Virus record (IMG/VR): IMGVR_UViG_3300028498_000027
Span: 1 to 36,703 of that record
Origin: a virus
DNA length: 36,703 bases
Direction: 5' to 3' (one strand)
Shown: in pieces, positions 1 through 36,703 of the stretch
Layout of the letters: each line of letters begins with the position of its first letter
Position numbering within the stretch: position 1 is the first letter of the stretch
The notes under the pieces: generated by a model
Told to the model about the DNA's origin: nothing
Seen by the model: only the letters and a program-made list of their open reading frames with translations
The model's database searches: none
Position numbers and translations under genes: made by a program

Positions 1-55
1 CCACACGCTGCACGTTCTTTTAACTTATCCAACCAATACATCTTAGCAATAGGGT
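1..55. repeat. Terminal direct repeat, copy 1 (identical to 36649..36703); overlap of a circular assembly
   Basis: Bases 1-55 (ccacacgctgcacgttc...ttagcaatagggt) match the last 55 bases of the window base for base. Confidence 0.97.
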
Positions 56-110
56 GGTCTGTGTCTTGGTAACGGTTATATAGCTGATCGACTGTATGAG
101 TGTATTTCAT
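1..110 (-). CDS. Hypothetical 53-aa protein, N-terminal part; the ORF crosses the circular junction
   Basis: ATG at 110 is preceded by GCAGGGACGCT (AGGGA SD, 4-nt spacing). It translates MKYTHTVDQLYNRYQDTDHPIAKMYWLDKLKERAAC... The ORF runs off the left edge and continues in frame at 36648 to a stop at 36597, 162 nt in total once the 55-bp overlap is collapsed. Confidence 0.35.
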   Translation of the reverse strand, partial: MKYTHTVDQLYNRYQDTDHPIAKMYWLDKLKERAAC

Positions 111-135
111 AGCGTCCCTGCTAAATTATAGGCAT

Positions 136-162
136 AAAAAAAACCCCACTCGTGAGAGTAGG
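136..162 (-). terminator. Intrinsic terminator downstream of the acidic two-gene cassette
   Basis: The minus-strand RNA reads CCUACUC-UCAC-GAGUGGG (7-bp stem with one G-U pair) followed by eight U. The mismatch on the plus strand makes it specific to the minus strand. Confidence 0.8.
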
Positions 163-234
163 ACTTGGTATTATTGGTTCGCTTTACGTAATTCTCTTAG
201 CGTATCACCAATGTATATTATTCAGGGTACTTAG

Positions 235-657
235 TCAAGTTATATCGTAATGATTAGCAAGTAGCTGCTTGCATCGCTCACTAAAGCTCATAGTGTCAGC
301 ATCGATAGCATCAAGCAATGATTGCTCTGTTTGCTTTTCTGTATTAAAGACAACCAATTTCTTTTTAGCTTTTTGACGATAATTTGCATCATAACCGGCT
401 TGTAATGACTTGCTTTTCATAGCACTTAGCACATCACTTACGATTGCAGCATCACAACTATGCTCGTCTCTACCATCTATCAAGTTGTCAATCCAGTCCA
501 TATAAGCATCTTGGCTGTCAAATTCTAGCTGAGCATAACCACCTACTGCCTCGCCTTCGCTTTCTGCTACCAAGCATATCGAGCTGTCACTATTCTCGTA
601 CTTAGCAACTGACAGCTCACCAACCTGCATATTAAATAAATATCTTTGAAATTTCAC
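235..657 (-). CDS. Hypothetical acidic protein with a ribbon-helix-helix-like C-terminal domain (candidate DNA-binding regulator)
   Basis: 140-aa ORF with a GTG start at 657, preceded by AAGGGAGAG (5-nt spacing). The N-terminal ~95 aa are rich in Asp/Glu. The C-terminal KKLVVFNTEKQTEQSLLDAIDADTMSFSERCKQLLANHY reads as a beta-strand, helix A, and an S-x-SE-capped helix B, typical of CopG/Arc-type RHH domains. This is pattern recognition only. Confidence 0.6.
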   Translation of the reverse strand: MKFQRYLFNMQVGELSVAKYENSDSSICLVAESEGEAVGGYAQLEFDSQDAYMDWIDNLIDGRDEHSCDAAIVSDVLSAMKSKSLQAGYDANYRQKAKKKLVVFNTEKQTEQSLLDAIDADTMSFSERCKQLLANHYDIT

Positions 658-659
658 AA

Positions 660-1019
660 TTACTCTCCCTTACTTTCAATGAATGACTTAACTTGCTTTA
701 CGTAGTCACTGAGTTTCGGTAGTGACTGGTCACGCTCAGACCACCCTAGATATACACGACTACTGCTTTCTTCCATGCTCTCAGTGTCGTTGTAATCCAT
801 GTCGCAAACCAAGTCATAAAATCTAACAGAGAACTCGTTTACTGCATCTTGGTTTTCATCATTCACAGAATCAGCAAGTGCCAAGCTAATCATTTCTTCA
901 TAATCAAAATCATTGTTTTTAATAGCATCATAAGCAACTAGCGGTATTGATGCGTTTAAAAAATCATCGTTAGATTTAGCGTTGTTTGCTGCGTTTAATA
1001 ACTCGTTTAAGTTTCTCAT
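660..1019 (-). CDS. Hypothetical very acidic small protein (candidate anti-defence / DNA-mimic protein)
   Basis: 119-aa ORF with ATG at 1019 preceded by AAGGAAG. By my count it has about 25 Asp+Glu against about 10 Lys+Arg. I recognise no motif. It is the first gene after a strong promoter. Confidence 0.6.
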   Translation of the reverse strand: MRNLNELLNAANNAKSNDDFLNASIPLVAYDAIKNNDFDYEEMISLALADSVNDENQDAVNEFSVRFYDLVCDMDYNDTESMEESSSRVYLGWSERDQSLPKLSDYVKQVKSFIESKGE

Positions 1020-1064
1020 GACTGACTTCCTTTTTTAATAGTATGTTTGCTTTGTATGTTTCCT

Positions 1065-1092
1065 AGTATATACTATATTAGATAGTCGTCAA
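1065..1092 (-). promoter_or_regulatory. Sigma70-type promoter TTGACG-16 nt-TATACT (candidate late PR'-like or cassette promoter)
   Basis: On the minus strand the -35 TTGACG is at 1092..1087 and the -10 TATACT at 1070..1065, with a 16-nt spacer. The hexamers are identical to the PR candidate at 7764..7792. The -10 lies inside the perfect 12-bp palindrome TAGTATATACTA (1064..1075). Confidence 0.65.
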
Positions 1093-1107
1093 GCACTGAT
1101 TCGAAAT

Positions 1108-1143
1108 TAAATAAAAATAAAGCCCTGCTGTTACACAAGGCTT
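1108..1143 (-). terminator. Intrinsic terminator immediately after the Q gene
   Basis: The minus-strand RNA reads AAGCCUUG-(8-nt loop)-CAGGGCUU (8-bp stem) followed by UAUUUUUAUUU. It starts 5 nt after the Q stop codon. Confidence 0.7.
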
Positions 1144-1148
1144 GCAAT

Positions 1149-1556
1149 CTACGCCATTTCACACTTTAAAGCATATCTCACAAAACCCTCGGCTCGTGCC
1201 AAGTGCTGATAAACAATATGCTTACTCACTTTGCGCTTACTATCTTTGCCGTACTTGATGCGAGTGAAGTGATTGTGTGCTATGTACTCAGGCTTTTGCC
1301 CCAAATAGTAATGCAAAAACACGCTGTTATAAGCATCTACGTCATCGTCTCTTAGCTCAATCAGAACCTCGTTGACTCGCATAGCATCGTCATCATTGAG
1401 CATTGCCACACTGCGATACTGTCTAGCTGTAGTCACATCGACAATCGGCGCTTTGTGCATGATAGATTCTATGTTTGACTTGTAGCTAAGATTGTCTAAT
1501 CCGCTGCGACTCCATGCACCCCATTGCTCTAGTAGCTCTACTATATTGTCAGTCAT
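1149..1556 (-). CDS. Late-gene antitermination protein Q
   Basis: 135 aa. The N-terminal LLEQWGAWSRSG motif is characteristic of the phage antitermination Q family. It is the last gene of the early-right operon and lies directly upstream of a terminator, a promoter and the packaging genes. Confidence 0.8.
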   Translation of the reverse strand: MTDNIVELLEQWGAWSRSGLDNLSYKSNIESIMHKAPIVDVTTARQYRSVAMLNDDDAMRVNEVLIELRDDDVDAYNSVFLHYYLGQKPEYIAHNHFTRIKYGKDSKRKVSKHIVYQHLARAEGFVRYALKCEMA

Positions 1557-1837
1557 TTCTTCACCTCAATTAGTCCAGCATCAACCCAGTGTTGCAACGT
1601 CTCAAAATGCGCTCTCAAAATATCCTTATAAACCGTGTCGCTCTTTACTCGTCCATCTATTGAATCGTGACAGCTTGAACACGCAAAGCAGCTCATATAA
1701 TCGGGCGGCTTAATCCCTGTACCGCAAAACTGGTTATTTCTGATGTGAGCTAAAACCACCGTTTCAGGATTATAATTGCAGCCTGTGAGCCTCAACGTGC
1801 AATTCTGGCCTCTTGCTGATTTGCGTAGCTTACTCAT
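1553..1837 (-). CDS. DUF1364 / YbcO-like Cys-rich protein of the nin region (putative nuclease)
   Basis: 94 aa. It contains RGQNCTLRLTGCNYNPETVVLAHI and CFACSSCHD, matching the DUF1364 pattern of lambdoid nin-region proteins. It has 4-nt overlaps with both neighbours. Confidence 0.7.
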   Translation of the reverse strand: MSKLRKSARGQNCTLRLTGCNYNPETVVLAHIRNNQFCGTGIKPPDYMSCFACSSCHDSIDGRVKSDTVYKDILRAHFETLQHWVDAGLIEVKK

Positions 1838-2300
1838 GATAGATACCGTCCATTGGCTGTGTTAGGCGTAAGTTATGCTTGATAGTGAAGTGATCGTAAA
1901 TAGCTTGCAGATACTCGGCCATTTGCTCTTTATTCATTAACCTGGTCACTGGTAGATCAATCGGCCTTGTCATTAGTGCAACTTTTGTCTCATAGGGCAG
2001 CGGCTCAACATCTGCCATATAGACCGCCTCGTACTCCGCATCAGCCGCGCATAGTATTGGCACACCGAACCACAACTTACATAACGCTCTGTACTGCTCG
2101 TAGGTGTAGTCCTTTTTTTGCTGCGCTACCTCGGTGAGCCATTTGTGCTGTAGGCTGTTCTGTGGCGTGCTACGTTTCACCTTTTCGCCATCTTCTTCCG
2201 TAGCTGTGTAGGGTAATGAGCGCGTCGCTAGATAAGACATATGTTTTAACCTCTCATCGTCGTTACGCACTATTCGGCTGACCTTGGTTGATTTAGTCAT
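1830..2300 (-). CDS. NinB-like recombination protein (tentative)
   Basis: The preferred start is ATG at 2300 (AGGTGG SD, 5-nt spacing, inside an ATGACTAA overlap with the upstream stop). The track start is GTG at 2309. RSTPQNSLQHKWLTEVA and MNKEQMAEYLQAIYDHF resemble lambda NinB RSLDQNRKLWACLGDVS and MRVGEFAELLELIQAFG. Confidence 0.5.
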   Translation of the reverse strand: MTKSTKVSRIVRNDDERLKHMSYLATRSLPYTATEEDGEKVKRSTPQNSLQHKWLTEVAQQKKDYTYEQYRALCKLWFGVPILCAADAEYEAVYMADVEPLPYETKVALMTRPIDLPVTRLMNKEQMAEYLQAIYDHFTIKHNLRLTQPMDGIYHE

Positions 2301-2880
2301 CAGCACCACCTGCCAAATCTATCGAGTCAAGTCTTGCGTACAACTCAGATAACGAACCTCGGTTATCAACAAAGATGTCACCTTCATTGAAATCAAGTTG
2401 CTGCTCTGATATATGGCTACCCTCAATCCCTCCACGCCCTTCCATGTGAATTAAAAACCCATGCTTGCGTATCAATTCCGCTTCATTCTCAAAACGTACA
2501 TCAGGCACGATGACGCATTGACCTGCATTACTTCTAGCGAATACATCAATCCAAAAATTACTACCAATACCATTACGGCCCCACTCAGTGCCAAGTGTTT
2601 GCAGCATATGTCGCGTCGATACACCGTATTGATTACTAGGTAGGTCTTTTGCTTCATCGCTAGTATCAACGTCTATGGCGTTAAGCATGGCTTTCATTGG
2701 GTCTGCAAACGATGCGGTTGACCAGTTGCCGCCCAGCTTATTCAGCAAGTATTTTGCGGTTGTATCCTTACCGCTTCGAGCCTTACCTGCTATACCGATT
2801 AGTCTCATTTTTTTCATAGGTAATTCTCCGAAAGTCTGTAGCGCAATATCATCATCAAACGTGCAATCAACATTACTCAT
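2293..2880 (-). CDS. P-loop kinase, dNMP-kinase-like
   Basis: Walker A motif GIAGKARSGKDT near the N-terminus and a length typical of phage deoxynucleotide monophosphate kinases. The start is uncertain. ATG at 2880 would be translationally coupled to the upstream gene. ATG at 2817 (MKKMRLIGIAG) has a better GGAGA SD. Confidence 0.65.
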   Translation of the reverse strand: MSNVDCTFDDDIALQTFGELPMKKMRLIGIAGKARSGKDTTAKYLLNKLGGNWSTASFADPMKAMLNAIDVDTSDEAKDLPSNQYGVSTRHMLQTLGTEWGRNGIGSNFWIDVFARSNAGQCVIVPDVRFENEAELIRKHGFLIHMEGRGGIEGSHISEQQLDFNEGDIFVDNRGSLSELYARLDSIDLAGGADD

Positions 2881-3049
2881 CGCCCTTACTCCCCTTAGCT
2901 CGCTCAATCAGCTTGTTTTCTTTCTCACTAGCACTTGCATCACTTGCAACTTCAAACGGCTGTACGGCTATCTCATGACCGTTTACGACCACTCTACCCA
3001 GCACCTTGCCGTCTCGGTAACTCATCATTGTTATTTTTGGCTCAATCAT
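2873..3049 (-). CDS. Hypothetical 58-aa protein (below the ORF-track length cut-off)
   Basis: My own translation is MIEPKITMMSYRDGKVLGRVVVNGHEIAVQPFEVASDASASEKENKLIERAKGSKGDE. The ATG overlaps the RusA stop (ATGA) and the stop overlaps the next ATG (ATGAGTAA). It exactly fills an otherwise non-coding gap in a tightly packed operon. Confidence 0.5.
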   Translation of the reverse strand: MIEPKITMMSYRDGKVLGRVVVNGHEIAVQPFEVASDASASEKENKLIERAKGSKGDE

Positions 3050-3432
3050 TGGTTAATTCCTTTTTGGTTACCTTTTAGCTCGTAAAGCTCAACGTCTATT
3101 CGACCGCCTTTGATAATCTCGCCACGCTTAATGTTCAGCTCGTCAATCAGCTCGTCGTCATCAATCACTCTTGCGTGTGTCAGCGCATCCCATAGCGCCT
3201 TTTGGTAATTATCTATGTCAAACTTGCGCTTATCCCTGCCATGTATCGTTACTTGCGCTCTGATGCGTCCTGTGTGCGTCCTGATGCGTCCTAAACTTGC
3301 CACGTATGCAATGACCTCACTTCTAAACTTTCGAGCCTTAGCGGACAAATACTTGCCTTTTGGCTTTACTAGCCAATAACCGTTTACACTTGGCGGCATT
3401 GGCAGTTGAGCTTTGAAAAATGGTTCGGTCAT
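3046..3432 (-). CDS. rusA: RusA-family Holliday junction resolvase
   Basis: 128 aa. It contains LPMPPSVNGYW and FDIDNYQKALWDALTHARVIDDDELI, which match the conserved RusA motifs. Confidence 0.88.
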   Translation of the reverse strand: MTEPFFKAQLPMPPSVNGYWLVKPKGKYLSAKARKFRSEVIAYVASLGRIRTHTGRIRAQVTIHGRDKRKFDIDNYQKALWDALTHARVIDDDELIDELNIKRGEIIKGGRIDVELYELKGNQKGINQ

Positions 3433-3433
3433 G

Positions 3434-3790
3434 CTAAGCCCTCACGACTGCGTACGAGTTAATCAAATCCACTTTCAAATCTTTATCACCTGCTCTCAGC
3501 TCATCGACGAAATCATTACCAAAACCAAATATCACCTTAGACAAATCACCTTGACCGCCCTTGTCTCTAAAAACCATGCTTTGCAATCCGCGCTTGTGTC
3601 CGTCCGTGTCGAATATGTGAAGCGTGACTTGAAACTTGCGGTCTTTTTTCATGATTCGTTTGCGTCTGCTTGCTATCCATTGGCCAGTGAATTGCGCTCT
3701 ATCGGCTGCCTTTTTGTAGTCGTTATCGTGCAAGTAAATCTTGAAATAGCCGTCGAATACTGGTTTAAATGCTATTTGCTTATTCATCAC
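3434..3790 (-). CDS. Hypothetical protein
   Basis: 118-aa ORF tightly packed with its neighbours. No motif recognised. Confidence 0.6.
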   Translation of the reverse strand: MMNKQIAFKPVFDGYFKIYLHDNDYKKAADRAQFTGQWIASRRKRIMKKDRKFQVTLHIFDTDGHKRGLQSMVFRDKGGQGDLSKVIFGFGNDFVDELRAGDKDLKVDLINSYAVVRA

Positions 3791-3981
3791 GGCTCTCCAT
3801 ACTCCGCCAACTCTGCTTCCATCTGCGCCTCAATCTGCACAATGTCCAATCTATCCATCAATGCCGCTTCTTGGTCTTTGCCGTCATACTCAAAAGGCGC
3901 TATCTGCCAATACTTGCCGTCCTCTAAAATCTCGCCTGATAGCTTGCCGTCTTTGATTGTTTGCATTGTTATTTTTCTCAT
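3787..3981 (-). CDS. Hypothetical protein
   Basis: 64-aa ORF with 4-nt overlaps at both ends, consistent with translational coupling. Confidence 0.55.
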   Translation of the reverse strand: MRKITMQTIKDGKLSGEILEDGKYWQIAPFEYDGKDQEAALMDRLDIVQIEAQMEAELAEYGEP

Positions 3982-4835
3982 AAGTACGCTACCTTAGCCA
4001 CTGACTGGCGATAGCTAGCCCAGTCGCACTTGATAATAATTAAGTTTTCTTGCAGCCTATCCCACGCTCTATCGCCTAAATGAGCGACTACCTGTTCAGG
4101 CGTTAAGTTTGTGGTGATAATCGTCGGTTTCTTTTGGTAGCGTTTAGCGATTATCTGAGCAATGCGCCCTCTGTCGTTGGCCGCCATTTCTTCATTGCTT
4201 GCTGTGTCGTTATCACCTAAATCATCAATGATTAGCAGCTCAAAGTTTGCTAAATCCTCTATGAGTTGGTTTTCGTTTTTCTGATAATCACCCCATGTGG
4301 CTTTTGCTTGCTCTGTAATATCGCGTGATGTGATAAGTCTTACGCAGTGAGTGCCTGACATGGTGTAATCAACTTCGCGCTTAACGTCTTGCTGCACAGC
4401 TCTGCGGTAGATATTTTTCGCTAAGGCATTGGCTAACATCGTCTTGCCTGACCCCGTACCGCCGACTAGCATAATGTTTGGTAGCTTTGCATTGCGCCCA
4501 TCTATGCCACGTATGGCAAACTTGTCTCCTATTCCGCTAATCGTTTTAACAATCTTTTCTTGCCTATCCGCTTGTGCGTCATCAAACTGCCAGTCCTCAA
4601 ATCGCTTGCCGTCTGCATTGATACCGCAATTAGCCATAATTGATTTGTATCTAGCGTAAATCTTGTCTAGGTTTTCTTGCTTTGCTTTGACCTTGTTCTC
4701 CGCCTCGCACTGTCTGCAAAATTTTGGTGAACTACCAAAGTAGTAATGGTCTGTTAGTCCGTGTGTATTGCACTCAAACTGGATAACCTGCTTTTCAGGT
4801 ACACCGCCATTATTTAAAATATCTACATAGCTCAT
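3978..4835 (-). CDS. DnaC/IstB-like AAA+ helicase loader (functional analogue of lambda P)
   Basis: Walker A LVGGTGSGKTMLA, Walker B LLIIDDLG, and an N-terminal Cys pair-pair (CNTHG...CRQC). It lies directly downstream of, and overlaps, the O-like initiator gene. Confidence 0.85.
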   Translation of the reverse strand: MSYVDILNNGGVPEKQVIQFECNTHGLTDHYYFGSSPKFCRQCEAENKVKAKQENLDKIYARYKSIMANCGINADGKRFEDWQFDDAQADRQEKIVKTISGIGDKFAIRGIDGRNAKLPNIMLVGGTGSGKTMLANALAKNIYRRAVQQDVKREVDYTMSGTHCVRLITSRDITEQAKATWGDYQKNENQLIEDLANFELLIIDDLGDNDTASNEEMAANDRGRIAQIIAKRYQKKPTIITTNLTPEQVVAHLGDRAWDRLQENLIIIKCDWASYRQSVAKVAYL

Positions 4836-5755
4836 GCGTTATCTCCTAGCATATCTTCGATGGTTGAGTTGGCTGCTACGATGTTCGATTTGTTAGCGCC
4901 TCCCCAGTTGTTGTTTACTGCTAATTTATCCGTACTGCGATCAATGACCTTTGGCGCTGCTGACTGGTTAAACTTACTGACTGCCTCACCGCATCTTTTG
5001 TTGCTGTCGATTGCGTTTTTAATCAGCACTTGGTTTTTCTGTTGATGCCAGTTGCTATTGATGACTGATTGCATTGCCGTACGTATTTCATCTTCGGTAA
5101 ATGTCTTTAACCGTGTTTTAACCGTATCTATCCAAACTGCGTGTTTTACATTTGCGTTTACTCCCTTGCCGTGGTTTTCATTCCAGTAATCAATTAAGCT
5201 ATTTGCCGTCTTAGTTGATGAATCATCTTTTTTAGGTTTATCACTCTCTGTTTCTTTATTACTTTCTTTAATGTTTCTTTCTTTCTTTATAAGTGTGCCC
5301 TTTTTAGTACCTACTCCAGTGTCCTTTTTAGGCACTACCCTAGTGTCCTTTTTAGGTACTAGGTAGGTACTATTATCGGTACTACCTGAAATGGTACTAG
5401 GCTCTATTTCCGTACCTGCTTCGTACTCGATAGCCCATAGTGGACAAGCCTTGTTGATTGAATAAACATTAACCATTCCGCGTTGCTTTCTTACTGTTAT
5501 CAATCCTGAATCCACAGCTTCTTGAACAAACTTATAAGCAGTAGCTTTCTTTTTAATATCTAGTAAGCTCATAAAACGTTCAGTCGGTATCAATGCCTCT
5601 TTGCGACCATTCATACCCTCTGTTAATCGCCATACGTTCAGGATTATCCAACCTGCGTTTGGGCTTACCACTTGACCTACCAATCTATCCGTAAGTATGT
5701 TTGGACATTTATGCCAGTTACCCATTAGCGCACCTTGATTATCAAACCCAGTCAT
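4832..5755 (-). CDS. Replication initiator, lambda O-like
   Basis: The N-terminal NWHKCPNILTDRL...GWIILNVWRLTEGMNGRKEALIP...ATAYKFVQEAVDSGLI resembles the phage replication protein O winged-helix domain. The central linker is encoded by iterated DNA (VPKKDT repeats), as for lambda ori within O. Confidence 0.8.
   Translation of the reverse strand: MTGFDNQGALMGNWHKCPNILTDRLVGQVVSPNAGWIILNVWRLTEGMNGRKEALIPTERFMSLLDIKKKATAYKFVQEAVDSGLITVRKQRGMVNVYSINKACPLWAIEYEAGTEIEPSTISGSTDNSTYLVPKKDTRVVPKKDTGVGTKKGTLIKKERNIKESNKETESDKPKKDDSSTKTANSLIDYWNENHGKGVNANVKHAVWIDTVKTRLKTFTEDEIRTAMQSVINSNWHQQKNQVLIKNAIDSNKRCGEAVSKFNQSAAPKVIDRSTDKLAVNNNWGGANKSNIVAANSTIEDMLGDNA
5292..5400. repeat. Iteron array, putative origin of replication inside the O-like gene
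   Basis: There are three ~19-bp iterons at 5292, 5318 and 5342 (AGTGTGCCCTTTTTAGTAC / AGTGTCCTTTTTAGGCAC / AGTGTCCTTTTTAGGTAC), each with inverted half-sites around T5. The GGTAC half-site then recurs at 5356, 5366, 5379 and 5393. The flank at 5225-5291 is AT- and pyrimidine-rich. Confidence 0.7.
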
Positions 5756-5762
5756 GTATAAT
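5735..5762 (+). promoter_or_regulatory. Antisense promoter TTGATT-16 nt-TATAAT (Po-like)
   Basis: On the plus strand the -35 TTGATT is at 5735..5740 and the consensus -10 TATAAT at 5757..5762. It overlaps the start codon of the minus-strand O-like gene and fires towards a plus-strand terminator about 40 nt away. Confidence 0.55.
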
Positions 5763-5768
5763 TTCCTT

Positions 5769-5831
5769 GTAAGCTCCTAGCTTGCTTTAGTTGTGGAACG
5801 CCTTTCAGTTTGCCCTGATAAGGCGTTTTTT
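5769..5831 (+). ncRNA. Putative ~60-nt antisense RNA (lambda OOP-like), including its intrinsic terminator at 5797..5831
   Basis: The predicted start is about 7 nt after the -10. The terminator has an 8-bp stem AACGCCTT/AAGGCGTT extended by TCAG/CTGA and is followed by T6 on the plus strand only. The RNA would be complementary to the O-gene leader and to the stop-codon region of the upstream gene. Confidence 0.5.
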
Positions 5832-6273
5832 ATTGCTCGCTGATTAAGCGAAATGACTCGATTCTTCTACTGCCTTTAAATCTGTTTATTTCCATCTGAT
5901 AACCTTCTTTTCTAATTCTGTGCATCAAGGTGATAGCTGGCTTACGGTCTAAACTTAAACTGTCAATGCGTAAAAGCTCGTTGTTTAAAAACCTGCGCTT
6001 TATCTCGCCTGATTTTGATTTTGGGTTCGTGGCTGATACACGGTAGTCTTTAGGTTTTGAATCAATGACCAACTCGTCTTGCATATCTCTAACAGTCGGT
6101 ATCGACCAGACTAGCGGTCTTGCTGTGCAGTTTGGCTTGTAGCCCATGTCAGCTAAAATCGCTCGTACTGACGCTTGATTTCTAATGTGAGAAAATTCGC
6201 TATGGTCAATCTTGCCGTCTGCTATCTTTGCAGCAACTATCTTTTGAACCTTGTTGTAAAGTGGGTGTTTCAT
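5830..6273 (-). CDS. Hypothetical protein
   Basis: 147-aa ORF in the early-right operon, at the position of lambda cII. No motif recognised. Confidence 0.6.
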   Translation of the reverse strand: MKHPLYNKVQKIVAAKIADGKIDHSEFSHIRNQASVRAILADMGYKPNCTARPLVWSIPTVRDMQDELVIDSKPKDYRVSATNPKSKSGEIKRRFLNNELLRIDSLSLDRKPAITLMHRIRKEGYQMEINRFKGSRRIESFRLISEQ

Positions 6274-6275
6274 TA

Positions 6276-6503
6276 CTAAAGAACCTCGTTTGCTAAAATC
6301 CAGCCAATTAAAGACCGTCTGCGATATAGAGTTATCAGGTCTAGCTCATAATTTTCTTTTAATTCGATAAGTGCGTTTTTGGTCGTCTTATCGTTGAACC
6401 CTGCTGCTTTGAAGTCGTCCCTGCTTAGCACATAACCTTTTTTAAACTTATCGGCTATTGCGTCTATACGCTTACGCTTTCCTGTGTTCCTTTTATCAAT
6501 CAC
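6276..6503 (-). CDS. Hypothetical protein
   Basis: 75-aa basic ORF tightly packed with its neighbours. Confidence 0.55.
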   Translation of the reverse strand: MIDKRNTGKRKRIDAIADKFKKGYVLSRDDFKAAGFNDKTTKNALIELKENYELDLITLYRRRSLIGWILANEVL

Positions 6504-6685
6504 GATGCTCTCCTTGCTTTGCCATGTCCTACACTCCTTTTGTTGCGATTGTTGAAACTAAACACCTTGCCTGTATTGACCGCTTGCCTTGCACCGTGTT
6601 GTTTGTAAAACTCATCAATAGCGGCTTGGTCTGGACTTACCTTTGGGTATGTCGAACGCTTGTGTGCATTTCTCTCTTTTTTCAT
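6500..6685 (-). CDS. Hypothetical basic protein
   Basis: 61-aa ORF rich in Lys/Arg, with 4-nt overlaps at both ends. Confidence 0.5.
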   Translation of the reverse strand: MKKERNAHKRSTYPKVSPDQAAIDEFYKQHGARQAVNTGKVFSFNNRNKRSVGHGKARRAS

Positions 6686-6897
6686 ACCTGCCCCGCAAAA
6701 TGAATTAATGTGTAGATGGCCAGTGCTGCACAGGTGATTACAAAGACGACTGATTTAATGCTGTGCCAAAATTGAGCGTTGATGTCGCGTTTGCGCTGTC
6801 GTGCTGCTTCGTTGGCTTGCTTGACTTGATGCTGTGGTAGATGGTTTTTATCTGCATCTACGACTAGCTCCAAGTGTGTTGCGTGGTCACTTTTCAT
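6682..6897 (-). CDS. Hypothetical C-terminally anchored membrane protein
   Basis: The preferred start is ATG at 6897 (AAGGA SD), giving MKSDHATH... The track start is 6942. One C-terminal hydrophobic helix (VVFVITCAALAIYTLIHFA). Confidence 0.5.
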   Translation of the reverse strand: MKSDHATHLELVVDADKNHLPQHQVKQANEAARQRKRDINAQFWHSIKSVVFVITCAALAIYTLIHFAGQV

Positions 6898-7024
6898 TGC
6901 TGTCGTCCTTAATTGGTAATTCGTAAGTCTTGCCACCTGCAAACGTTATTGTTTCGCGCTGTGCTTGCATCATCTGAAAGTGTTGAATCTCACGCTCCCA
7001 GTCTGCTATTTCTTGCTCAGTCAT
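6887..7024 (-). CDS. Hypothetical 45-aa protein (below the ORF-track cut-off)
   Basis: My own translation is MTEQEIADWEREIQHFQMMQAQRETITFAGGKTYELPIKDDSNEK. The ATG lies within TATGACTGA, overlapping the Rha stop, and the 3' end overlaps the next ATG by 11 nt. It fills the 6898-7016 gap. Confidence 0.45.
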   Translation of the reverse strand: MTEQEIADWEREIQHFQMMQAQRETITFAGGKTYELPIKDDSNEK

Positions 7025-7505
7025 ATTTAAGCCCCAGTGTTAGTTGCATCTGATTCTTTATCTTCTGAATCATGCTGTTGTTTACCTTTTTATTCTTTTT
7101 GCGCTCAACCAAGCCTTTGCCGTGAAATGAACCCACAGAAAAGTCGTCGTTATCTTTTGTCTGCCAGTATTCAAGCTGCTTGGTTAATGACTTGTTTTGC
7201 TTTTCTAGGTAGATCCAGCGGTCTACAATGTCGGCTGTAAATTCAGGTGATAGCTGAGCAACGACAATCAAACTATCTCGCTTGGCTTTATCGCCACTGA
7301 ATACATAAATTTCGGTTTTGTAGGTTCTATTGTTTGCCTCTTTTAGCACGTTGCCCATTGGGGGTAATGCTATTAAGCCTCTAGCAGCAAGCCTTTCAAT
7401 ACTTTGTTTAACTTTGCTGTGATGACTGCCAGTGACAACTTCGATATCAAGACTCGTCATAGTTGCTGTATTGCTGCTAAATAAATCACTAAGTATTAAT
7501 TCCAT
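7017..7505 (-). CDS. Rha-family phage regulatory protein
   Basis: MTSLDIEVVTGSHHSKVKQSIERL matches the Rha N-terminal pattern (TSLEIAE.TGK.H..VLRDI). It is the second gene of the PR operon. Confidence 0.7.
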   Translation of the reverse strand: MELILSDLFSSNTATMTSLDIEVVTGSHHSKVKQSIERLAARGLIALPPMGNVLKEANNRTYKTEIYVFSGDKAKRDSLIVVAQLSPEFTADIVDRWIYLEKQNKSLTKQLEYWQTKDNDDFSVGSFHGKGLVERKKNKKVNNSMIQKIKNQMQLTLGLKYD

Positions 7506-7738
7506 TAGTACGCCTCCAGTTCTAACAATTCAGGGCATAAATCAGACGCTTTAATCTCGCCTCCAGTTAGCCTCTCCGCCTTCTGAGCATTTAAGCTACT
7601 CATGCCATGCTTTCCATTTACCCAGCCGTTAACAGTGCCCTGCTTTACATTTAGAGCCTCGGCTGTCTTATCTTGTGTTCCAAAGTACCTGACCAAACGG
7701 TATGCCGGTTCAAATACCTGATTTTCTATATTTTGCAT
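7505..7738 (-). CDS. cro: Cro/YdaS-like HTH repressor, first gene of the early-right operon
   Basis: The preferred start is ATG at 7738 (AGGAG SD, 5-nt spacing). The track start is GTG at 7744. HTH segment KTAEALNVKQGTVNGWVNG. It is divergent from the CI gene across a 124-bp operator region. Confidence 0.8.
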   Translation of the reverse strand: MQNIENQVFEPAYRLVRYFGTQDKTAEALNVKQGTVNGWVNGKHGMSSLNAQKAERLTGGEIKASDLCPELLELEAY

Positions 7739-7763
7739 AGTCACTCCTGTTTATCATTCGCTT

Positions 7764-7792
7764 AGTATATAGGTATACCTTTATTACGTCAA
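7764..7792 (-). promoter_or_regulatory. PR-like early-right promoter TTGACG-17 nt-TATACT
   Basis: On the minus strand the -35 is at 7792..7787 and the -10 at 7769..7764. The spacer contains the palindromic operator core AGGTATACCT. It lies about 20 nt upstream of the cro start. Confidence 0.7.
7767..7784. promoter_or_regulatory. Operator OR-a (ATATAGGTATACCTTTAT)
   Basis: Near-perfect 18-bp palindrome with the 10-bp perfect core AGGTATACCT. Related copies are at 7823, 8642 and 8667. Confidence 0.65.
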
Positions 7793-7814
7793 CTAGCAAA
7801 GTTAATTAAATACA

Positions 7815-7841
7815 TTGCATTAATATAGGTCTGCCTATAAT
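7815..7841 (+). promoter_or_regulatory. PRM-like promoter for the repressor gene, overlapping operator OR-b (7823..7840, ATATAGGTCTGCCTATAA)
   Basis: Consensus -10 TATAAT at 7836..7841, 27 nt upstream of the CI ATG. The only -35-like hexamer (TTGCAT, 7815..7820) has a short 15-nt spacer, so the promoter may be weak or depend on an activator. Confidence 0.45.
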
Positions 7842-7868
7842 ATAAAGTTATAACCGATGGAGGCGACA

Positions 7869-8558
7869 ATGGAACTTAAAGACAGATTGAAGCGCGCTAG
7901 AAAAAACGCTGGATTAACTCAAAAAGATATTGAGAAGAATATCCCTAATATGAAACAGTCTACTTATAGTGAGCTAGAGAGAGGCTTGAGCAAAAGCACT
8001 TCGCGTATTGTTGACTTGGCTAGTTTGTTTAAAGTCAACCCTGAATGGCTTGCTACTGGCGAAGGAGAGATGGCTGCCAGTAACAAGCTGAGCGATTATG
8101 TTGTTGTTGGCAACGAGAATCAAAAAGCAAGTAATGATGACTATGTGATGATTGACCAGTACGACGTGGCAGGTAGCTGCGGCAGTGGTGCATTAATAGG
8201 TGATGTAACAGTAAAGGGCGGCTTAGCTTTTAAGCGCGACTGGATTAATGCGATGAATGTTGATAGCAAAAACCTAGCGACTATCTATGCTCAAGGCGAC
8301 TCTATGTCACCAACTATTGAAGATGGTCAGGTGCTGTTGGTCGATAAGTCAGCCATACAACCACAATCAACCAAGATTTATATCATCTGCATTGATGGCC
8401 AGCTATACATTAAGCGCCTTGTTAATCTATATGATAAATGGGTTATGCGCTCAGATAATGCCGACAAATCAAGTTATCCGGATATTGAGATTAGTGCTGA
8501 TACAATGAGCGAAGTAGATGTGCAAGGTCGCATTGTTTGGCAAGCTGGCATACTCTAA
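7869..8558 (+). CDS. cI: CI-like prophage repressor (HTH_XRE plus S24 LexA-type self-cleaving peptidase)
   Basis: The preferred start is ATG at 7869 (GGAGG SD, 5-nt spacing). HTH LTQKDIEKNIPNMKQSTYSELERG, candidate Ala-Gly cleavage site in YDVAGSCG, catalytic Ser in GDSMSPT and Lys in YIKRL. Confidence 0.92.
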   Translation: MELKDRLKRARKNAGLTQKDIEKNIPNMKQSTYSELERGLSKSTSRIVDLASLFKVNPEWLATGEGEMAASNKLSDYVVVGNENQKASNDDYVMIDQYDVAGSCGSGALIGDVTVKGGLAFKRDWINAMNVDSKNLATIYAQGDSMSPTIEDGQVLLVDKSAIQPQSTKIYIICIDGQLYIKRLVNLYDKWVMRSDNADKSSYPDIEISADTMSEVDVQGRIVWQAGIL

Positions 8559-8574
8559 ACCCTTATAGAAAAAG

Positions 8575-8601
8575 AAACCCACCATTTGAGTGGGTTTTTT
8601 T
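8575..8601 (+). terminator. Intrinsic terminator after the repressor gene
   Basis: 8-bp stem AAACCCAC-CATTTGA-GTGGGTTT followed by a T run through 8601. Confidence 0.85.
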
Positions 8602-8641
8602 ACGTCTGCTGATAATGGTAAGTTGATATTATTTTAAATAA

Positions 8642-8659
8642 ATATCGGTATGCCTGTTG
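8642..8659. promoter_or_regulatory. Operator OL-b (ATATCGGTATGCCTGTTG), overlapping the PL -35
   Basis: It shares the GGTATGCCT core with the other three operator copies. Confidence 0.55.
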
Positions 8660-8685
8660 ACTTATAATAAAGGTATGCCTATAAT
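8657..8685 (+). promoter_or_regulatory. PL-like early-left promoter TTGACT-17 nt-TATAAT, with operator OL-a (8667..8684, ATAAAGGTATGCCTATAA) in the spacer
   Basis: Near-consensus hexamers at 8657..8662 and 8680..8685. The sequence GTTGAC.TA.TAAAGGTAT.CCTAT is shared, in inverted orientation, with the PR candidate. Confidence 0.75.
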
Positions 8686-8799
8686 ACACACATCGCAAGG
8701 CAAAACGCAGACGATGCAGCGATACCAAATTCAAGACAGCAAAAAGCCCTGCAATCCGACCAAAGACATACAGGGCTATTCACTTACTAAGGAATGATT

Positions 8800-9819
8800 A
8801 TGACAGAAAAAGCACTAAGTATCATTATTCAGCGTGAAGATTTACCGCAACTGTTTGGCAAGCGCGTAGAGAGCCAAGCAGCAATTGAAGAAGTTATCAG
8901 CAAGATTGAAACCGAATCGCGCTCAATCACTTTTGATATTAACACCAAAGACGGTCAAGCAACTTGCCGCTCATTGGCTGCCAAGATTGCTAGTGCCAAG
9001 TCTACGCTAGACAAGGCAGGCAAAGCCAAAAAGGACGAATACACCGTCACTACCAAGTTAATTGATGCTGACCGCAATCTTGCTAAGAGCCGATTGCAGG
9101 CGCTACAAGATGAAATCAGACAGCCACTGACTGAGCTTGAGCAACGAGAAGCACAGCGCAAGGCACGGCATGAAGCAAACCTAGCTGCATTAATTGATTT
9201 TACCGACCTTGTAGGCGCTCATAGCTCAGCTATTAGCGAGCGCATCAATACCCTGCAAGACAAAGTTATCGGTGACGACTGGGAAGAATATAAAGCTGAG
9301 GCGCTAGAAGCCAAAGACTGCACACTCAAAGCCTTACGCACTGAGTTTGAAATGGTTAAGCAGCGCGAAGATGAACAGGCAGAGCTTGCAAGATTAAGAG
9401 CTGAACAAGCCCAACGTGAGCAGCAAGAGCGTGAAGAACGTATTGCTCAAGAGGCAACCGCTAAAGCCAAGGCTGACGCAGAACGACAGGCGCAGCAAGT
9501 AGCACAAGAGGCAGAACGTAAAGAGCGTGAACAGCAAGAACGTGAAGCAAGATTGATTGCTGAGAAAGAAGCGGCTGAGCTAAGAGCTAAGCAACAAGTT
9601 ATTGATGCTGCCAAGCGCGAACGTGAAGCTATCGAAGCAGAACGATTAGAGGCTGAGCGACTAGAGGCTAAGCGCCAAGCCGACAAAAAACATCGTGAGG
9701 CTGTTTTCTTTAAAGCAAAAGATGACTTGGTGGCAGGTGGAATTGATGAGGAAACCGCCAAAGCGGTCATCAAGCTAATTCATGCAAACAAAGTTAGCAA
9801 CGTGACTATCAAATTCTAG
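8800..9819 (+). CDS. Hypothetical coiled-coil protein (possibly DUF1351-like)
   Basis: The preferred start is ATG at 8800 (AAGGA SD, 6-nt spacing). The central part is a long E/R/A/Q heptad-like region (EQAQREQQEREERIAQEATAKAKADAERQ...). It is the first gene of the PL operon. Confidence 0.6.
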   Translation: MTEKALSIIIQREDLPQLFGKRVESQAAIEEVISKIETESRSITFDINTKDGQATCRSLAAKIASAKSTLDKAGKAKKDEYTVTTKLIDADRNLAKSRLQALQDEIRQPLTELEQREAQRKARHEANLAALIDFTDLVGAHSSAISERINTLQDKVIGDDWEEYKAEALEAKDCTLKALRTEFEMVKQREDEQAELARLRAEQAQREQQEREERIAQEATAKAKADAERQAQQVAQEAERKEREQQEREARLIAEKEAAELRAKQQVIDAAKREREAIEAERLEAERLEAKRQADKKHREAVFFKAKDDLVAGGIDEETAKAVIKLIHANKVSNVTIKF

Positions 9820-9827
9820 GCAATAAA

Positions 9828-9860
9828 AAGCCGCCAATGTCTGGACAACGGTGGCGGCTT
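9828..9860 (+). terminator. GC-rich hairpin, weak or possible terminator
   Basis: 8-9-bp stem AGCCGCCA-(15-nt loop)-TGGCGGCT, but it is followed by ACTTAAC rather than a T run. Confidence 0.3.
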
Positions 9861-9881
9861 ACTTAACAAAGCGAGGACATT

Positions 9882-10226
9882 ATGACAGACATTATCAGAT
9901 TAGACAATGACGCTGACCATGAAATCAGCGATTGCGGCACAAGCGGTACGGTTTATATCGCAATGCCGAACGACGTGTCAGTTGAGATTTACTTTGAGAC
10001 TGACAGCAATCAGAACATCAACCTACTGAGCGTAGGTGACTGCTACCAAGAGATTGACGGTATCAGTGAGGACTACGCTTACACGCTGCAATTCGAGCAT
10101 GAGCAGCCATTTAAGGCGGTTATTAACCAGTTTCTACGTGATAACCCAGTTGATGATAGCGAGCCTTGTGAGTACGACACGATGCAGTCGCTAGGCTTTA
10201 CCAACTCAGACTTTTTATACGGATAA
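9882..10226 (+). CDS. Hypothetical acidic early protein
   Basis: 114-aa ORF with a GAGGA SD, rich in Asp/Glu. No motif recognised. Confidence 0.6.
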   Translation: MTDIIRLDNDADHEISDCGTSGTVYIAMPNDVSVEIYFETDSNQNINLLSVGDCYQEIDGISEDYAYTLQFEHEQPFKAVINQFLRDNPVDDSEPCEYDTMQSLGFTNSDFLYG

Positions 10227-10236
10227 GGAGAGCGTC

Positions 10237-10503
10237 ATGTTAGAGACAATCAGAATCGAAAGCAAAGACATTAAAAGCAACTATACGTGCGCGGTCATCT
10301 TGACGTTTGAGTGTGTAGAGTTTGATGCGAATAGCTTTGATGATAGCTACTGTGTGCTTCATAGAGTGCAGTTAGAGCCTACTGAGTACGGTAGCTTGCT
10401 GCTAGACGTACCACTTGATGATAGCGATGTTAGAGAGCATTTTGAGGATCTGCTTAGCAGTCACCAGTTTGGGTACGACGTTAAAACGGCGGTGGCAGCA
10501 TGA
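10237..10503 (+). CDS. Hypothetical acidic early protein
   Basis: 88-aa ORF with an AAGGAGAG SD. Confidence 0.6.
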   Translation: MLETIRIESKDIKSNYTCAVILTFECVEFDANSFDDSYCVLHRVQLEPTEYGSLLLDVPLDDSDVREHFEDLLSSHQFGYDVKTAVAA

Positions 10504-10802
10504 GTATAAAGGATAGCAACCCACTAATCGTTGGCTGTAATTACCGTTACACCACGCAAGGCACTAGAAACGCCCACTTCATGCTGATTGATTTGAATTT
10601 TAACTCAGGCATGGCAAGGCTTGTAACTCGCAAATCAAAAAAGGATTTTTGGAAACCGATTGACCAGTTGATTTATATCAACAATGAAAATAATGATCGC
10701 AAAGCAAAGCGTCTTGAAAATGACGGTATAGAGTATTTGCAATCATTAATCGGCCACAAACACGCCCAGAACTGGGCTGATAGATTGGAGGTGTCAAAAT
10801 GA
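10500..10802 (+). CDS. Hypothetical protein
   Basis: 100-aa ORF with an ATGA start/stop overlap. Confidence 0.55.
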   Translation: MSIKDSNPLIVGCNYRYTTQGTRNAHFMLIDLNFNSGMARLVTRKSKKDFWKPIDQLIYINNENNDRKAKRLENDGIEYLQSLIGHKHAQNWADRLEVSK

Positions 10803-11047
10803 GATGGATTTTATTCACATCAGCATGGTTTTTTATTGGCATGTTCGTCACGCATCAGGCACTTGCCGACACGGTTATCATTGACAACAAAGAGTTCCAA
10901 GTGGTCGAAATAGACGGTCAATTGCTTGTGAGCAACGAGTGGGAGCCGACTACGATTGACGGCTATACGGACGAGTATTTGCAGTCTGAGCAGTATCAGA
11001 CGGTTAAGGTTGCGAATGAGAGCCTACGCAGAATCAAACAAAGATAA
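10799..11047 (+). CDS. Hypothetical small exported or membrane-anchored protein
   Basis: 82 aa with a GGAGG SD. The N-terminal hydrophobic segment ILFTSAWFFIGMFVTHQALA looks like a signal peptide or anchor. Confidence 0.55.
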   Translation: MRWILFTSAWFFIGMFVTHQALADTVIIDNKEFQVVEIDGQLLVSNEWEPTTIDGYTDEYLQSEQYQTVKVANESLRRIKQR

Positions 11048-11058
11048 GGAATAAGACG

Positions 11059-11859
11059 ATGAGTAATCAAAATACAGACGGTTTAAGCAACCAAATAGCA
11101 GTAATGGCTGAAAAACTAAGCATGAAAAACGTAAGCAATGAGAGCTTGCAAGCAACTTTATTGAACACGGTTTTTAAAGGCGCGAATTACGATCAGCTTG
11201 TGTCACTCGTGATTGTCGCTAATCAGTATGGTTTAAACCCATTCACTAAAGAAATTTACGCCTTTCCAAGCAAAGGCAGTATAACCCCTATTGTGTCGGT
11301 TGATGGTTGGTCGAGAATTATTAACGACAATCCGCAATGTGACGGCATACAGTTTGAGCAAGATGACGTAAGCGCCACTTGCAAGATTTACCGCAAGGAC
11401 AGAACGCACCCAACTATCGTTACTGAGTATCTGTCCGAATGTGAAATGACCAATAGTCCAGTTTGGAAAAAATACCCTAAACGCATGTTGCGCCATAAAG
11501 CATTGATTCAATGCGCCAGGATAGCGTTTGGTTTTAGCGGTATCTATGACGAAGATGAAGCACAGCGCATCAATAACGGTCAAGCGAATGTCATGAAGGA
11601 CGTTGAGCCAGTAGATGACGGCTATGAAGACTTCTTTATTGAAACACATGCAAAGTTAAGACAAGCCGCTGAAAAAGGTACTGACAGTCTTATAAAAGCA
11701 CATAAGTTTTTAACAGAATCAGGCGATAAAGAGCATGTTAAGCGTTACTGGTCTGACCAAAGTGCAAACCTAAAAGAAATCGCACAGCAAGCAGATATTG
11801 ACAATGCAGAACAAATAGATGATGCGGAGGTGGTCGATGAACCTACTACAGAGGCATGA
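11059..11859 (+). CDS. recT: RecT-family single-strand annealing protein
   Basis: 266 aa. It contains LNPFTKEIYAFP, IVSVDGWSRI and KKYPKRMLRHKALIQCARIAFGFSGIYDEDE, which match conserved RecT blocks. Confidence 0.9.
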   Translation: MSNQNTDGLSNQIAVMAEKLSMKNVSNESLQATLLNTVFKGANYDQLVSLVIVANQYGLNPFTKEIYAFPSKGSITPIVSVDGWSRIINDNPQCDGIQFEQDDVSATCKIYRKDRTHPTIVTEYLSECEMTNSPVWKKYPKRMLRHKALIQCARIAFGFSGIYDEDEAQRINNGQANVMKDVEPVDDGYEDFFIETHAKLRQAAEKGTDSLIKAHKFLTESGDKEHVKRYWSDQSANLKEIAQQADIDNAEQIDDAEVVDEPTTEA

Positions 11860-12460
11860 TGAATGGCTCGCTGACAGGGTTGGCAAGATAACTGCCAGCC
11901 GTGTCAAAGGTATTGATGCCAAGCCCCAAAAGGGCAAGGCATTGAACCGAACCATGATAGAGCTATTGGTTGAAAGGCTGACTGGTGAAGTTGAAGACAG
12001 GTATATCAATGCAGCAATGCAATGGGGCATTGACCACGAGCCTGATGCAATCGCAAGCTATGAAAACATCACTGGTGAGTTTGTCGTTGGCTGTGGATTG
12101 ATTGACCACCCTACTATCTCAATGAGTGGTGCAAGTCCTGACGGTCTAATTGGCAAAGATGGATTGCTTGAAGCTAAGTGTCCGAACCGCGAAACGCACA
12201 TGAATACGATATTGACGCAGGAAGTGCCTGACGAATACATGCCGCAAATTACATGGCAGTTGGCTTGCACTGGTCGCAAGTGGTGTGACTTTGTTAGTTA
12301 TGATCCACGATTCAGTGAAAACCTGCAAACCGTCATTATCCGTGTGCATGTTGCTGACGTTGATATTGAAGCAATCGAAAACGATGTTGCAGCTTGCAAT
12401 GCTAAATTAAACCAAGTGATAGAAAATTTAACCAAAACTAAAGAGAGAGAAACAGCATGA
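11837..12460 (+). CDS. YqaJ/lambda-Exo-like recombination exonuclease (PD-(D/E)XK)
   Basis: The preferred start is ATG at 11837 (GGAGG SD, 6-nt spacing). It contains GKITASRV, WGIDHEPDA and SPDGLI...LLEAKCP motifs. It is the partner of the upstream RecT. Confidence 0.85.
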   Translation: MNLLQRHDEWLADRVGKITASRVKGIDAKPQKGKALNRTMIELLVERLTGEVEDRYINAAMQWGIDHEPDAIASYENITGEFVVGCGLIDHPTISMSGASPDGLIGKDGLLEAKCPNRETHMNTILTQEVPDEYMPQITWQLACTGRKWCDFVSYDPRFSENLQTVIIRVHVADVDIEAIENDVAACNAKLNQVIENLTKTKERETA

Positions 12461-12981
12461 GCTTTAACAAACCAGGTCGCTTAACTCGTGACGTAGAAGT
12501 AAGACAAACAAACTCAGGTGTGTCGGTTGCTAATATCGGTATCGCTGTTGACCACGGTTACGGTGACAACAAAGGCACGATGTTTATTGATTGCTCACTA
12601 TGGGGCAAACAAGCGGAAGGTGGATTGATTAAGTTTTTGCGTAAAGGTCGTTTGATTTATGTCGAAGGCGAACTAGGCGAAAAAGAATACAACGGTAAAA
12701 AGTCGTTGACGCTGAATATTAGTCACATCGATCCGTTATTCAACAAGAATGAAAGTATTGATAACGAGATTAACGGTGGCGGTCAGCAAGGCTATCAGCA
12801 GCCGTCTAACAATCAGCAAGCGCCTAGCAACTACGCACAGCAGCAAGCGAACAAGGCGCAGGGTATGCAAGGACAGGTTAATAACCAGTTTGCACAGCAG
12901 AACCAAGGCTTTAACAATCAGATGAGCAACCAACCGCACAATGGCGCACCTCAACCGCCATCGGACGACGTGCCTTTTTAG
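12457..12981 (+). CDS. ssb: Single-stranded DNA-binding protein
   Basis: N-terminal OB-fold pattern (RLTRDVEVRQTNSG..VANIGIAV...LWGKQAE), a Q/N/G-rich linker and the acidic C-terminal tip DDVPF. Confidence 0.9.
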   Translation: MSFNKPGRLTRDVEVRQTNSGVSVANIGIAVDHGYGDNKGTMFIDCSLWGKQAEGGLIKFLRKGRLIYVEGELGEKEYNGKKSLTLNISHIDPLFNKNESIDNEINGGGQQGYQQPSNNQQAPSNYAQQQANKAQGMQGQVNNQFAQQNQGFNNQMSNQPHNGAPQPPSDDVPF

Positions 12982-13169
12982 TACCAGTTAAACCCTGCAT
13001 CGGGGCTAATAGATGCCGTTATCGTAAGCAGTGACGCATAACACTTACAGCCAAGATTGACATTCCTTACGTGTGATGCTCGACATATCGCATGTGCTTT
13101 GAAAAAGCAGTCGAGGCAAGGCCGTTAGTCCACGATACGGACACCTATTTACTAATGAGGATAATAAGA

Positions 13170-13430
13170 ATGAGCAAGAGTACGTCAGACCTATGCGACA
13201 CCCTATTTGATTTAATGATGGAAATCAGAAACAACATAGACGATGAAGCCCATGCAAGATTGGTCGATTCAGCCAATGCAATACTACCTATTGCAGCCCA
13301 ATACACCGACATTAAGCGCACCGAAAACGAGCGTTACAATGCGGTCAACAAGCGCGGTGAGATACTATCGAGAATTGCACCAGAGGAAACTGTAAAGGCG
13401 TTTACGGTTAAGGTTGTTGAGCATGGCTAA
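13170..13430 (+). CDS. Hypothetical protein
   Basis: The preferred start is ATG at 13170 (GAGGA SD), giving MSKSTSDL... The track start at 13092 lacks an SD. Confidence 0.5.
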   Translation: MSKSTSDLCDTLFDLMMEIRNNIDDEAHARLVDSANAILPIAAQYTDIKRTENERYNAVNKRGEILSRIAPEETVKAFTVKVVEHG

Positions 13431-14031
13431 GGTTATCGGTTACACACCGCAAATGCTCGAATGGTTAGAGGTAAATCAAGCAGGTATCAGCAGACAGGAA
13501 TTGACCGATAAATTTAATAAGCAATTTGGTATGACAGTCAATGTCGGCTCAATCATAAACCTATGCGCTCGCAAAAAGTGGATAAGCGGATTAACTGGCC
13601 ACCTAAAGAAAGGCAGCACACCTTGGAATAAAGGCGTTACTGGCTATATGGGTGCAAATACTACTTCATTCAAGAAAGGCGTAAAGACACATAATCATAA
13701 GCCGGTTGGTAGCACAAGAATATGTAGCAAGGACGGTTATGTTTTGGTCAAAGTGGCAGAGCCTAAACAATGGAAAGGCAAGCATCTAGTGGTTTGGGAG
13801 TCGGTCAACGGCAAATTACCTAAAGGCCATTGCATACGGTTTTTAGACAATGACCGGACTAATTGCAGTATTGATAACCTGATTTGTATTAGCAGGGCGG
13901 TACATGCCAGGGTTAATCATAAACACAAGGCCGATACTAATAGCGCCGATCTAAACCACGCAATCATACTTACTGAGCAGCTAAAGCATACCGTTAAAAA
14001 TATAGACAGATATAGGAGTGACGCACTATGA
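13423..14031 (+). CDS. HNH homing-type endonuclease
   Basis: ATG at 13423. The C-terminal GYVLVK...HLVVWESVNGKLPKGHCIRFLDNDRTNCSIDNLICI matches the HNH_3 pattern. Confidence 0.8.
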   Translation: MAKVIGYTPQMLEWLEVNQAGISRQELTDKFNKQFGMTVNVGSIINLCARKKWISGLTGHLKKGSTPWNKGVTGYMGANTTSFKKGVKTHNHKPVGSTRICSKDGYVLVKVAEPKQWKGKHLVVWESVNGKLPKGHCIRFLDNDRTNCSIDNLICISRAVHARVNHKHKADTNSADLNHAIILTEQLKHTVKNIDRYRSDAL

Positions 14032-14237
14032 CCCAAAAACTAAACTGGACACCAAACGATGTGGCGAACACTGACAGTCACAGCTATCGAATAAGCGAGA
14101 TAGGTCACACGATACAAGTTATCTACAGCAAGTTACCGGACGGCGTTGCAATGAAGTCTTGCTATTTAGAGAGCAAGCAAGAAGCTAAGCAGTGGGCGCA
14201 AAACTATCATAATAAATATGGGGCAGATGATGAATAA
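14028..14237 (+). CDS. Hypothetical protein, paralogous to the N-terminal half of the next gene
   Basis: 69 aa. LNWTPND...SYRISE...SKQEAKQWAQNYHNK parallels LVWTTESD...YYDIIRE...SFDEAKEWCWNHYNEK in the 14218..14676 product. Confidence 0.55.
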   Translation: MTQKLNWTPNDVANTDSHSYRISEIGHTIQVIYSKLPDGVAMKSCYLESKQEAKQWAQNYHNKYGADDE

Positions 14238-14676
14238 TTTACCGTTACAGCCGTTGGTTTGGACGACAGAAAGCGATACACCATCAGCAAAAAGCCCATT
14301 GCACTACTACGATATTATTAGAGAGTATTCTTGTGGCGAATCTTGCTTTGTTAGATACCAAAAAGTAGAGGCAGGGCGCAATATAAAACAAGCAACTGGA
14401 TTCTCGTCTTTTGACGAGGCTAAAGAATGGTGCTGGAATCACTACAACGAGAAAATGCAGCCGTATGTTAAGCCGATGCCTACTTGGATTGATGCGAGCG
14501 AGCGGTTGCCTGAAAGCGAGTGTTTTTATTTAGTGCGCTTATTTGATGGCCATCGCGACGAACATGTATTTGTGATTTTGTGGTGGAACTCGGAGCATCA
14601 GCAATTCTTAGAGTGGGATGCCATGTGTGAGCCGACACACTGGATGCCGATACCTGAATTTAAACAAGGAGAGTGA
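14218..14676 (+). CDS. DUF551-domain protein
   Basis: The C-terminal WIDASERLPESE...THWMPIPEF matches the DUF551 pattern common in lambdoid early-left regions. The exact start is uncertain (14218, 14227 or 14230). Confidence 0.7.
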   Translation: MGQMMNNLPLQPLVWTTESDTPSAKSPLHYYDIIREYSCGESCFVRYQKVEAGRNIKQATGFSSFDEAKEWCWNHYNEKMQPYVKPMPTWIDASERLPESECFYLVRLFDGHRDEHVFVILWWNSEHQQFLEWDAMCEPTHWMPIPEFKQGE

Positions 14677-14677
14677 T

Positions 14678-14803
14678 GTGGGTGAGCGAGATGAAAAAAT
14701 GGCGCTATGGATGCTATTCACACTTCAAGAGTTTAGTGCTGCTGAAATTGACACGCTCATAAAAGCGCTACAAGTAAAATTAAGCGAGGTGAATGATGAT
14801 TGA
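14678..14803 (+). CDS. Hypothetical small protein
   Basis: GTG at 14678 lies 6 nt after AAGGAGAG. ATG at 14699 is an alternative start. About 34-41 aa, so weak evidence. Confidence 0.3.
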   Translation: MGERDEKMALWMLFTLQEFSAAEIDTLIKALQVKLSEVNDD

Positions 14804-15011
14804 ACAAAACGAAGGTATTGAGAAACTAAATCCTGATGGATTTACCGCATTGGCTAATGTTGCAAAATTGTATGATGTGAGCACATCGACACTAAGGCGA
14901 TACTGGGATAAAGGAGAGTTTCCAAAGCCGATTATCTTATTCAGTAAGAATTATTTTAGGAATATCGACTTGCTGGAATTTAACGAAAGTTTAAACAATG
15001 AACCCGCTTAA
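14793..15011 (+). CDS. xis: AlpA/Xis-type excisionase or DNA-binding protein
   Basis: 72 aa. ALANVAKLYDVSTSTLRRYWDKGEFPKPI matches the AlpA/excisionase HTH pattern (..STIYR....G.FP.P). It lies immediately upstream of int. Confidence 0.7.
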   Translation: MMIEQNEGIEKLNPDGFTALANVAKLYDVSTSTLRRYWDKGEFPKPIILFSKNYFRNIDLLEFNESLNNEPA

Positions 15012-15023
15012 TGCGGGTTTTTT
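15001..15023 (+). terminator. Intrinsic terminator overlapping the xis stop codon
   Basis: 7-bp stem AACCCGC-TTAAT-GCGGGTT followed by TTTT. Confidence 0.75.
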
Positions 15024-15033
15024 ATTATCTAGT

Positions 15034-15054
15034 GGTAATCAAAAAGGTAATCAA
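15034..15054 (+). repeat. Direct repeat pair GGTAATCAA x2 (period 12)
   Basis: GGTAATCAA at 15034..15042 and 15046..15054. The same 9-mer pair recurs at 15247..15266. Confidence 0.9.
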
Positions 15055-15246
15055 AATAGGTTTTTATAGTCTTAATGCTATATTTATCAGTATCTTACAG
15101 GCAAAAAAAAGCGACTCCATCAGTCAGCATATTTGATATAACATGAAACAGCCTGCTATACCTTGCATCACTTGTTAATTATAGCCTTTTTTGTCGCTTA
15201 CTATTGCATACCATTTCAAGCTATTGCAATATATGTCAAATCAAAT

Positions 15247-15266
15247 GGTAATCAACTGGTAATCAA
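15247..15266 (+). repeat. Direct repeat pair GGTAATCAA x2 (period 11), abutting the int start codon
   Basis: GGTAATCAA at 15247..15255 and 15258..15266. The next base starts the GTG of int. Confidence 0.9.
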
Positions 15267-16550
15267 GTGGCTAACAACAAATTAAAAGAGCTTGGCATCA
15301 AGACCGACTCACAAATCAAACAAGCTATCAAAGACCATGGCAGCGGTGATGAAGTTTATGCCATTCAGGGTTATAAAGGATTGAACCTTTACATTCGTGA
15401 TAATAAGACTACTACATTTAGGCATCGTTTTACTAGCCCTGATAATGGCAAACGTCGTAACTTCACTTTGGGTGCTTATCCAGTGTTCACACTTGAGCAA
15501 GCGCGTGATATGTACCGTGACAACCTATCAATGTTAAGCAGAGGCGTCGATCCAGTCACCTACTACGAGCAATTAGCAAACAAAGCCGCTGCCATGCCTA
15601 CATTCTCTCAGATGGCCAGTGAATGGTTACAAGGTCAGATAGCATCAGGTCAATTTGAGAAACGCACTATCGAGCAAAAGCGCAAGCATATTGACTATGC
15701 GTGTGAGCACATCGGGCGCATGAGCCTGGACAAGATAGGAACGCCTGACGTATTAAAGGCCATTAAGCATATCGAGCGTGAGACGATACCAACAGCTAAA
15801 CGTGTGCGCGGTGTCTGTCAAAAGATATTCGCCCTTGCTATTGGTCAAGGTTATATAGCAAGCAATCCGGCTATAGCTGTCGCTGACTTAATGCTGCCAA
15901 AGCCAAAAACCAAACATCATAGCGCGATTATTGAGCCAGTGGCTTTTGGTCAACTGCTACGTGATATTGATAATGTGACGGACTTTTACGGCCATGCTCA
16001 AAACATACTAAAACTGCAGTCGATGCTATTTCAGCGTAACGGTGATATGTGCTCGATGCGTTGGGATTGTATCGACTTTAACGATGCTACGTGGTCGTTT
16101 AATCCGCTCAAAACAGGCAATAGAACCGACATGGTGAGCAGTTTGATAGTGCCATTGCCAAGACAGGCTATCGAGCTGCTACGAGCCGTACAAGAGCAAA
16201 CAGGCGATACTGACTATGTGTTCTATAACTCACGACGCAAAGATAAATTTGAGCATCAGCAACAGCTTAACAAGTTTTTGAACCGCATTGGCTATGAGGG
16301 TATTCATATGCCGCATGGTTTTCGTGCGTCTGCTCGAACCATGCTTGTTGAACAGTTGGGAATATCCGAACAGTTGATAGAATTGCAATTAGGCCATAAC
16401 GTGCGTGATGCTAACGGTCGTGCTTATAATCGTGTGCAGCTTATTTCTGAGCGCAGGGACATGATGCAAAAATGGGCTGACTATTTAGACCAACTGTCCG
16501 GTATTCCCGAACAGTTCGTTTGTCTCTCAAAAATACATGATATTGAATAA
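15267..16550 (+). CDS. int: Tyrosine integrase, P4-type (DUF4102 arm-binding N-terminus)
   Basis: 427 aa. The N-terminal KGLNLYIRDNKTTTFRHRF...RRNFTLGAYPVFTLEQARD matches the P4-integrase N-domain pattern. Catalytic-region motifs HGFRASARTML and LGHNVRDANGRAYNR are present. It has a GTG start with no obvious SD. Confidence 0.92.
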   Translation: MANNKLKELGIKTDSQIKQAIKDHGSGDEVYAIQGYKGLNLYIRDNKTTTFRHRFTSPDNGKRRNFTLGAYPVFTLEQARDMYRDNLSMLSRGVDPVTYYEQLANKAAAMPTFSQMASEWLQGQIASGQFEKRTIEQKRKHIDYACEHIGRMSLDKIGTPDVLKAIKHIERETIPTAKRVRGVCQKIFALAIGQGYIASNPAIAVADLMLPKPKTKHHSAIIEPVAFGQLLRDIDNVTDFYGHAQNILKLQSMLFQRNGDMCSMRWDCIDFNDATWSFNPLKTGNRTDMVSSLIVPLPRQAIELLRAVQEQTGDTDYVFYNSRRKDKFEHQQQLNKFLNRIGYEGIHMPHGFRASARTMLVEQLGISEQLIELQLGHNVRDANGRAYNRVQLISERRDMMQKWADYLDQLSGIPEQFVCLSKIHDIE

Positions 16551-16581
16551 CAAAGCGCTTAGCTTCTCAAAACCTAGACAC

Positions 16582-16620
16582 AAAAAAAGCCCCGCCAAAT
16601 TAATGACGGGGCTTATTGTT
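16582..16620. terminator. Bidirectional intrinsic terminator between int and the tRNA-like element
   Basis: 7-bp stem AGCCCCG-(12-nt loop)-CGGGGCT, flanked by A7 upstream and TTATTGTTT downstream. On the minus strand it is followed by U7. Confidence 0.8.
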
Positions 16621-16694
16621 TGGACGGGCGGTAGGAATTGAACCTACATTAGGCTGGTGTTCCTCCAGCTGTTCTACCAATGAACCACAACCCG
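16621..16694 (-). tRNA. Degenerate tRNA-like element, probable attP core derived from a host tRNA gene; not a canonical tRNA
   Basis: The minus strand reads CGGGTTG TG GTTC ATTGGTA GAAC A GCTGG AGGAACA CCAGC CTAAT GTAGG TTCAATT CCTAC CGCCCG T CCA. The D arm, anticodon stem, variable loop and T arm are canonical. The anticodon loop has G33 and C37 (positions 34-36 read GAA). The 3' acceptor strand is 1 nt short, and only 4 of 7 acceptor pairs form. Confidence 0.4.
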
Positions 16695-16729
16695 AACTTC
16701 TATTATAACAGCTAAACGTAGCTAAGTGC

Positions 16730-17224
16730 TTAATTATCTCTAGCAGCCCATCTTAGATTGCCAACAATACGACGTGACCAACCGCGCCCAAATGTGGCCC
16801 ATGTGCCTAAGCGTGTGTAAAAGTCCAAACGCTCAGCATTAAACAGTAGAATAATATCGTTCTGATCCATTGCTTTGACTGCTGCTAATGTTTTGGGTCC
16901 AATCAAACCATCATCATTCGCACCGATAGCCCGTTGCAGAAACTTAACAGCGTTACGGTTGCCGTGATTATATGCTGCATCAACTACCTGCCAAGCAACA
17001 GCACGCGGTAACTCGTCACCCTTTACAGCTTGCCAATACGATTTGTCTGCAATCGCTTGAGCTGTGGCTTTTGGCAGATTTCGCATACTGCCAGTATAAC
17101 CATACTGACGAGCAACACGTTTTGTCACGCCCCACATTGTCTCACCGCCAGGGTCGCTTGGATGATTGACGTAACCGCCCTCGTGCTCCATTAGTCGATT
17201 GAATAGGCTTTCAAAAATACTCAT
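16730..17224 (-). CDS. Endolysin, GH108 N-acetylmuramidase with a PG_binding_3 domain
   Basis: The N-terminal EHEGGYVNHPSDPGGETMWGVT matches the GH108 signature. The C-terminal half (DGLIGPKTLAAV...) matches the peptidoglycan-binding domain. It is the last gene of the late operon. Confidence 0.88.
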   Translation of the reverse strand: MSIFESLFNRLMEHEGGYVNHPSDPGGETMWGVTKRVARQYGYTGSMRNLPKATAQAIADKSYWQAVKGDELPRAVAWQVVDAAYNHGNRNAVKFLQRAIGANDDGLIGPKTLAAVKAMDQNDIILLFNAERLDFYTRLGTWATFGRGWSRRIVGNLRWAARDN

Positions 17225-17234
17225 ATTTCACCCC

Positions 17235-17257
17235 AAAAAAGCCCTAATTAAAGGGCT
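17235..17257 (-). terminator. Intrinsic terminator immediately upstream of the endolysin gene
   Basis: The minus-strand RNA reads AGCCCU-UUAAUU-AGGGCU followed by UUUUU, about 10 nt before the endolysin SD. Confidence 0.65.
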
Positions 17258-17273
17258 GTGTTTAATATACTTG

Positions 17274-17462
17274 CTAGAGCTTTGGTTGTTTAATTATGCG
17301 ACCTAAAAAGCCTGTCACTAATACGACAAAGCCCATGTACTCAGGCGGTATTAGATTACTATCTGTAGCTGCACCGATTAATGCTAATGCAAAGACAGCG
17401 ACAGTCGGCAAGATAACTGCTAGTGACTTATACATTTTTTGCCAGTTATTAATTAATTTCAT
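17274..17462 (-). CDS. Small two-TMD membrane protein (class II holin-like)
   Basis: 62 aa with two hydrophobic helices (LAVILPTVAVFALALIGAA and GFVVLVTGFLGRII) and a basic C-terminus. It is adjacent to the endolysin gene. Confidence 0.6.
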   Translation of the reverse strand: MKLINNWQKMYKSLAVILPTVAVFALALIGAATDSNLIPPEYMGFVVLVTGFLGRIIKQPKL

Positions 17463-17819
17463 TTACTTATCTCCAGTATCGTTGCATTTCGGTTTTTTAC
17501 GGACTTGCATATATGCGCTGTACCTTGTGATTAGCAGTAGCGCCAACACCCACATTACAAACCCTAAAAACCTTGCGAGCGTGTAACCCCAATGACCTTG
17601 ATAACCTAATGTGTGCAATGGAGGGTACGAGGTAATAGCTGATAATGCTAGAAAGCCATATATCGCCCAACTGAGCGCACCTGCACAAACCACGGCTAGC
17701 TCAAGTATTGGCGTATAGACTCCATCATCAACAACTCTCATGCGTGTGAGCATGACGAACAAACCCAAGATGACAGCGCATAGCGCCATCGTTAAATCAA
17801 GATAGATTGGCGCTATCAT
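17463..17819 (-). CDS. Three-TMD membrane protein (holin/antiholin-like)
   Basis: The preferred start is ATG at 17819 (AAGGAGA SD, 5-nt spacing). The track start is 17864. Three hydrophobic segments and a charged C-terminus (RKKPKCNDTGDK). Confidence 0.55.
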   Translation of the reverse strand: MIAPIYLDLTMALCAVILGLFVMLTRMRVVDDGVYTPILELAVVCAGALSWAIYGFLALSAITSYPPLHTLGYQGHWGYTLARFLGFVMWVLALLLITRYSAYMQVRKKPKCNDTGDK

Positions 17820-18315
17820 CGCTGTCTCCTTTTTTGTAAGCTGTGTCAATTTGAAAGTCGTCATCTACTGACGTGTCCAGTCCAGTGCGATTGCGTACCG
17901 CCTGATTGAGTGTTTTGTTGATGCGTTTTTGATTGCTAATCCACACCATTGTGCCTGCAACCAGTGGCGCACTAAATAGACCTGCTAACAGTGCAAATAA
18001 TGGCAACGCACCAGATTGCGCTTCGCTAAACGTATTGACAGCCAAACTTAACGCCACACCCATAAACACACCAATTAATGCTTTTGCTAGGCTTGGATAA
18101 TAAAAACTCTTATCAATCTCTGGGATTTTGACAAAAGCTGCACACAAGCCACCTGCTGTTGAAAAAACCCAAACACCCGTCCAGCTAAGCAAAAAAGGCG
18201 CGGGTAAAACCCCTGCATCAATGATGCGGTCAGCAGCCCATGCGCTAATTGGGTACGATGCAGCTAGAGCAGCTATGCAAGCCCACCATAGCTGCCAAAA
18301 CTTAATTTTAAGCAT
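17797..18315 (-). CDS. Multi-pass membrane protein (holin-like)
   Basis: 172 aa. It has a signal-peptide-like N-terminus ending AWA-AD, three further hydrophobic helices and a long charged C-terminal tail. It is the first gene after the tailspike terminator. Confidence 0.55.
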   Translation of the reverse strand: MLKIKFWQLWWACIAALAASYPISAWAADRIIDAGVLPAPFLLSWTGVWVFSTAGGLCAAFVKIPEIDKSFYYPSLAKALIGVFMGVALSLAVNTFSEAQSGALPLFALLAGLFSAPLVAGTMVWISNQKRINKTLNQAVRNRTGLDTSVDDDFQIDTAYKKGDSDDSANLS

Positions 18316-18340
18316 CTAGACCCCTCAAAATTTAGATAAT

Positions 18341-18362
18341 AAAAAACCCCAATTAATGGGTT
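18341..18362 (-). terminator. Intrinsic terminator overlapping the tailspike stop codon
   Basis: The minus-strand RNA reads AACCC-AUUAAUU-GGGUU followed by UUUUAUU. The stem is short. Confidence 0.5.
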
Positions 18363-20379
18363 AGGCTAGCGTTAGAATTGCTTTTCTCACGACACCATCT
18401 GTACCTTGTAGACGGATAGATACACTTGTATTACTCTCCGTGGTCAGTACAAGTTCGCCATTTGTGGTGGGGTTTTGATTGATACCATAACTACTAATTT
18501 TTCGACTGTGTACGGCTGCATAGCGTTTGGTTGCATAACCTAAATTCATAGTTAAATCTGTTGACGGGAATAGGTTGCCGTAATGCTCTATATCACCAGT
18601 CGTTGCAGATACCCAAAATATACGCTGAGTTGTGCCTGTGCTGTCGCGCCTCGATATAATCGGGTTTTTAGTGGGGTCAAAAAATACCAGCTCTCCGCTA
18701 TTCGTAAACACATAAGTAACTTGGTTTTTATAATCAGCAATAGCGTAGTAGTCATTAGCACGTCTTAATCGCCTGCCTGTATAGCTCGCATAACGCACAT
18801 CATCATAGTTCTCATCCATGACCAAGCTAGTTGTGGCACACACCCCGTCTGCTGAGGCGTAGCGACTAACAGCAGATTCACGAGCCATGTTTGGGCTTGT
18901 GTCAACACCATATTTTTCATTTGCATAAAAGTTTATATTACTGTCTGCAAAAGTAACGAGCCTTGAGCCTGTGCTAGTCTCAATCCAAGCGGTATTGACC
19001 TTGATTTGTTTAGATTCTTCATAGCAGTTAACAAAGTTAATATCACTACACTTACCCGCTATGATGTTTATATCTTGGCGGGTTATAAGCGTACAAGCAT
19101 TAAAGTTAATACCTCGAACCACTTTGCCACTTATCTCTATAGCACCTGATGGTCTGTCGCTATAGTTTGTCAGATTAGATGACGTTGCTAAGTAGGCGTT
19201 TTGCTCAATACCTCTGATATAACATTTATCAAACGTTGTACCCCCAAAACCATAGTTGGCAGTGGTTGTAATAACTTCTTGACAGCGTATAGATACCCCA
19301 AATTGACCACTGAAGCCACATTCACTAAAACGTAGCAGCTCACTACTTGGGATAGCTGTATCACCTGCAAAGCTATGCGCTGTGACCAACACACCTGCTT
19401 TGGCAAAGTGACCGAAAGCCCACACGCGACTAATCAAAGCCGAGTTAGCATTACGGCAAAGCAAACCCACGTCCCAGCCTTTTGCTAGTGTGTTGCTGCT
19501 GCTATTGGTGTACCCCGCAACACCATCATTATCAACTGTGATAAAGACATTGCTTAACTGACTAGCTTCCAATACCTCCACGCACACACTAAAGTTTTCA
19601 GCGTAGTTGTTTAGCTTGTAGACATCACCACGCGTTCCACTATCTGCTAGATACGCTTCACCAATGCTCGGGTTTGCAACTTGATAAACCGTATCAGTAA
19701 CGCCCTCCATAATATAGTCTTTAGAACCTGCACCCATAAATAGGAACGTAACAGGGTGATCGTAAAAATAACCAATACCTGCACCATTAAGTTTTACGTT
19801 TTTGGGGACTTTTAAAGTGTCGCTAATACAGTAAACACCCTCCGGCACGTAAATATTTTTAGCGCCACTTAGTAATGCGTTTTTGAGTGCTTGAGTGTCA
19901 TCTGTAGCGCCATCGCCTTTTGCACCAAAATCCTTAACTGATACGGTGTCACTGTTCTTTTCTGCTTGGGTTCTTGCGACACCGCTAAGTTTGGCGGTTG
20001 CTGTAATACCTGTGTCTAGTTTTACTTTGTTTAACTCGGTATTGGTGGTTACTAGGTCGCTTTCCACCGCGCTAACTTTATTTGTCAACTCTGTCGCATC
20101 ACCCTGACTAGCCGCTTGCGTCACATTGTCTTGTTCTTCAATAAACCGACCTGATTTGTCAAACACACGTATGCGATACGCGCCATTTAAAAATATATCC
20201 GCGCTGCCTGTATCGTCCAAAATAACAGGGTTGGTGTTTGGTACAGTTAGATCTGCATCGCTGTAGCTGTCTTGATTGGTGCTTGTACCTGCAAAATACG
20301 TGTAAACCTGTCCGCCAACCAACGGCGAACCTAAATCATTGGTAAATCGTGTCTTAATGCCTAAAAGTTGTGACGCCAT
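18361..20379 (-). CDS. Tailspike / receptor-binding depolymerase (pectate-lyase-3-type beta-helix)
   Basis: 672 aa. VSVKDFGAKGDGATDDTQALKNAL is the hallmark motif of the pectate lyase superfamily domain found in phage tailspikes. It lies downstream of the ejection proteins, as in P22-like phages. Confidence 0.85.
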   Translation of the reverse strand: MASQLLGIKTRFTNDLGSPLVGGQVYTYFAGTSTNQDSYSDADLTVPNTNPVILDDTGSADIFLNGAYRIRVFDKSGRFIEEQDNVTQAASQGDATELTNKVSAVESDLVTTNTELNKVKLDTGITATAKLSGVARTQAEKNSDTVSVKDFGAKGDGATDDTQALKNALLSGAKNIYVPEGVYCISDTLKVPKNVKLNGAGIGYFYDHPVTFLFMGAGSKDYIMEGVTDTVYQVANPSIGEAYLADSGTRGDVYKLNNYAENFSVCVEVLEASQLSNVFITVDNDGVAGYTNSSSNTLAKGWDVGLLCRNANSALISRVWAFGHFAKAGVLVTAHSFAGDTAIPSSELLRFSECGFSGQFGVSIRCQEVITTTANYGFGGTTFDKCYIRGIEQNAYLATSSNLTNYSDRPSGAIEISGKVVRGINFNACTLITRQDINIIAGKCSDINFVNCYEESKQIKVNTAWIETSTGSRLVTFADSNINFYANEKYGVDTSPNMARESAVSRYASADGVCATTSLVMDENYDDVRYASYTGRRLRRANDYYAIADYKNQVTYVFTNSGELVFFDPTKNPIISRRDSTGTTQRIFWVSATTGDIEHYGNLFPSTDLTMNLGYATKRYAAVHSRKISSYGINQNPTTNGELVLTTESNTSVSIRLQGTDGVVRKAILTLA

Positions 20380-20396
20380 ACATTTTCTCCAGACGT

Positions 20397-20418
20397 AAAA
20401 AAACCACCCGAAGGTGGC
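20397..20418 (-). terminator. Intrinsic terminator just upstream of the tailspike gene
   Basis: The minus-strand RNA reads (G)CCACC-UUCG-GGUGG(U) followed by U7, then the GGAGA SD and the ATG of the tailspike. Confidence 0.6.
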
Positions 20419-20456
20419 TTATGCTATGATTGATAAAAATCGATTAAGGGTTGATT

Positions 20457-20684
20457 ATGCGTAAAGTATTAATGATTTGTTTGGCTGTGGCGTTATCGGC
20501 TTGTAGTGATCCAAATAGCGAGCCTAAGTATGGCGCAGAATCACACCTACCTGCCAACTGCCGCGCCTACGTGCAAGAAAGCATCGACGGTTGGCGTAGT
20601 GGCGCATACGATACTGATGACACTATGGATGCGCTAGAAAGAAACTGCGGATTGGTTGGCGAATTATGGGATTACAAGCCTTAA
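20457..20684 (+). CDS. Small lipoprotein, reverse-oriented moron (candidate superinfection-exclusion or receptor-masking protein)
   Basis: ATG at 20457 (AAGGG SD). MRKVLMICLAVALSAC is a signal peptide with the lipobox LSAC. The mature part is about 59 aa with two further Cys. It is the only plus-strand gene inside the late region. Its stop overlaps the stop of the convergent ejection-protein gene (TTAA). Confidence 0.75.
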   Translation: MRKVLMICLAVALSACSDPNSEPKYGAESHLPANCRAYVQESIDGWRSGAYDTDDTMDALERNCGLVGELWDYKP

Positions 20685-22921
20685 TTACTTAAGTTTGCGG
20701 TTACAGCCGCCCCTGCCTGACCTGCTGCTGGCAACATACCAAGTAGTCTTAACTGCTCGTCGGTCAACCCTAATGACGAGCCTTTAGTAACGGCTGGTTT
20801 CCCATTTATCATTCTAGCCGCCTCGGTTGTATTTCGCCCATTCGCTGCCACATCTGTGATGGTTTTAGCACCACCAGTAATAAGATCAACACCTCGACCA
20901 ACAACAGGTATTCTACTTAGACCACCTGCCACACCTAGCAACTGATTGATAAGCGTACTAGCTGTGTTTGAGTCATTAATGTGCGCCCCTTGTGGGCGTT
21001 GCATCAATATATCACCGACCTTTTGAATGTCGTTAATACGTGCGATTTGCTCAGGACTAAACAACGCCCTCATTCGATTGTTGCCAAACGAGTTGATTGC
21101 TTTGTTGAGCTGCGCGGTACTAAATGCGCCATTGTCTGCGGCTGTGGCTTTAGTTAAAAAGTGCTCAATAGCTGCGCCTTGCAAGTCTGCTAGGTTCTGC
21201 TGACCTTGTGGTGATGCTCTTAGGTCATCAACCAGTTTCAGTAAATCGCGCTCATCAGCTTTCAACACAAACTTATCAAACGCCTTGTCTGGTGCTTTGT
21301 CGTCAAGTGCTGCTTTTAATGCTGGATTACTGTCAAGGTTTTGGAAACGCTCACGCGCTGCACCTCTCGCCTCATTCCAAGCACCTTGCGCCCCTGCTAG
21401 ACCGCCATCACTCGTGCCATTACCTAAACTACCGCTTAGCTCAGCGATTGAGTTATCGACCTCGTTATCTAGGTTTTTACGCACGATAGCGAGAGCTGCA
21501 CGTTCGTTGCCATCAGTGGTGGTTTTTAATCTAGCATTAAGGATTTTAACGATTTCTTCTGACTTACCATGCGTCAGCACAAAATCAGGATTATCAAACA
21601 TACCCTTAAATACACCGCGAATATCGCCTTTTAGGAACGAGCCTAGACCTTGTTCTTCTAGTTCTTTGCTAGTTTGGTCAATAAAGCGCATGTGGTTAAG
21701 CTGTGCGTCATTACCTGACATTTCACGCGCTGCGGTGTACTTTGCGCCAATATCTGCCTGTGCAGCTTCATCGCCTTGTTTTAGTGTTTCAAACGTGGAT
21801 TGCATACGAGTATTGTTATCGACTGGCTGTGCGCCTGTATCGTCTGCGAGTGATTGCCATTTGCTTGTTAATTGCTCGTTGTTGTCGATATGCACGTTGT
21901 TTAGATCGCTATTACTCTTTGCGAGTTCGCGCTCACTGCGCCAGTCGCTAGGGTTGCGGCTAAGCTGTGCTTGCGTGCCTTTGAAGCCGTTTTCATCGAG
22001 TAGTGACTTTCTGACGGCTGCGGCTGCATCAATCTGTTTCGACTTCATTAGATTTTGATTAGCTTCGTTAACTAGGCGTGTTCTTGCGGCTGGACTGACG
22101 CGAACGCCTGTCTCGGTGATTGCGTCATCAACGAGCTTGGTTGCTGCTCGCGTGGTTGCACCTGTCTTATTGGCAGTACGTCTTGCCACTTGTTTGACAG
22201 CCTTGCCAACTGCTTTACCTGCACCGACACCTACAACACCACCAACCGCCCCACCTACTGCGCCAACCGCTGTGTTACCCACTTGCTCGGCTGTGGAGTT
22301 TGCATTGCGTAGCGAGCCGTCTAGACCGCCTATTGCAGCTTCTCGACCTGCAAACGCACCTAACCCCTTTAACCCTGCTGACGGTGCGCCACCTGCGACA
22401 TATAACGGTGCTTTGGCTGCAATATCACCTGCCAACTCGCCCAAATCCATGCCGTCATAACCTGCTTGGTCACGTAGCTGTTCTTTACGTGCGTTCATCG
22501 CCTGTACGTCATCGTCATAGGCTGCGCGGTTATTAGTTGGCAAGTTAGTACCTGCGACGTTATTAATACCACCATACACCTTATCTACAAGGCTGTTATT
22601 AACCTGTGCAACTTTACCGAAGCTATTAGCAACACCTGTCATTGCGCTGTAGTTGGTACTTTTAACTTTATCGGCTAACGTGGGGTTTTTGTTCTTGGTT
22701 CGCGCTTTTGGATCAACTGGCTTGGTGCTGACGCCAAAATACTTGCCTAGTTCTTCAGTAGGTGATAAACCTGCGTCGCGTACTGACTTAATAATCTTTT
22801 GAACGTCTTTGCCAGTCTGACCGTCTAGCTTAGTGATTCCCAAGATGATTTTAGGGGCTGCTGTGCCTTTTCGTTTTTCGGCTGCAACGTAGTCTCTGAT
22901 GCGCTGTTCTGAGTTTGCCAT
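20681..22921 (-). CDS. Large internal virion / DNA-ejection protein
   Basis: 746 aa with Gly/Ala-rich segments. It is the last of four genes occupying the position of P22 ejection proteins gp7/gp20/gp16. ATG at 22921 has an AGGTGA SD. Confidence 0.65.
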   Translation of the reverse strand: MANSEQRIRDYVAAEKRKGTAAPKIILGITKLDGQTGKDVQKIIKSVRDAGLSPTEELGKYFGVSTKPVDPKARTKNKNPTLADKVKSTNYSAMTGVANSFGKVAQVNNSLVDKVYGGINNVAGTNLPTNNRAAYDDDVQAMNARKEQLRDQAGYDGMDLGELAGDIAAKAPLYVAGGAPSAGLKGLGAFAGREAAIGGLDGSLRNANSTAEQVGNTAVGAVGGAVGGVVGVGAGKAVGKAVKQVARRTANKTGATTRAATKLVDDAITETGVRVSPAARTRLVNEANQNLMKSKQIDAAAAVRKSLLDENGFKGTQAQLSRNPSDWRSERELAKSNSDLNNVHIDNNEQLTSKWQSLADDTGAQPVDNNTRMQSTFETLKQGDEAAQADIGAKYTAAREMSGNDAQLNHMRFIDQTSKELEEQGLGSFLKGDIRGVFKGMFDNPDFVLTHGKSEEIVKILNARLKTTTDGNERAALAIVRKNLDNEVDNSIAELSGSLGNGTSDGGLAGAQGAWNEARGAARERFQNLDSNPALKAALDDKAPDKAFDKFVLKADERDLLKLVDDLRASPQGQQNLADLQGAAIEHFLTKATAADNGAFSTAQLNKAINSFGNNRMRALFSPEQIARINDIQKVGDILMQRPQGAHINDSNTASTLINQLLGVAGGLSRIPVVGRGVDLITGGAKTITDVAANGRNTTEAARMINGKPAVTKGSSLGLTDEQLRLLGMLPAAGQAGAAVTANLSN

Positions 22922-23868
22922 GTGTCACCTGCTTGTGTTGGCTGCGGTTCATCTAAAGTAAGGTTTGCCATGAAATCATCATAGTTTTCGCCAATATCAG
23001 GCAATTGCTGTTCTTGCTGTGGCTCATCGGTCTGTAAGCGCGACATGAAATCATCGTAACCGTCGCCTATGTCGGGTAGTTGTGTTTCAGGCGCGGATTG
23101 CTCACCAATATTAGCCATAAAATCATCATAACTGCCACCAATATCAGGTAGTTCGTATTCAGGCTCTTGCTGTGCAATCGATACGTTTAGACCTAAATCC
23201 TTTGCAATATCACTAAGATTTGCGCCTTTACTGATTAGGTAATTAACTTCACGACCTGCCAAACCATTGTTGTTGGCAAGCTCCATAAATATCTCATTGT
23301 CACTGCGCTTGCCTTTGCCTTTACGTAGAGTAGCAAGTAAATCAGGCGCAGACATGGATAGCCTCGGATCAACTTGCGGTTGCTGTTGTGATGGTTGATA
23401 ATCACCGCCTAAAAACTTATTGACTGTTTTCCATGACTTTGTTGGCTGACTGTAGCTTGCTGGGGCTGTTGGTAATGACGCCCAAGTACGGCCTGACTTT
23501 CTCACCGCGCCTGTCATATCGCCTTTTAGAATATCACCTAACGCGCCATTTTGAGCGAGTAAGGCAACCGCACCTAAGTCTTGATTGCGTGGGCTAAAGT
23601 CATTCAATCCATACTGACGCGCTACACCATCCCATGTGCTAGATAGGAATTGATAGCGACCTGCTGCACTGGTTTTGTTAGTTTTTCCGTTCTGTTGAGT
23701 AAATGACTTCATATAGCGCGGATGGTCATTAAGACTACCAAGACGACCACCACCAAACGCTGTTCGGTAACCGTTACCCTCCGTACCCTCTGTATGAGCA
23801 ATCAAATCTAAAAACTGGCGTACTTTAGGGTTATTTAATGCTTGCTCTAACTGCTTGCGTGTAGCCAT
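22825..23868 (-). CDS. Virion-associated lytic transglycosylase (lambda R-like GH104 domain) with C-terminal LPDIG repeats
   Basis: FLDLIAHTEGT, AGRYQFLSSTWDGVARQYGLNDFSPRNQD and TWASLP parallel lambda R FLDMLAWSEGT, AGRYQLLSRWWDAYRKQLGLKDFSPKSQD and IWASLP. It lies within the ejection-protein block. Confidence 0.85.
   Translation of the reverse strand: MATRKQLEQALNNPKVRQFLDLIAHTEGTEGNGYRTAFGGGRLGSLNDHPRYMKSFTQQNGKTNKTSAAGRYQFLSSTWDGVARQYGLNDFSPRNQDLGAVALLAQNGALGDILKGDMTGAVRKSGRTWASLPTAPASYSQPTKSWKTVNKFLGGDYQPSQQQPQVDPRLSMSAPDLLATLRKGKGKRSDNEIFMELANNNGLAGREVNYLISKGANLSDIAKDLGLNVSIAQQEPEYELPDIGGSYDDFMANIGEQSAPETQLPDIGDGYDDFMSRLQTDEPQQEQQLPDIGENYDDFMANLTLDEPQPTQAGDTWQTQNSASETTLQPKNEKAQQPLKSSWESLS
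22969..23151 (-). repeat. Three in-frame coding repeats (period 72-75 nt) encoding LPDIG..YDDFM
   Basis: 36-nt cores at 22969..23004, 23044..23079 and 23116..23151. They translate LPDIGGSYDDFMA, LPDIGDGYDDFMS and LPDIGENYDDFMA. Confidence 0.9.
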
Positions 23869-25355
23869 TATTTACTCCCTAAAATACCGCCAATGATTGA
23901 CGCGCCTTTACCGCCTTTCTTTGACGATTGAGGCTTGCTATTGGTGCGAGCGCCTGACCCATACTCAGGCAATATCACCCCGTCATATTCTCGCTTGTAG
24001 TCTGCATAACTAGAGTATTCTGCTCTATTTTTTGAGTCAAAATCCCTGACGATTTTAGTAAGCAGTGCTACAGCCGTCTTGTTGTTTCTTGGTATGTACG
24101 TCCCTGCTTGCATTTCCTCCAATGCTCGCTTGTAGTCCATATCAGTTTGCACACCTGCGTTTAAGCGCAATGCATCCGATGCGAGTTTCACCATATTGGA
24201 TTTAAATTCAGCATAAGCTGCTGGATTGCCGCCAAGTGAATCAACACCCGTGCGATTGGCAAGCGAGTTCATGCTATTAGCCATAGCACCAAGATTTAGC
24301 TCACCACTTTGGATTTTTTGAACCCATGTTGCAGCATTTCTAATTGTGTAGGCATTGCTCTTGATGTTCGTTAAATGCTTACTCATTTCTTTTGTGGCAG
24401 CTACCGCTCTAGGCTTTCTGTTTGCTTGTGGATTATCAATTTTTTGCTGTGCCTGTGAAACTTTTGCCCAACCTATTTTGCCGTCTTGGTCTAGCTTCAA
24501 CCGTCTATCTTGGCTATCTACATCGGTATTGTAACGAGTGTCTGCGCTGCGAACGTTTGTACCGTACACGCTAGCATTGTAAGTATTGTCAGATACATAC
24601 TCACGAGTGGTGTTATCCGCCGTATTGGTAGTTAATTTTGTTTGATTGTCTAATACGTTATCAGGCGTCGCGCCTTTGGTGATTTGTGCATTTGGTGCGT
24701 TTTGCTCGCCAGTAAATGCGTTATTTGTGACGCTATAAATCTTATCGCCAGCATCTATTGTGTCGCTTGTAGGCTTAAATAACTTAGCCAGTTCAGGATT
24801 TGCCATTACCATTGATTGCATGACTTTTGCAGCATTGGTTGGATCGGTTGTTATCAGCTTGAGCATTGCATCTGTGCGCTCAGGTGTAATCAATCCTTGT
24901 CTGGTCATTTCACCTAAGCCAAGCGCAAACAGTTTTGGGTCTTGCGTGACAGCCAGTGCTGATATGTCGTTTTGAATACCTGCTGTGTTTTCTCTTACTA
25001 CACCTGTTGTTTCAGCACCTATTTTGCCTGACTCAGCATTGAGCTTGCTTGTTTCTCCATAGGTTTTGCCAATATCAGCACTAGCGCCTAAGTTATCAAG
25101 CGCAGCCTTTTGCCTTGCTTCTTCGTACTTTTGCAGCTCGGGCACTAACGCCCCTGCATACTTATGGGTGCGAGCCTTTGCGATGCGCTCGTTAAAGTCC
25201 TCAATACCCATCAGCTCGTTAAGCGCTTTTGTCTGCTGCCGACCTTCGTATTCTTGACGTAGTTTTTGACCATCGCGGAATTGGTCAGCCCATCCGCTAG
25301 TATCGACTACTGCTTGACCGCCTAGCAATGCTGCGTTGTTGACTGCCATTACCAT
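23868..25355 (-). CDS. Internal virion / ejection protein (hypothetical)
   Basis: 495 aa with an AGGAG SD, placed within the ejection-protein block. No enzymatic motif recognised. Confidence 0.6.
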   Translation of the reverse strand: MVMAVNNAALLGGQAVVDTSGWADQFRDGQKLRQEYEGRQQTKALNELMGIEDFNERIAKARTHKYAGALVPELQKYEEARQKAALDNLGASADIGKTYGETSKLNAESGKIGAETTGVVRENTAGIQNDISALAVTQDPKLFALGLGEMTRQGLITPERTDAMLKLITTDPTNAAKVMQSMVMANPELAKLFKPTSDTIDAGDKIYSVTNNAFTGEQNAPNAQITKGATPDNVLDNQTKLTTNTADNTTREYVSDNTYNASVYGTNVRSADTRYNTDVDSQDRRLKLDQDGKIGWAKVSQAQQKIDNPQANRKPRAVAATKEMSKHLTNIKSNAYTIRNAATWVQKIQSGELNLGAMANSMNSLANRTGVDSLGGNPAAYAEFKSNMVKLASDALRLNAGVQTDMDYKRALEEMQAGTYIPRNNKTAVALLTKIVRDFDSKNRAEYSSYADYKREYDGVILPEYGSGARTNSKPQSSKKGGKGASIIGGILGSK

Positions 25356-25366
25356 ATCTTGTACTC

Positions 25367-26128
25367 CTAGATGAACATACCGCCAGCTTTCATGCCAAGC
25401 CCAATAAGATTGTTAATGCCCTGTATTTTTGATGATGCAGCACCTATCAAGCCGTTAGCCTGTGCGTTTGCGCCATTAATAGCAGCATCGCCCTGTGTTG
25501 CAGCGTTCTGTGCGCCAAACTGACCAAGCGTGTTAGCTGTCTGCTGACCAACACCCGCCATGTTTGCAAGCTGATTGTAGAGGCGCGAATCTTCGTTGCT
25601 GAACAGCTGATAGTCTTGTGAACGGTTGCCGCTTAATGTGCTCATAAGGTTCTGCTTTTCCGCTTGGTCACGACTCCATGCATTACCGTATTCTTGACTT
25701 GCTAAGTCGCTGTTGTACTGGTTTAGGCTTTTAAGTGCTGCACCTGATAACAAGCTACCGCTAGCTGCTGCGCTTGACTGAATACCGTCCATACCTTCTT
25801 GCTTGCGGAATTGATACGATGGGTCATTTTGAAAGTTGTTTGGATCAAGACCGCCTGTTAGCTGTCCGTTTTGATAAGCGGATTCAATACGACCGCCCCA
25901 TTTGTCGTTGTAGTCAGCGCTGTTATCGACATACTGCGTTAAATCGCCTAGTGCATTTTTACCTGCTGTTAGCCACGGCATTTGGTCTTTTCGTGTCTGC
26001 TCGTACTGCTTTTGGCTAATATCGGCTGCATACTTGCTAGAGTCAGCCTGTAGTTGACCTGCATCTGTCGCGGCCTTTGCGCCTGTCTTGCCTGTAATGC
26101 CGTTAAATACGTCTTTGACAAAACTCAT
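25367..26128 (-). CDS. Internal virion / ejection protein (hypothetical, Gly/Gln/Ala-rich)
   Basis: 253 aa, low-complexity and rich in G/Q/A/N. Its start overlaps the GNAT gene stop by 4 nt. Confidence 0.55.
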   Translation of the reverse strand: MSFVKDVFNGITGKTGAKAATDAGQLQADSSKYAADISQKQYEQTRKDQMPWLTAGKNALGDLTQYVDNSADYNDKWGGRIESAYQNGQLTGGLDPNNFQNDPSYQFRKQEGMDGIQSSAAASGSLLSGAALKSLNQYNSDLASQEYGNAWSRDQAEKQNLMSTLSGNRSQDYQLFSNEDSRLYNQLANMAGVGQQTANTLGQFGAQNAATQGDAAINGANAQANGLIGAASSKIQGINNLIGLGMKAGGMFI

Positions 26129-26559
26129 GATTGCACCTCACAAAAATAAAGCCGCTCAAGCGGCCTAAAGTTATTCTTTTCTAAAAATCCACCAATGGGC
26201 GCACTATCACGACTTGCCGCATACCAGTAATTCACACCCATTCGCTTTAATCGATGCTTGATACCCTTGATAAAATAAGCGCTATTACCTCTATGCCCAG
26301 GCTTTACCCATAGCACATCGGTTGATGCGTCGATAATCGATTGATTGCGTAGTGATGGGCTGATAAACAGCAATGCTACCGCCTTTACTTCGTCACTGTC
26401 GTCATCTGTCCAGATGAACGGCTTTAGCACACCCATTTCGTCAAGTTCACAGTACCGCTCAACTGGAATGTCAACCGTCTGCGGCTCAAGGTGCAACATA
26501 TCCATCATCATTGACGTTATTTCATCTTGATAGTCTGCGAATTTGACTTGTTTAATCAT
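26125..26559 (-). CDS. GNAT-family N-acetyltransferase (tentative)
   Basis: 144 aa. VLWVKPGHRGNSAYFIKGIKHRLKRMGV fits GNAT motif A (V.P..RG.G....L........G). It has 4-nt overlaps with both virion-module neighbours. Confidence 0.55.
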   Translation of the reverse strand: MIKQVKFADYQDEITSMMMDMLHLEPQTVDIPVERYCELDEMGVLKPFIWTDDDSDEVKAVALLFISPSLRNQSIIDASTDVLWVKPGHRGNSAYFIKGIKHRLKRMGVNYWYAASRDSAPIGGFLEKNNFRPLERLYFCEVQS

Positions 26560-26879
26560 GTGAACGTCACCCCACTGACCACAATAACAGCGCCTTCACC
26601 TGTCGCTTGTATGCTCATACCTGCGCTAAGCGTGTGATTGACAAGCTCAGGGCATGGATAGCTTTCAGACTCTTGCAACGTGCGCGATAGCATCTGACTT
26701 GCTGCATCTGCTGTGCTTGACTGGTTGACGTAATAGATTTTTACGTTGATCGGTGCGTCTGTTGGGTTATGAATGGTGCAGCCCATGATTTGAGCTGATA
26801 GTTTGTCTGTTACGGTGTAAAGTGGATTTGCTGTAGCAGTCATCACTTGCGGTGCTACTAATAATCTACGCTTAATCAT
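26556..26879 (-). CDS. Hypothetical virion-module protein
   Basis: 107-aa ORF, translationally coupled at both ends. Confidence 0.55.
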   Translation of the reverse strand: MIKRRLLVAPQVMTATANPLYTVTDKLSAQIMGCTIHNPTDAPINVKIYYVNQSSTADAASQMLSRTLQESESYPCPELVNHTLSAGMSIQATGEGAVIVVSGVTFT

Positions 26880-27235
26880 ACGTTAAGCCCCCATATTTGT
26901 TGGTCATAAAGTTGCTGCTCAATCGCTGACATTAGCGCGTAAGGGTTATTTTCTGTTGGTTCGTCATGGCTCATGCTGAGCGCGACATTGTTTATTTGCT
27001 CATCAGGCATGACGACTGGCGCAACATAGGTCGATAGCTCGTCACTATTCAGATAAGACGCGATACTTGCGACACCTATGCTTAAAACATCTGCATCGTC
27101 GCCTTTCTCAATCGTGCCTGACGATATGACGTTGTTGTTTAGGCGCATCAGCTCATTGATAAAAACAAGCCATTCCTGCGTGACAAAGCCGTTTGCAGCG
27201 ACCATCTGTGACTGTGGTATTTTCAACTGTTGCAT
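26876..27235 (-). CDS. Hypothetical virion-module protein (at the position of a tail plug or needle)
   Basis: 119-aa ORF directly after the gp10-like gene. I see no similarity to P22 gp26. Confidence 0.5.
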   Translation of the reverse strand: MQQLKIPQSQMVAANGFVTQEWLVFINELMRLNNNVISSGTIEKGDDADVLSIGVASIASYLNSDELSTYVAPVVMPDEQINNVALSMSHDEPTENNPYALMSAIEQQLYDQQIWGLNV

Positions 27236-28650
27236 CAGCTCACCTCTAGTTCTGCGCCTGTAATAACAAGCATGGCAGCATCGGTCACACGTATGCGATA
27301 AGCACGATTGCGACTTGCACCAAGCCTTGTCCAGAACGTGCGCTTTTTATGCTGTCCACGCTTACCAAGACCGCGCCAACGAGTGTCCGACCAACTCACA
27401 CCGTCATCATCCGACCATGAAAGCATTACCTGTGGGTCGTAGGCGCTGTTTACCGCGCCTGTGGCTTGCTGTGCTATCAATGTTAAGCGGTTATGCCTAA
27501 CCATGCCTTGAGTGCGACTGACAGCGTGTGTGCTGCGTTCTCGTACCTGCGGCAACGACTCGTCACCGATAACGTCCATATAGTCGCTGCTATTGGTCAT
27601 GAGCGTTATTTGGTCAACGTGGGCGAATATGTGACGGCCTTTGCGCATAGCGTGGTATTGGCTAGGGTGTCGTACAAACTCACCATTACGGAATAAGGCG
27701 CGTTCATGCCATAAGCCAGTTGCACCATCAAACACCCATGTCTTGTTAGCGCGCGGGATGTTTAACACGTAAAAGCTATGGCCTGTTTCTTGATAGACGT
27801 ATGCGCTTGCATCTGTCGTATCGTAGGTTGACAGCTCTTTTTCTAATGCGTGGTTGCTGATGCGCTGCACCTGATAACCTTGCGTCATAACGACTTGAGA
27901 ATTGCCATTGATGCTATTTGACAGCCAAACTAGCGACTCACCGAACCGCTGGATAGTCTGCGGTAGCAAACACCCTGCATTGATTGCTGCACCTTGCATC
28001 GGTAAAAATGCGGCATTGTCATCGCCTGTTGCATACCATATTTCTGTTGATGTATCGCCAAACACCCATAGTTGTTTTTGGTGCGCCTGAATGGCGGTAA
28101 CGTTATCAGGACTCGCTTCTGCTGTGGCAAAGTTAAGTGGATCAATATTGGTGCTTAACACGTCAGTCCAAAATATCTGACCAGTACCACGACGGTTAAA
28201 GATAAAACGCTGTGCTAGCGTTGTCACATCATCGGCAGGATAGAGTAATTGCGCTCCATACTGCGCCCATTCACCGCTAAGCATATCTAAGGTGTAAACA
28301 GTGCTGTCACTCACAAAACAAGCAAACTGACTGTTCTCAGCGATAATAACAGGCTTGTCACCGTCAATATAAACATCAGGCATCGGCTCGAATGTATCAT
28401 CTAGCTTGTAAAGATCATGCCCATACACTGCATACAGACTGCCATTAGACAAGGCGGTAAAACCTCGGCATATAGCAGCCGTATTGTCACCGTATAGTGT
28501 TTTCATAGCTGGCGTAGGTAGTAAGGCGCTAACTGTCTTATCACTACCCTGCGTGACCTCTGGGTAAAGATTGATGCACGTTTGACAGCCTATGACGCTA
28601 TTTGGGTCTTTGTAAGCACCGCCAACGATAGGTAGGTTAATAGAAGCCAT
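27235..28650 (-). CDS. P22 gp10-like tail accessory / packaged-DNA stabilisation protein
   Basis: 471 aa. The C-terminal RTFWTRLGASRNRAYRIRVTDAAMLVITGAELEVS parallels the P22 gp10 end RVLWKRVGRIRRLIGFKLRVITKSPVTLSGCQIRLE. It follows the gp4-like gene. Confidence 0.75.
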   Translation of the reverse strand: MASINLPIVGGAYKDPNSVIGCQTCINLYPEVTQGSDKTVSALLPTPAMKTLYGDNTAAICRGFTALSNGSLYAVYGHDLYKLDDTFEPMPDVYIDGDKPVIIAENSQFACFVSDSTVYTLDMLSGEWAQYGAQLLYPADDVTTLAQRFIFNRRGTGQIFWTDVLSTNIDPLNFATAEASPDNVTAIQAHQKQLWVFGDTSTEIWYATGDDNAAFLPMQGAAINAGCLLPQTIQRFGESLVWLSNSINGNSQVVMTQGYQVQRISNHALEKELSTYDTTDASAYVYQETGHSFYVLNIPRANKTWVFDGATGLWHERALFRNGEFVRHPSQYHAMRKGRHIFAHVDQITLMTNSSDYMDVIGDESLPQVRERSTHAVSRTQGMVRHNRLTLIAQQATGAVNSAYDPQVMLSWSDDDGVSWSDTRWRGLGKRGQHKKRTFWTRLGASRNRAYRIRVTDAAMLVITGAELEVS

Positions 28651-29026
28651 ATCGGTTGCACCCTAGCGGCAATTGCGAGCATGAGTAAACAGGCTTAGTG
28701 TTTGAGTGCTTAACCACAGTCATTGCTCGCGCTTGCTGACGTAGTAGTGATGCTGACGGCTCAATACCGTAATCGGGTGCTAAGTCCACAGCCAAGCCCA
28801 AGATAATGAGCCGCTGTAAGCTGTCAATCATCGGTATGTCGGTATCAAGCTCGATAGGTAGATATAAATCAACTGGCATATCGATTAGTGATTGCAGCTC
28901 GTACTCACTCAGCAAGCCGTTAAGCGTATCTAGCGCTGTCGCTGCATCGTCATACGGCACTTCTTCACCTGTCGCATAGACACCAAGCCGTGTTAATGCT
29001 GCTCTGATTATCTCGGTTGCTTTCAT
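28637..29026 (-). CDS. P22 gp4-like head-to-tail adaptor protein
   Basis: 129 aa. The N-terminal EIIRAALTRLGV parallels P22 gp4 DLVRAALRKLGV. Its position between the head genes and the gp10-like gene is as expected. Confidence 0.7.
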   Translation of the reverse strand: MKATEIIRAALTRLGVYATGEEVPYDDAATALDTLNGLLSEYELQSLIDMPVDLYLPIELDTDIPMIDSLQRLIILGLAVDLAPDYGIEPSASLLRQQARAMTVVKHSNTKPVYSCSQLPLGCNRYGFY

Positions 29027-29030
29027 ATGG

Positions 29031-29573
29031 TTACTCGCTGTCTTTAGCCTTCTGAATTAGCGCGTCTTTGCTGTCACGTTCGACAAAATCAACGTCACGC
29101 TGCTCAAGCAATGATTTCAGCTCGTCTTTGGTCATTTCATCGTATGACACGACACCATCACCGTTTACGTCTTTGCTTTCTTCGTAGATTGCTAGTTTGG
29201 CTTTTAGGTCTGCGACTTCCTGCGTATCGTCATACGGTAAGTTTGGTCTGTCTGACAACTCAGCCCTTAGCGTGTCGATATGCTCATGGTTAGCAGCAAT
29301 TGATTTGTCTTTGCTTTCAACCTGACCTTTTAGATCAAGAATCTCACCATCTTTAACGTCAATCGCGTTTTCTAGCAATTCGATGTGCTCATAGGCTTCT
29401 GCTAATTGGTCTTGCTCGTCGTTAGTTTCTTGCTCGTCAGCTTTCGGTTCAATCTTCACTGCTTCTGCATGAGTGATATAACCGCGCTCTGTCAGCTTGT
29501 CGTACTCATCGTCATCATGTGCGATTGCATGGCTATTTAAGCCGCCTAGATAAAGCATTACTGGATAGTCCAT
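29031..29573 (-). CDS. Hypothetical acidic coiled-coil protein with an EF-hand-like loop and a C-terminal HeH/SAP-like motif
   Basis: The preferred start is ATG at 29573, giving MDYPVMLYLGG... The track start is 29633. DVNGDGVVSYDE (29136..29171) fits the 12-residue EF-hand loop D-x-N-x-D-G-x-V-x-x-x-E. It is followed by MTKDELKSLLEQRDVDF...DALIQKA. Confidence 0.6.
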   Translation of the reverse strand: MDYPVMLYLGGLNSHAIAHDDDEYDKLTERGYITHAEAVKIEPKADEQETNDEQDQLAEAYEHIELLENAIDVKDGEILDLKGQVESKDKSIAANHEHIDTLRAELSDRPNLPYDDTQEVADLKAKLAIYEESKDVNGDGVVSYDEMTKDELKSLLEQRDVDFVERDSKDALIQKAKDSE

Positions 29574-29653
29574 GTGTAAACCTCGTTTGTTGGTTAAATC
29601 TATCGCAATATACACCGACCTAAGCCAGTGCATATAACTATAAATCTAGTGGT

Positions 29654-30910
29654 TTATGGTGCTAGAACACGCGCTGCATGGTTACCACGGATAGCAGCAA
29701 AGCCATATAGAACGTCAATACGAGTGCCTTCTGTATCTTGCGTGAAGTTACCGCCTGACTGCACACGTAACGCCATAGTCGATGCGTTGACCGTGTAACC
29801 TTCAAGACCTGCCAATACTTTCATTGGTGCAAATGCTGCTGCAAATGCGTCTTTTTGGAAGCATAGGGCTTGTTCAATCAGTGCGTTACTATCCATAACG
29901 AACGTGATAGCCGCACTGTTGGCTGGGCTTGCCGTTACTGTTGCGTTGGCTTTTAGCTGTGATGCGACGGTTGCAGGTGTGATTTCAGGGAAGATGCTAA
30001 GCGTTGCGGTTGTACCACCTGCTGTTACATCCTCTAGAACTACAAACTGCAATGGTACGCTGTACGTTTGGCGTGTGATTGGGTGGATTTGCTCAACACC
30101 TGCAATGGTAAATACTTCGCCACGCTTGATGGTATCGCCATTCGTTAAGCCGCCTACAACTAGCTCGCTGCCTGTTTGTCCTGCACCTGACACTGTTAAG
30201 CCAGTTTTAGCGTGTGAGCCAGTAGATTGACGATAGATATGCTCAGACTCGACAAACTCAAAGCCACGACTACGACCAATATAACCTTCTTTCCACTGCT
30301 TAGCGATTTCAGCCGTTGGATTGAACAACGTACCTGCTGGATCAACAATTTGGTTGGTCAGCTCAGATGACAACATAGACATACGGTCAACTGATGGTGC
30401 TAATGCGCGGTTGAGCATTGTACGAGCACGACCCCATGCTGCTGTTGGATGGGTTTCGCTTGCCAACATAGCAGTCATGTTGTTGACCGATACAATGGCG
30501 CGTTGTAGCAAGTCAGCATCGATTGATGTAGCTAGTGAGTTGATAGCAGGTTGCAAGAAGCGAGTCTTAAAGTCTGTCATGTTCAGCGTTAATTCAGCCG
30601 CACCAAACTCTAAACCTACGTGCTTTTGAGTATCAATTTTTAATAGCACCGATTTCTCTTGGGCGTTCTCGTTGGCATCGTCAGACTTAAAGACGTGGCC
30701 TTCTGTCACGATAGGCGTAGGTGGAACGCGAATGCGAACGCTATCGCCTTTTTTATAGCCTTGTGTGTCTTTGTTAAACTCTTTTTCACGGTTGCGGTTA
30801 ATCGCCTTAATGAATTGCGATTCTTCGACCAACATTGCAGCCGCCTCTTTTGCGACCATTTCATGAGTTAAGATTTTGTTGTTGCTGTTTTCGCTGTAGT
30901 TTTTAGCCAT
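29654..30910 (-). CDS. Major capsid protein, P22 coat-protein family
   Basis: 418 aa. Its position after the scaffold gene fits. GLTVSGAGQ...TIKRGEVFTIAGV parallels P22 coat GITVSGAQS...GMKRGDKISFAGV. Confidence 0.85.
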   Translation of the reverse strand: MAKNYSENSNNKILTHEMVAKEAAAMLVEESQFIKAINRNREKEFNKDTQGYKKGDSVRIRVPPTPIVTEGHVFKSDDANENAQEKSVLLKIDTQKHVGLEFGAAELTLNMTDFKTRFLQPAINSLATSIDADLLQRAIVSVNNMTAMLASETHPTAAWGRARTMLNRALAPSVDRMSMLSSELTNQIVDPAGTLFNPTAEIAKQWKEGYIGRSRGFEFVESEHIYRQSTGSHAKTGLTVSGAGQTGSELVVGGLTNGDTIKRGEVFTIAGVEQIHPITRQTYSVPLQFVVLEDVTAGGTTATLSIFPEITPATVASQLKANATVTASPANSAAITFVMDSNALIEQALCFQKDAFAAAFAPMKVLAGLEGYTVNASTMALRVQSGGNFTQDTEGTRIDVLYGFAAIRGNHAARVLAP

Positions 30911-30927
30911 GTTATTTCTCTCTTAGT

Positions 30928-31797
30928 TTATAAACCCCGTGACCGCATAAAGTCGTCGTCTGACTGGCTGTACTGGTCACGCTTAATAGGTGCGTTTGCT
31001 TTAGTGTGATTAGGTGGTTTTGGTGCTTTACTCTGTCTTGCAGCTTTTGATACGCCCTTTTTGGCCTGTATCGTGGCATGAATACGTCCAAACTCTGCGT
31101 ATTGCTTAGACGGTGGCATTTCTGCCAATTCGTAATACAAGTCGTGGTCAGCGGCAACGTGCTCTAGTAAATCCATCAGGTCATCACCTTGATAGAGTTC
31201 GCTAGGGTCGGCTTGGATCGGCTTATCTTGCATAAGCGTCGCTAGTTGCTGAAAGTTCTCTTTAAACTCAGGATTGGCCTTGAACCTTGCGTTAAAGGTC
31301 TGAGTTATTTCAGCATTGCGTTGTTCTTGCTGCTTAGCCTGTTCACGTTGTTGCAAGCGTTGGTCAAGTTTCCAGTCTTGGTGCTTTTCGTCATACTCTG
31401 CTTGTGCTGCAAAATACGAGTCCAGACCGCCTTCGCTATCAAGGTCGTAATCCTCAATATTTGGCTTAACTGGCGCACCGTCACCGCTAGCCGCTTGTTT
31501 GGGCTGCTGTGCTTGATTGCGCATTTGTTCCAGCTCTGCTTCAACCGCTTTCTTTTCGGCTAATATCTGCTGAATACGCTCACTTGCTCGACCTTTCTTT
31601 TTGGGTTCGGGTTCAGTCTCGGTTTCTTCTTCATCCGATTCATCACCGTCACTCTCAGCATCATCATCAGTCGCTTCCTCTGTGTCTGCTTGCGCTTCCT
31701 CATCATCTGCGTCCTCTGTTACTTCTACCGTTTCAACTTCCACGGTTTCGGCTGGTTCATTGATGCTGTCATCTTCTACGCTTGTATCAAAAGCCAT
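30928..31797 (-). CDS. Scaffolding protein
   Basis: 289 aa with an extremely acidic N-terminus and a helical, Gln-rich middle. It lies between the portal and coat genes. Confidence 0.75.
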   Translation of the reverse strand: MAFDTSVEDDSINEPAETVEVETVEVTEDADDEEAQADTEEATDDDAESDGDESDEEETETEPEPKKKGRASERIQQILAEKKAVEAELEQMRNQAQQPKQAASGDGAPVKPNIEDYDLDSEGGLDSYFAAQAEYDEKHQDWKLDQRLQQREQAKQQEQRNAEITQTFNARFKANPEFKENFQQLATLMQDKPIQADPSELYQGDDLMDLLEHVAADHDLYYELAEMPPSKQYAEFGRIHATIQAKKGVSKAARQSKAPKPPNHTKANAPIKRDQYSQSDDDFMRSRGL

Positions 31798-31894
31798 TGT
31801 TCTTACTCCAAATTTAACGATTCATCATCGGGGTTTACGTCACTAAGCGCAGTAATCCCATCCGTGACGTCGATAGGCTGCGAATTTTAGGCAT

Positions 31895-31919
31895 AAAAAA
31901 AGCCCACCGAAGTGAGCTT
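31895..31919 (-). terminator. Intrinsic terminator inside the head module, after the 87-aa ORF
   Basis: The minus-strand RNA reads AAGCUCAC-UUCG-GUGGGCUU (8-bp stem, UUCG loop) followed by U7. Confidence 0.8.
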
Positions 31920-31943
31920 TGTTTGGATTAATCGATTGGTTGG

Positions 31944-32207
31944 CTAGTCCCACTCAAAACGCAGGCTGTATGTAATACCGGTCTTTACACCATCATTGTA
32001 AGGTTGGGTTAGTTCGGTATAGTCCGCCACAAAATAACCCTCATGCACCAGAGTATTGGTAGCTCTAAAGACCTCATCAATAGTAAATTTAGACAATCTA
32101 GCCTTGTTGATATCCAGTCTTACAACACCCTCTTGTCTGCAACGTTGTATTTTCTCAGATATATAAACGTAAGCCTTATTGTGGTCAGCGTCATTAGTGT
32201 GCAGCAT
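31944..32207 (-). CDS. Hypothetical protein, moron-like insert between the portal and scaffold genes
   Basis: ATG at 32207 (AAGGAG SD, 7-nt spacing). 87 aa, no motif recognised, and followed by its own terminator. Confidence 0.6.
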   Translation of the reverse strand: MLHTNDADHNKAYVYISEKIQRCRQEGVVRLDINKARLSKFTIDEVFRATNTLVHEGYFVADYTELTQPYNDGVKTGITYSLRFEWD

Positions 32208-32233
32208 AATCAACTCCTTGTTTAATAGAGTTA

Positions 32234-34492
32234 TTATAGCATTTCATCGCTTTGTGGTGGCGGCATTTGCACATCATCAGGCATAGGCTGCTCAAACTCA
32301 CCTTGCGGCTGCTCAGGCATCATCATGTCATCAGGCGGCATCTGCACTGGTTGCATTGTTTCAGGCTGTGGCGGCTGCATAGGCTCGTCATTAGACGTAT
32401 AGCTGTCGATATCCTCACCTTGCGTTGACCACTCTTGCGGTGCGTTCTGCATTTCTGCCATTGCTTGCTGTAAATCAGCCGTTCTATTCAAGATAGTTTC
32501 AAGTGCGCTGCTAAATGCCTTGGTTTCTTCTTGATCGGTTCTACCTGACTCACGAATACGAGCCACTTCAAGCTCAGTCTCTTGCTTAATCTCAGCTTTA
32601 AGCATTTCAAGTTCGCGGTCTGCTGATTTATCATTAAGCTGCTGTGATGCCTGCTGTAATGCTTGCTCAGTCTGCTGCATTTTCTGCTGCATCTGCATTA
32701 TTTGCTGTTGTAGCTCAGGCGGCAGTTGTGGTGCTTCACCATCTTCCTCGCCTTTAAGCTGTGGTGGCAATAGCATTTTTAGGCGGTCTGCAATCTTGTC
32801 TGCATCAGGGAAGTCAAACGCTCGAATAATCAAGTCGCCTGATATTTCCATCAACTGCGGATAAGCTCGCCCAAGCTCAATCAACACTTCTCGCGCTTCT
32901 TCACGCTGCGTGTTGTAGTCTGCACCTGCTGCAATGCGAATGTCGTACTTACCAACGGTCACATCGTTATACATACCATTGATGCCAAGCTCAGCATCTT
33001 TTAGCTCTTTTTCGTACTTACCAACAAGTGGCGAATCAGGCGGCATGTTGATAACCAACGTCTTAAACACCTCATCATCTTGCGTAATACGCAGCACACG
33101 AGGCGTATCGTAGTAATGCGGTATCATCGATAAGATAACGCGCCCTAAGTGCTCATAAGCTCGTTTAAAGTTATCTAAGAAGTGAAAGTTACCTTGGTCA
33201 GCCTGGCGTTGTCTTGCCATGATTGCGCGGCCTGACGTTTCATTGCTTTGCTGACCTAGTGACGCATCATTAATACCTGTTGTGCCTTTGATTTCATCAG
33301 CACTGGTCATTACTTCACGCATCAAATCAGGCGAGCCTTGATAAGCGGTTGCCATGAATGGCGGTGCGTATTGCTCACCATTCTCACCTGTTGAGTTGTA
33401 CGGCAAGAACGTCATGTTAGGGTTGTTTGCGTCACCCCAATATGATTCGTAACCCTCAATGCTGCGACCATCAGCCACCCACGGCCTGTTACCTGCTTTT
33501 TGTAGCTGTTCAAGCTGTGCTGTGCGAGCGTAATTGTAGATAATCTGTGGGTCTTTGGCATTGGTGATTAGTGAGTTCCAATAACGCTTATTCTTAACCC
33601 ATTGCTCATCACCAACGACCAAGATAATAGGGATAAAATCCGCTTTAATCTCAGTCTGCTCTAATACAGCATCACGGCTGCATTTGTACCACATGATTTT
33701 CTTAGTCTGTGTCTTGCGCTCATCTGCAATGACTAGATTTGGATCACCTTCATACTCATCAATCTTGGACTTGAGTAATGTCGTACCGTCTTGCAACAAG
33801 TAAAGCGTGTCTTGGATAAACTCAACACGGTAATACTCAGCAACAAACACGGTATCTTCTGACTGCCAATCCATCGCCTCGGTTATATCATCAACACTTA
33901 CTGGCTCAAAGCCTGGAAACTGGTTTTTAAAGTCAGCCTTGCTCATCCATTCGCCAGTGATTGCTTCTGTTGCATCACTACCAAACGGACACTTGATTTC
34001 AGGTGACAAGTAAGTTGATTGCGGATTTTCTATGCGCTTAACTTTGATGTCTTGGTTAAATGACAACTCATTCTCATAGTCAGTCGTCACACGATAGAAG
34101 CCAAAACCGCCCATAATGGCGCGACCACCTGCCCAGTCCGTTGCAATGTCAGCACGGCTAGACTTAAGCACATACTCAAGCATGGCATCTTGTATCTCAG
34201 CCTTGCCTACATCACTGTCATCGACTGGAATAGCGTTGAGCGTCATCTTGTTAGCGCGTAGAGCATTGGTCTGTTGATGCACGAATGAGGCTATCTTGTT
34301 GATAGTGACACAAGGGCGACCAGCATCAGCGCGTGACTTGCGAGAAGCTGCGTCCCATTGCGCCTCTTTGTTGACGCAAAACTCAATGTCATCTGCTGCT
34401 TGCTCGTAAATATCGTGCCAATAATCCTCGGCACGTTTGCGGAAATCTCGCATTGACTGCAAGATGTCTTTTTTATCTGTTTTATCAGTCAT
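32234..34492 (-). CDS. Portal protein (P22-like, with a long C-terminal coiled-coil barrel region)
   Basis: The preferred start is ATG at 34492, 12 nt after the TerL stop. The track start is TTG at 34516. About 752 aa, immediately after TerL, with a C-terminal helical Q/E-rich segment followed by a Met/Pro/Gln-rich tail. Confidence 0.88.
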   Translation of the reverse strand: MTDKTDKKDILQSMRDFRKRAEDYWHDIYEQAADDIEFCVNKEAQWDAASRKSRADAGRPCVTINKIASFVHQQTNALRANKMTLNAIPVDDSDVGKAEIQDAMLEYVLKSSRADIATDWAGGRAIMGGFGFYRVTTDYENELSFNQDIKVKRIENPQSTYLSPEIKCPFGSDATEAITGEWMSKADFKNQFPGFEPVSVDDITEAMDWQSEDTVFVAEYYRVEFIQDTLYLLQDGTTLLKSKIDEYEGDPNLVIADERKTQTKKIMWYKCSRDAVLEQTEIKADFIPIILVVGDEQWVKNKRYWNSLITNAKDPQIIYNYARTAQLEQLQKAGNRPWVADGRSIEGYESYWGDANNPNMTFLPYNSTGENGEQYAPPFMATAYQGSPDLMREVMTSADEIKGTTGINDASLGQQSNETSGRAIMARQRQADQGNFHFLDNFKRAYEHLGRVILSMIPHYYDTPRVLRITQDDEVFKTLVINMPPDSPLVGKYEKELKDAELGINGMYNDVTVGKYDIRIAAGADYNTQREEAREVLIELGRAYPQLMEISGDLIIRAFDFPDADKIADRLKMLLPPQLKGEEDGEAPQLPPELQQQIMQMQQKMQQTEQALQQASQQLNDKSADRELEMLKAEIKQETELEVARIRESGRTDQEETKAFSSALETILNRTADLQQAMAEMQNAPQEWSTQGEDIDSYTSNDEPMQPPQPETMQPVQMPPDDMMMPEQPQGEFEQPMPDDVQMPPPQSDEML

Positions 34493-34503
34493 TGCGTATC
34501 TCT

Positions 34504-36063
34504 TTAGCCTGCCCAACCACGTGATGCGATGGGCTTTGGTAGTTTGGGTGTGCTGTTTGTTTTGTTAATGTCGTCGTACATTTGAGCGTATTGCATCAAA
34601 GCATCTGCTGCCTCACTGTGACCGCCCGTCTTATCAGGTTGACCAGTAAAGCATTGCAGCGTGTCGCTCCATTTCTCTTTGTACTCGTCCAAGTGCATTA
34701 AGCCGTCTTTACATGCGCTCTCATCGAACCATAGGTTTTTGAATATCTGACGCAGTTTGTTTACAGCTTGTATCTTCTCAGCGATACGAGGCACGACAAG
34801 TATATTTCTAAGACCTAAGTTTTTGAGCATCTGCACTGGTGTTATGTTGATTTTCTCGCCTTGGCGAACATGAGCGCCGTCATGGGGTAAGTAGTGGTTG
34901 CCGTACACATAACCAAGCTCGTTAAGCTCATTGACATAGTATTCGTAAGGCTCGCCCCAACCCTCAATAAAGCCGATGACATAATCTTGCACACCTATGC
35001 GCTGTATTAGCCAAATAGCCGTACCATCGCCGCTACCAATATCCCAAACAGTGTTGACCACATGGCCAGACTGATAAGGCACCTTGGTAATGCGCTGCTC
35101 TTTGCGAGCCAGTGTTAGTTGCTTGACCAGATAAGCGCCCTTGGTTGACTTCTTAAACGCCTCATCTTCGGTTGACGGGTATTCTTGCCACATCTTGCTA
35201 TCCTCGCCGCCAAAGTCGTTATCGCGTGTTGCTACCCACCAAGCGCGTTGAGCCGCATCTATCATCACGCCTAACTTAACCTCAATACCATCAAAGTAAA
35301 TTTTCTCTGCGGCTGATATAGCGACACTATCGGGGTCTGTTCTGTATTCGTCAGCACTATGCCAAGGATAAAAGAATAGCTTATATTGCTTGTTACTCAG
35401 CTTAGGCAGATAACGATTTTTCTTACTCACCTCAACCATGTTAAAGAAGTGACCAACACGACCTTCGGCGGTGCTTTCAATAATTACAATGCCGTTGTTT
35501 GATACTGTTGGAATCGAACCAGTGATAACCTCATCAGCGCGTTTGGGGAACTCAGCGCAAATCTTACCGAACTCTGATACATGCAGATATTGCAACGTAC
35601 CTGAGCGCATAGACGTACTTACTTTGATACTGCTGCCATTATGAGCAAACATAAGCTCATCAGCACTGTCGCGCTTTAATGGCATTGCATTGCGTAATGA
35701 TGACGGTAAGTTGTCATAAGCAAACTTGTACTTATCCCTGAATATCTTACGTGCTGCATCCTCTGTGTGAGCCACAACACCTGCGCGGATATTGTCACGG
35801 AATAAAGCGCAGTCTAAAAAGTAGATAGCGATTGCTGTAGTAAAGCCAAGCTGACGCGCTTTTAATATGATGTTTCGATAATGTAAGTTTCTAAGAAACT
35901 CTATTTGCGCCATTGTCGGAATAAATGGAATAACAAGACCGTCTTTGCCCTTATCGTCTTTGATCAGAATCTTATAGAGTTTGCCGCTAGTAATTCGCCA
36001 CCACGGGTCGGATAAGTTCTTTTTTAACTCGTCCAGTCCTGTGCTTGCGATAGCGTTAGTCAT
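34504..36063 (-). CDS. terL: Terminase large subunit
   Basis: 519 aa. It has the Walker-A-like segment ILKARQLGFTT and a C-terminal nuclease-type region. Its start overlaps the TerS stop (ATGACTAA). Confidence 0.9.
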   Translation of the reverse strand: MTNAIASTGLDELKKNLSDPWWRITSGKLYKILIKDDKGKDGLVIPFIPTMAQIEFLRNLHYRNIILKARQLGFTTAIAIYFLDCALFRDNIRAGVVAHTEDAARKIFRDKYKFAYDNLPSSLRNAMPLKRDSADELMFAHNGSSIKVSTSMRSGTLQYLHVSEFGKICAEFPKRADEVITGSIPTVSNNGIVIIESTAEGRVGHFFNMVEVSKKNRYLPKLSNKQYKLFFYPWHSADEYRTDPDSVAISAAEKIYFDGIEVKLGVMIDAAQRAWWVATRDNDFGGEDSKMWQEYPSTEDEAFKKSTKGAYLVKQLTLARKEQRITKVPYQSGHVVNTVWDIGSGDGTAIWLIQRIGVQDYVIGFIEGWGEPYEYYVNELNELGYVYGNHYLPHDGAHVRQGEKINITPVQMLKNLGLRNILVVPRIAEKIQAVNKLRQIFKNLWFDESACKDGLMHLDEYKEKWSDTLQCFTGQPDKTGGHSEAADALMQYAQMYDDINKTNSTPKLPKPIASRGWAG

Positions 36064-36535
36064 CTTTAGGCTCGATAGTGTTGCCGCTTATTTGTTTGAT
36101 TAACTCATTGATAGGACTTACTGTTACGTCCAGCTCTTGCTTATCACGCCATCTAGCAGGCTGTCTGTTCTTTAACCAAAAGATAGCGGCTGTGGTATCA
36201 GGCTGCACATGCTTTGTCGTTGGTACGATTAGCGGCTTACCTTGGTTATTAAATATCTTATCTTCATCATGCTCATAGCCAATGGCACGTTTATACAATC
36301 GACTAGCTACTGTTGCGTCAGCCTCAACCTTGCCTCTTTTTATGGACTCAAGAAATTCAGGATGCTTTAGTTTCCAGTTATTGATTGTCGTCTCTGACAC
36401 CTCAAAGAAATCAGCTATATCTTTATCAGTCGAGCCAAGTAAACAAAGCTTCTCTACTTGTCTGTTGTAGCTCTCTTTGTACTCAGTTGGTCGCCCTGCG
36501 TTACTCAACACGCCGTCGAGCATATCGTCATTCAT
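36056..36535 (-). CDS. terS: Terminase small subunit
   Basis: 159 aa. GRPTEYKESYNRQVEKLCLLGSTDKDIADFFEVSETTINNWKLKHPEF matches the common HTH-type TerS N-terminus. It has a GGAGGG SD. Confidence 0.85.
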   Translation of the reverse strand: MNDDMLDGVLSNAGRPTEYKESYNRQVEKLCLLGSTDKDIADFFEVSETTINNWKLKHPEFLESIKRGKVEADATVASRLYKRAIGYEHDEDKIFNNQGKPLIVPTTKHVQPDTTAAIFWLKNRQPARWRDKQELDVTVSPINELIKQISGNTIEPKDD

Positions 36536-36560
36536 CGTATGCCCTCCGGCAATTACATAT

Positions 36561-36585
36561 AAAAAAGCCCATCAATCAAGTGGGC
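36561..36585 (-). terminator. Intrinsic terminator upstream of the terminase genes
   Basis: The minus-strand RNA reads GCCCA-(9-nt loop)-UGGGC followed by U6, about 20 nt before the TerS SD. Confidence 0.6.
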
Positions 36586-36596
36586 AAACTGGTTAT

Positions 36597-36703
36597 TTAC
36601 TTGCTACACGCATCAATGATATACAGCTTATCTCTAGCATCTGCATTGCCACACGCTGCACGTTCTTTTAACTTATCCAACCAATACATCTTAGCAATAG
36701 GGT
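36597..36703 (-). CDS. Hypothetical 53-aa protein, C-terminal part (same ORF as 1..110 across the circular junction)
   Basis: In-frame continuation ...PIAKMYWLDKLKERAACGNADARDKLYIIDACSK with the stop at 36597..36599. Bases 36649..36703 duplicate 1..55. Confidence 0.35.
   Translation of the reverse strand, partial: PIAKMYWLDKLKERAACGNADARDKLYIIDACSK
36649..36703. repeat. Terminal direct repeat, copy 2 (identical to 1..55)
   Basis: Exact 55/55 identity with the window start. Confidence 0.97.

Follow-up and report, generated by a model that had tools for sequence, protein, structure and literature searches.

A two-gene accessory operon encoding a likely Acr-Aca fusion protein in a Psychrobacter-type temperate phage

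A small operon on the minus strand of a temperate phage genome, situated between the antiterminator gene Q and the Q-dependent late promoter, is in our assessment probably an anti-CRISPR-type accessory operon in which the second gene, ORF140, encodes an Acr-Aca fusion. The evidence includes a remote homology of the N-terminal domain of ORF140 to AcrIF1, and a palindrome over the −10 element of the operon's promoter that is conserved among related loci and covaries with the type of C-terminal domain encoded there.

Results

The cassette and its genomic setting

The stretch of DNA that was analysed (the window; 36,703 nucleotides of IMG/VR record IMGVR_UViG_3300028498_000027) begins and ends with the same 55 nucleotides and corresponds to a circle of 36,648 bp. 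Its source is a complete temperate phage of 36.6 kb and of a Psychrobacter-like (Moraxellaceae) type; it has synteny in common with the Psychrobacter phage pOW20-A, and the host lineage fits that phage as well. The features of the region are collected in Table 1. Those listed in the original prediction (two ORFs with their charge counts, a terminator at each end, the promoter, which scores 10/12, and the 12-bp palindrome) were all found as described.

Table 1. Features of the cassette and its flanks (positions are those of the window)
Feature	Position	Strand	Remarks
First late gene, 53 aa (start)	1..110	-	Wraps round the circle to ~36597-36648; precedes terminase
Hairpin + T8, tR'-like late-leader terminator	136..166 (hairpin 166..141)	-	Scan: 11 pairs, T8
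Late promoter TTGACT-17-TACATT (PR'-like)	210..238	-	9/12; overlaps the ORF140 stop codon
ORF140, 140 aa	235..657	-	GTG start; strong AAGGGAGAG Shine-Dalgarno; 2 nt past the ORF119 stop
ORF140 C-terminal domain, aa 84-140, RHH-like putative autorepressor (Aca-like)	238..408	-	Free-standing homologues and operator covariation
ORF140 N-terminal domain, aa 1-82, remote AcrIF1 homologue	412..657	-	Profile, hhalign and BLASTP comparisons
ORF119, 119 aa, acidic all-helical protein	660..1019	-	ATG start
Putative operator, 13-bp TAGTATATACTAG over the -10	1063..1075	.	Contains the perfect 12-bp palindrome 1064-1075
Cassette promoter TTGACG-16-TATACT	1065..1092	-	10/12 score in scan
Intrinsic terminator-like hairpin directly 3' of Q	1108..1143 (hairpin 1143..1120)	-	Scan: 9 pairs and a T-rich tail
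Q antiterminator gene, 135 aa	1149..1556	-	PF06530 E=6e-10; phrog_79 E=4e-14; upstream boundary of the cassette

On the Q side, hairpins of a similar kind to the one in the window are found 3' of Q at loci L004 and L035. On the late side, small genes homologous to the 53-aa late gene (compared as a translation wrapped round the circle) precede terminase in L010, L011, L031 and pOW20-A. Related phages carry other cargo in the same slot or adjoining int: a DUF1456 gene together with a fusion of the same N- and C-terminal domains in L010 and L035, and DUF1456 together with a free C-terminal domain in L031. The unit is one of several kinds of accessory cassette that occupy a hot spot with Q on one side and the late genes on the other, and the proposal that this slot is a moron-type accessory position is upheld by the different cargo found at the same site or beside int.

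Related cassettes are also followed downstream by two to three hairpin units similar to the CRISPR repeats of type I-F systems. Such units were seen at loci L001, L004, L007, L008 and L031; the window has none, and an Rfam scan of the related loci returned no CRISPR-repeat family.

A megablast search with positions 1–3000 of the window against the phage collection gave nothing useful, exact look-ups of ORF140 and P0005 returned no record, and relatives were found neither for ORF140 in 185,579 reference genomes nor for ORF119 in IMG/VR.

The N-terminal domain of ORF140 resembles AcrIF1

Judged from sequence comparisons, ORF140 is a fusion of two domains (aa 1–82 and aa 84–140), each of which also occurs as a free-standing protein. 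The protein contains 24 Asp+Glu and 14 Lys+Arg residues (pI 4.5), and the acidity noted earlier for its N-terminal portion is real, with 17 acidic and 7 basic residues among the first 95.

A profile of the N-domain family, searched against the PDB, matched AcrIF1 chains at E=4.2e-5 to 1.3e-3 and had no other significant match. Alignment of the family with AcrIF1 in hhalign gave a probability of 95.2% (E=2.6e-8), and the ORF140 subfamily alone gave 76% (E=2.3e-5); pairwise identities between N-domains and AcrIF1 are 31–34% over ~60 residues (BLASTP 31%, E=2e-5). The top Pfam family is likewise PF20829, which matches 7 of the 27 family members with a best E-value of 1.7e-4, all of them below the cutoff; the N-domain of ORF140 itself scores 12.4 bits (E=0.19), far under the cutoff of 30.5. 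By these profile comparisons we regard aa 1–82 of ORF140 as remotely homologous to AcrIF1. The original prediction had recognised neither protein as a member of a named family; the acidic N-domain of ORF140 is more than filler, being remotely related to a named anti-CRISPR, AcrIF1 (profile E=4e-5; hhalign 95%).

Alanine substitutions at Y6, Y20 or E31 cripple AcrIF1 (PMC5062604). These residues align with Y6, Y20 and E32 of ORF140, positions that are well kept in the 27-member family: the first is Y or F in 21 members, the second is Y in 25, and the third is E in 25. AcrIF1 folds as four antiparallel strands packed against two helices (PMC5062604). In the AlphaFold2 model of ORF140, residues 11–60 (pLDDT 76–86) form strands at 15–21, 27–33 and 44–46 and a helix at 49–60, followed by a long helix; this order of strands and then helix is compatible with the AcrIF1 fold. 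A Foldseek search with the full-length model returned noise only, with no match to AcrIF1.

Elsewhere the N-domain is fused to other C-terminal tails, one of which matches a NikA-like RHH family at E=6.5e-4, below the Pfam cutoff. A tblastn search for free-standing N-domain proteins in phage and plasmid records found no match.

Because its N-domain is a remote AcrIF1 homologue, ORF140 is likely to be effector and regulator at once. The layout proposed for an acr-aca operon is retained and one of its assignments revised, the second gene having been cast as aca only.

The C-terminal domain and its putative operator

In the window and at every related locus, the C-terminal domain is encoded by the last gene of a small cassette that follows Q or int. 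Free-standing versions are 57–79 aa long (mostly ~60) and include gp37 of pOW20-A and the L031 protein. The domain was predicted to be a ribbon-helix-helix (RHH) DNA binder, and its pattern (K-x-V-V-x-N-P/T-E, helix, S-F-S-E, helix) does fit that fold. Searched against Pfam at E up to 1, none of 22 members of the domain family matched an RHH family, and no RHH chain appeared among its PDB matches at E up to 10. The AlphaFold2 monomer places residues 97–104, the predicted strand, within a long helix (pLDDT ~56–68); a monomer cannot form the two-chain ribbon. We also considered membership of the Aca14 family and rejected it: alignments of the C-domain with Aca14 (hhalign 2.2%, E=0.021), and with Aca14 plus an Inovirus homologue (4.7%, E=0.0085), are in register over the strand-helix-helix only and not significant. 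The RHH assignment is suggested by the sequence pattern and finds no counterpart in Pfam, in the PDB, in Aca14 or in the modelled strand; in our reading the domain probably forms a ribbon-helix-helix as a dimer, preceded by a helical extension.

The promoter and palindrome upstream of ORF119 are, as motifs by themselves, not beyond chance: the genome contains eight promoters scoring at least 10/12 (~10.7 expected) and one perfect 12-bp palindrome (~9–11 expected), namely TAGTATATACTA at 1064–1075. We nevertheless hold both elements to be real because they are conserved across loci. Alignment of four loci shows TTGAC and the −10 region unchanged beside a divergent spacer, and L035 has the same cassette promoter. 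The 13-bp TAGTATATACTAG does not vary between the window and five loci that encode the same type of C-terminal domain. In the window, L001, L004, L010 and L035, the C-terminal domain has the predicted strand KKLV(V/S)FN. The element stays constant across different Q types and in front of different first genes (ORF119, a 151-aa zinc-ribbon protein, or a 125–127-aa protein). Where the strand of the C-terminal domain reads (R/K)P(R/Q)VVLN, the domain is paired instead with TATAGTGgtCACTATA or TATAGTCATGACTATA, which likewise lie over the −10. Loci L031 and L035 have Q proteins that are 82% identical, yet they differ both in operator and in C-terminal domain type.

The palindrome thus behaves like an operator of the ORF140 C-terminal domain. 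This agrees with the original prediction of an operator for a DNA-binding partner, in that the element is invariant with one domain type and replaced where the domain differs; the acr-aca layout as a whole is borne out. The genome has no second copy of the operator at one mismatch or fewer. Pattern scans for promoter plus operator in IMG/VR and the reference genomes gave mostly chance matches, and no new locus found in this way encodes the C-terminal domain.

A target other than CRISPR-Cas would be assigned to the cassette if it were an autoregulated moron whose products act on another defence system, on superinfection exclusion or on host physiology, with the AcrIF1-like fold re-used. The remoteness of the AcrIF1 similarity, which stays under the Pfam cutoff, would suit such a role, as would the lack of repeat-like units in the window and of detectable relatives of known function for ORF119. 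We consider it unlikely, given that the N-domain family conserves all three residues of the AcrIF1 interface, that related cassettes carry type I-F repeat-like units, and that the architecture and operator position match those of characterised acr operons.

ORF119 is an acidic helical protein

The first gene product was confirmed to be as acidic as the original count of ~25 Asp+Glu against ~10 Lys+Arg had implied (25 and 10; pI 4.1). Its AlphaFold2 model comprises six helices with a pLDDT of 86.7. A Foldseek search with this model against the PDB and BFVD returned no match at E≤0.001, Ocr and ArdA included, and the sequence matched nothing in Pfam, PHROG or PADLOC. Four homologues only were found among 5.8 billion proteins. 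At two of these loci (L007 and L008) the homologue is also the first gene, downstream of a promoter with an inverted repeat, and is followed by a protein that, as we read its sequence, looks DNA-binding. The partners share a C-terminal domain for which no PDB sequence match was found, and AcrIF25 or another solved Acr as the neighbour of the ORF119 homologues was rejected on that ground. By association only, ORF119 is a candidate anti-defence effector.

A more specific proposal, compatible with the operon reading that we favour, is that ORF119 acts as a DNA mimic that inhibits restriction or CRISPR effectors. Ocr is a compact, all-helical protein, and so is the ORF119 model; the net charge is about −15 in 119 residues with the pI given above, and the L003 homologue adjoins a helicase and a DNA methyltransferase. 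What lends support to the likeness to Ocr and ArdA put forward at the outset is the charge, and the confident model matches neither protein nor anything else, including the DNA-mimic Acr proteins in the PDB. Many of the acidic residues moreover fall in poorly conserved stretches, the longest invariant block being neutral to basic (SRVY..W..RD.SLPKLS.Y.K.V). DNA mimicry by ORF119 is therefore, in our view, distinctly improbable.

The two genes, which are translationally coupled and combine a DNA-binding partner with an operator in the form of a palindrome, could also be taken for a type II toxin-antitoxin or addiction module, with ORF140 as an antitoxin bearing a C-terminal RHH (HicB- or MqsA-like) and ORF119 as the toxin; partners are swapped between loci, as in the evolution of such modules. 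The evidence makes this very hard to sustain. Both proteins are strongly acidic, ORF140-type genes are found behind quite unrelated genes, homologues of ORF119 exist at loci that lack ORF140, and the sole significant relative of the N-domain is AcrIF1. Among the 27 N-domain members, no toxin, antitoxin or HicB family was matched in Pfam at E up to 10, and PHROGs and PADLOC gave nothing. A HicB-like antitoxin reading of the N-domain was rejected on the same count (none of the 27 matches HicB), the AcrIF1 match explaining the domain.

A conserved late promoter lies within the interval

The interval contains a second promoter (238–210) that the first reading of the sequence had missed. Together with its leader and terminator it forms a module (238–136) that is kept in seven relatives, directly upstream of the late genes, whatever the cassette. 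The spacer of this late promoter follows the type of Q: the window agrees with L003 (Q 89% identical), and L031 agrees with L035 (Q 82% identical). The T8 hairpin and a ATGCCTAtAATTTAGCAgGG box downstream of it are retained in pOW20-A, L005, L010, L011 and L031. A conserved late promoter sits inside the unit that had been taken as self-contained, and the U8 terminator thought to close the cassette is present as a hairpin and T8 without being the cassette's own. Cassette transcripts would stop there as well, but the element is part of the Q-dependent late leader and occurs with other cassettes too.

The position of the 1092–1065 promoter ~60 bp past the Q stop, the distance at which PR' lies in lambda, together with terminators 3' of it through which a Q-modified polymerase would need to pass, might suggest that it is itself the Q-dependent PR' and that both ORFs are the first late genes between PR' and tR'; we dropped this scarcely tenable reading in view of the separate 238–136 module that the seven relatives keep just before their late genes and the covariation of its −35/−10 spacer with Q type, and the 1092 promoter for its part follows the C-terminal domain type and in L001 stands beside int, far from Q. 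The operator tracks the regulator and, independently, the spacer of the late promoter tracks Q, which shows that two adjacent promoters can be separated by comparison alone.

Discussion

The cassette probably works as follows. The strong sigma-70 promoter at 1092–1065 would fire once the phage DNA enters the cell and drive ORF119 and the translationally coupled ORF140, with transcripts ending at the T8 late-leader hairpin. ORF140 would be bifunctional, combining effector and regulator in one polypeptide: by analogy with AcrIF1, its N-domain would bind the Cas7f backbone of the type I-F Csy complex and block the binding of target DNA, and its C-domain, by binding to TAGTATATACTAG over the −10, would turn the operon down after enough protein has accumulated. 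ORF119 would be a second cargo protein, unrelated to ORF140, and most likely another anti-defence effector.

A bolder version, which we offer as a speculation with the odds against it, has ORF119 as an anti-defence protein of new fold and ORF140 as a link between sensing of Csy and regulation. The two AcrIF1-like heads of each RHH dimer might engage neighbouring Cas7f subunits and so be kept off the operator, such that the output of the operon would follow the amount of Csy. Regulation of this kind was recently shown for AcrIE10, which is unrelated (PMC13530269). If the idea is correct, the hot spot in the sister phages (gp36 of pOW20-A, the pair of DUF1456 and a 125-aa protein, and the repeat-like RNA units) would be a rich source of candidate type I-F inhibitors for Moraxellaceae.

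Comparison with known systems

In lambdoid phages the order is Q, PR', leader, tR' and late genes, with morons such as stx. The window shares with them Q, a conserved promoter with a short leader, a strong terminator, the late genes and inserted accessory genes; it differs in having no lysis genes between Q and terminase, and in that the cassette is upstream of the late promoter and has a promoter and operator of its own, so that its expression, unlike that of stx, need not depend on Q.

AcrIF1 (Acr30-35 of the Pseudomonas phage JBD30; PF20829), which is encoded in an acrIF1-aca1 operon, is the closest known relative of the N-domain. Over the first 60 residues the two can be aligned starting at Met1 (MKFxxYL...A.YEN...E...G..VG...FDS....W), with all three functional residues retained and a compatible order of strands and helix; both proteins come from a small operon with a strong promoter and a repressor function. 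Against this, ORF140 is ~31–34% identical, below the Pfam cutoff, derives from a Moraxellaceae-type rather than a Pseudomonas Mu-like phage, and is fused to its regulator, whereas AcrIF1 is followed by the separate HTH protein Aca1. The acrIF1 locus lies within the head genes and that of ORF140 after Q. If our assignment is right, the AcrIF1 family extends well beyond Pseudomonas phages and includes a fusion to an autorepressor; such fusions are known for other Acr families, and none was found for AcrIF1 in the literature searched.

Among those fusions, AcrIE10 of Klebsiella plasmids is an RHH-Acr fusion aimed at Cas7 that represses its own promoter through an inverted repeat there, to which it binds (PMC13530269). 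Like ORF140, it joins an Acr domain and an RHH-type autorepressor domain (putative in ORF140) in one polypeptide, and its gene comes second in an acr operon of two genes (PMC13530269). The RHH is N-terminal in AcrIE10 and, if present, C-terminal in ORF140; the Acr domain of AcrIE10 is unrelated and acts on type I-E*; and no sequence similarity was detected, the C-domain of ORF140 having no PDB match. The HTH-type Acr-Aca fusions (AcrIIA1, AcrIIA13-15 and AcrIF24) are comparable as anti-CRISPR proteins that repress their own promoters, and differ in using an HTH to bind DNA and in having Acr domains of other origin than that of ORF140.

Aca14 of Pasteurella multocida, an RHH protein, has as its binding site an AT-rich inverted repeat that lies over the −10 (bioRxiv 10.64898/2026.07.27.740549). 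It resembles the C-domain in size (free-standing homologues of ~60–67 aa), in a helical N-terminal extension that precedes the strand-helix-helix pattern, in the placement of an AT-rich inverted repeat over the −10 (TGTATATG..CATATACA in Aca14, TAGTATATACTA in the window) and in its variable anti-defence cargo. The two differ in that hhalign relates them at only 2–5% and that in the window the C-domain is joined to an Acr-like one. The new family of Aca-like regulators, together with its operator, would provide a guilt-by-association handle for anti-defence genes in the phages of Psychrobacter and other Moraxellaceae, and ORF119, with a confident model and no known relative, would be a specific candidate among them.

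Context and composition of the cassette

The first and last 55 nucleotides of the window (1–55 and 36649–36703) are identical, indicating a circularly closed assembly and thus a complete phage genome of 36,648 bp. The gene order around the two minus-strand cassette genes, ORF119 and ORF140, is matched in Psychrobacter phage pOW20-A (NC_020841; our locus L032), in which Q is followed by a 135-residue, very acidic protein, a 60-residue match to the ORF140 tail, a late leader, a small gene and terminase; this shared synteny points to a Moraxellaceae host. Elsewhere in the window, Rfam matches a tRNA-like stretch (tRNA family, 37 bits) between the integrase gene and the point where the tail gene block ends; it is probably an attP core copying the 3' portion of a tRNA gene of the host, and the related prophage of locus L001 adjoins a tRNA gene (10735–10816). 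A second TTGACG/TATACT promoter (17-nt spacer, 10/12), upstream of a cro-like gene at 7505 and opposite a cI-like gene at 7857, is probably the early rightward promoter.

Every element of the acr-aca-like cassette listed in the original prediction (ORFs, promoter, palindrome and terminator hairpins) was found to be present. By themselves these motifs are statistically unremarkable: promoters matching at least 10/12 positions number 8 genome-wide (about 10.7 expected), and there is one perfect 12-bp palindrome, against about 9–11 expected from dinucleotide make-up. The case for their reality comes from comparison with other loci. The scarcity of 12-bp palindromes suggests palindrome avoidance, which is known in phages exposed to restriction enzymes.

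Neither protein has a match in Pfam or PADLOC, or a meaningful one in PHROG. Among 5.8 billion clustered proteins we found four relatives of ORF119 and five full-length relatives of ORF140. The 185,579 reference genomes yielded no relative. The relatives' contigs all represent one kind of phage, with the cassette placed directly after Q (the window, L003, L004, L010 and L035) or directly after the integrase gene (L001 and L007).

Coordinates of features in the window and in related loci (L numbers)
Feature	Locus and coordinates	Strand	Details
Replication/nin-type genes	Window	minus	RusA, dNMP kinase, NinB, YbcO/HNH nuclease; first in order, then Q
Antiterminator Q	Window 1149–1556	minus	
Hairpin terminator	Window 1143–1120	minus	
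Cassette promoter	Window 1092–1065	minus	TTGACG-16-TATACT
Palindrome	Window 1064–1075		TAGTATATACTA
CATACCAAGCAA motif	Window 1040–1058	minus	CATACAAAGCAA
CATACCAAGCAA motif	L008 about 665–690; L010 6135–6150; L031 2440–2460; L032 3510–3530; L035 2293–2310		
ORF119	Window 660–1019	minus	D+E 25, K+R 10; pI 4.1
ORF140	Window 235–657	minus	GTG start after AAGGGAGAG, 2 nt past ORF119 stop; pI 4.5; with ORF119, between Q and 53-aa gene
Second promoter	Window 238–210		TTGACT-17-TACATT; overlaps ORF140 stop codon
Late-leader module	Window 136–238	minus	
Late-leader module	L003 5795–5872; L005 505–650; L010 7385–7526; L011 790–1040; L031 3560–3760; L032 4140–4278		
Hairpin terminator + T8	Window 166–141	minus	
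53-aa gene	Window, start 110	minus	Continues across circle junction
Extra hairpin with T-run	Window about 36560–36595	minus	GCCCACTTGATTGATGGGC TTTTTT; between 53-aa gene and small terminase gene
Terminase	Window, from 36535 downward	minus	Preceded by further terminator
Integrase gene	Window 15267–16550		
tRNA-like sequence	Window 16624–16694	minus	
TTGACG/TATACT promoter	Window 7763–7792	minus	
Helicase and methyltransferase genes	L003 2911–5099		
Recurrent cargo pair	L004 1129–1800; L010 6173–6817; L031 2493–3391; L035 2340–3004		
gp36 and gp37	L032 3554–4147		
Split ORF140 homologue	L011 382–802		Frames of 107 and 49 aa
Repeat-like units	L001 10457–10560; L004 2240–2370; L007 2760–2840; L008 1477–1555; L031 3050–3076		

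ORF140 is a fusion with an AcrIF1-related N-terminal domain

Two domains are fused in ORF140. Exhaustive profile searching of 1.84 billion representatives returned 48 proteins that fall into two clean groups, matching either residues 1–82 only (many being free-standing proteins of about 80 residues) or residues 84–140 only (free-standing, 57–79 residues). The family profile of the N-terminal domain, compared with all PDB sequences, matched chains of the anti-CRISPR AcrIF1 (Acr30-35; E=4.2e-5 to 1.3e-3) and nothing else of note. Alignment of the family to AcrIF1 with hhalign gave a probability of 95% (E=2.6e-8), the ORF140 subfamily alone gave 76% (E=2.3e-5, 34% identity starting at Met1), and BLASTP gave 31% identity (E=2e-5). 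The Pfam AcrIF1 model, PF20829, was the most frequent family match (7 of 27 members, best 1.7e-4), with all matches under its cutoff (12.4 bits for ORF140). Together these results indicate a homology that is remote but consistent.

AcrIF1 binds the Csy complex more weakly when Tyr6, Tyr20 or Glu31 is replaced by alanine (PMC5062604). Their counterparts in the alignment with ORF140 are Y6, Y20 and E32, which are conserved across the 27-member family (Y or F at position 6 in 21 members; Y20 and E32 in 25 each). The AF2 model of ORF140 (strands 15–21, 27–33 and 44–46, helix 49–60; pLDDT 76–86 over residues 11–60) is compatible with the four strands and two helices of AcrIF1; AcrIF1 was not among the Foldseek matches of the full model.

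The strand-helix-helix pattern from which a ribbon-helix-helix (RHH) DNA binder had been proposed is indeed present in the C-terminal domain (K-K-L-V-V-F-N-T-E, helix, S-F-S-E, helix). However, no member of the domain family matched an RHH family in Pfam, its profile matched no RHH chain in the PDB, its in-register alignment with Aca14, an RHH-type repressor of recent description, was not significant (probability 2–5%), and the monomer AF2 model renders the proposed strand as a low-confidence helix. We therefore consider an RHH fold plausible only.

The promoter palindrome covaries with the C-terminal domain

In the cassette promoters of the window, L001, L004, L010 and L035, TTGAC is invariant, the 12-nt spacer diverges, and TAGTATATACTAG, which takes in the −10 element, is again invariant; in 5/5 the C-terminal domain carries the strand KKLV(V/S)FN. 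The same loci differ in first gene, in position (after Q or int) and in Q protein (down to 27% identical). Free-standing tails with other strands are accompanied by other palindromes, again over the −10 element: TATAGTGgtCACTATA with RPRVVLNP in L031, and TATAGTCATGACTATA with KPQVVLNL in pOW20-A. L031 and L035 have Q proteins 82% identical and a late leader in common; neither the operator nor the domain type is shared. Where the last gene has a different N-terminal part, other inverted repeats are found (TCTAACGTACGTTAGA in L007, CCCAAAATGGG in L008). The putative operator thus tracks the regulator, rather than the cargo or the phage backbone.

The palindrome therefore behaves, as judged from these comparisons, like the C-terminal domain's operator, and such covariation is the behavior expected of an Aca (anti-CRISPR-associated) autorepressor. 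This behavior agrees with the experimental findings on Aca14, in which the inverted repeat overlaps the −10 element, and with the RHH-Acr fusion AcrIE10.

A short motif, CATACCAAGCAA, lies 3' of the cassette-promoter −10 element and is kept even between loci with different operators and regulators; it may represent a conserved transcript start with a role in expression or RNA-level control.

The cassette lies upstream of a late control region

The second promoter belongs to a late-leader module that comprises the promoter, a leader (..TACGCTAAG..GTAAAGCG..), a T8 hairpin and a box, ATGCCTAtAATTTAGCAgGG. Directly before the small gene and terminase, this module (consensus CTTGAC-17-TAnnnT, hairpin with T7–8) is common to pOW20-A, L003, L005, L010, L011, L031 and L035, whatever lies upstream. 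Its −35/−10 spacer is near-identical between the window and L003 (Q proteins 89% identical), and another version is common to L031 and L035 with their likewise similar Q proteins, which suggests that the spacer contains a Q-binding element. Given this conservation and a spacer that follows Q type, we read 238–136 as the Q-dependent late promoter (PR'), leader and terminator, and take the cassette to have been inserted between Q and this module. On the same evidence we rejected the 1092 promoter as PR'. The T8 hairpin, originally assigned to a self-contained cassette, is present but forms part of the late leader; with no terminator of their own in the window, cassette transcripts should end there. 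L004 and L010 have a separate terminator ahead of the late promoter.

Shortly after the late-promoter start, the sequence TACGCT may act as a pause signal resembling a −10 element. Another T-run hairpin precedes the small terminase gene, leaving at least two terminators for late transcription to pass, which fits Q antitermination.

ORF119 and exchangeable partners

Cassette partners are exchanged from locus to locus. Ahead of ORF140 relatives lies ORF119, a 151-residue zinc-ribbon protein, or a 125–127-residue protein together with a DUF1456 protein. What comes after ORF119 relatives is either ORF140 or a protein of 120 or 126 residues; the latter two have a C-terminal domain in common and different N-terminal parts, which on inspection of the sequences look RHH-like and HTH-like. 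In L003 no gene follows the ORF119 relative.

ORF119 yielded a confident AF2 model of six helices (pLDDT 86.7, pTM 0.78), with no match by Foldseek in the PDB or BFVD or by profile searches of the PDB. Many of its acidic residues lie within variable stretches, and its longest invariant block (SRVY..W..RD.SLPKLS.Y.K.V) is near the C-terminus. The earlier suggestion of a DNA mimic had charge as its sole support and gained none from the structural searches. ORF119 relatives are the first gene behind the inverted-repeat promoters of L007 and L008/L009, where the following protein looks DNA-binding, and L005 encodes a distant relative (E=7e-6) ahead of a free-standing C-terminal domain. By this association, the only functional evidence obtained, ORF119 is a candidate anti-defense effector.

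Several related loci carry further cargo. In L003, a DEAD/ResIII helicase and an N6/N4 DNA methyltransferase are encoded between Q and the ORF119 homologue; that homologue is served by a separate consensus promoter bearing the palindrome ATACGCAaTGCGTAT and lacks a regulator gene downstream. A pair recurring in the same slot comprises a 112–127-residue protein beginning MNTS.IFKAAH.L.KATI and an 88-residue DUF1456 protein whose gene is translationally coupled to that of the regulator; the two are anti-defense candidates. In pOW20-A, gp36 (135 residues, extremely acidic) and gp37 (60 residues, the free-standing tail homologue), both annotated as hypothetical and served by the TATAGTCATGACTATA promoter, look like an unrecognized acr-aca-type operon in an isolated phage. 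In L011 the ORF140 homologue is broken into two frames, unlike the near-identical copy of L035, which is whole; the break marks either a frameshifted pseudogene or a fault in the assembly.

Repeat-like units at related loci

Units such as CACCGCATAGGTGGCTTAGAAA follow the cassette in L001, L004, L007 and L008/L009, with one inside the cassette in L031, as two to three tandem copies per locus at 47–50 nt spacing. They resemble type I-F CRISPR repeats (a short hairpin and then CTTAGAAA) separated by very short spacers. Solitary repeat units have been described as RNA anti-CRISPRs (summarized in bioRxiv 10.1101/2024.01.05.574328), and the units seen here may be of either kind, RNA anti-CRISPRs or solitary repeats. 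Rfam did not recognize them and the window contains none. They count as supportive background on this class of loci, in the direction of type I-F CRISPR, and give no evidence on the window itself.

Proposed mechanism and comparison with known fusions

Our comparisons establish the homology, the domain modularity, and the conservation and covariation of the palindrome; the target, DNA binding, repression and the RHH fold are inferred. In the best-supported mechanism, which we consider fairly likely as a whole, the strong cassette promoter would give immediate, Q-independent expression; the AcrIF1-like head of ORF140 would neutralize the type I-F Csy complex through Cas7f binding; the C-terminal domain, as a dimer, would bind the palindrome over the −10 element and close the promoter; and ORF119 would act as a second effector.

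Acr-Aca fusions of the HTH type are already known (AcrIIA1, AcrIIA13-15 and AcrIF24), and RHH-type fusions have recently become known (AcrIE10 and, reportedly, AcrIF25). Our literature searches found no AcrIF1-type fusion; what is new is thus the AcrIF1-type fusion, not the kind of system to which it belongs.

Follow-up and report, generated by a model that had tools for sequence, protein, structure and literature searches.

The leader of the replication initiator gene of a temperate Psychrobacter phage probably carries, on its opposite strand, a self-contained antisense transcription unit of an O-type replication module, for which we propose a regulatory mechanism (a reading to which we give a probability of roughly 60%). 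In the window – the whole stretch of viral DNA that was analysed, 36,703 nt – all neighbouring genes lie on the minus strand and the unit on the plus strand (Table 1), and it most likely makes an antisense RNA of ~65 nt. What the analysis establishes is the set of sequence features with their conservation, the covariation of the structure, selection acting on the antisense strand, and a layout equal to that of lambda pO/oop; its expression and regulatory effect we infer. Such a control device is already known from phages, and its extension to a new group of hosts is plausible.

Table 1. Features of the predicted antisense unit and its surroundings (positions in the window)
Feature	Positions	Strand	Remarks
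O-like replication initiator gene	4832–5755	−	307 aa; Shine-Dalgarno AAGGAA 5768–5763; leader is the predicted target
Three iterons GTGYCCTTTTTAG	5295–5355		24-nt period; inside O gene; probable origin
−35 hexamer TTGATT	5735–5740	+	putative antisense promoter; reverse complement of O codons 6–7 (AAT CAA)
−10 hexamer TATAAT	5757–5762	+	16-nt spacer from −35; within the O Shine-Dalgarno-to-ATG spacer
Predicted antisense RNA	5769–5833	+	about 62–66 nt, from promoter and terminator geometry
5′ hairpin GTAAGCT-CCT-AGCTTGC	5769–5785	+	7 bp including one U·G; 3-nt loop
Linker TTTAGTTGTGG	5786–5796	+	conserved in alignments; single-stranded
Terminator stem-loop	5797–5827	+	12-bp stem, one bulged T, invariant loop TTTGCC
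U-tract T6ATT	5826–5834	+	T6 at 5826–5831; kept in all variants
Upstream 147-aa gene	5830–6273	−	stop codon TAA is the complement of 5830–5832, inside the T-run

The replication module and its leader

Calling the gene opposite the unit an O gene, as the first-pass annotation did, is justified since its product matches PHROG 18020 'replication initiation O-like' (E = 1.2e-8), PF04492 occurs in distant relatives, a DnaC-like loader gene lies downstream and the gene contains iterons. These iterons are ~370 bp from the antisense promoter and ~430 bp from the terminator hairpin, and they coincide with one of two islands of nucleotide conservation in O (+385 to +464), the other being its first 64 nt. 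Upstream of O, neither Pfam nor PHROG has a family that matches the 147-aa protein, Phage_CII included, and the idea that its gene is a cII analogue was rejected for want of family support in these two collections.

The predicted RNA (5769 to ~5833) would match the O leader without mismatch over positions −14 to ~−78, a stretch that begins immediately upstream of the Shine-Dalgarno and takes in the rest of the intergenic region, and it would overlap the 147-aa gene by its stop codon only. These coordinates bear out the earlier proposal of an RNA that would be antisense to the O leader and reach the stop codon of the upstream gene. Because it starts just beyond the Shine-Dalgarno, direct masking of that site is not assured. 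Since the only part of the upstream gene that it touches is the stop codon of a gene that is not cII, it is likely to target the leader of O, the rightward transcript or the two together, by analogy with plasmid countertranscripts or with lambda pO interference. An RNA of this extent cannot act on a cII-type gene as OOP does.

The predicted RNA and its terminator

The RNA is predicted to start at G5769 ± 2, ~7 nt past the −10 hexamer, and to end within the U-tract. Our covariance model matches 5765–5835 at 90.8 bits, and this segment folds at −23.6 kcal/mol as plus-strand RNA (z = −4.55) and at −19.1 kcal/mol as its minus-strand counterpart (z = −3.5). The small 5′ hairpin is an addition to the first-pass annotation, which had described the second, stronger hairpin with its 8-bp stem, TCAG/CTGA extension and T6 on the plus strand only. 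That description is accurate (5797–5831): AACGCCTT (5797–5804) and TCAG (5805–5808) form the 5′ side of the stem, TTTGCC (5809–5814) the loop, and CTGA (5815–5818), the bulged T (5819) and AAGGCGTT (5820–5827) the 3′ side, the hairpin alone folding at −14.0 kcal/mol. A G+C-rich stem-loop thus directly precedes a U-tract, as in intrinsic terminators, and does so on the transcribed strand alone; past the hairpin, the minus strand reads CCACAAC and has no U-tract. The earlier reading of the hairpin as a terminator for the antisense direction agrees with this sequence, and also with the covariation and G·U bias described below.

An automated terminator scan did not call the stem-loop at 5797–5827, owing to the bulge that follows the 4-bp inner stem. 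This stem-loop is the sole plus-strand hairpin with a T-run in the minus-strand early operon (235–7744). Elsewhere in the window, a second antisense terminator was located in the leader of the plus-strand operon, and a second candidate unit, with a putative promoter over a gene start and a terminator in the leader, was seen at 8741–8825.

Conservation and covariation in relatives

The 74-nt intergenic unit is 82–96% identical in relatives whose O proteins are 41–88% identical, and this leader is conserved more strongly than the flanking coding sequence. In the closest relatives (L001–L007), the unit is 96–91% and O 79–88% identical, while in L015, L017 and L142 a unit that is still 82–87% identical stands beside O proteins at 41–46% and unrelated upstream genes. 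The upstream gene has a homologue in L001 (36% identical to the 147-aa protein), the other relatives having unrelated genes at this place. Homology of the unit stops at the T-run; in L015, L017 and L142 it is also lost at the opposite edge, the start codon.

Within the unit, both hairpins covary. In the stem alignment 94.3% of cells are paired and eight pairs are changed on both sides, a level of pairing that none of 500 shuffles reached (slid controls gave 16–52%). Compensatory changes affect 6 of the 11 pairs of the terminator stem, and the 5′ hairpin is 100% paired, even in L015, which alters three positions and keeps pairing via C-G or U·G. The tolerated pairs differ by strand: G·U accounts for 36 of 212 on the antisense strand versus 3 of 171 on the sense strand, stem substitutions giving G·U pairs on the former and A·C mismatches on the latter. 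The antisense fold is the stabler one in 9 of 10 variants, by 4–13 kcal/mol in five, and in five variants the sense fold drops to −9 to −17 kcal/mol. The same bias is seen in lambda OOP, a proven RNA (six G·U pairs antisense versus one sense). The conserved unit thus has the covariation and the preference of G·U pairs for one strand that suggest a transcript of the plus strand.

L142, L225 and L260–262 were retrieved via the hairpin sequence itself, so the conservation that the loop shows is biased. The 14-mer pattern TCAGTTTGCCCTGA is unspecific in large collections (240 chance loci), and blastn of the unit against those loci left two real variants, L142 and L225. A 22-base pattern gave only five matches, all in the same phage context, so the hairpin is not a dispersed repeat. 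Several relatives have no unit (L008–L013, L018, L019 and Shewanella phage Y11), and their O gene overlaps the upstream gene, which means that the unit is dispensable for such replication modules. Y11, in which O overlaps an HNH gene, is the sole relative of this O protein in GenBank. Searches of genome-contig and viral-contig collections with the O protein found no related loci, and blastn against GenBank phages gave no meaningful match to the region. Rfam has no match for the region of the unit at gathering or permissive thresholds, which is uninformative since lambda oop itself goes undetected there. In L225, the terminator cassette precedes a Rha/antirepressor-like gene and not O; this phage also has a separate matching unit before the first gene of its left operon.

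A promoter-like site in conserved register

The hexamers of the near-consensus plus-strand promoter proposed in the first-pass annotation are present as described, including the overlap of the site with the O start codon, whose complement CAT (5753–5755) falls within the spacer. The site scores 10/12 and ranks third among 13 sites in a scan of 6 kb. The total of such sites there is not above that of shuffles, and the hexamers by themselves therefore prove little. In the whole window, antisense scores of at least 10 occur at 2 of 53 gene starts and scores of at least 9 at 9 of 53 (67-nt span scanned). At a fixed 4-nt register, the background probability is 0.0006 for a score of at least 10, 0.0065 for at least 9 and 0.044 for at least 8. 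Promoter-like hexamers hold their register across every lineage, with scores of 10, 9, 9, 9, 8, 9, 8 and 8 out of 12 (lambda pO scores 9/12 on the same scale), and the distance from TTG to the complement of the start codon is a constant 18 nt in the window type, L015, L017, L142 and L014. The −10 variants AATAAT, TTTAAT, TTAAAT and TATACT occupy the same register. Two of them, TTTAAT (L142) and TTAAAT (L014), have no A at position 2, and several variants score just 8/12. Register is kept in L014 and L225 despite unrelated sequence, L014 having a different hairpin. The L225 site (TTGCAT-17-TATACT), over the start of the Rha-like gene, is displaced by 3–4 nt relative to the ATG and is still in register with the hairpin.

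Part of this signal may be a by-product, because the hexamers fall in an A+T-rich stretch (the Shine-Dalgarno-to-ATG spacer) and the TTG of the −35 corresponds to a Gln codon conserved in the protein family. We infer promoter activity only from the sequence and its conserved register. A cI/Cro operator within the promoter was considered and rejected, as TATAGG...CCTATA-type repeats of the immunity region are absent near 5735–5770.

Competing explanations and a proposed mechanism

That evidence for the terminator is much stronger than that for the promoter invites an explanation by which the unit would only insulate, its hairpin and U-tract halting stray plus-strand transcription from the A+T-rich O/origin region toward the early and immunity genes; the promoter match would be a by-product and there would be no discrete regulatory RNA. 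The antisense scores of at least 9 at 9 of 53 gene starts (67-nt span), the other antisense terminator in the plus-strand operon leader and the cassette before a non-O gene in L225 all suit this explanation. We nevertheless find it improbable: positions 235–5735 hold no plus-strand genes or strong promoters to feed such a terminator, the promoter-like site is in register with the hairpin across all lineages (even in L225, despite its shift from the start codon), the experimentally proven lambda pO has an equal geometry, and the 5′ hairpin and linker, neither of which a bare terminator needs, are also conserved and covarying.

Alternatively, selection might act on the early mRNA, in which the leader would be a 5′-UTR processing or stability structure, a nut/boxA-like signal (the hairpin followed by GCGTTCAACAAC) or an operator for O translation. 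The conservation of the whole 74-nt leader beyond that of the flanking coding sequence would fit, complementary hairpins do fold on the minus strand, and the linker bears what we take to be a loose resemblance to rrn boxA. The G·U pairs (3 sense versus 36 antisense) and the weakening of sense folds in five variants go against it, as does the T-run, which is invariant, has a role on the plus strand only and leaves the hairpin without a U-tract in the sense direction. A sense-strand element is therefore very unlikely, its nut/boxA-like version being rejected because of the G·U asymmetry. We give even less credence to an element acting as DNA, either a recombination junction ('linker') for module exchange or a single-strand hairpin for replication priming, with incidental RNA-like features. 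It would account for the abrupt loss of homology at the T-run and at the start codon (L015, L017, L142) and for the joining of the cassette to a different gene in L225; DNA hairpins also tolerate G·T pairs, and the annotation of lambda has an 'ice' replication signal near oop. A pure junction, however, predicts no compensatory stem changes, invariant U-tract or promoter in conserved register, and ~430 bp separate the hairpin from the iterons.

In the antisense transcription unit that we favour, a sigma-70-type promoter astride the O start codon would fire rightwards, against the early pR-type transcript, giving an RNA in which a short linker joins the 5′ hairpin to an intrinsic terminator and which would end at the stop codon of the upstream gene. 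If this RNA paired with the polycistronic early mRNA in its leader, it could lower O synthesis, via blocked ribosome access or duplex cleavage. The convergent promoter could also, like lambda pO, damp early transcription entering O and the origin. On balance, the unit would determine when replication initiates and at what level.

Implications

Few regulatory RNAs have been known for longer than OOP, whose role has been a matter of debate, with control of cII on one side and control of replication on the other. If our reading is true, a conserved unit of lambda layout that is unable to touch cII (i) would favour the view that promoter and RNA serve above all to tune early transcription and the replication initiator, (ii) would offer a clean test system, since the −10 lies in a non-coding spacer and can be mutated without altering O, and (iii) would bring a regulatory RNA to light in temperate phages of Psychrobacter and Moraxellaceae, which have hardly been studied. 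The asymmetry of G·U pairs plus the U-tract is a simple marker, specific to one strand, by which further units of this kind can be sought. More tentatively, and as a possibility that we rate below even odds, the pO/oop unit might be of ancient origin and integral to O-type replication modules throughout Gammaproteobacteria (Escherichia, Salmonella, Mannheimia, Pseudomonas, Psychrobacter), with control of O expression and of transcription into the origin as its ancestral job, the action of lambda OOP on cII as a later add-on through a shortened intergenic region, and the same design reused within these phages (8741–8825; the left-operon unit of L225).

Comparison with known systems

A review lists OOP for lambda and Stx phages only (PMC12197685). 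Similar units lie beside O in lambda and P22 (annotated) and in Mannheimia phage 1152AP2, Pseudomonas phage Ab31 and E. coli phage PHB10 (unannotated). Lambda OOP, with promoter pO and terminator tO, is a 77-nt RNA that starts at 38675, has 52 nt over the 3′ coding end of cII and acts on cII mRNA via RNase III (PMC5869508, PMC3985674, PMC12197685). Its promoter, TTGAGT-17-CATAAT, overlaps the O start codon and is experimentally proven, its start adjoins the O Shine-Dalgarno (AGGAG), and the RNA ends with an intrinsic terminator (PMC5869508). The window has the same arrangement, a short RNA (predicted) on the strand facing a pR-type early operon, just at the upstream edge of an O-type initiator gene, with the promoter over the start and first codons of O (TTGATT-16-TATAAT), a predicted start (~5769) next to the O Shine-Dalgarno, two stem-loops of which the second is an intrinsic terminator, antisense-biased G·U pairs (36 versus 3, and 6 versus 1 in lambda), and iterons inside O ~370 bp from the promoter (~360 bp in lambda). 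GAACGC, the TTGCC loop core and a 14-nt identity (GGCGTTTTTTATTG) are common to both, and the lambda linker TTTGTTCAGAACGC resembles TTTAGTTGTGG. In the lambda genome, the best match of model R1 is oop (38596–38655, minus strand; 17.8 bits, E = 0.038), closely followed by a second site at 17.0 bits; homology of the unit to lambda oop at the sequence level is thus no more than suggested. The match to OOP in position and polarity that the first-pass annotation claimed stands, and the architecture matches too, but the relation to cII does not carry over: whereas OOP overlaps cII coding sequence by 52 nt, the window RNA would lie wholly in a longer, 74-nt intergenic leader, and the upstream gene is neither cII-like nor conserved. 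The 5′ hairpin is also much shorter than that of OOP, and the host, Psychrobacter (Moraxellaceae), is different.

Plasmid countertranscripts such as CopA/CopT of plasmid R1 control replication initiator genes. Like CopA, the window unit would be a small structured cis-antisense RNA equipped with a terminator and, within or beside the rep gene, a promoter of its own, predicted to be complementary to the initiator mRNA leader just upstream of the ribosome-binding site, and its 6-nt terminator loop (UUUGCC) opens with a YUNR-type sequence, as in CopA-type countertranscripts. It differs from CopA by its setting in a phage early operon, by a first hairpin loop of 3 nt and in that no leader peptide is evident. 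Finally, P22 sar RNA (68/69 nt) is antisense to the ant leader (PMC12197685). It is comparable in size to the predicted window RNA, and in both cases the leader opposed belongs to an early regulatory gene. In the window, what follows that leader in the sense direction is a replication initiator and not an antirepressor as for sar, which L225, with its terminator cassette before a Rha/antirepressor-like gene, resembles in this respect.

A probable antisense promoter-terminator unit opposite the O-gene leader

Read on both strands, the O-gene leader is opposed on the + strand by a probable promoter, two hairpins and a U-tract (see the table of features), much as the first-pass annotation had proposed. 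Its promoter-like site overlapping the O start codon is present and scores 10/12 in a promoter scan, its strong hairpin is indeed followed by T6 on the + strand and by CCACAAC on the - strand, and the predicted RNA does end at the stop codon of the 147-aa gene; a 7-bp hairpin in between had gone unmentioned. Folding energies are -23.6 kcal/mol (z = -4.55) for the + strand RNA and -19.1 kcal/mol for its - strand counterpart, and our own scan for hairpins with T-runs found the unit to be the sole + strand terminator in the early operon (235-7744, - strand).

Features of the window and of comparable units in other phages
Feature	Location	Strand	Detail
O gene (307 aa)	4832-5755	-
Iterons in O gene	5295-5355		three GTGYCCTTTTTAG, 24-nt period
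A+T-rich stretch	5226-5290		adjoins iterons
-35	5735-5740	+	TTGATT, then 16-nt spacer
O ATG complement	5753-5755	+	CAT, inside spacer
-10	5757-5762	+	TATAAT
O Shine-Dalgarno complement	5763-5768	+	TTCCTT, immediately 3' of -10
7-bp hairpin	5769-5785	+	then 11-nt linker
Terminator stem-loop	5797-5827	+	AACGCCTT-TCAG / TTTGCC / CTGA-T-AAGGCGTT, then T6ATT
147-aa gene TAA complement	5830-5832	+	within T-run
Cro-like gene	7505-7744	-	divergent from repressor
Repressor-cro gap	7745-7856		TATAGG...CCTATA-type inverted repeats
Best early promoter, immunity region	7792-7764	-	TTGACG-17-TATACT
S24/HTH repressor gene	7857-8558	+
Two-way terminator	8569-8597		downstream of repressor gene
Region's top promoter match	8657-8685		TTGACT-17-TATAAT, 11/12
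Second unit	8741-8825	-	antisense to start/leader of first + operon gene (8794-9819)
Second unit, extended -10	8805-8797	-	TGTCATAAT, over codons 2-3
Second unit, weak -35	8825-8820	-	ATGATA
Second unit, strong hairpin	8778-8746	-	then T5; -22.8 kcal/mol, z = -4.6
427-aa ORF	15267-16550	+
Strong hairpin	16582-16616		downstream of 427-aa ORF
tRNA gene	16624-16694	-
L225, cassette before Rha-like gene	4651-4745	-	loop TTTGCC, linker TTAGTTTTGTTGAA
L225, left-operon unit	1936-2026	+	TTGATT-17-CATAAT over start of first left-operon gene (1665-1961, -); hairpin CCCCGATCAG...CTGATTGGGG, T6
Mannheimia phage 1152AP2 unit	442-531		TTGCCA-17-TATCAT; unannotated
Pseudomonas phage Ab31 unit	644-720		TTGTCA-17-CATCAT; unannotated, wholly in O leader
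E. coli phage PHB10 unit	626-726		unannotated, wholly in O leader

Phage context

The window is a temperate Psychrobacter phage that shares 83% DNA identity with phage pOW20-A across the recombination and integrase genes. Its layout further includes an Ant-like gene and small ORFs, the 147-aa gene, the 307-aa gene and a DnaC/IstB-like loader. The name O gene is justified by a match of the 307-aa protein to PHROG 18020 ('replication initiation O-like', E = 1.2e-8), by PF04492 in its distant relatives and by the internal iterons, which encode a repeated VPKKDT peptide. The iteron region is an island of nucleotide conservation among relatives and, with the adjoining A+T-rich stretch, is probably the replication origin. 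The 147-aa protein matched no family, Phage_CII included.

Elsewhere, the inverted repeats of the repressor-cro gap are operator-like in appearance, and the repressor gene and its two-way terminator are followed by the 11/12 promoter match, so that repressor and 'left' operon share a direction. The 427-aa ORF lies in a stretch matching integrase/recombination genes of pOW20-A, and 15267-16694 is likely the attachment-site region.

Conservation of the unit and of its promoter

Among GenBank phages, none has DNA in common with the unit region; a protein search yielded 48 O relatives in metagenomes, whose contigs were retrieved. In seven of these (L001-L007), with O proteins 79-88% identical to that of the window, the segment from the first O codons to the T-run is 91-96% identical, and similarity drops sharply directly past the T-run (the upstream protein of L001 shows just 36% identity). 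In L015/L016, L017 and L142, where O proteins are 41-46% identical and upstream genes unrelated, identity across the intergenic unit stays at 82-87%. Contig L014 (O protein 38% identical, upstream gene unrelated) has in its 71-nt intergenic region a different hairpin, CCCAG...CTGGG with T5, in the same orientation, and a promoter-like pair over the start codon. In L225 (related prophage contig IMGVR_UViG_2920962495_000002), the same terminator cassette stands before a Rha/antirepressor-like gene, not O, an arrangement similar to P22 sar, with hexamers over that gene's start that are shifted by 3-4 nt relative to the ATG at normal promoter spacing. The unit is absent where O overlaps the upstream gene (L008-L013, L018, L019 and Shewanella phage Y11). 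That the hairpin is a dispersed repeat was ruled out, because a specific 22-base pattern matched only five times across the metagenome collections of IMG/VR and JGI, each time in this same phage context.

Promoter-like hexamers opposite the start codon
Source	Hexamers and spacer	Match
Window type	TTGATT-16-TATAAT	10/12
L005, L007	TTGATT-17-AATAAT, preceded by TG	9/12
L015	TTGCCT-17-AATAAT	9/12
L017	TTGTTT-17-AATAAT	8/12
L142	TTGCCT-17-TTTAAT	9/12
L014	TTGTAA-17-TTAAAT	8/12
L225	TTGCAT-17-TATACT	8/12
Lambda pO	TTGAGT-17-CATAAT	9/12

Is the promoter real? The scanned region is no richer in promoter-like sites overall than shuffled sequence, so the hexamers alone say little. A less likely rival reading is that the element is just an insulating terminator and its promoter match a coincidence. 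The -10 sits in the A+T-rich spacer between Shine-Dalgarno and ATG, TTG in the -35 is complementary to a Gln codon (CAA) that the O protein family conserves, and in two variants the second base of the -10 is not A. Against these caveats, a hexamer pair lies upstream of the hairpins in the same register in every lineage, L225 and L014 being independent cases by sequence, and the opening 64 nt of O stand out as an island of nucleotide conservation similar to that at the iterons; P0006 begins at about residue 10 of O, so the first ten codons seem dispensable. Antisense scores of at least 10 occur twice among the 53 gene starts in the window, and the background in a fixed 4-nt register gives P = 0.0006, 0.0065 and 0.044 for scores of at least 10, 9 and 8. 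We rate the hexamers as a probable antisense promoter.

Selection on the antisense strand

When nine variants were used to build a covariance model and realigned with it, standard pairs filled 94.3% of cells and both sides had changed in 8 of 18 pairs, counts that are biased towards the structure since the alignment was fitted to it. None of 500 shuffles reached the observed pairing or covariation values, and sliding the partners lowered pairing to 16-52%. Individual stem substitutions are legible directly in the raw sequences: single changes (for example in L001, L005, L007 and L015, with a tandem pair in L142) give G·U on the antisense strand and would give an A·C mismatch in the sense mRNA. 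Minimum-energy folds of all variants contain G·U in 36 of 212 antisense pairs versus 3 of 171 sense pairs, and in 9/10 variants the antisense strand gives the stabler fold (by 4-13 kcal/mol in five). Lambda OOP, a proven RNA, has the same signature (G·U 6 vs 1; -28.5 vs -18.5 kcal/mol). Strand-specific G·U and the invariant U-tract together show that a predicted hairpin and terminator in + strand RNA have been under selection; both count against a sense-strand leader element, which we consider improbable, and a junction or hairpin acting as DNA is more improbable still.

We favour, with a probability of roughly 0.6, a regulatory antisense RNA as the product of the unit. The promoter over the O start codon would produce a two-hairpin RNA of ~65 nt ending at the upstream stop codon; this RNA may pair with the O leader and/or its promoter may convergently interfere with the early transcript, and the outcome would be less O synthesis and less transcription into the origin.

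Comparison with lambda OOP and other countertranscripts

In lambda, oop is transcribed leftward from pO to the tO hairpin and shares 52 bases with cII, the pO-oop region holds a LexA site, and OOP is proposed to lower cII through RNase III-dependent and -independent cleavage of the cII mRNA:OOP hybrid (PMC5869508). In addition, pO activity reduces pR-driven transcription and pO loss impairs lambda replication (PMC3985674). The likeness to OOP seen in the first-pass annotation holds for geometry: in lambda the complement of the O start codon falls within the -10, the oop start adjoins the O Shine-Dalgarno (38675, from '94 nucleotides rightward ... through base 38769', with which the printed '38685' conflicts; PMC5869508), and the iterons lie ~360 bp inside O in lambda and ~370 bp away in the window. 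It fails for the target, since the predicted window RNA stays within the 74-nt intergenic leader and reaches just a stop codon, and the gene upstream has no resemblance to cII and is not conserved; lacking the cII overlap that is a defining feature of OOP, the unit was not filed under the OOP family. Rfam release 15 gives no match on lambda oop itself (38596-38700; L263/L264) and thus can neither find nor exclude OOP-type RNAs.

Short motifs common to both units are GAACGC at the base of the stem, TTGCC in the loop core, GGCGTTTTTTATTG and the linker TTGTT..GAACGC. A Psychrobacter-type covariance model run against the whole lambda genome had oop as its top match at 17.8 bits (E = 0.038) with another site at 17.0 bits, so common descent is no more than a possibility.

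The same scan scripts were applied to eight additional O-type modules of GenBank phages, with lambda as ninth, a small sample without matched controls. Besides lambda, with its known antisense terminator and promoter over the start codon, and P22, whose record annotates a unit at the c1/orf48 boundary, units were found in 1152AP2, Ab31 and PHB10, the latter two resembling the window in being confined to the O leader; mEp043 has an antisense terminator at the cII end with weak (8/12) promoter candidates, and the scan detected no antisense promoter-terminator unit in Burkholderia KL4, Yersinia 06.16-1 and IdasGreatGrand. This suggests that O-type modules carry such units repeatedly, and far beyond the enterobacterial lambdoids, sometimes leader-only. 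A second unit built along the same lines lies elsewhere in the window (8741-8825), paralleled by the left-operon unit of L225.

A specialist is unlikely to be much surprised by the unit, which would bring the pO/oop design to phages of Moraxellaceae with replication/leader control uncoupled from cII control. It would act towards O and the early transcript as pO/oop does, and would resemble those plasmid countertranscripts that pair with a rep mRNA leader.

Follow-up and report, generated by a model that had tools for sequence, protein, structure and literature searches.

A lipoprotein gene in the sieA position of a P22-like phage genome belongs to a mobile, uncharacterised family and is a candidate for phage exclusion

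SieA of phage P22 is a prophage-expressed envelope protein that blocks the injection of DNA; its gene is accessory, being present in some relatives only, and has been reported solely from P22-like prophages of Enterobacteriaceae (PMC10883804). Ltp of the Streptococcus phage TP-J34 and gp15 of HK97 are likewise cited as exclusion systems (PMC10883804). Both are prophage proteins that act via the tape-measure protein to prevent the entry of DNA. In the P22 record BK000583 we found sieA directly after gene 16, convergent to it and with a promoter of its own, upstream of immI and the tailspike gene 9. In P22, sieA comes after gene 16 and is followed by the opposite-strand genes orf59a and mnt and by arc, ant and gene 9. 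Llp of T5 and Cor of phi80, N15 and T1 are outer-membrane lipoproteins that block receptors; they are made as small prelipoproteins of about 75 to 78 amino acids with a mature part of some 60 residues that contains cysteines. Llp, whose gene is among the early genes of the virulent phage T5, binds FhuA. The o-spanins of the Rz1 type are small phage-encoded outer-membrane lipoproteins with periplasmic cysteines. Here we describe a gene that shares single traits with each of these systems.

The window, by which we mean the whole stretch of 36,703 nucleotides that was analysed, was identified by family matches as the genome of a P22-like temperate phage. The minus strand encodes P22_portal (3.5e-151), P22_CoatProtein and Phage_stabilise/gp10 proteins, an ejection-protein cluster, a tailspike of the pectate-lyase type, a holin and a GH108 endolysin; the plus strand encodes an S24 CI-type repressor, RecT, YqaJ, SSB and an integrase. 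The late strand is punctuated by several intrinsic terminators, so that late transcription is presumably antiterminated, as in P22 and lambda. The genes at the junction of interest are the following.

18361 to 20379, minus strand: gene of a 672-aa tailspike with a pectate-lyase-like fold (PF12708, tail-spike PHROGs)
20446 to 20450, plus strand: Shine-Dalgarno sequence AAGGG, 6 nt 5' of the ATG (AGGGG in the relatives L001 to L004)
20457 to 20684, plus strand: coding sequence of the 75-aa lipoprotein, stop included (open reading frame, 83 homologues, dN/dS 0.10)
20681 to 20684, both strands: TTAA, the overlapping stops of the lipoprotein gene and the convergent 746-aa gene (read from the sequence)
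20681 to 22921, minus strand: 746-aa gene, the last of the ejection-protein cluster, in the position of P22 gene 16 (synteny, P22-like virion module)

The 746-aa protein had no family match of its own in Pfam and PHROG, and a tblastn search against phages returned a single distant match in a Pseudomonas phage with 25% identity. An IMG/VR scan with the same protein gave no match, nor did a megablast of positions 18000 to 23000 against 50,697 phage records. No close relative of the window was found in INPHARED or IMG/VR. Relatives were from metagenomes, plus a MAG with the element integrated as a prophage. An N-terminal part of the tailspike, approximately 110 to 180 amino acids, is conserved in relatives, and the C-terminal part is exchanged.

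The reading frame extends from the ATG at 20457 to the TAA at 20682-20684 of the plus strand and encodes a 75-aa prelipoprotein, MRKVLMICLAVALSACSDPNSEPKYGAESHLPANCRAYVQESIDGWRSGAYDTDDTMDALERNCGLVGELWDYKP. Its stop and that of the 746-aa gene, at 20681-20683 of the minus strand, have the tetranucleotide TTAA in common. The same 4-nt overlap was present in L001 to L004 and, with a different cargo gene, in the relative L026. From 16730 to 36535 the lipoprotein gene is the sole plus-strand gene among the minus-strand late genes, the remaining plus-strand open reading frames of at least 90 amino acids all being located inside minus-strand genes, and a six-frame lipobox scan of the window yielded no second credible lipoprotein reading frame. 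Compared with its orthologues in L001, L002 and L004 the gene had a dN/dS of 0.10 at a dS of about 0.9 to 1.0, with approximately 54% of the synonymous sites differing between the window and the relatives. This substitution pattern marks it as a conserved lipoprotein gene that is maintained by purifying selection. Thus a preliminary description of this DNA had rightly proposed a 75-aa prelipoprotein with the lipobox LSAC, the only plus-strand gene of the late region and a stop shared with the convergent 746-aa gene. The span of 20397 to 20684 that it had assigned to the feature is correct at its distal end, which is the stop of the gene; position 20397 belongs to a hairpin and the gene itself starts at 20457.

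The features of the protein are as follows.

20457 to 20504, plus strand: signal peptide and lipobox LSAC (direct reading), with Cys16 as the predicted lipid-modified residue
20505 to 20681, plus strand: mature part of 59 residues with the motifs GLPANCRAYVQ (containing Cys35) and LERNCG..G.LW (containing Cys64) (alignment, AlphaFold2)

The N-terminus, MRKVLMICLAVALSAC, has the layout MRK-VLMICLAVA-LSAC, i.e. a positively charged n-region, a hydrophobic core and a lipobox that agrees with the pattern [LVI][ASTVI][GAS]C; the codon of Cys16 is located at 20502-20504. The only hydrophobic segment of the protein is this cleavable signal peptide, the mature part being polar and devoid of a transmembrane segment. 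These properties make the 75-aa protein a predicted substrate of Sec and signal peptidase II. The two additional cysteines of the mature part that had been pointed out earlier are indeed there, C35 encoded at 20559-20561 and C64 at 20646-20648. An AlphaFold2 model based on the alignment of the family had a mean pLDDT of 82.5 and showed the signal helix at residues 2 to 13, followed by helices 33 to 48 and 53 to 64. Thus the mature part is predicted to form an antiparallel two-helix hairpin. Because Cys35 and Cys64 sit at the ends of the modelled hairpin that meet, a disulfide staple between them is likely. Merely 1 to 4 residues separate the lipid-bearing cysteine from the first conserved residues, D18 and N20, and such a short tether would keep the domain close to the membrane. 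The 59-residue domain, starting at Cys16, is predicted to face the periplasm. By the E. coli Lol rule, which may not hold for this host group, the serine at position +2 predicts the inner leaflet of the outer membrane.

Among 5.8 billion proteins searched, 83 were homologues with E values of 1e-44 to 6e-9, nearly all of them 75 to 90 amino acids long, and a family profile run against 1.84 billion cluster representatives matched 119 clusters. Long multi-stretch profile matches (P0118, P0146, P0149 and P0200) were discarded as spurious translations of low-complexity repeats. Among 75 aligned members the lipobox cysteine was present in at least 90%. Invariant in the family alignments were N20, G26, L31, N34, R36, E61, R62, N63, C64 and G65, and nearly invariant were C35, A37, Y38, Q40, R47, G68 and W71. 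Across Gamma- and Betaproteobacteria the members share 45 to 60% identity with about 20 invariant or nearly invariant residues.

In the relatives L001 to L004 the order of genes was that of the window, with the ejection gene on the minus strand, the lipoprotein gene on the plus strand, a hairpin and the tail genes on the minus strand. The lipoproteins of these four (P0004) are 100% identical to one another, and the tail-fibre or tailspike modules next to them differ. The receptor-binding module of L001 comprises proteins of 357, 130 and 737 amino acids and includes a collagen-like part. The distal protein of L002, 801 amino acids long, has just 61 of them in common with the L001 protein, and the 663-aa beta-helix spike of L004 resembles the spike of the window in the N-terminal 180 amino acids only. 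Because identical copies of the lipoprotein adjoin at least three differing receptor-binding modules, it is not matched to the receptor-binding protein.

The occupant of the slot is itself variable. L026 has an ejection gene with 78% identity and the same N-terminal tailspike domain, yet the slot holds a gene for an unrelated 80-aa polytopic membrane protein. This gene, too, is convergent with the ejection gene and overlaps its stop by 4 nt, and between it and the tailspike ribosome-binding site there is again a late-strand hairpin with a T-run. The slot is a site of cargo exchange. Variable presence of the gene at this junction in related genomes had been suggested as a check and was thus found, in agreement with the initial reading of the gene as a moron, i.e. 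accessory cargo. The replacement in L026 identifies the lipoprotein gene as exchangeable cargo between the ejection and tailspike genes, and very probably it is a genuine lipoprotein cargo gene of a prophage.

The comparison with P22 that had been proposed for this junction turned out to be exact with respect to the slot and the orientation relative to gene 16. Like sieA, the lipoprotein gene is encoded on the opposite strand in the interval from the last ejection gene to the tailspike gene, and like sieA it is an accessory gene for an envelope protein. The proteins themselves differ, SieA being a polytopic inner-membrane protein of 164 amino acids and the product of the window gene a 75-aa lipoprotein without a mature transmembrane segment. 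They have no sequence relationship; phrog_7745 detected P22 SieA (9e-109) and did not detect the lipoprotein.

The lipoprotein might also serve in lysis, as an o-spanin-like component of the outer membrane required to disrupt that membrane when the infection ends. It is small, phage-encoded and cysteine-containing like the Rz1-type proteins, its gene is the sole lipoprotein gene of the window, and no Rz/Rz1-type pair was recognisable in the lysis cassette at 16730-18315. Furthermore, in the prophage L013 and on plasmids (see below) a gene for a secreted or anchored coiled-coil protein lies immediately 5' of the lipoprotein gene. On the other hand, the gene of the window runs against the late genes, those for lysis included, a distance of 2 kb separates it from the genes for holin and endolysin, and no i-spanin-like reading frame was found in the window. 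A folded helical hairpin is predicted instead of a proline-rich unstructured periplasmic domain, the close relative L026 carries a polytopic membrane protein in the same place, and homologues are distant from lysis genes and also plasmid-borne and chromosomal. We consider a role in lysis essentially excluded.

Two further P22-like lineages carry the gene in related arrangements. In L013, a P22-like prophage of A. nosocomialis, it comes after the ejection genes, is encoded on the late strand and has 4 nt in common with the gene before it. Next are a palindromic terminator, a gene of the Arc/Mnt type that is read in the other direction, an antirepressor gene and the tailspike genes. Because it is co-directional with the ejection genes and overlaps the preceding gene, the L013 lipoprotein may be expressed late. 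In L027/L028, another P22-like prophage, the lipoprotein gene overlaps the end of a gene for a 95-aa repressor of the Arc/Mnt family by 11 nt, and thus lies downstream of an mnt-like gene as does sieA of P22. A face-to-face pair of promoters with 10/12 and 11/12 matches was found there. One of them reads the repressor and lipoprotein genes, the second drives an Arc-like gene, a KilA-N antirepressor gene and the tailspike genes, a layout equal to immI of P22. That the lipoprotein gene comes last in an mnt-like repressor operon argues for expression in the lysogen. In L021, a prophage in a MAG, the gene is located beside that of a CI repressor.

In the window the region between the tailspike and lipoprotein genes contains two control elements.

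20394 to 20420, minus strand: intrinsic terminator of the late strand, with the stem at 20420-20401 and the T-run at 20400-20394, immediately 5' of the tailspike ribosome-binding site
20422 to 20430, plus strand: candidate extended -10 element TGCTATGAT, with a predicted transcription start near 20437 (position and conservation)

The hairpin precedes the tailspike start at 20379 by about 20 nt and folds at -11.2 kcal/mol, modestly better than shuffled sequences with z = -1.76. Compensatory changes preserve the stem in the relatives, L026 with its other cargo among them (CCACC/GGTGG, CCCTC/GAGGG and CCGCC/GGCGG), and argue for a functional hairpin; a T-run is present on the late strand only. 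The minus-strand terminator that had been proposed in front of the tailspike gene was thereby borne out. A scan for terminators revealed no convincing plus-strand terminator downstream of the lipoprotein gene, and its transcript would continue antisense into the 746-aa ejection gene.

No convincing promoter had been recognised at first. However, an extended -10 element, TGcTATGAT, is located 27 nt 5' of the ATG and is identical in the window, L001, L002 and L004. Over the 39 nt that precede the ATG, the window and L001 disagree at only 3 positions, compared with about 54% of the synonymous sites in the gene. Because the motif occurred 3 times in the window with 3.5 occurrences expected by chance, the case for a promoter rests on position and conservation, and no -35 match was found upstream of the candidate. 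We regard the conserved extended -10 element as a plausible promoter of the lipoprotein gene. A promoter predicted by the scan, TTGATA-17-GATTAT (20430-20458), was rejected since its -10 hexamer overlaps the ATG. Four features strongly suggest expression in the lysogen, namely the orientation against the late genes, the promoter-like element with its conservation, the mnt-like operon of L027 and the CI neighbourhood of L021. Judged by these arrangements, the lipoprotein is probably expressed from the prophage.

Outside P22-like elements the gene was found in several settings. In lambda-like siphovirus prophages of A. bereziniae it is part of a cluster of morons for secreted proteins and lipoproteins, between the tape-measure gene and gpM and with a terminator upstream; some of its neighbours encode LptD_N-like and TonB_C-like secreted proteins. 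The morons adjoining the family in these prophages were counted as an envelope or exclusion neighbourhood. Another Acinetobacter prophage has the gene between the RusA and terminase genes together with a bidirectional terminator. Psychrobacter MobA/MobL plasmids of about 4.6 kb carried the gene in many samples. The gene was also seen beside an IS110 transposase. Chromosomal copies adjoining housekeeping genes, in apparently ordinary neighbourhoods, were seen in the Burkholderiales, namely in Piscinibacterium, Comamonadaceae and Limnohabitans, with hisF-like, DegP and PdxA genes as conserved neighbours in the latter two. Together with the homologues this range of elements identifies the lipoprotein as a member of a mobile, uncharacterised family. 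Unlike SieA, the family is thus also found in siphovirus prophages, plasmids and chromosomes of Moraxellaceae and Burkholderiales.

The preliminary description had drawn an analogy to Llp and Cor. According to such a model the lipoprotein would bind the outer-membrane protein that serves the phage as secondary receptor or entry portal, block superinfection by phages of the same type and protect the progeny from inactivation by cell debris. Size and design of the protein are Llp-like, the precursor having 75 and the mature part about 59 amino acids, with two cysteines and a very short tether; the gene of the window is divergent from and adjacent to that of the tailspike, the receptor-binding protein; and the apparent co-transcription with late genes in L013 would fit protection of progeny. 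Yet the lipoprotein has no similarity to any of the 50,697 phage records (tblastn, E <= 1), which include P22 and are expected to include T5, phi80 and N15, and it has neither a PHROG match nor a significant Foldseek match. It does not co-vary with the receptor-binding modules, identical copies being found beside at least three of them. Furthermore, the tailspike is a polysaccharide-directed enzyme of the pectate-lyase type, the primary receptor of the window phage is a polysaccharide, and a lipoprotein facing the periplasm cannot mask a polysaccharide. Finally, the occurrence of the family in siphovirus prophages, plasmids and chromosomes disfavours the analogy. We consider a mask of the Llp/Cor type improbable. 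Masking of a receptor matched to the tailspike, or binding of fast-evolving phage proteins, is likewise unlikely.

The conservation across two classes of Proteobacteria, the independence from the type of receptor-binding protein and the presence in siphovirus prophages and on plasmids suggest that the partner of the lipoprotein is a conserved component of the host envelope. Because of the same three observations and the chromosomal copies an alternative remains serious, in which the protein has no part in phage exclusion and is a factor of lysogenic conversion or host physiology. It would then be a periplasmic lipoprotein for stress tolerance, envelope integrity or serum resistance, carried by mobile elements for the benefit of the host; Bor of lambda is an example. 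The chromosomal non-phage contexts in Piscinibacterium and, with conserved neighbours, in Comamonadaceae and Limnohabitans, the transport as cargo on small Psychrobacter Mob plasmids and the very strong conservation over two proteobacterial classes at a dN/dS of 0.10 are in its favour. The chromosomal copies and the strong purifying selection would fit an ordinary envelope function at least as well as a defence shaped by an arms race. Against this stands the location of the gene precisely in the sieA/immI slot in three P22-like lineages, its replacement by another small membrane protein in a close relative, neighbours that are typical envelope-interference morons, and the lack of a match to a known family of host-fitness lipoproteins in Pfam and NCBIfam. 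We regard a pure host function as possible, with the odds clearly against it.

The explanation that we favour overall is an envelope lipoprotein which is expressed from the prophage and excludes via a conserved envelope target of the host; we assign it a probability of roughly 0.45. The lipoprotein would be transcribed against the late operon from its own extended -10 promoter immediately 3' of the hairpin, and the same hairpin would terminate transcription of the late strand on the other side. With a promoter of its own the lipoprotein would be made in the lysogen. Anchored in the envelope, it may exclude an incoming phage or other incoming DNA, and the probable route is binding to a conserved envelope component of the host that is needed for DNA delivery. 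An exclusion function as such is tentative, its chances being somewhat below even. If the function suggested by these comparisons is right, the protein family would be new and its role of a known kind.

A single genomic slot of the P22-like prophages in Moraxellaceae thus accepts interchangeable, unrelated small envelope proteins. One of the occupants belongs to an uncharacterised family that RefSeq calls "kynureninase" and that is also borne by siphovirus prophages and small plasmids. If it acts in phage exclusion, it would be a new and compact exclusion protein of 59 residues with relevance to phage therapy against Acinetobacter, and it would offer a handle on a conserved envelope component required by incoming DNA. 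If it does not, a lipoprotein that mobile elements carry so widely as cargo still has a function worth determining.

Among described exclusion proteins, Ltp resembles the lipoprotein in being a lipoprotein encoded by a prophage and differs by its Gram-positive host and larger size, whereas gp15 of HK97 is a moron among tail genes as well and differs in being an inner-membrane protein. The location of the family just after the tape-measure gene in the moron cluster of A. bereziniae is a further likeness to both. Neither Ltp nor gp15 had homology to the lipoprotein in profile searches of Pfam, PHROG and PDB. A more far-reaching view is that the family consists of horizontally mobile, disulfide-stapled helical-hairpin lipoproteins that bind one conserved envelope machine of Proteobacteria and thereby close a route of DNA entry common to unrelated invaders. 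This would explain the carriage by podovirus and siphovirus prophages and by plasmids, the conservation and the uncoupling from receptor-binding proteins; we consider it rather unlikely. As a minor observation, the Mob plasmids with the lipoprotein gene reside in naturally competent Moraxellaceae.

In databases the family is barely visible. The lipoprotein had no match in Pfam at E <= 0.1 and was in no family of PHROG or PADLOC. NCBIfam at E <= 1 gave just two sub-threshold matches, both confined to the signal peptide. A profile search of PDB sequences at E <= 10 and a tblastn search of the PLSDB plasmids had no match either, and the extensions of two longer lipoproteins, P0166 and P0185, contained no Pfam domain. 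Foldseek against PDB and BFVD gave best E values above 1, which are not meaningful for a two-helix hairpin. No homology to characterised exclusion proteins was detected in Pfam, PHROG, NCBIfam, PADLOC, PDB, BFVD and the phage records, and a literature search returned no paper on the family. Members are named "kynureninase" (e.g. WP_263511887.1 and WP_244013205.1) or "hypothetical protein" in RefSeq and UniRef. True kynureninases are PLP enzymes of about 400 amino acids. Because the proteins labelled in this way are lipoproteins of 75 to 80 amino acids without any Pfam match (E <= 0.1) and without an NCBIfam enzyme model above threshold, we conclude that the name is a misnomer that arose from an annotation error.

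In an A. nosocomialis prophage (L013, 9624-10004) and on Psychrobacter plasmids (L022, 1267-1560), the gene directly 5' of the lipoprotein gene encodes a coiled-coil protein with a signal peptide or anchor. The prophage and plasmid proteins showed weak mutual similarity (E 0.008), and the plasmid protein resembled (E 2e-5) the extension at the N-terminus of P0090, a fusion protein of the lipoprotein family that is not itself a lipoprotein. These features hint at a two-gene module of coiled-coil protein and lipoprotein.

A phrog_2315 member of unknown function, secreted and about 110 aa long, is encoded directly 5' of the lipoprotein gene in two distinct Acinetobacter prophage types (L010, 9379-9702; L014, 9537-9875) and may be a linked partner of the lipoprotein; the window carries no copy of it. 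In the lambda-like A. bereziniae prophage context (L016, 8291-9553) the morons beside the lipoprotein gene code for secreted products, with domains like LptD_N and TonB_C, that may mimic host envelope machinery. In another P22-like prophage (L027, 7429-8240; L028, 7477-8240) an immI-like switch has promoters arranged face-to-face. One of them leads into an Arc-like gene and a KilA-N antirepressor, the opposing one into a 95-aa Arc/Mnt-like repressor and the lipoprotein gene, which overlap by 11 nt.

The RefSeq and UniRef label 'kynureninase' of the family members WP_263511887.1, WP_244013205.1 and WP_151752539.1 was rejected as a propagated misannotation, the proteins being lipoproteins of about 77 aa.

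L026 is a close relative of the window with an ejection gene 78% identical to its counterpart. There, the slot between ejection-protein and tailspike genes holds an 80-aa polytopic membrane protein (3108-3350, - in locus coordinates), which is unrelated to the lipoprotein it replaces and had no match in PHROG. The 4-nt stop overlap and late-strand terminator of the lipoprotein locus recur at the gene of this membrane protein. The window tailspike (18361-20379) is modular when compared with L026 and with L001, L002 and L004, which carry the lipoprotein in the slot. The shared part is the N-terminal ~90-180 aa, at 52-82% identity; the receptor-binding parts are unrelated and take the form of a pectate-lyase-like spike, a beta-helix spike or collagen-like fibres encoded by several genes.

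The genes of the 347-aa and 746-aa ejection proteins share 97 nt (22825-22921), each reading them in its own frame. The overlap seems real, because the N-terminus of the 746-aa protein within it is conserved in L001, L002 and L026. In the 347-aa protein (22825-23868, -) an N-terminal lysozyme/transglycosylase-like domain (phrog_17230, phrog_90) precedes three tandem copies of the motif LPDIG-x-YDDFM, joined by acidic and Q-rich linkers, in the C-terminal third.

Besides a DUF7940 holin and a GH108 endolysin, the lysis region (16730-18315) encodes two more multi-transmembrane proteins of 133 and 172 aa, whose genes overlap by 68 nt; neither an i-spanin/o-spanin pair nor a u-spanin was recognisable in it. 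Further intrinsic terminators were located as follows.

16587-16614, - strand, strong intrinsic terminator 3' of the endolysin gene
17240-17257, - strand, intrinsic terminator between the holin and endolysin genes
18345-18362, - strand, intrinsic terminator 3' of the tailspike gene

Their presence within the late strand implies that late transcription of the window is antiterminated. The terminator at 16587-16614 adjoins the end of the integrase gene (16550), and attP is expected nearby. Finally, an 89-aa ORF (31944-32213, -) occupies the interval that separates the portal gene from the scaffold gene, with a TGcTATAAT motif just upstream (32233-32241, -).
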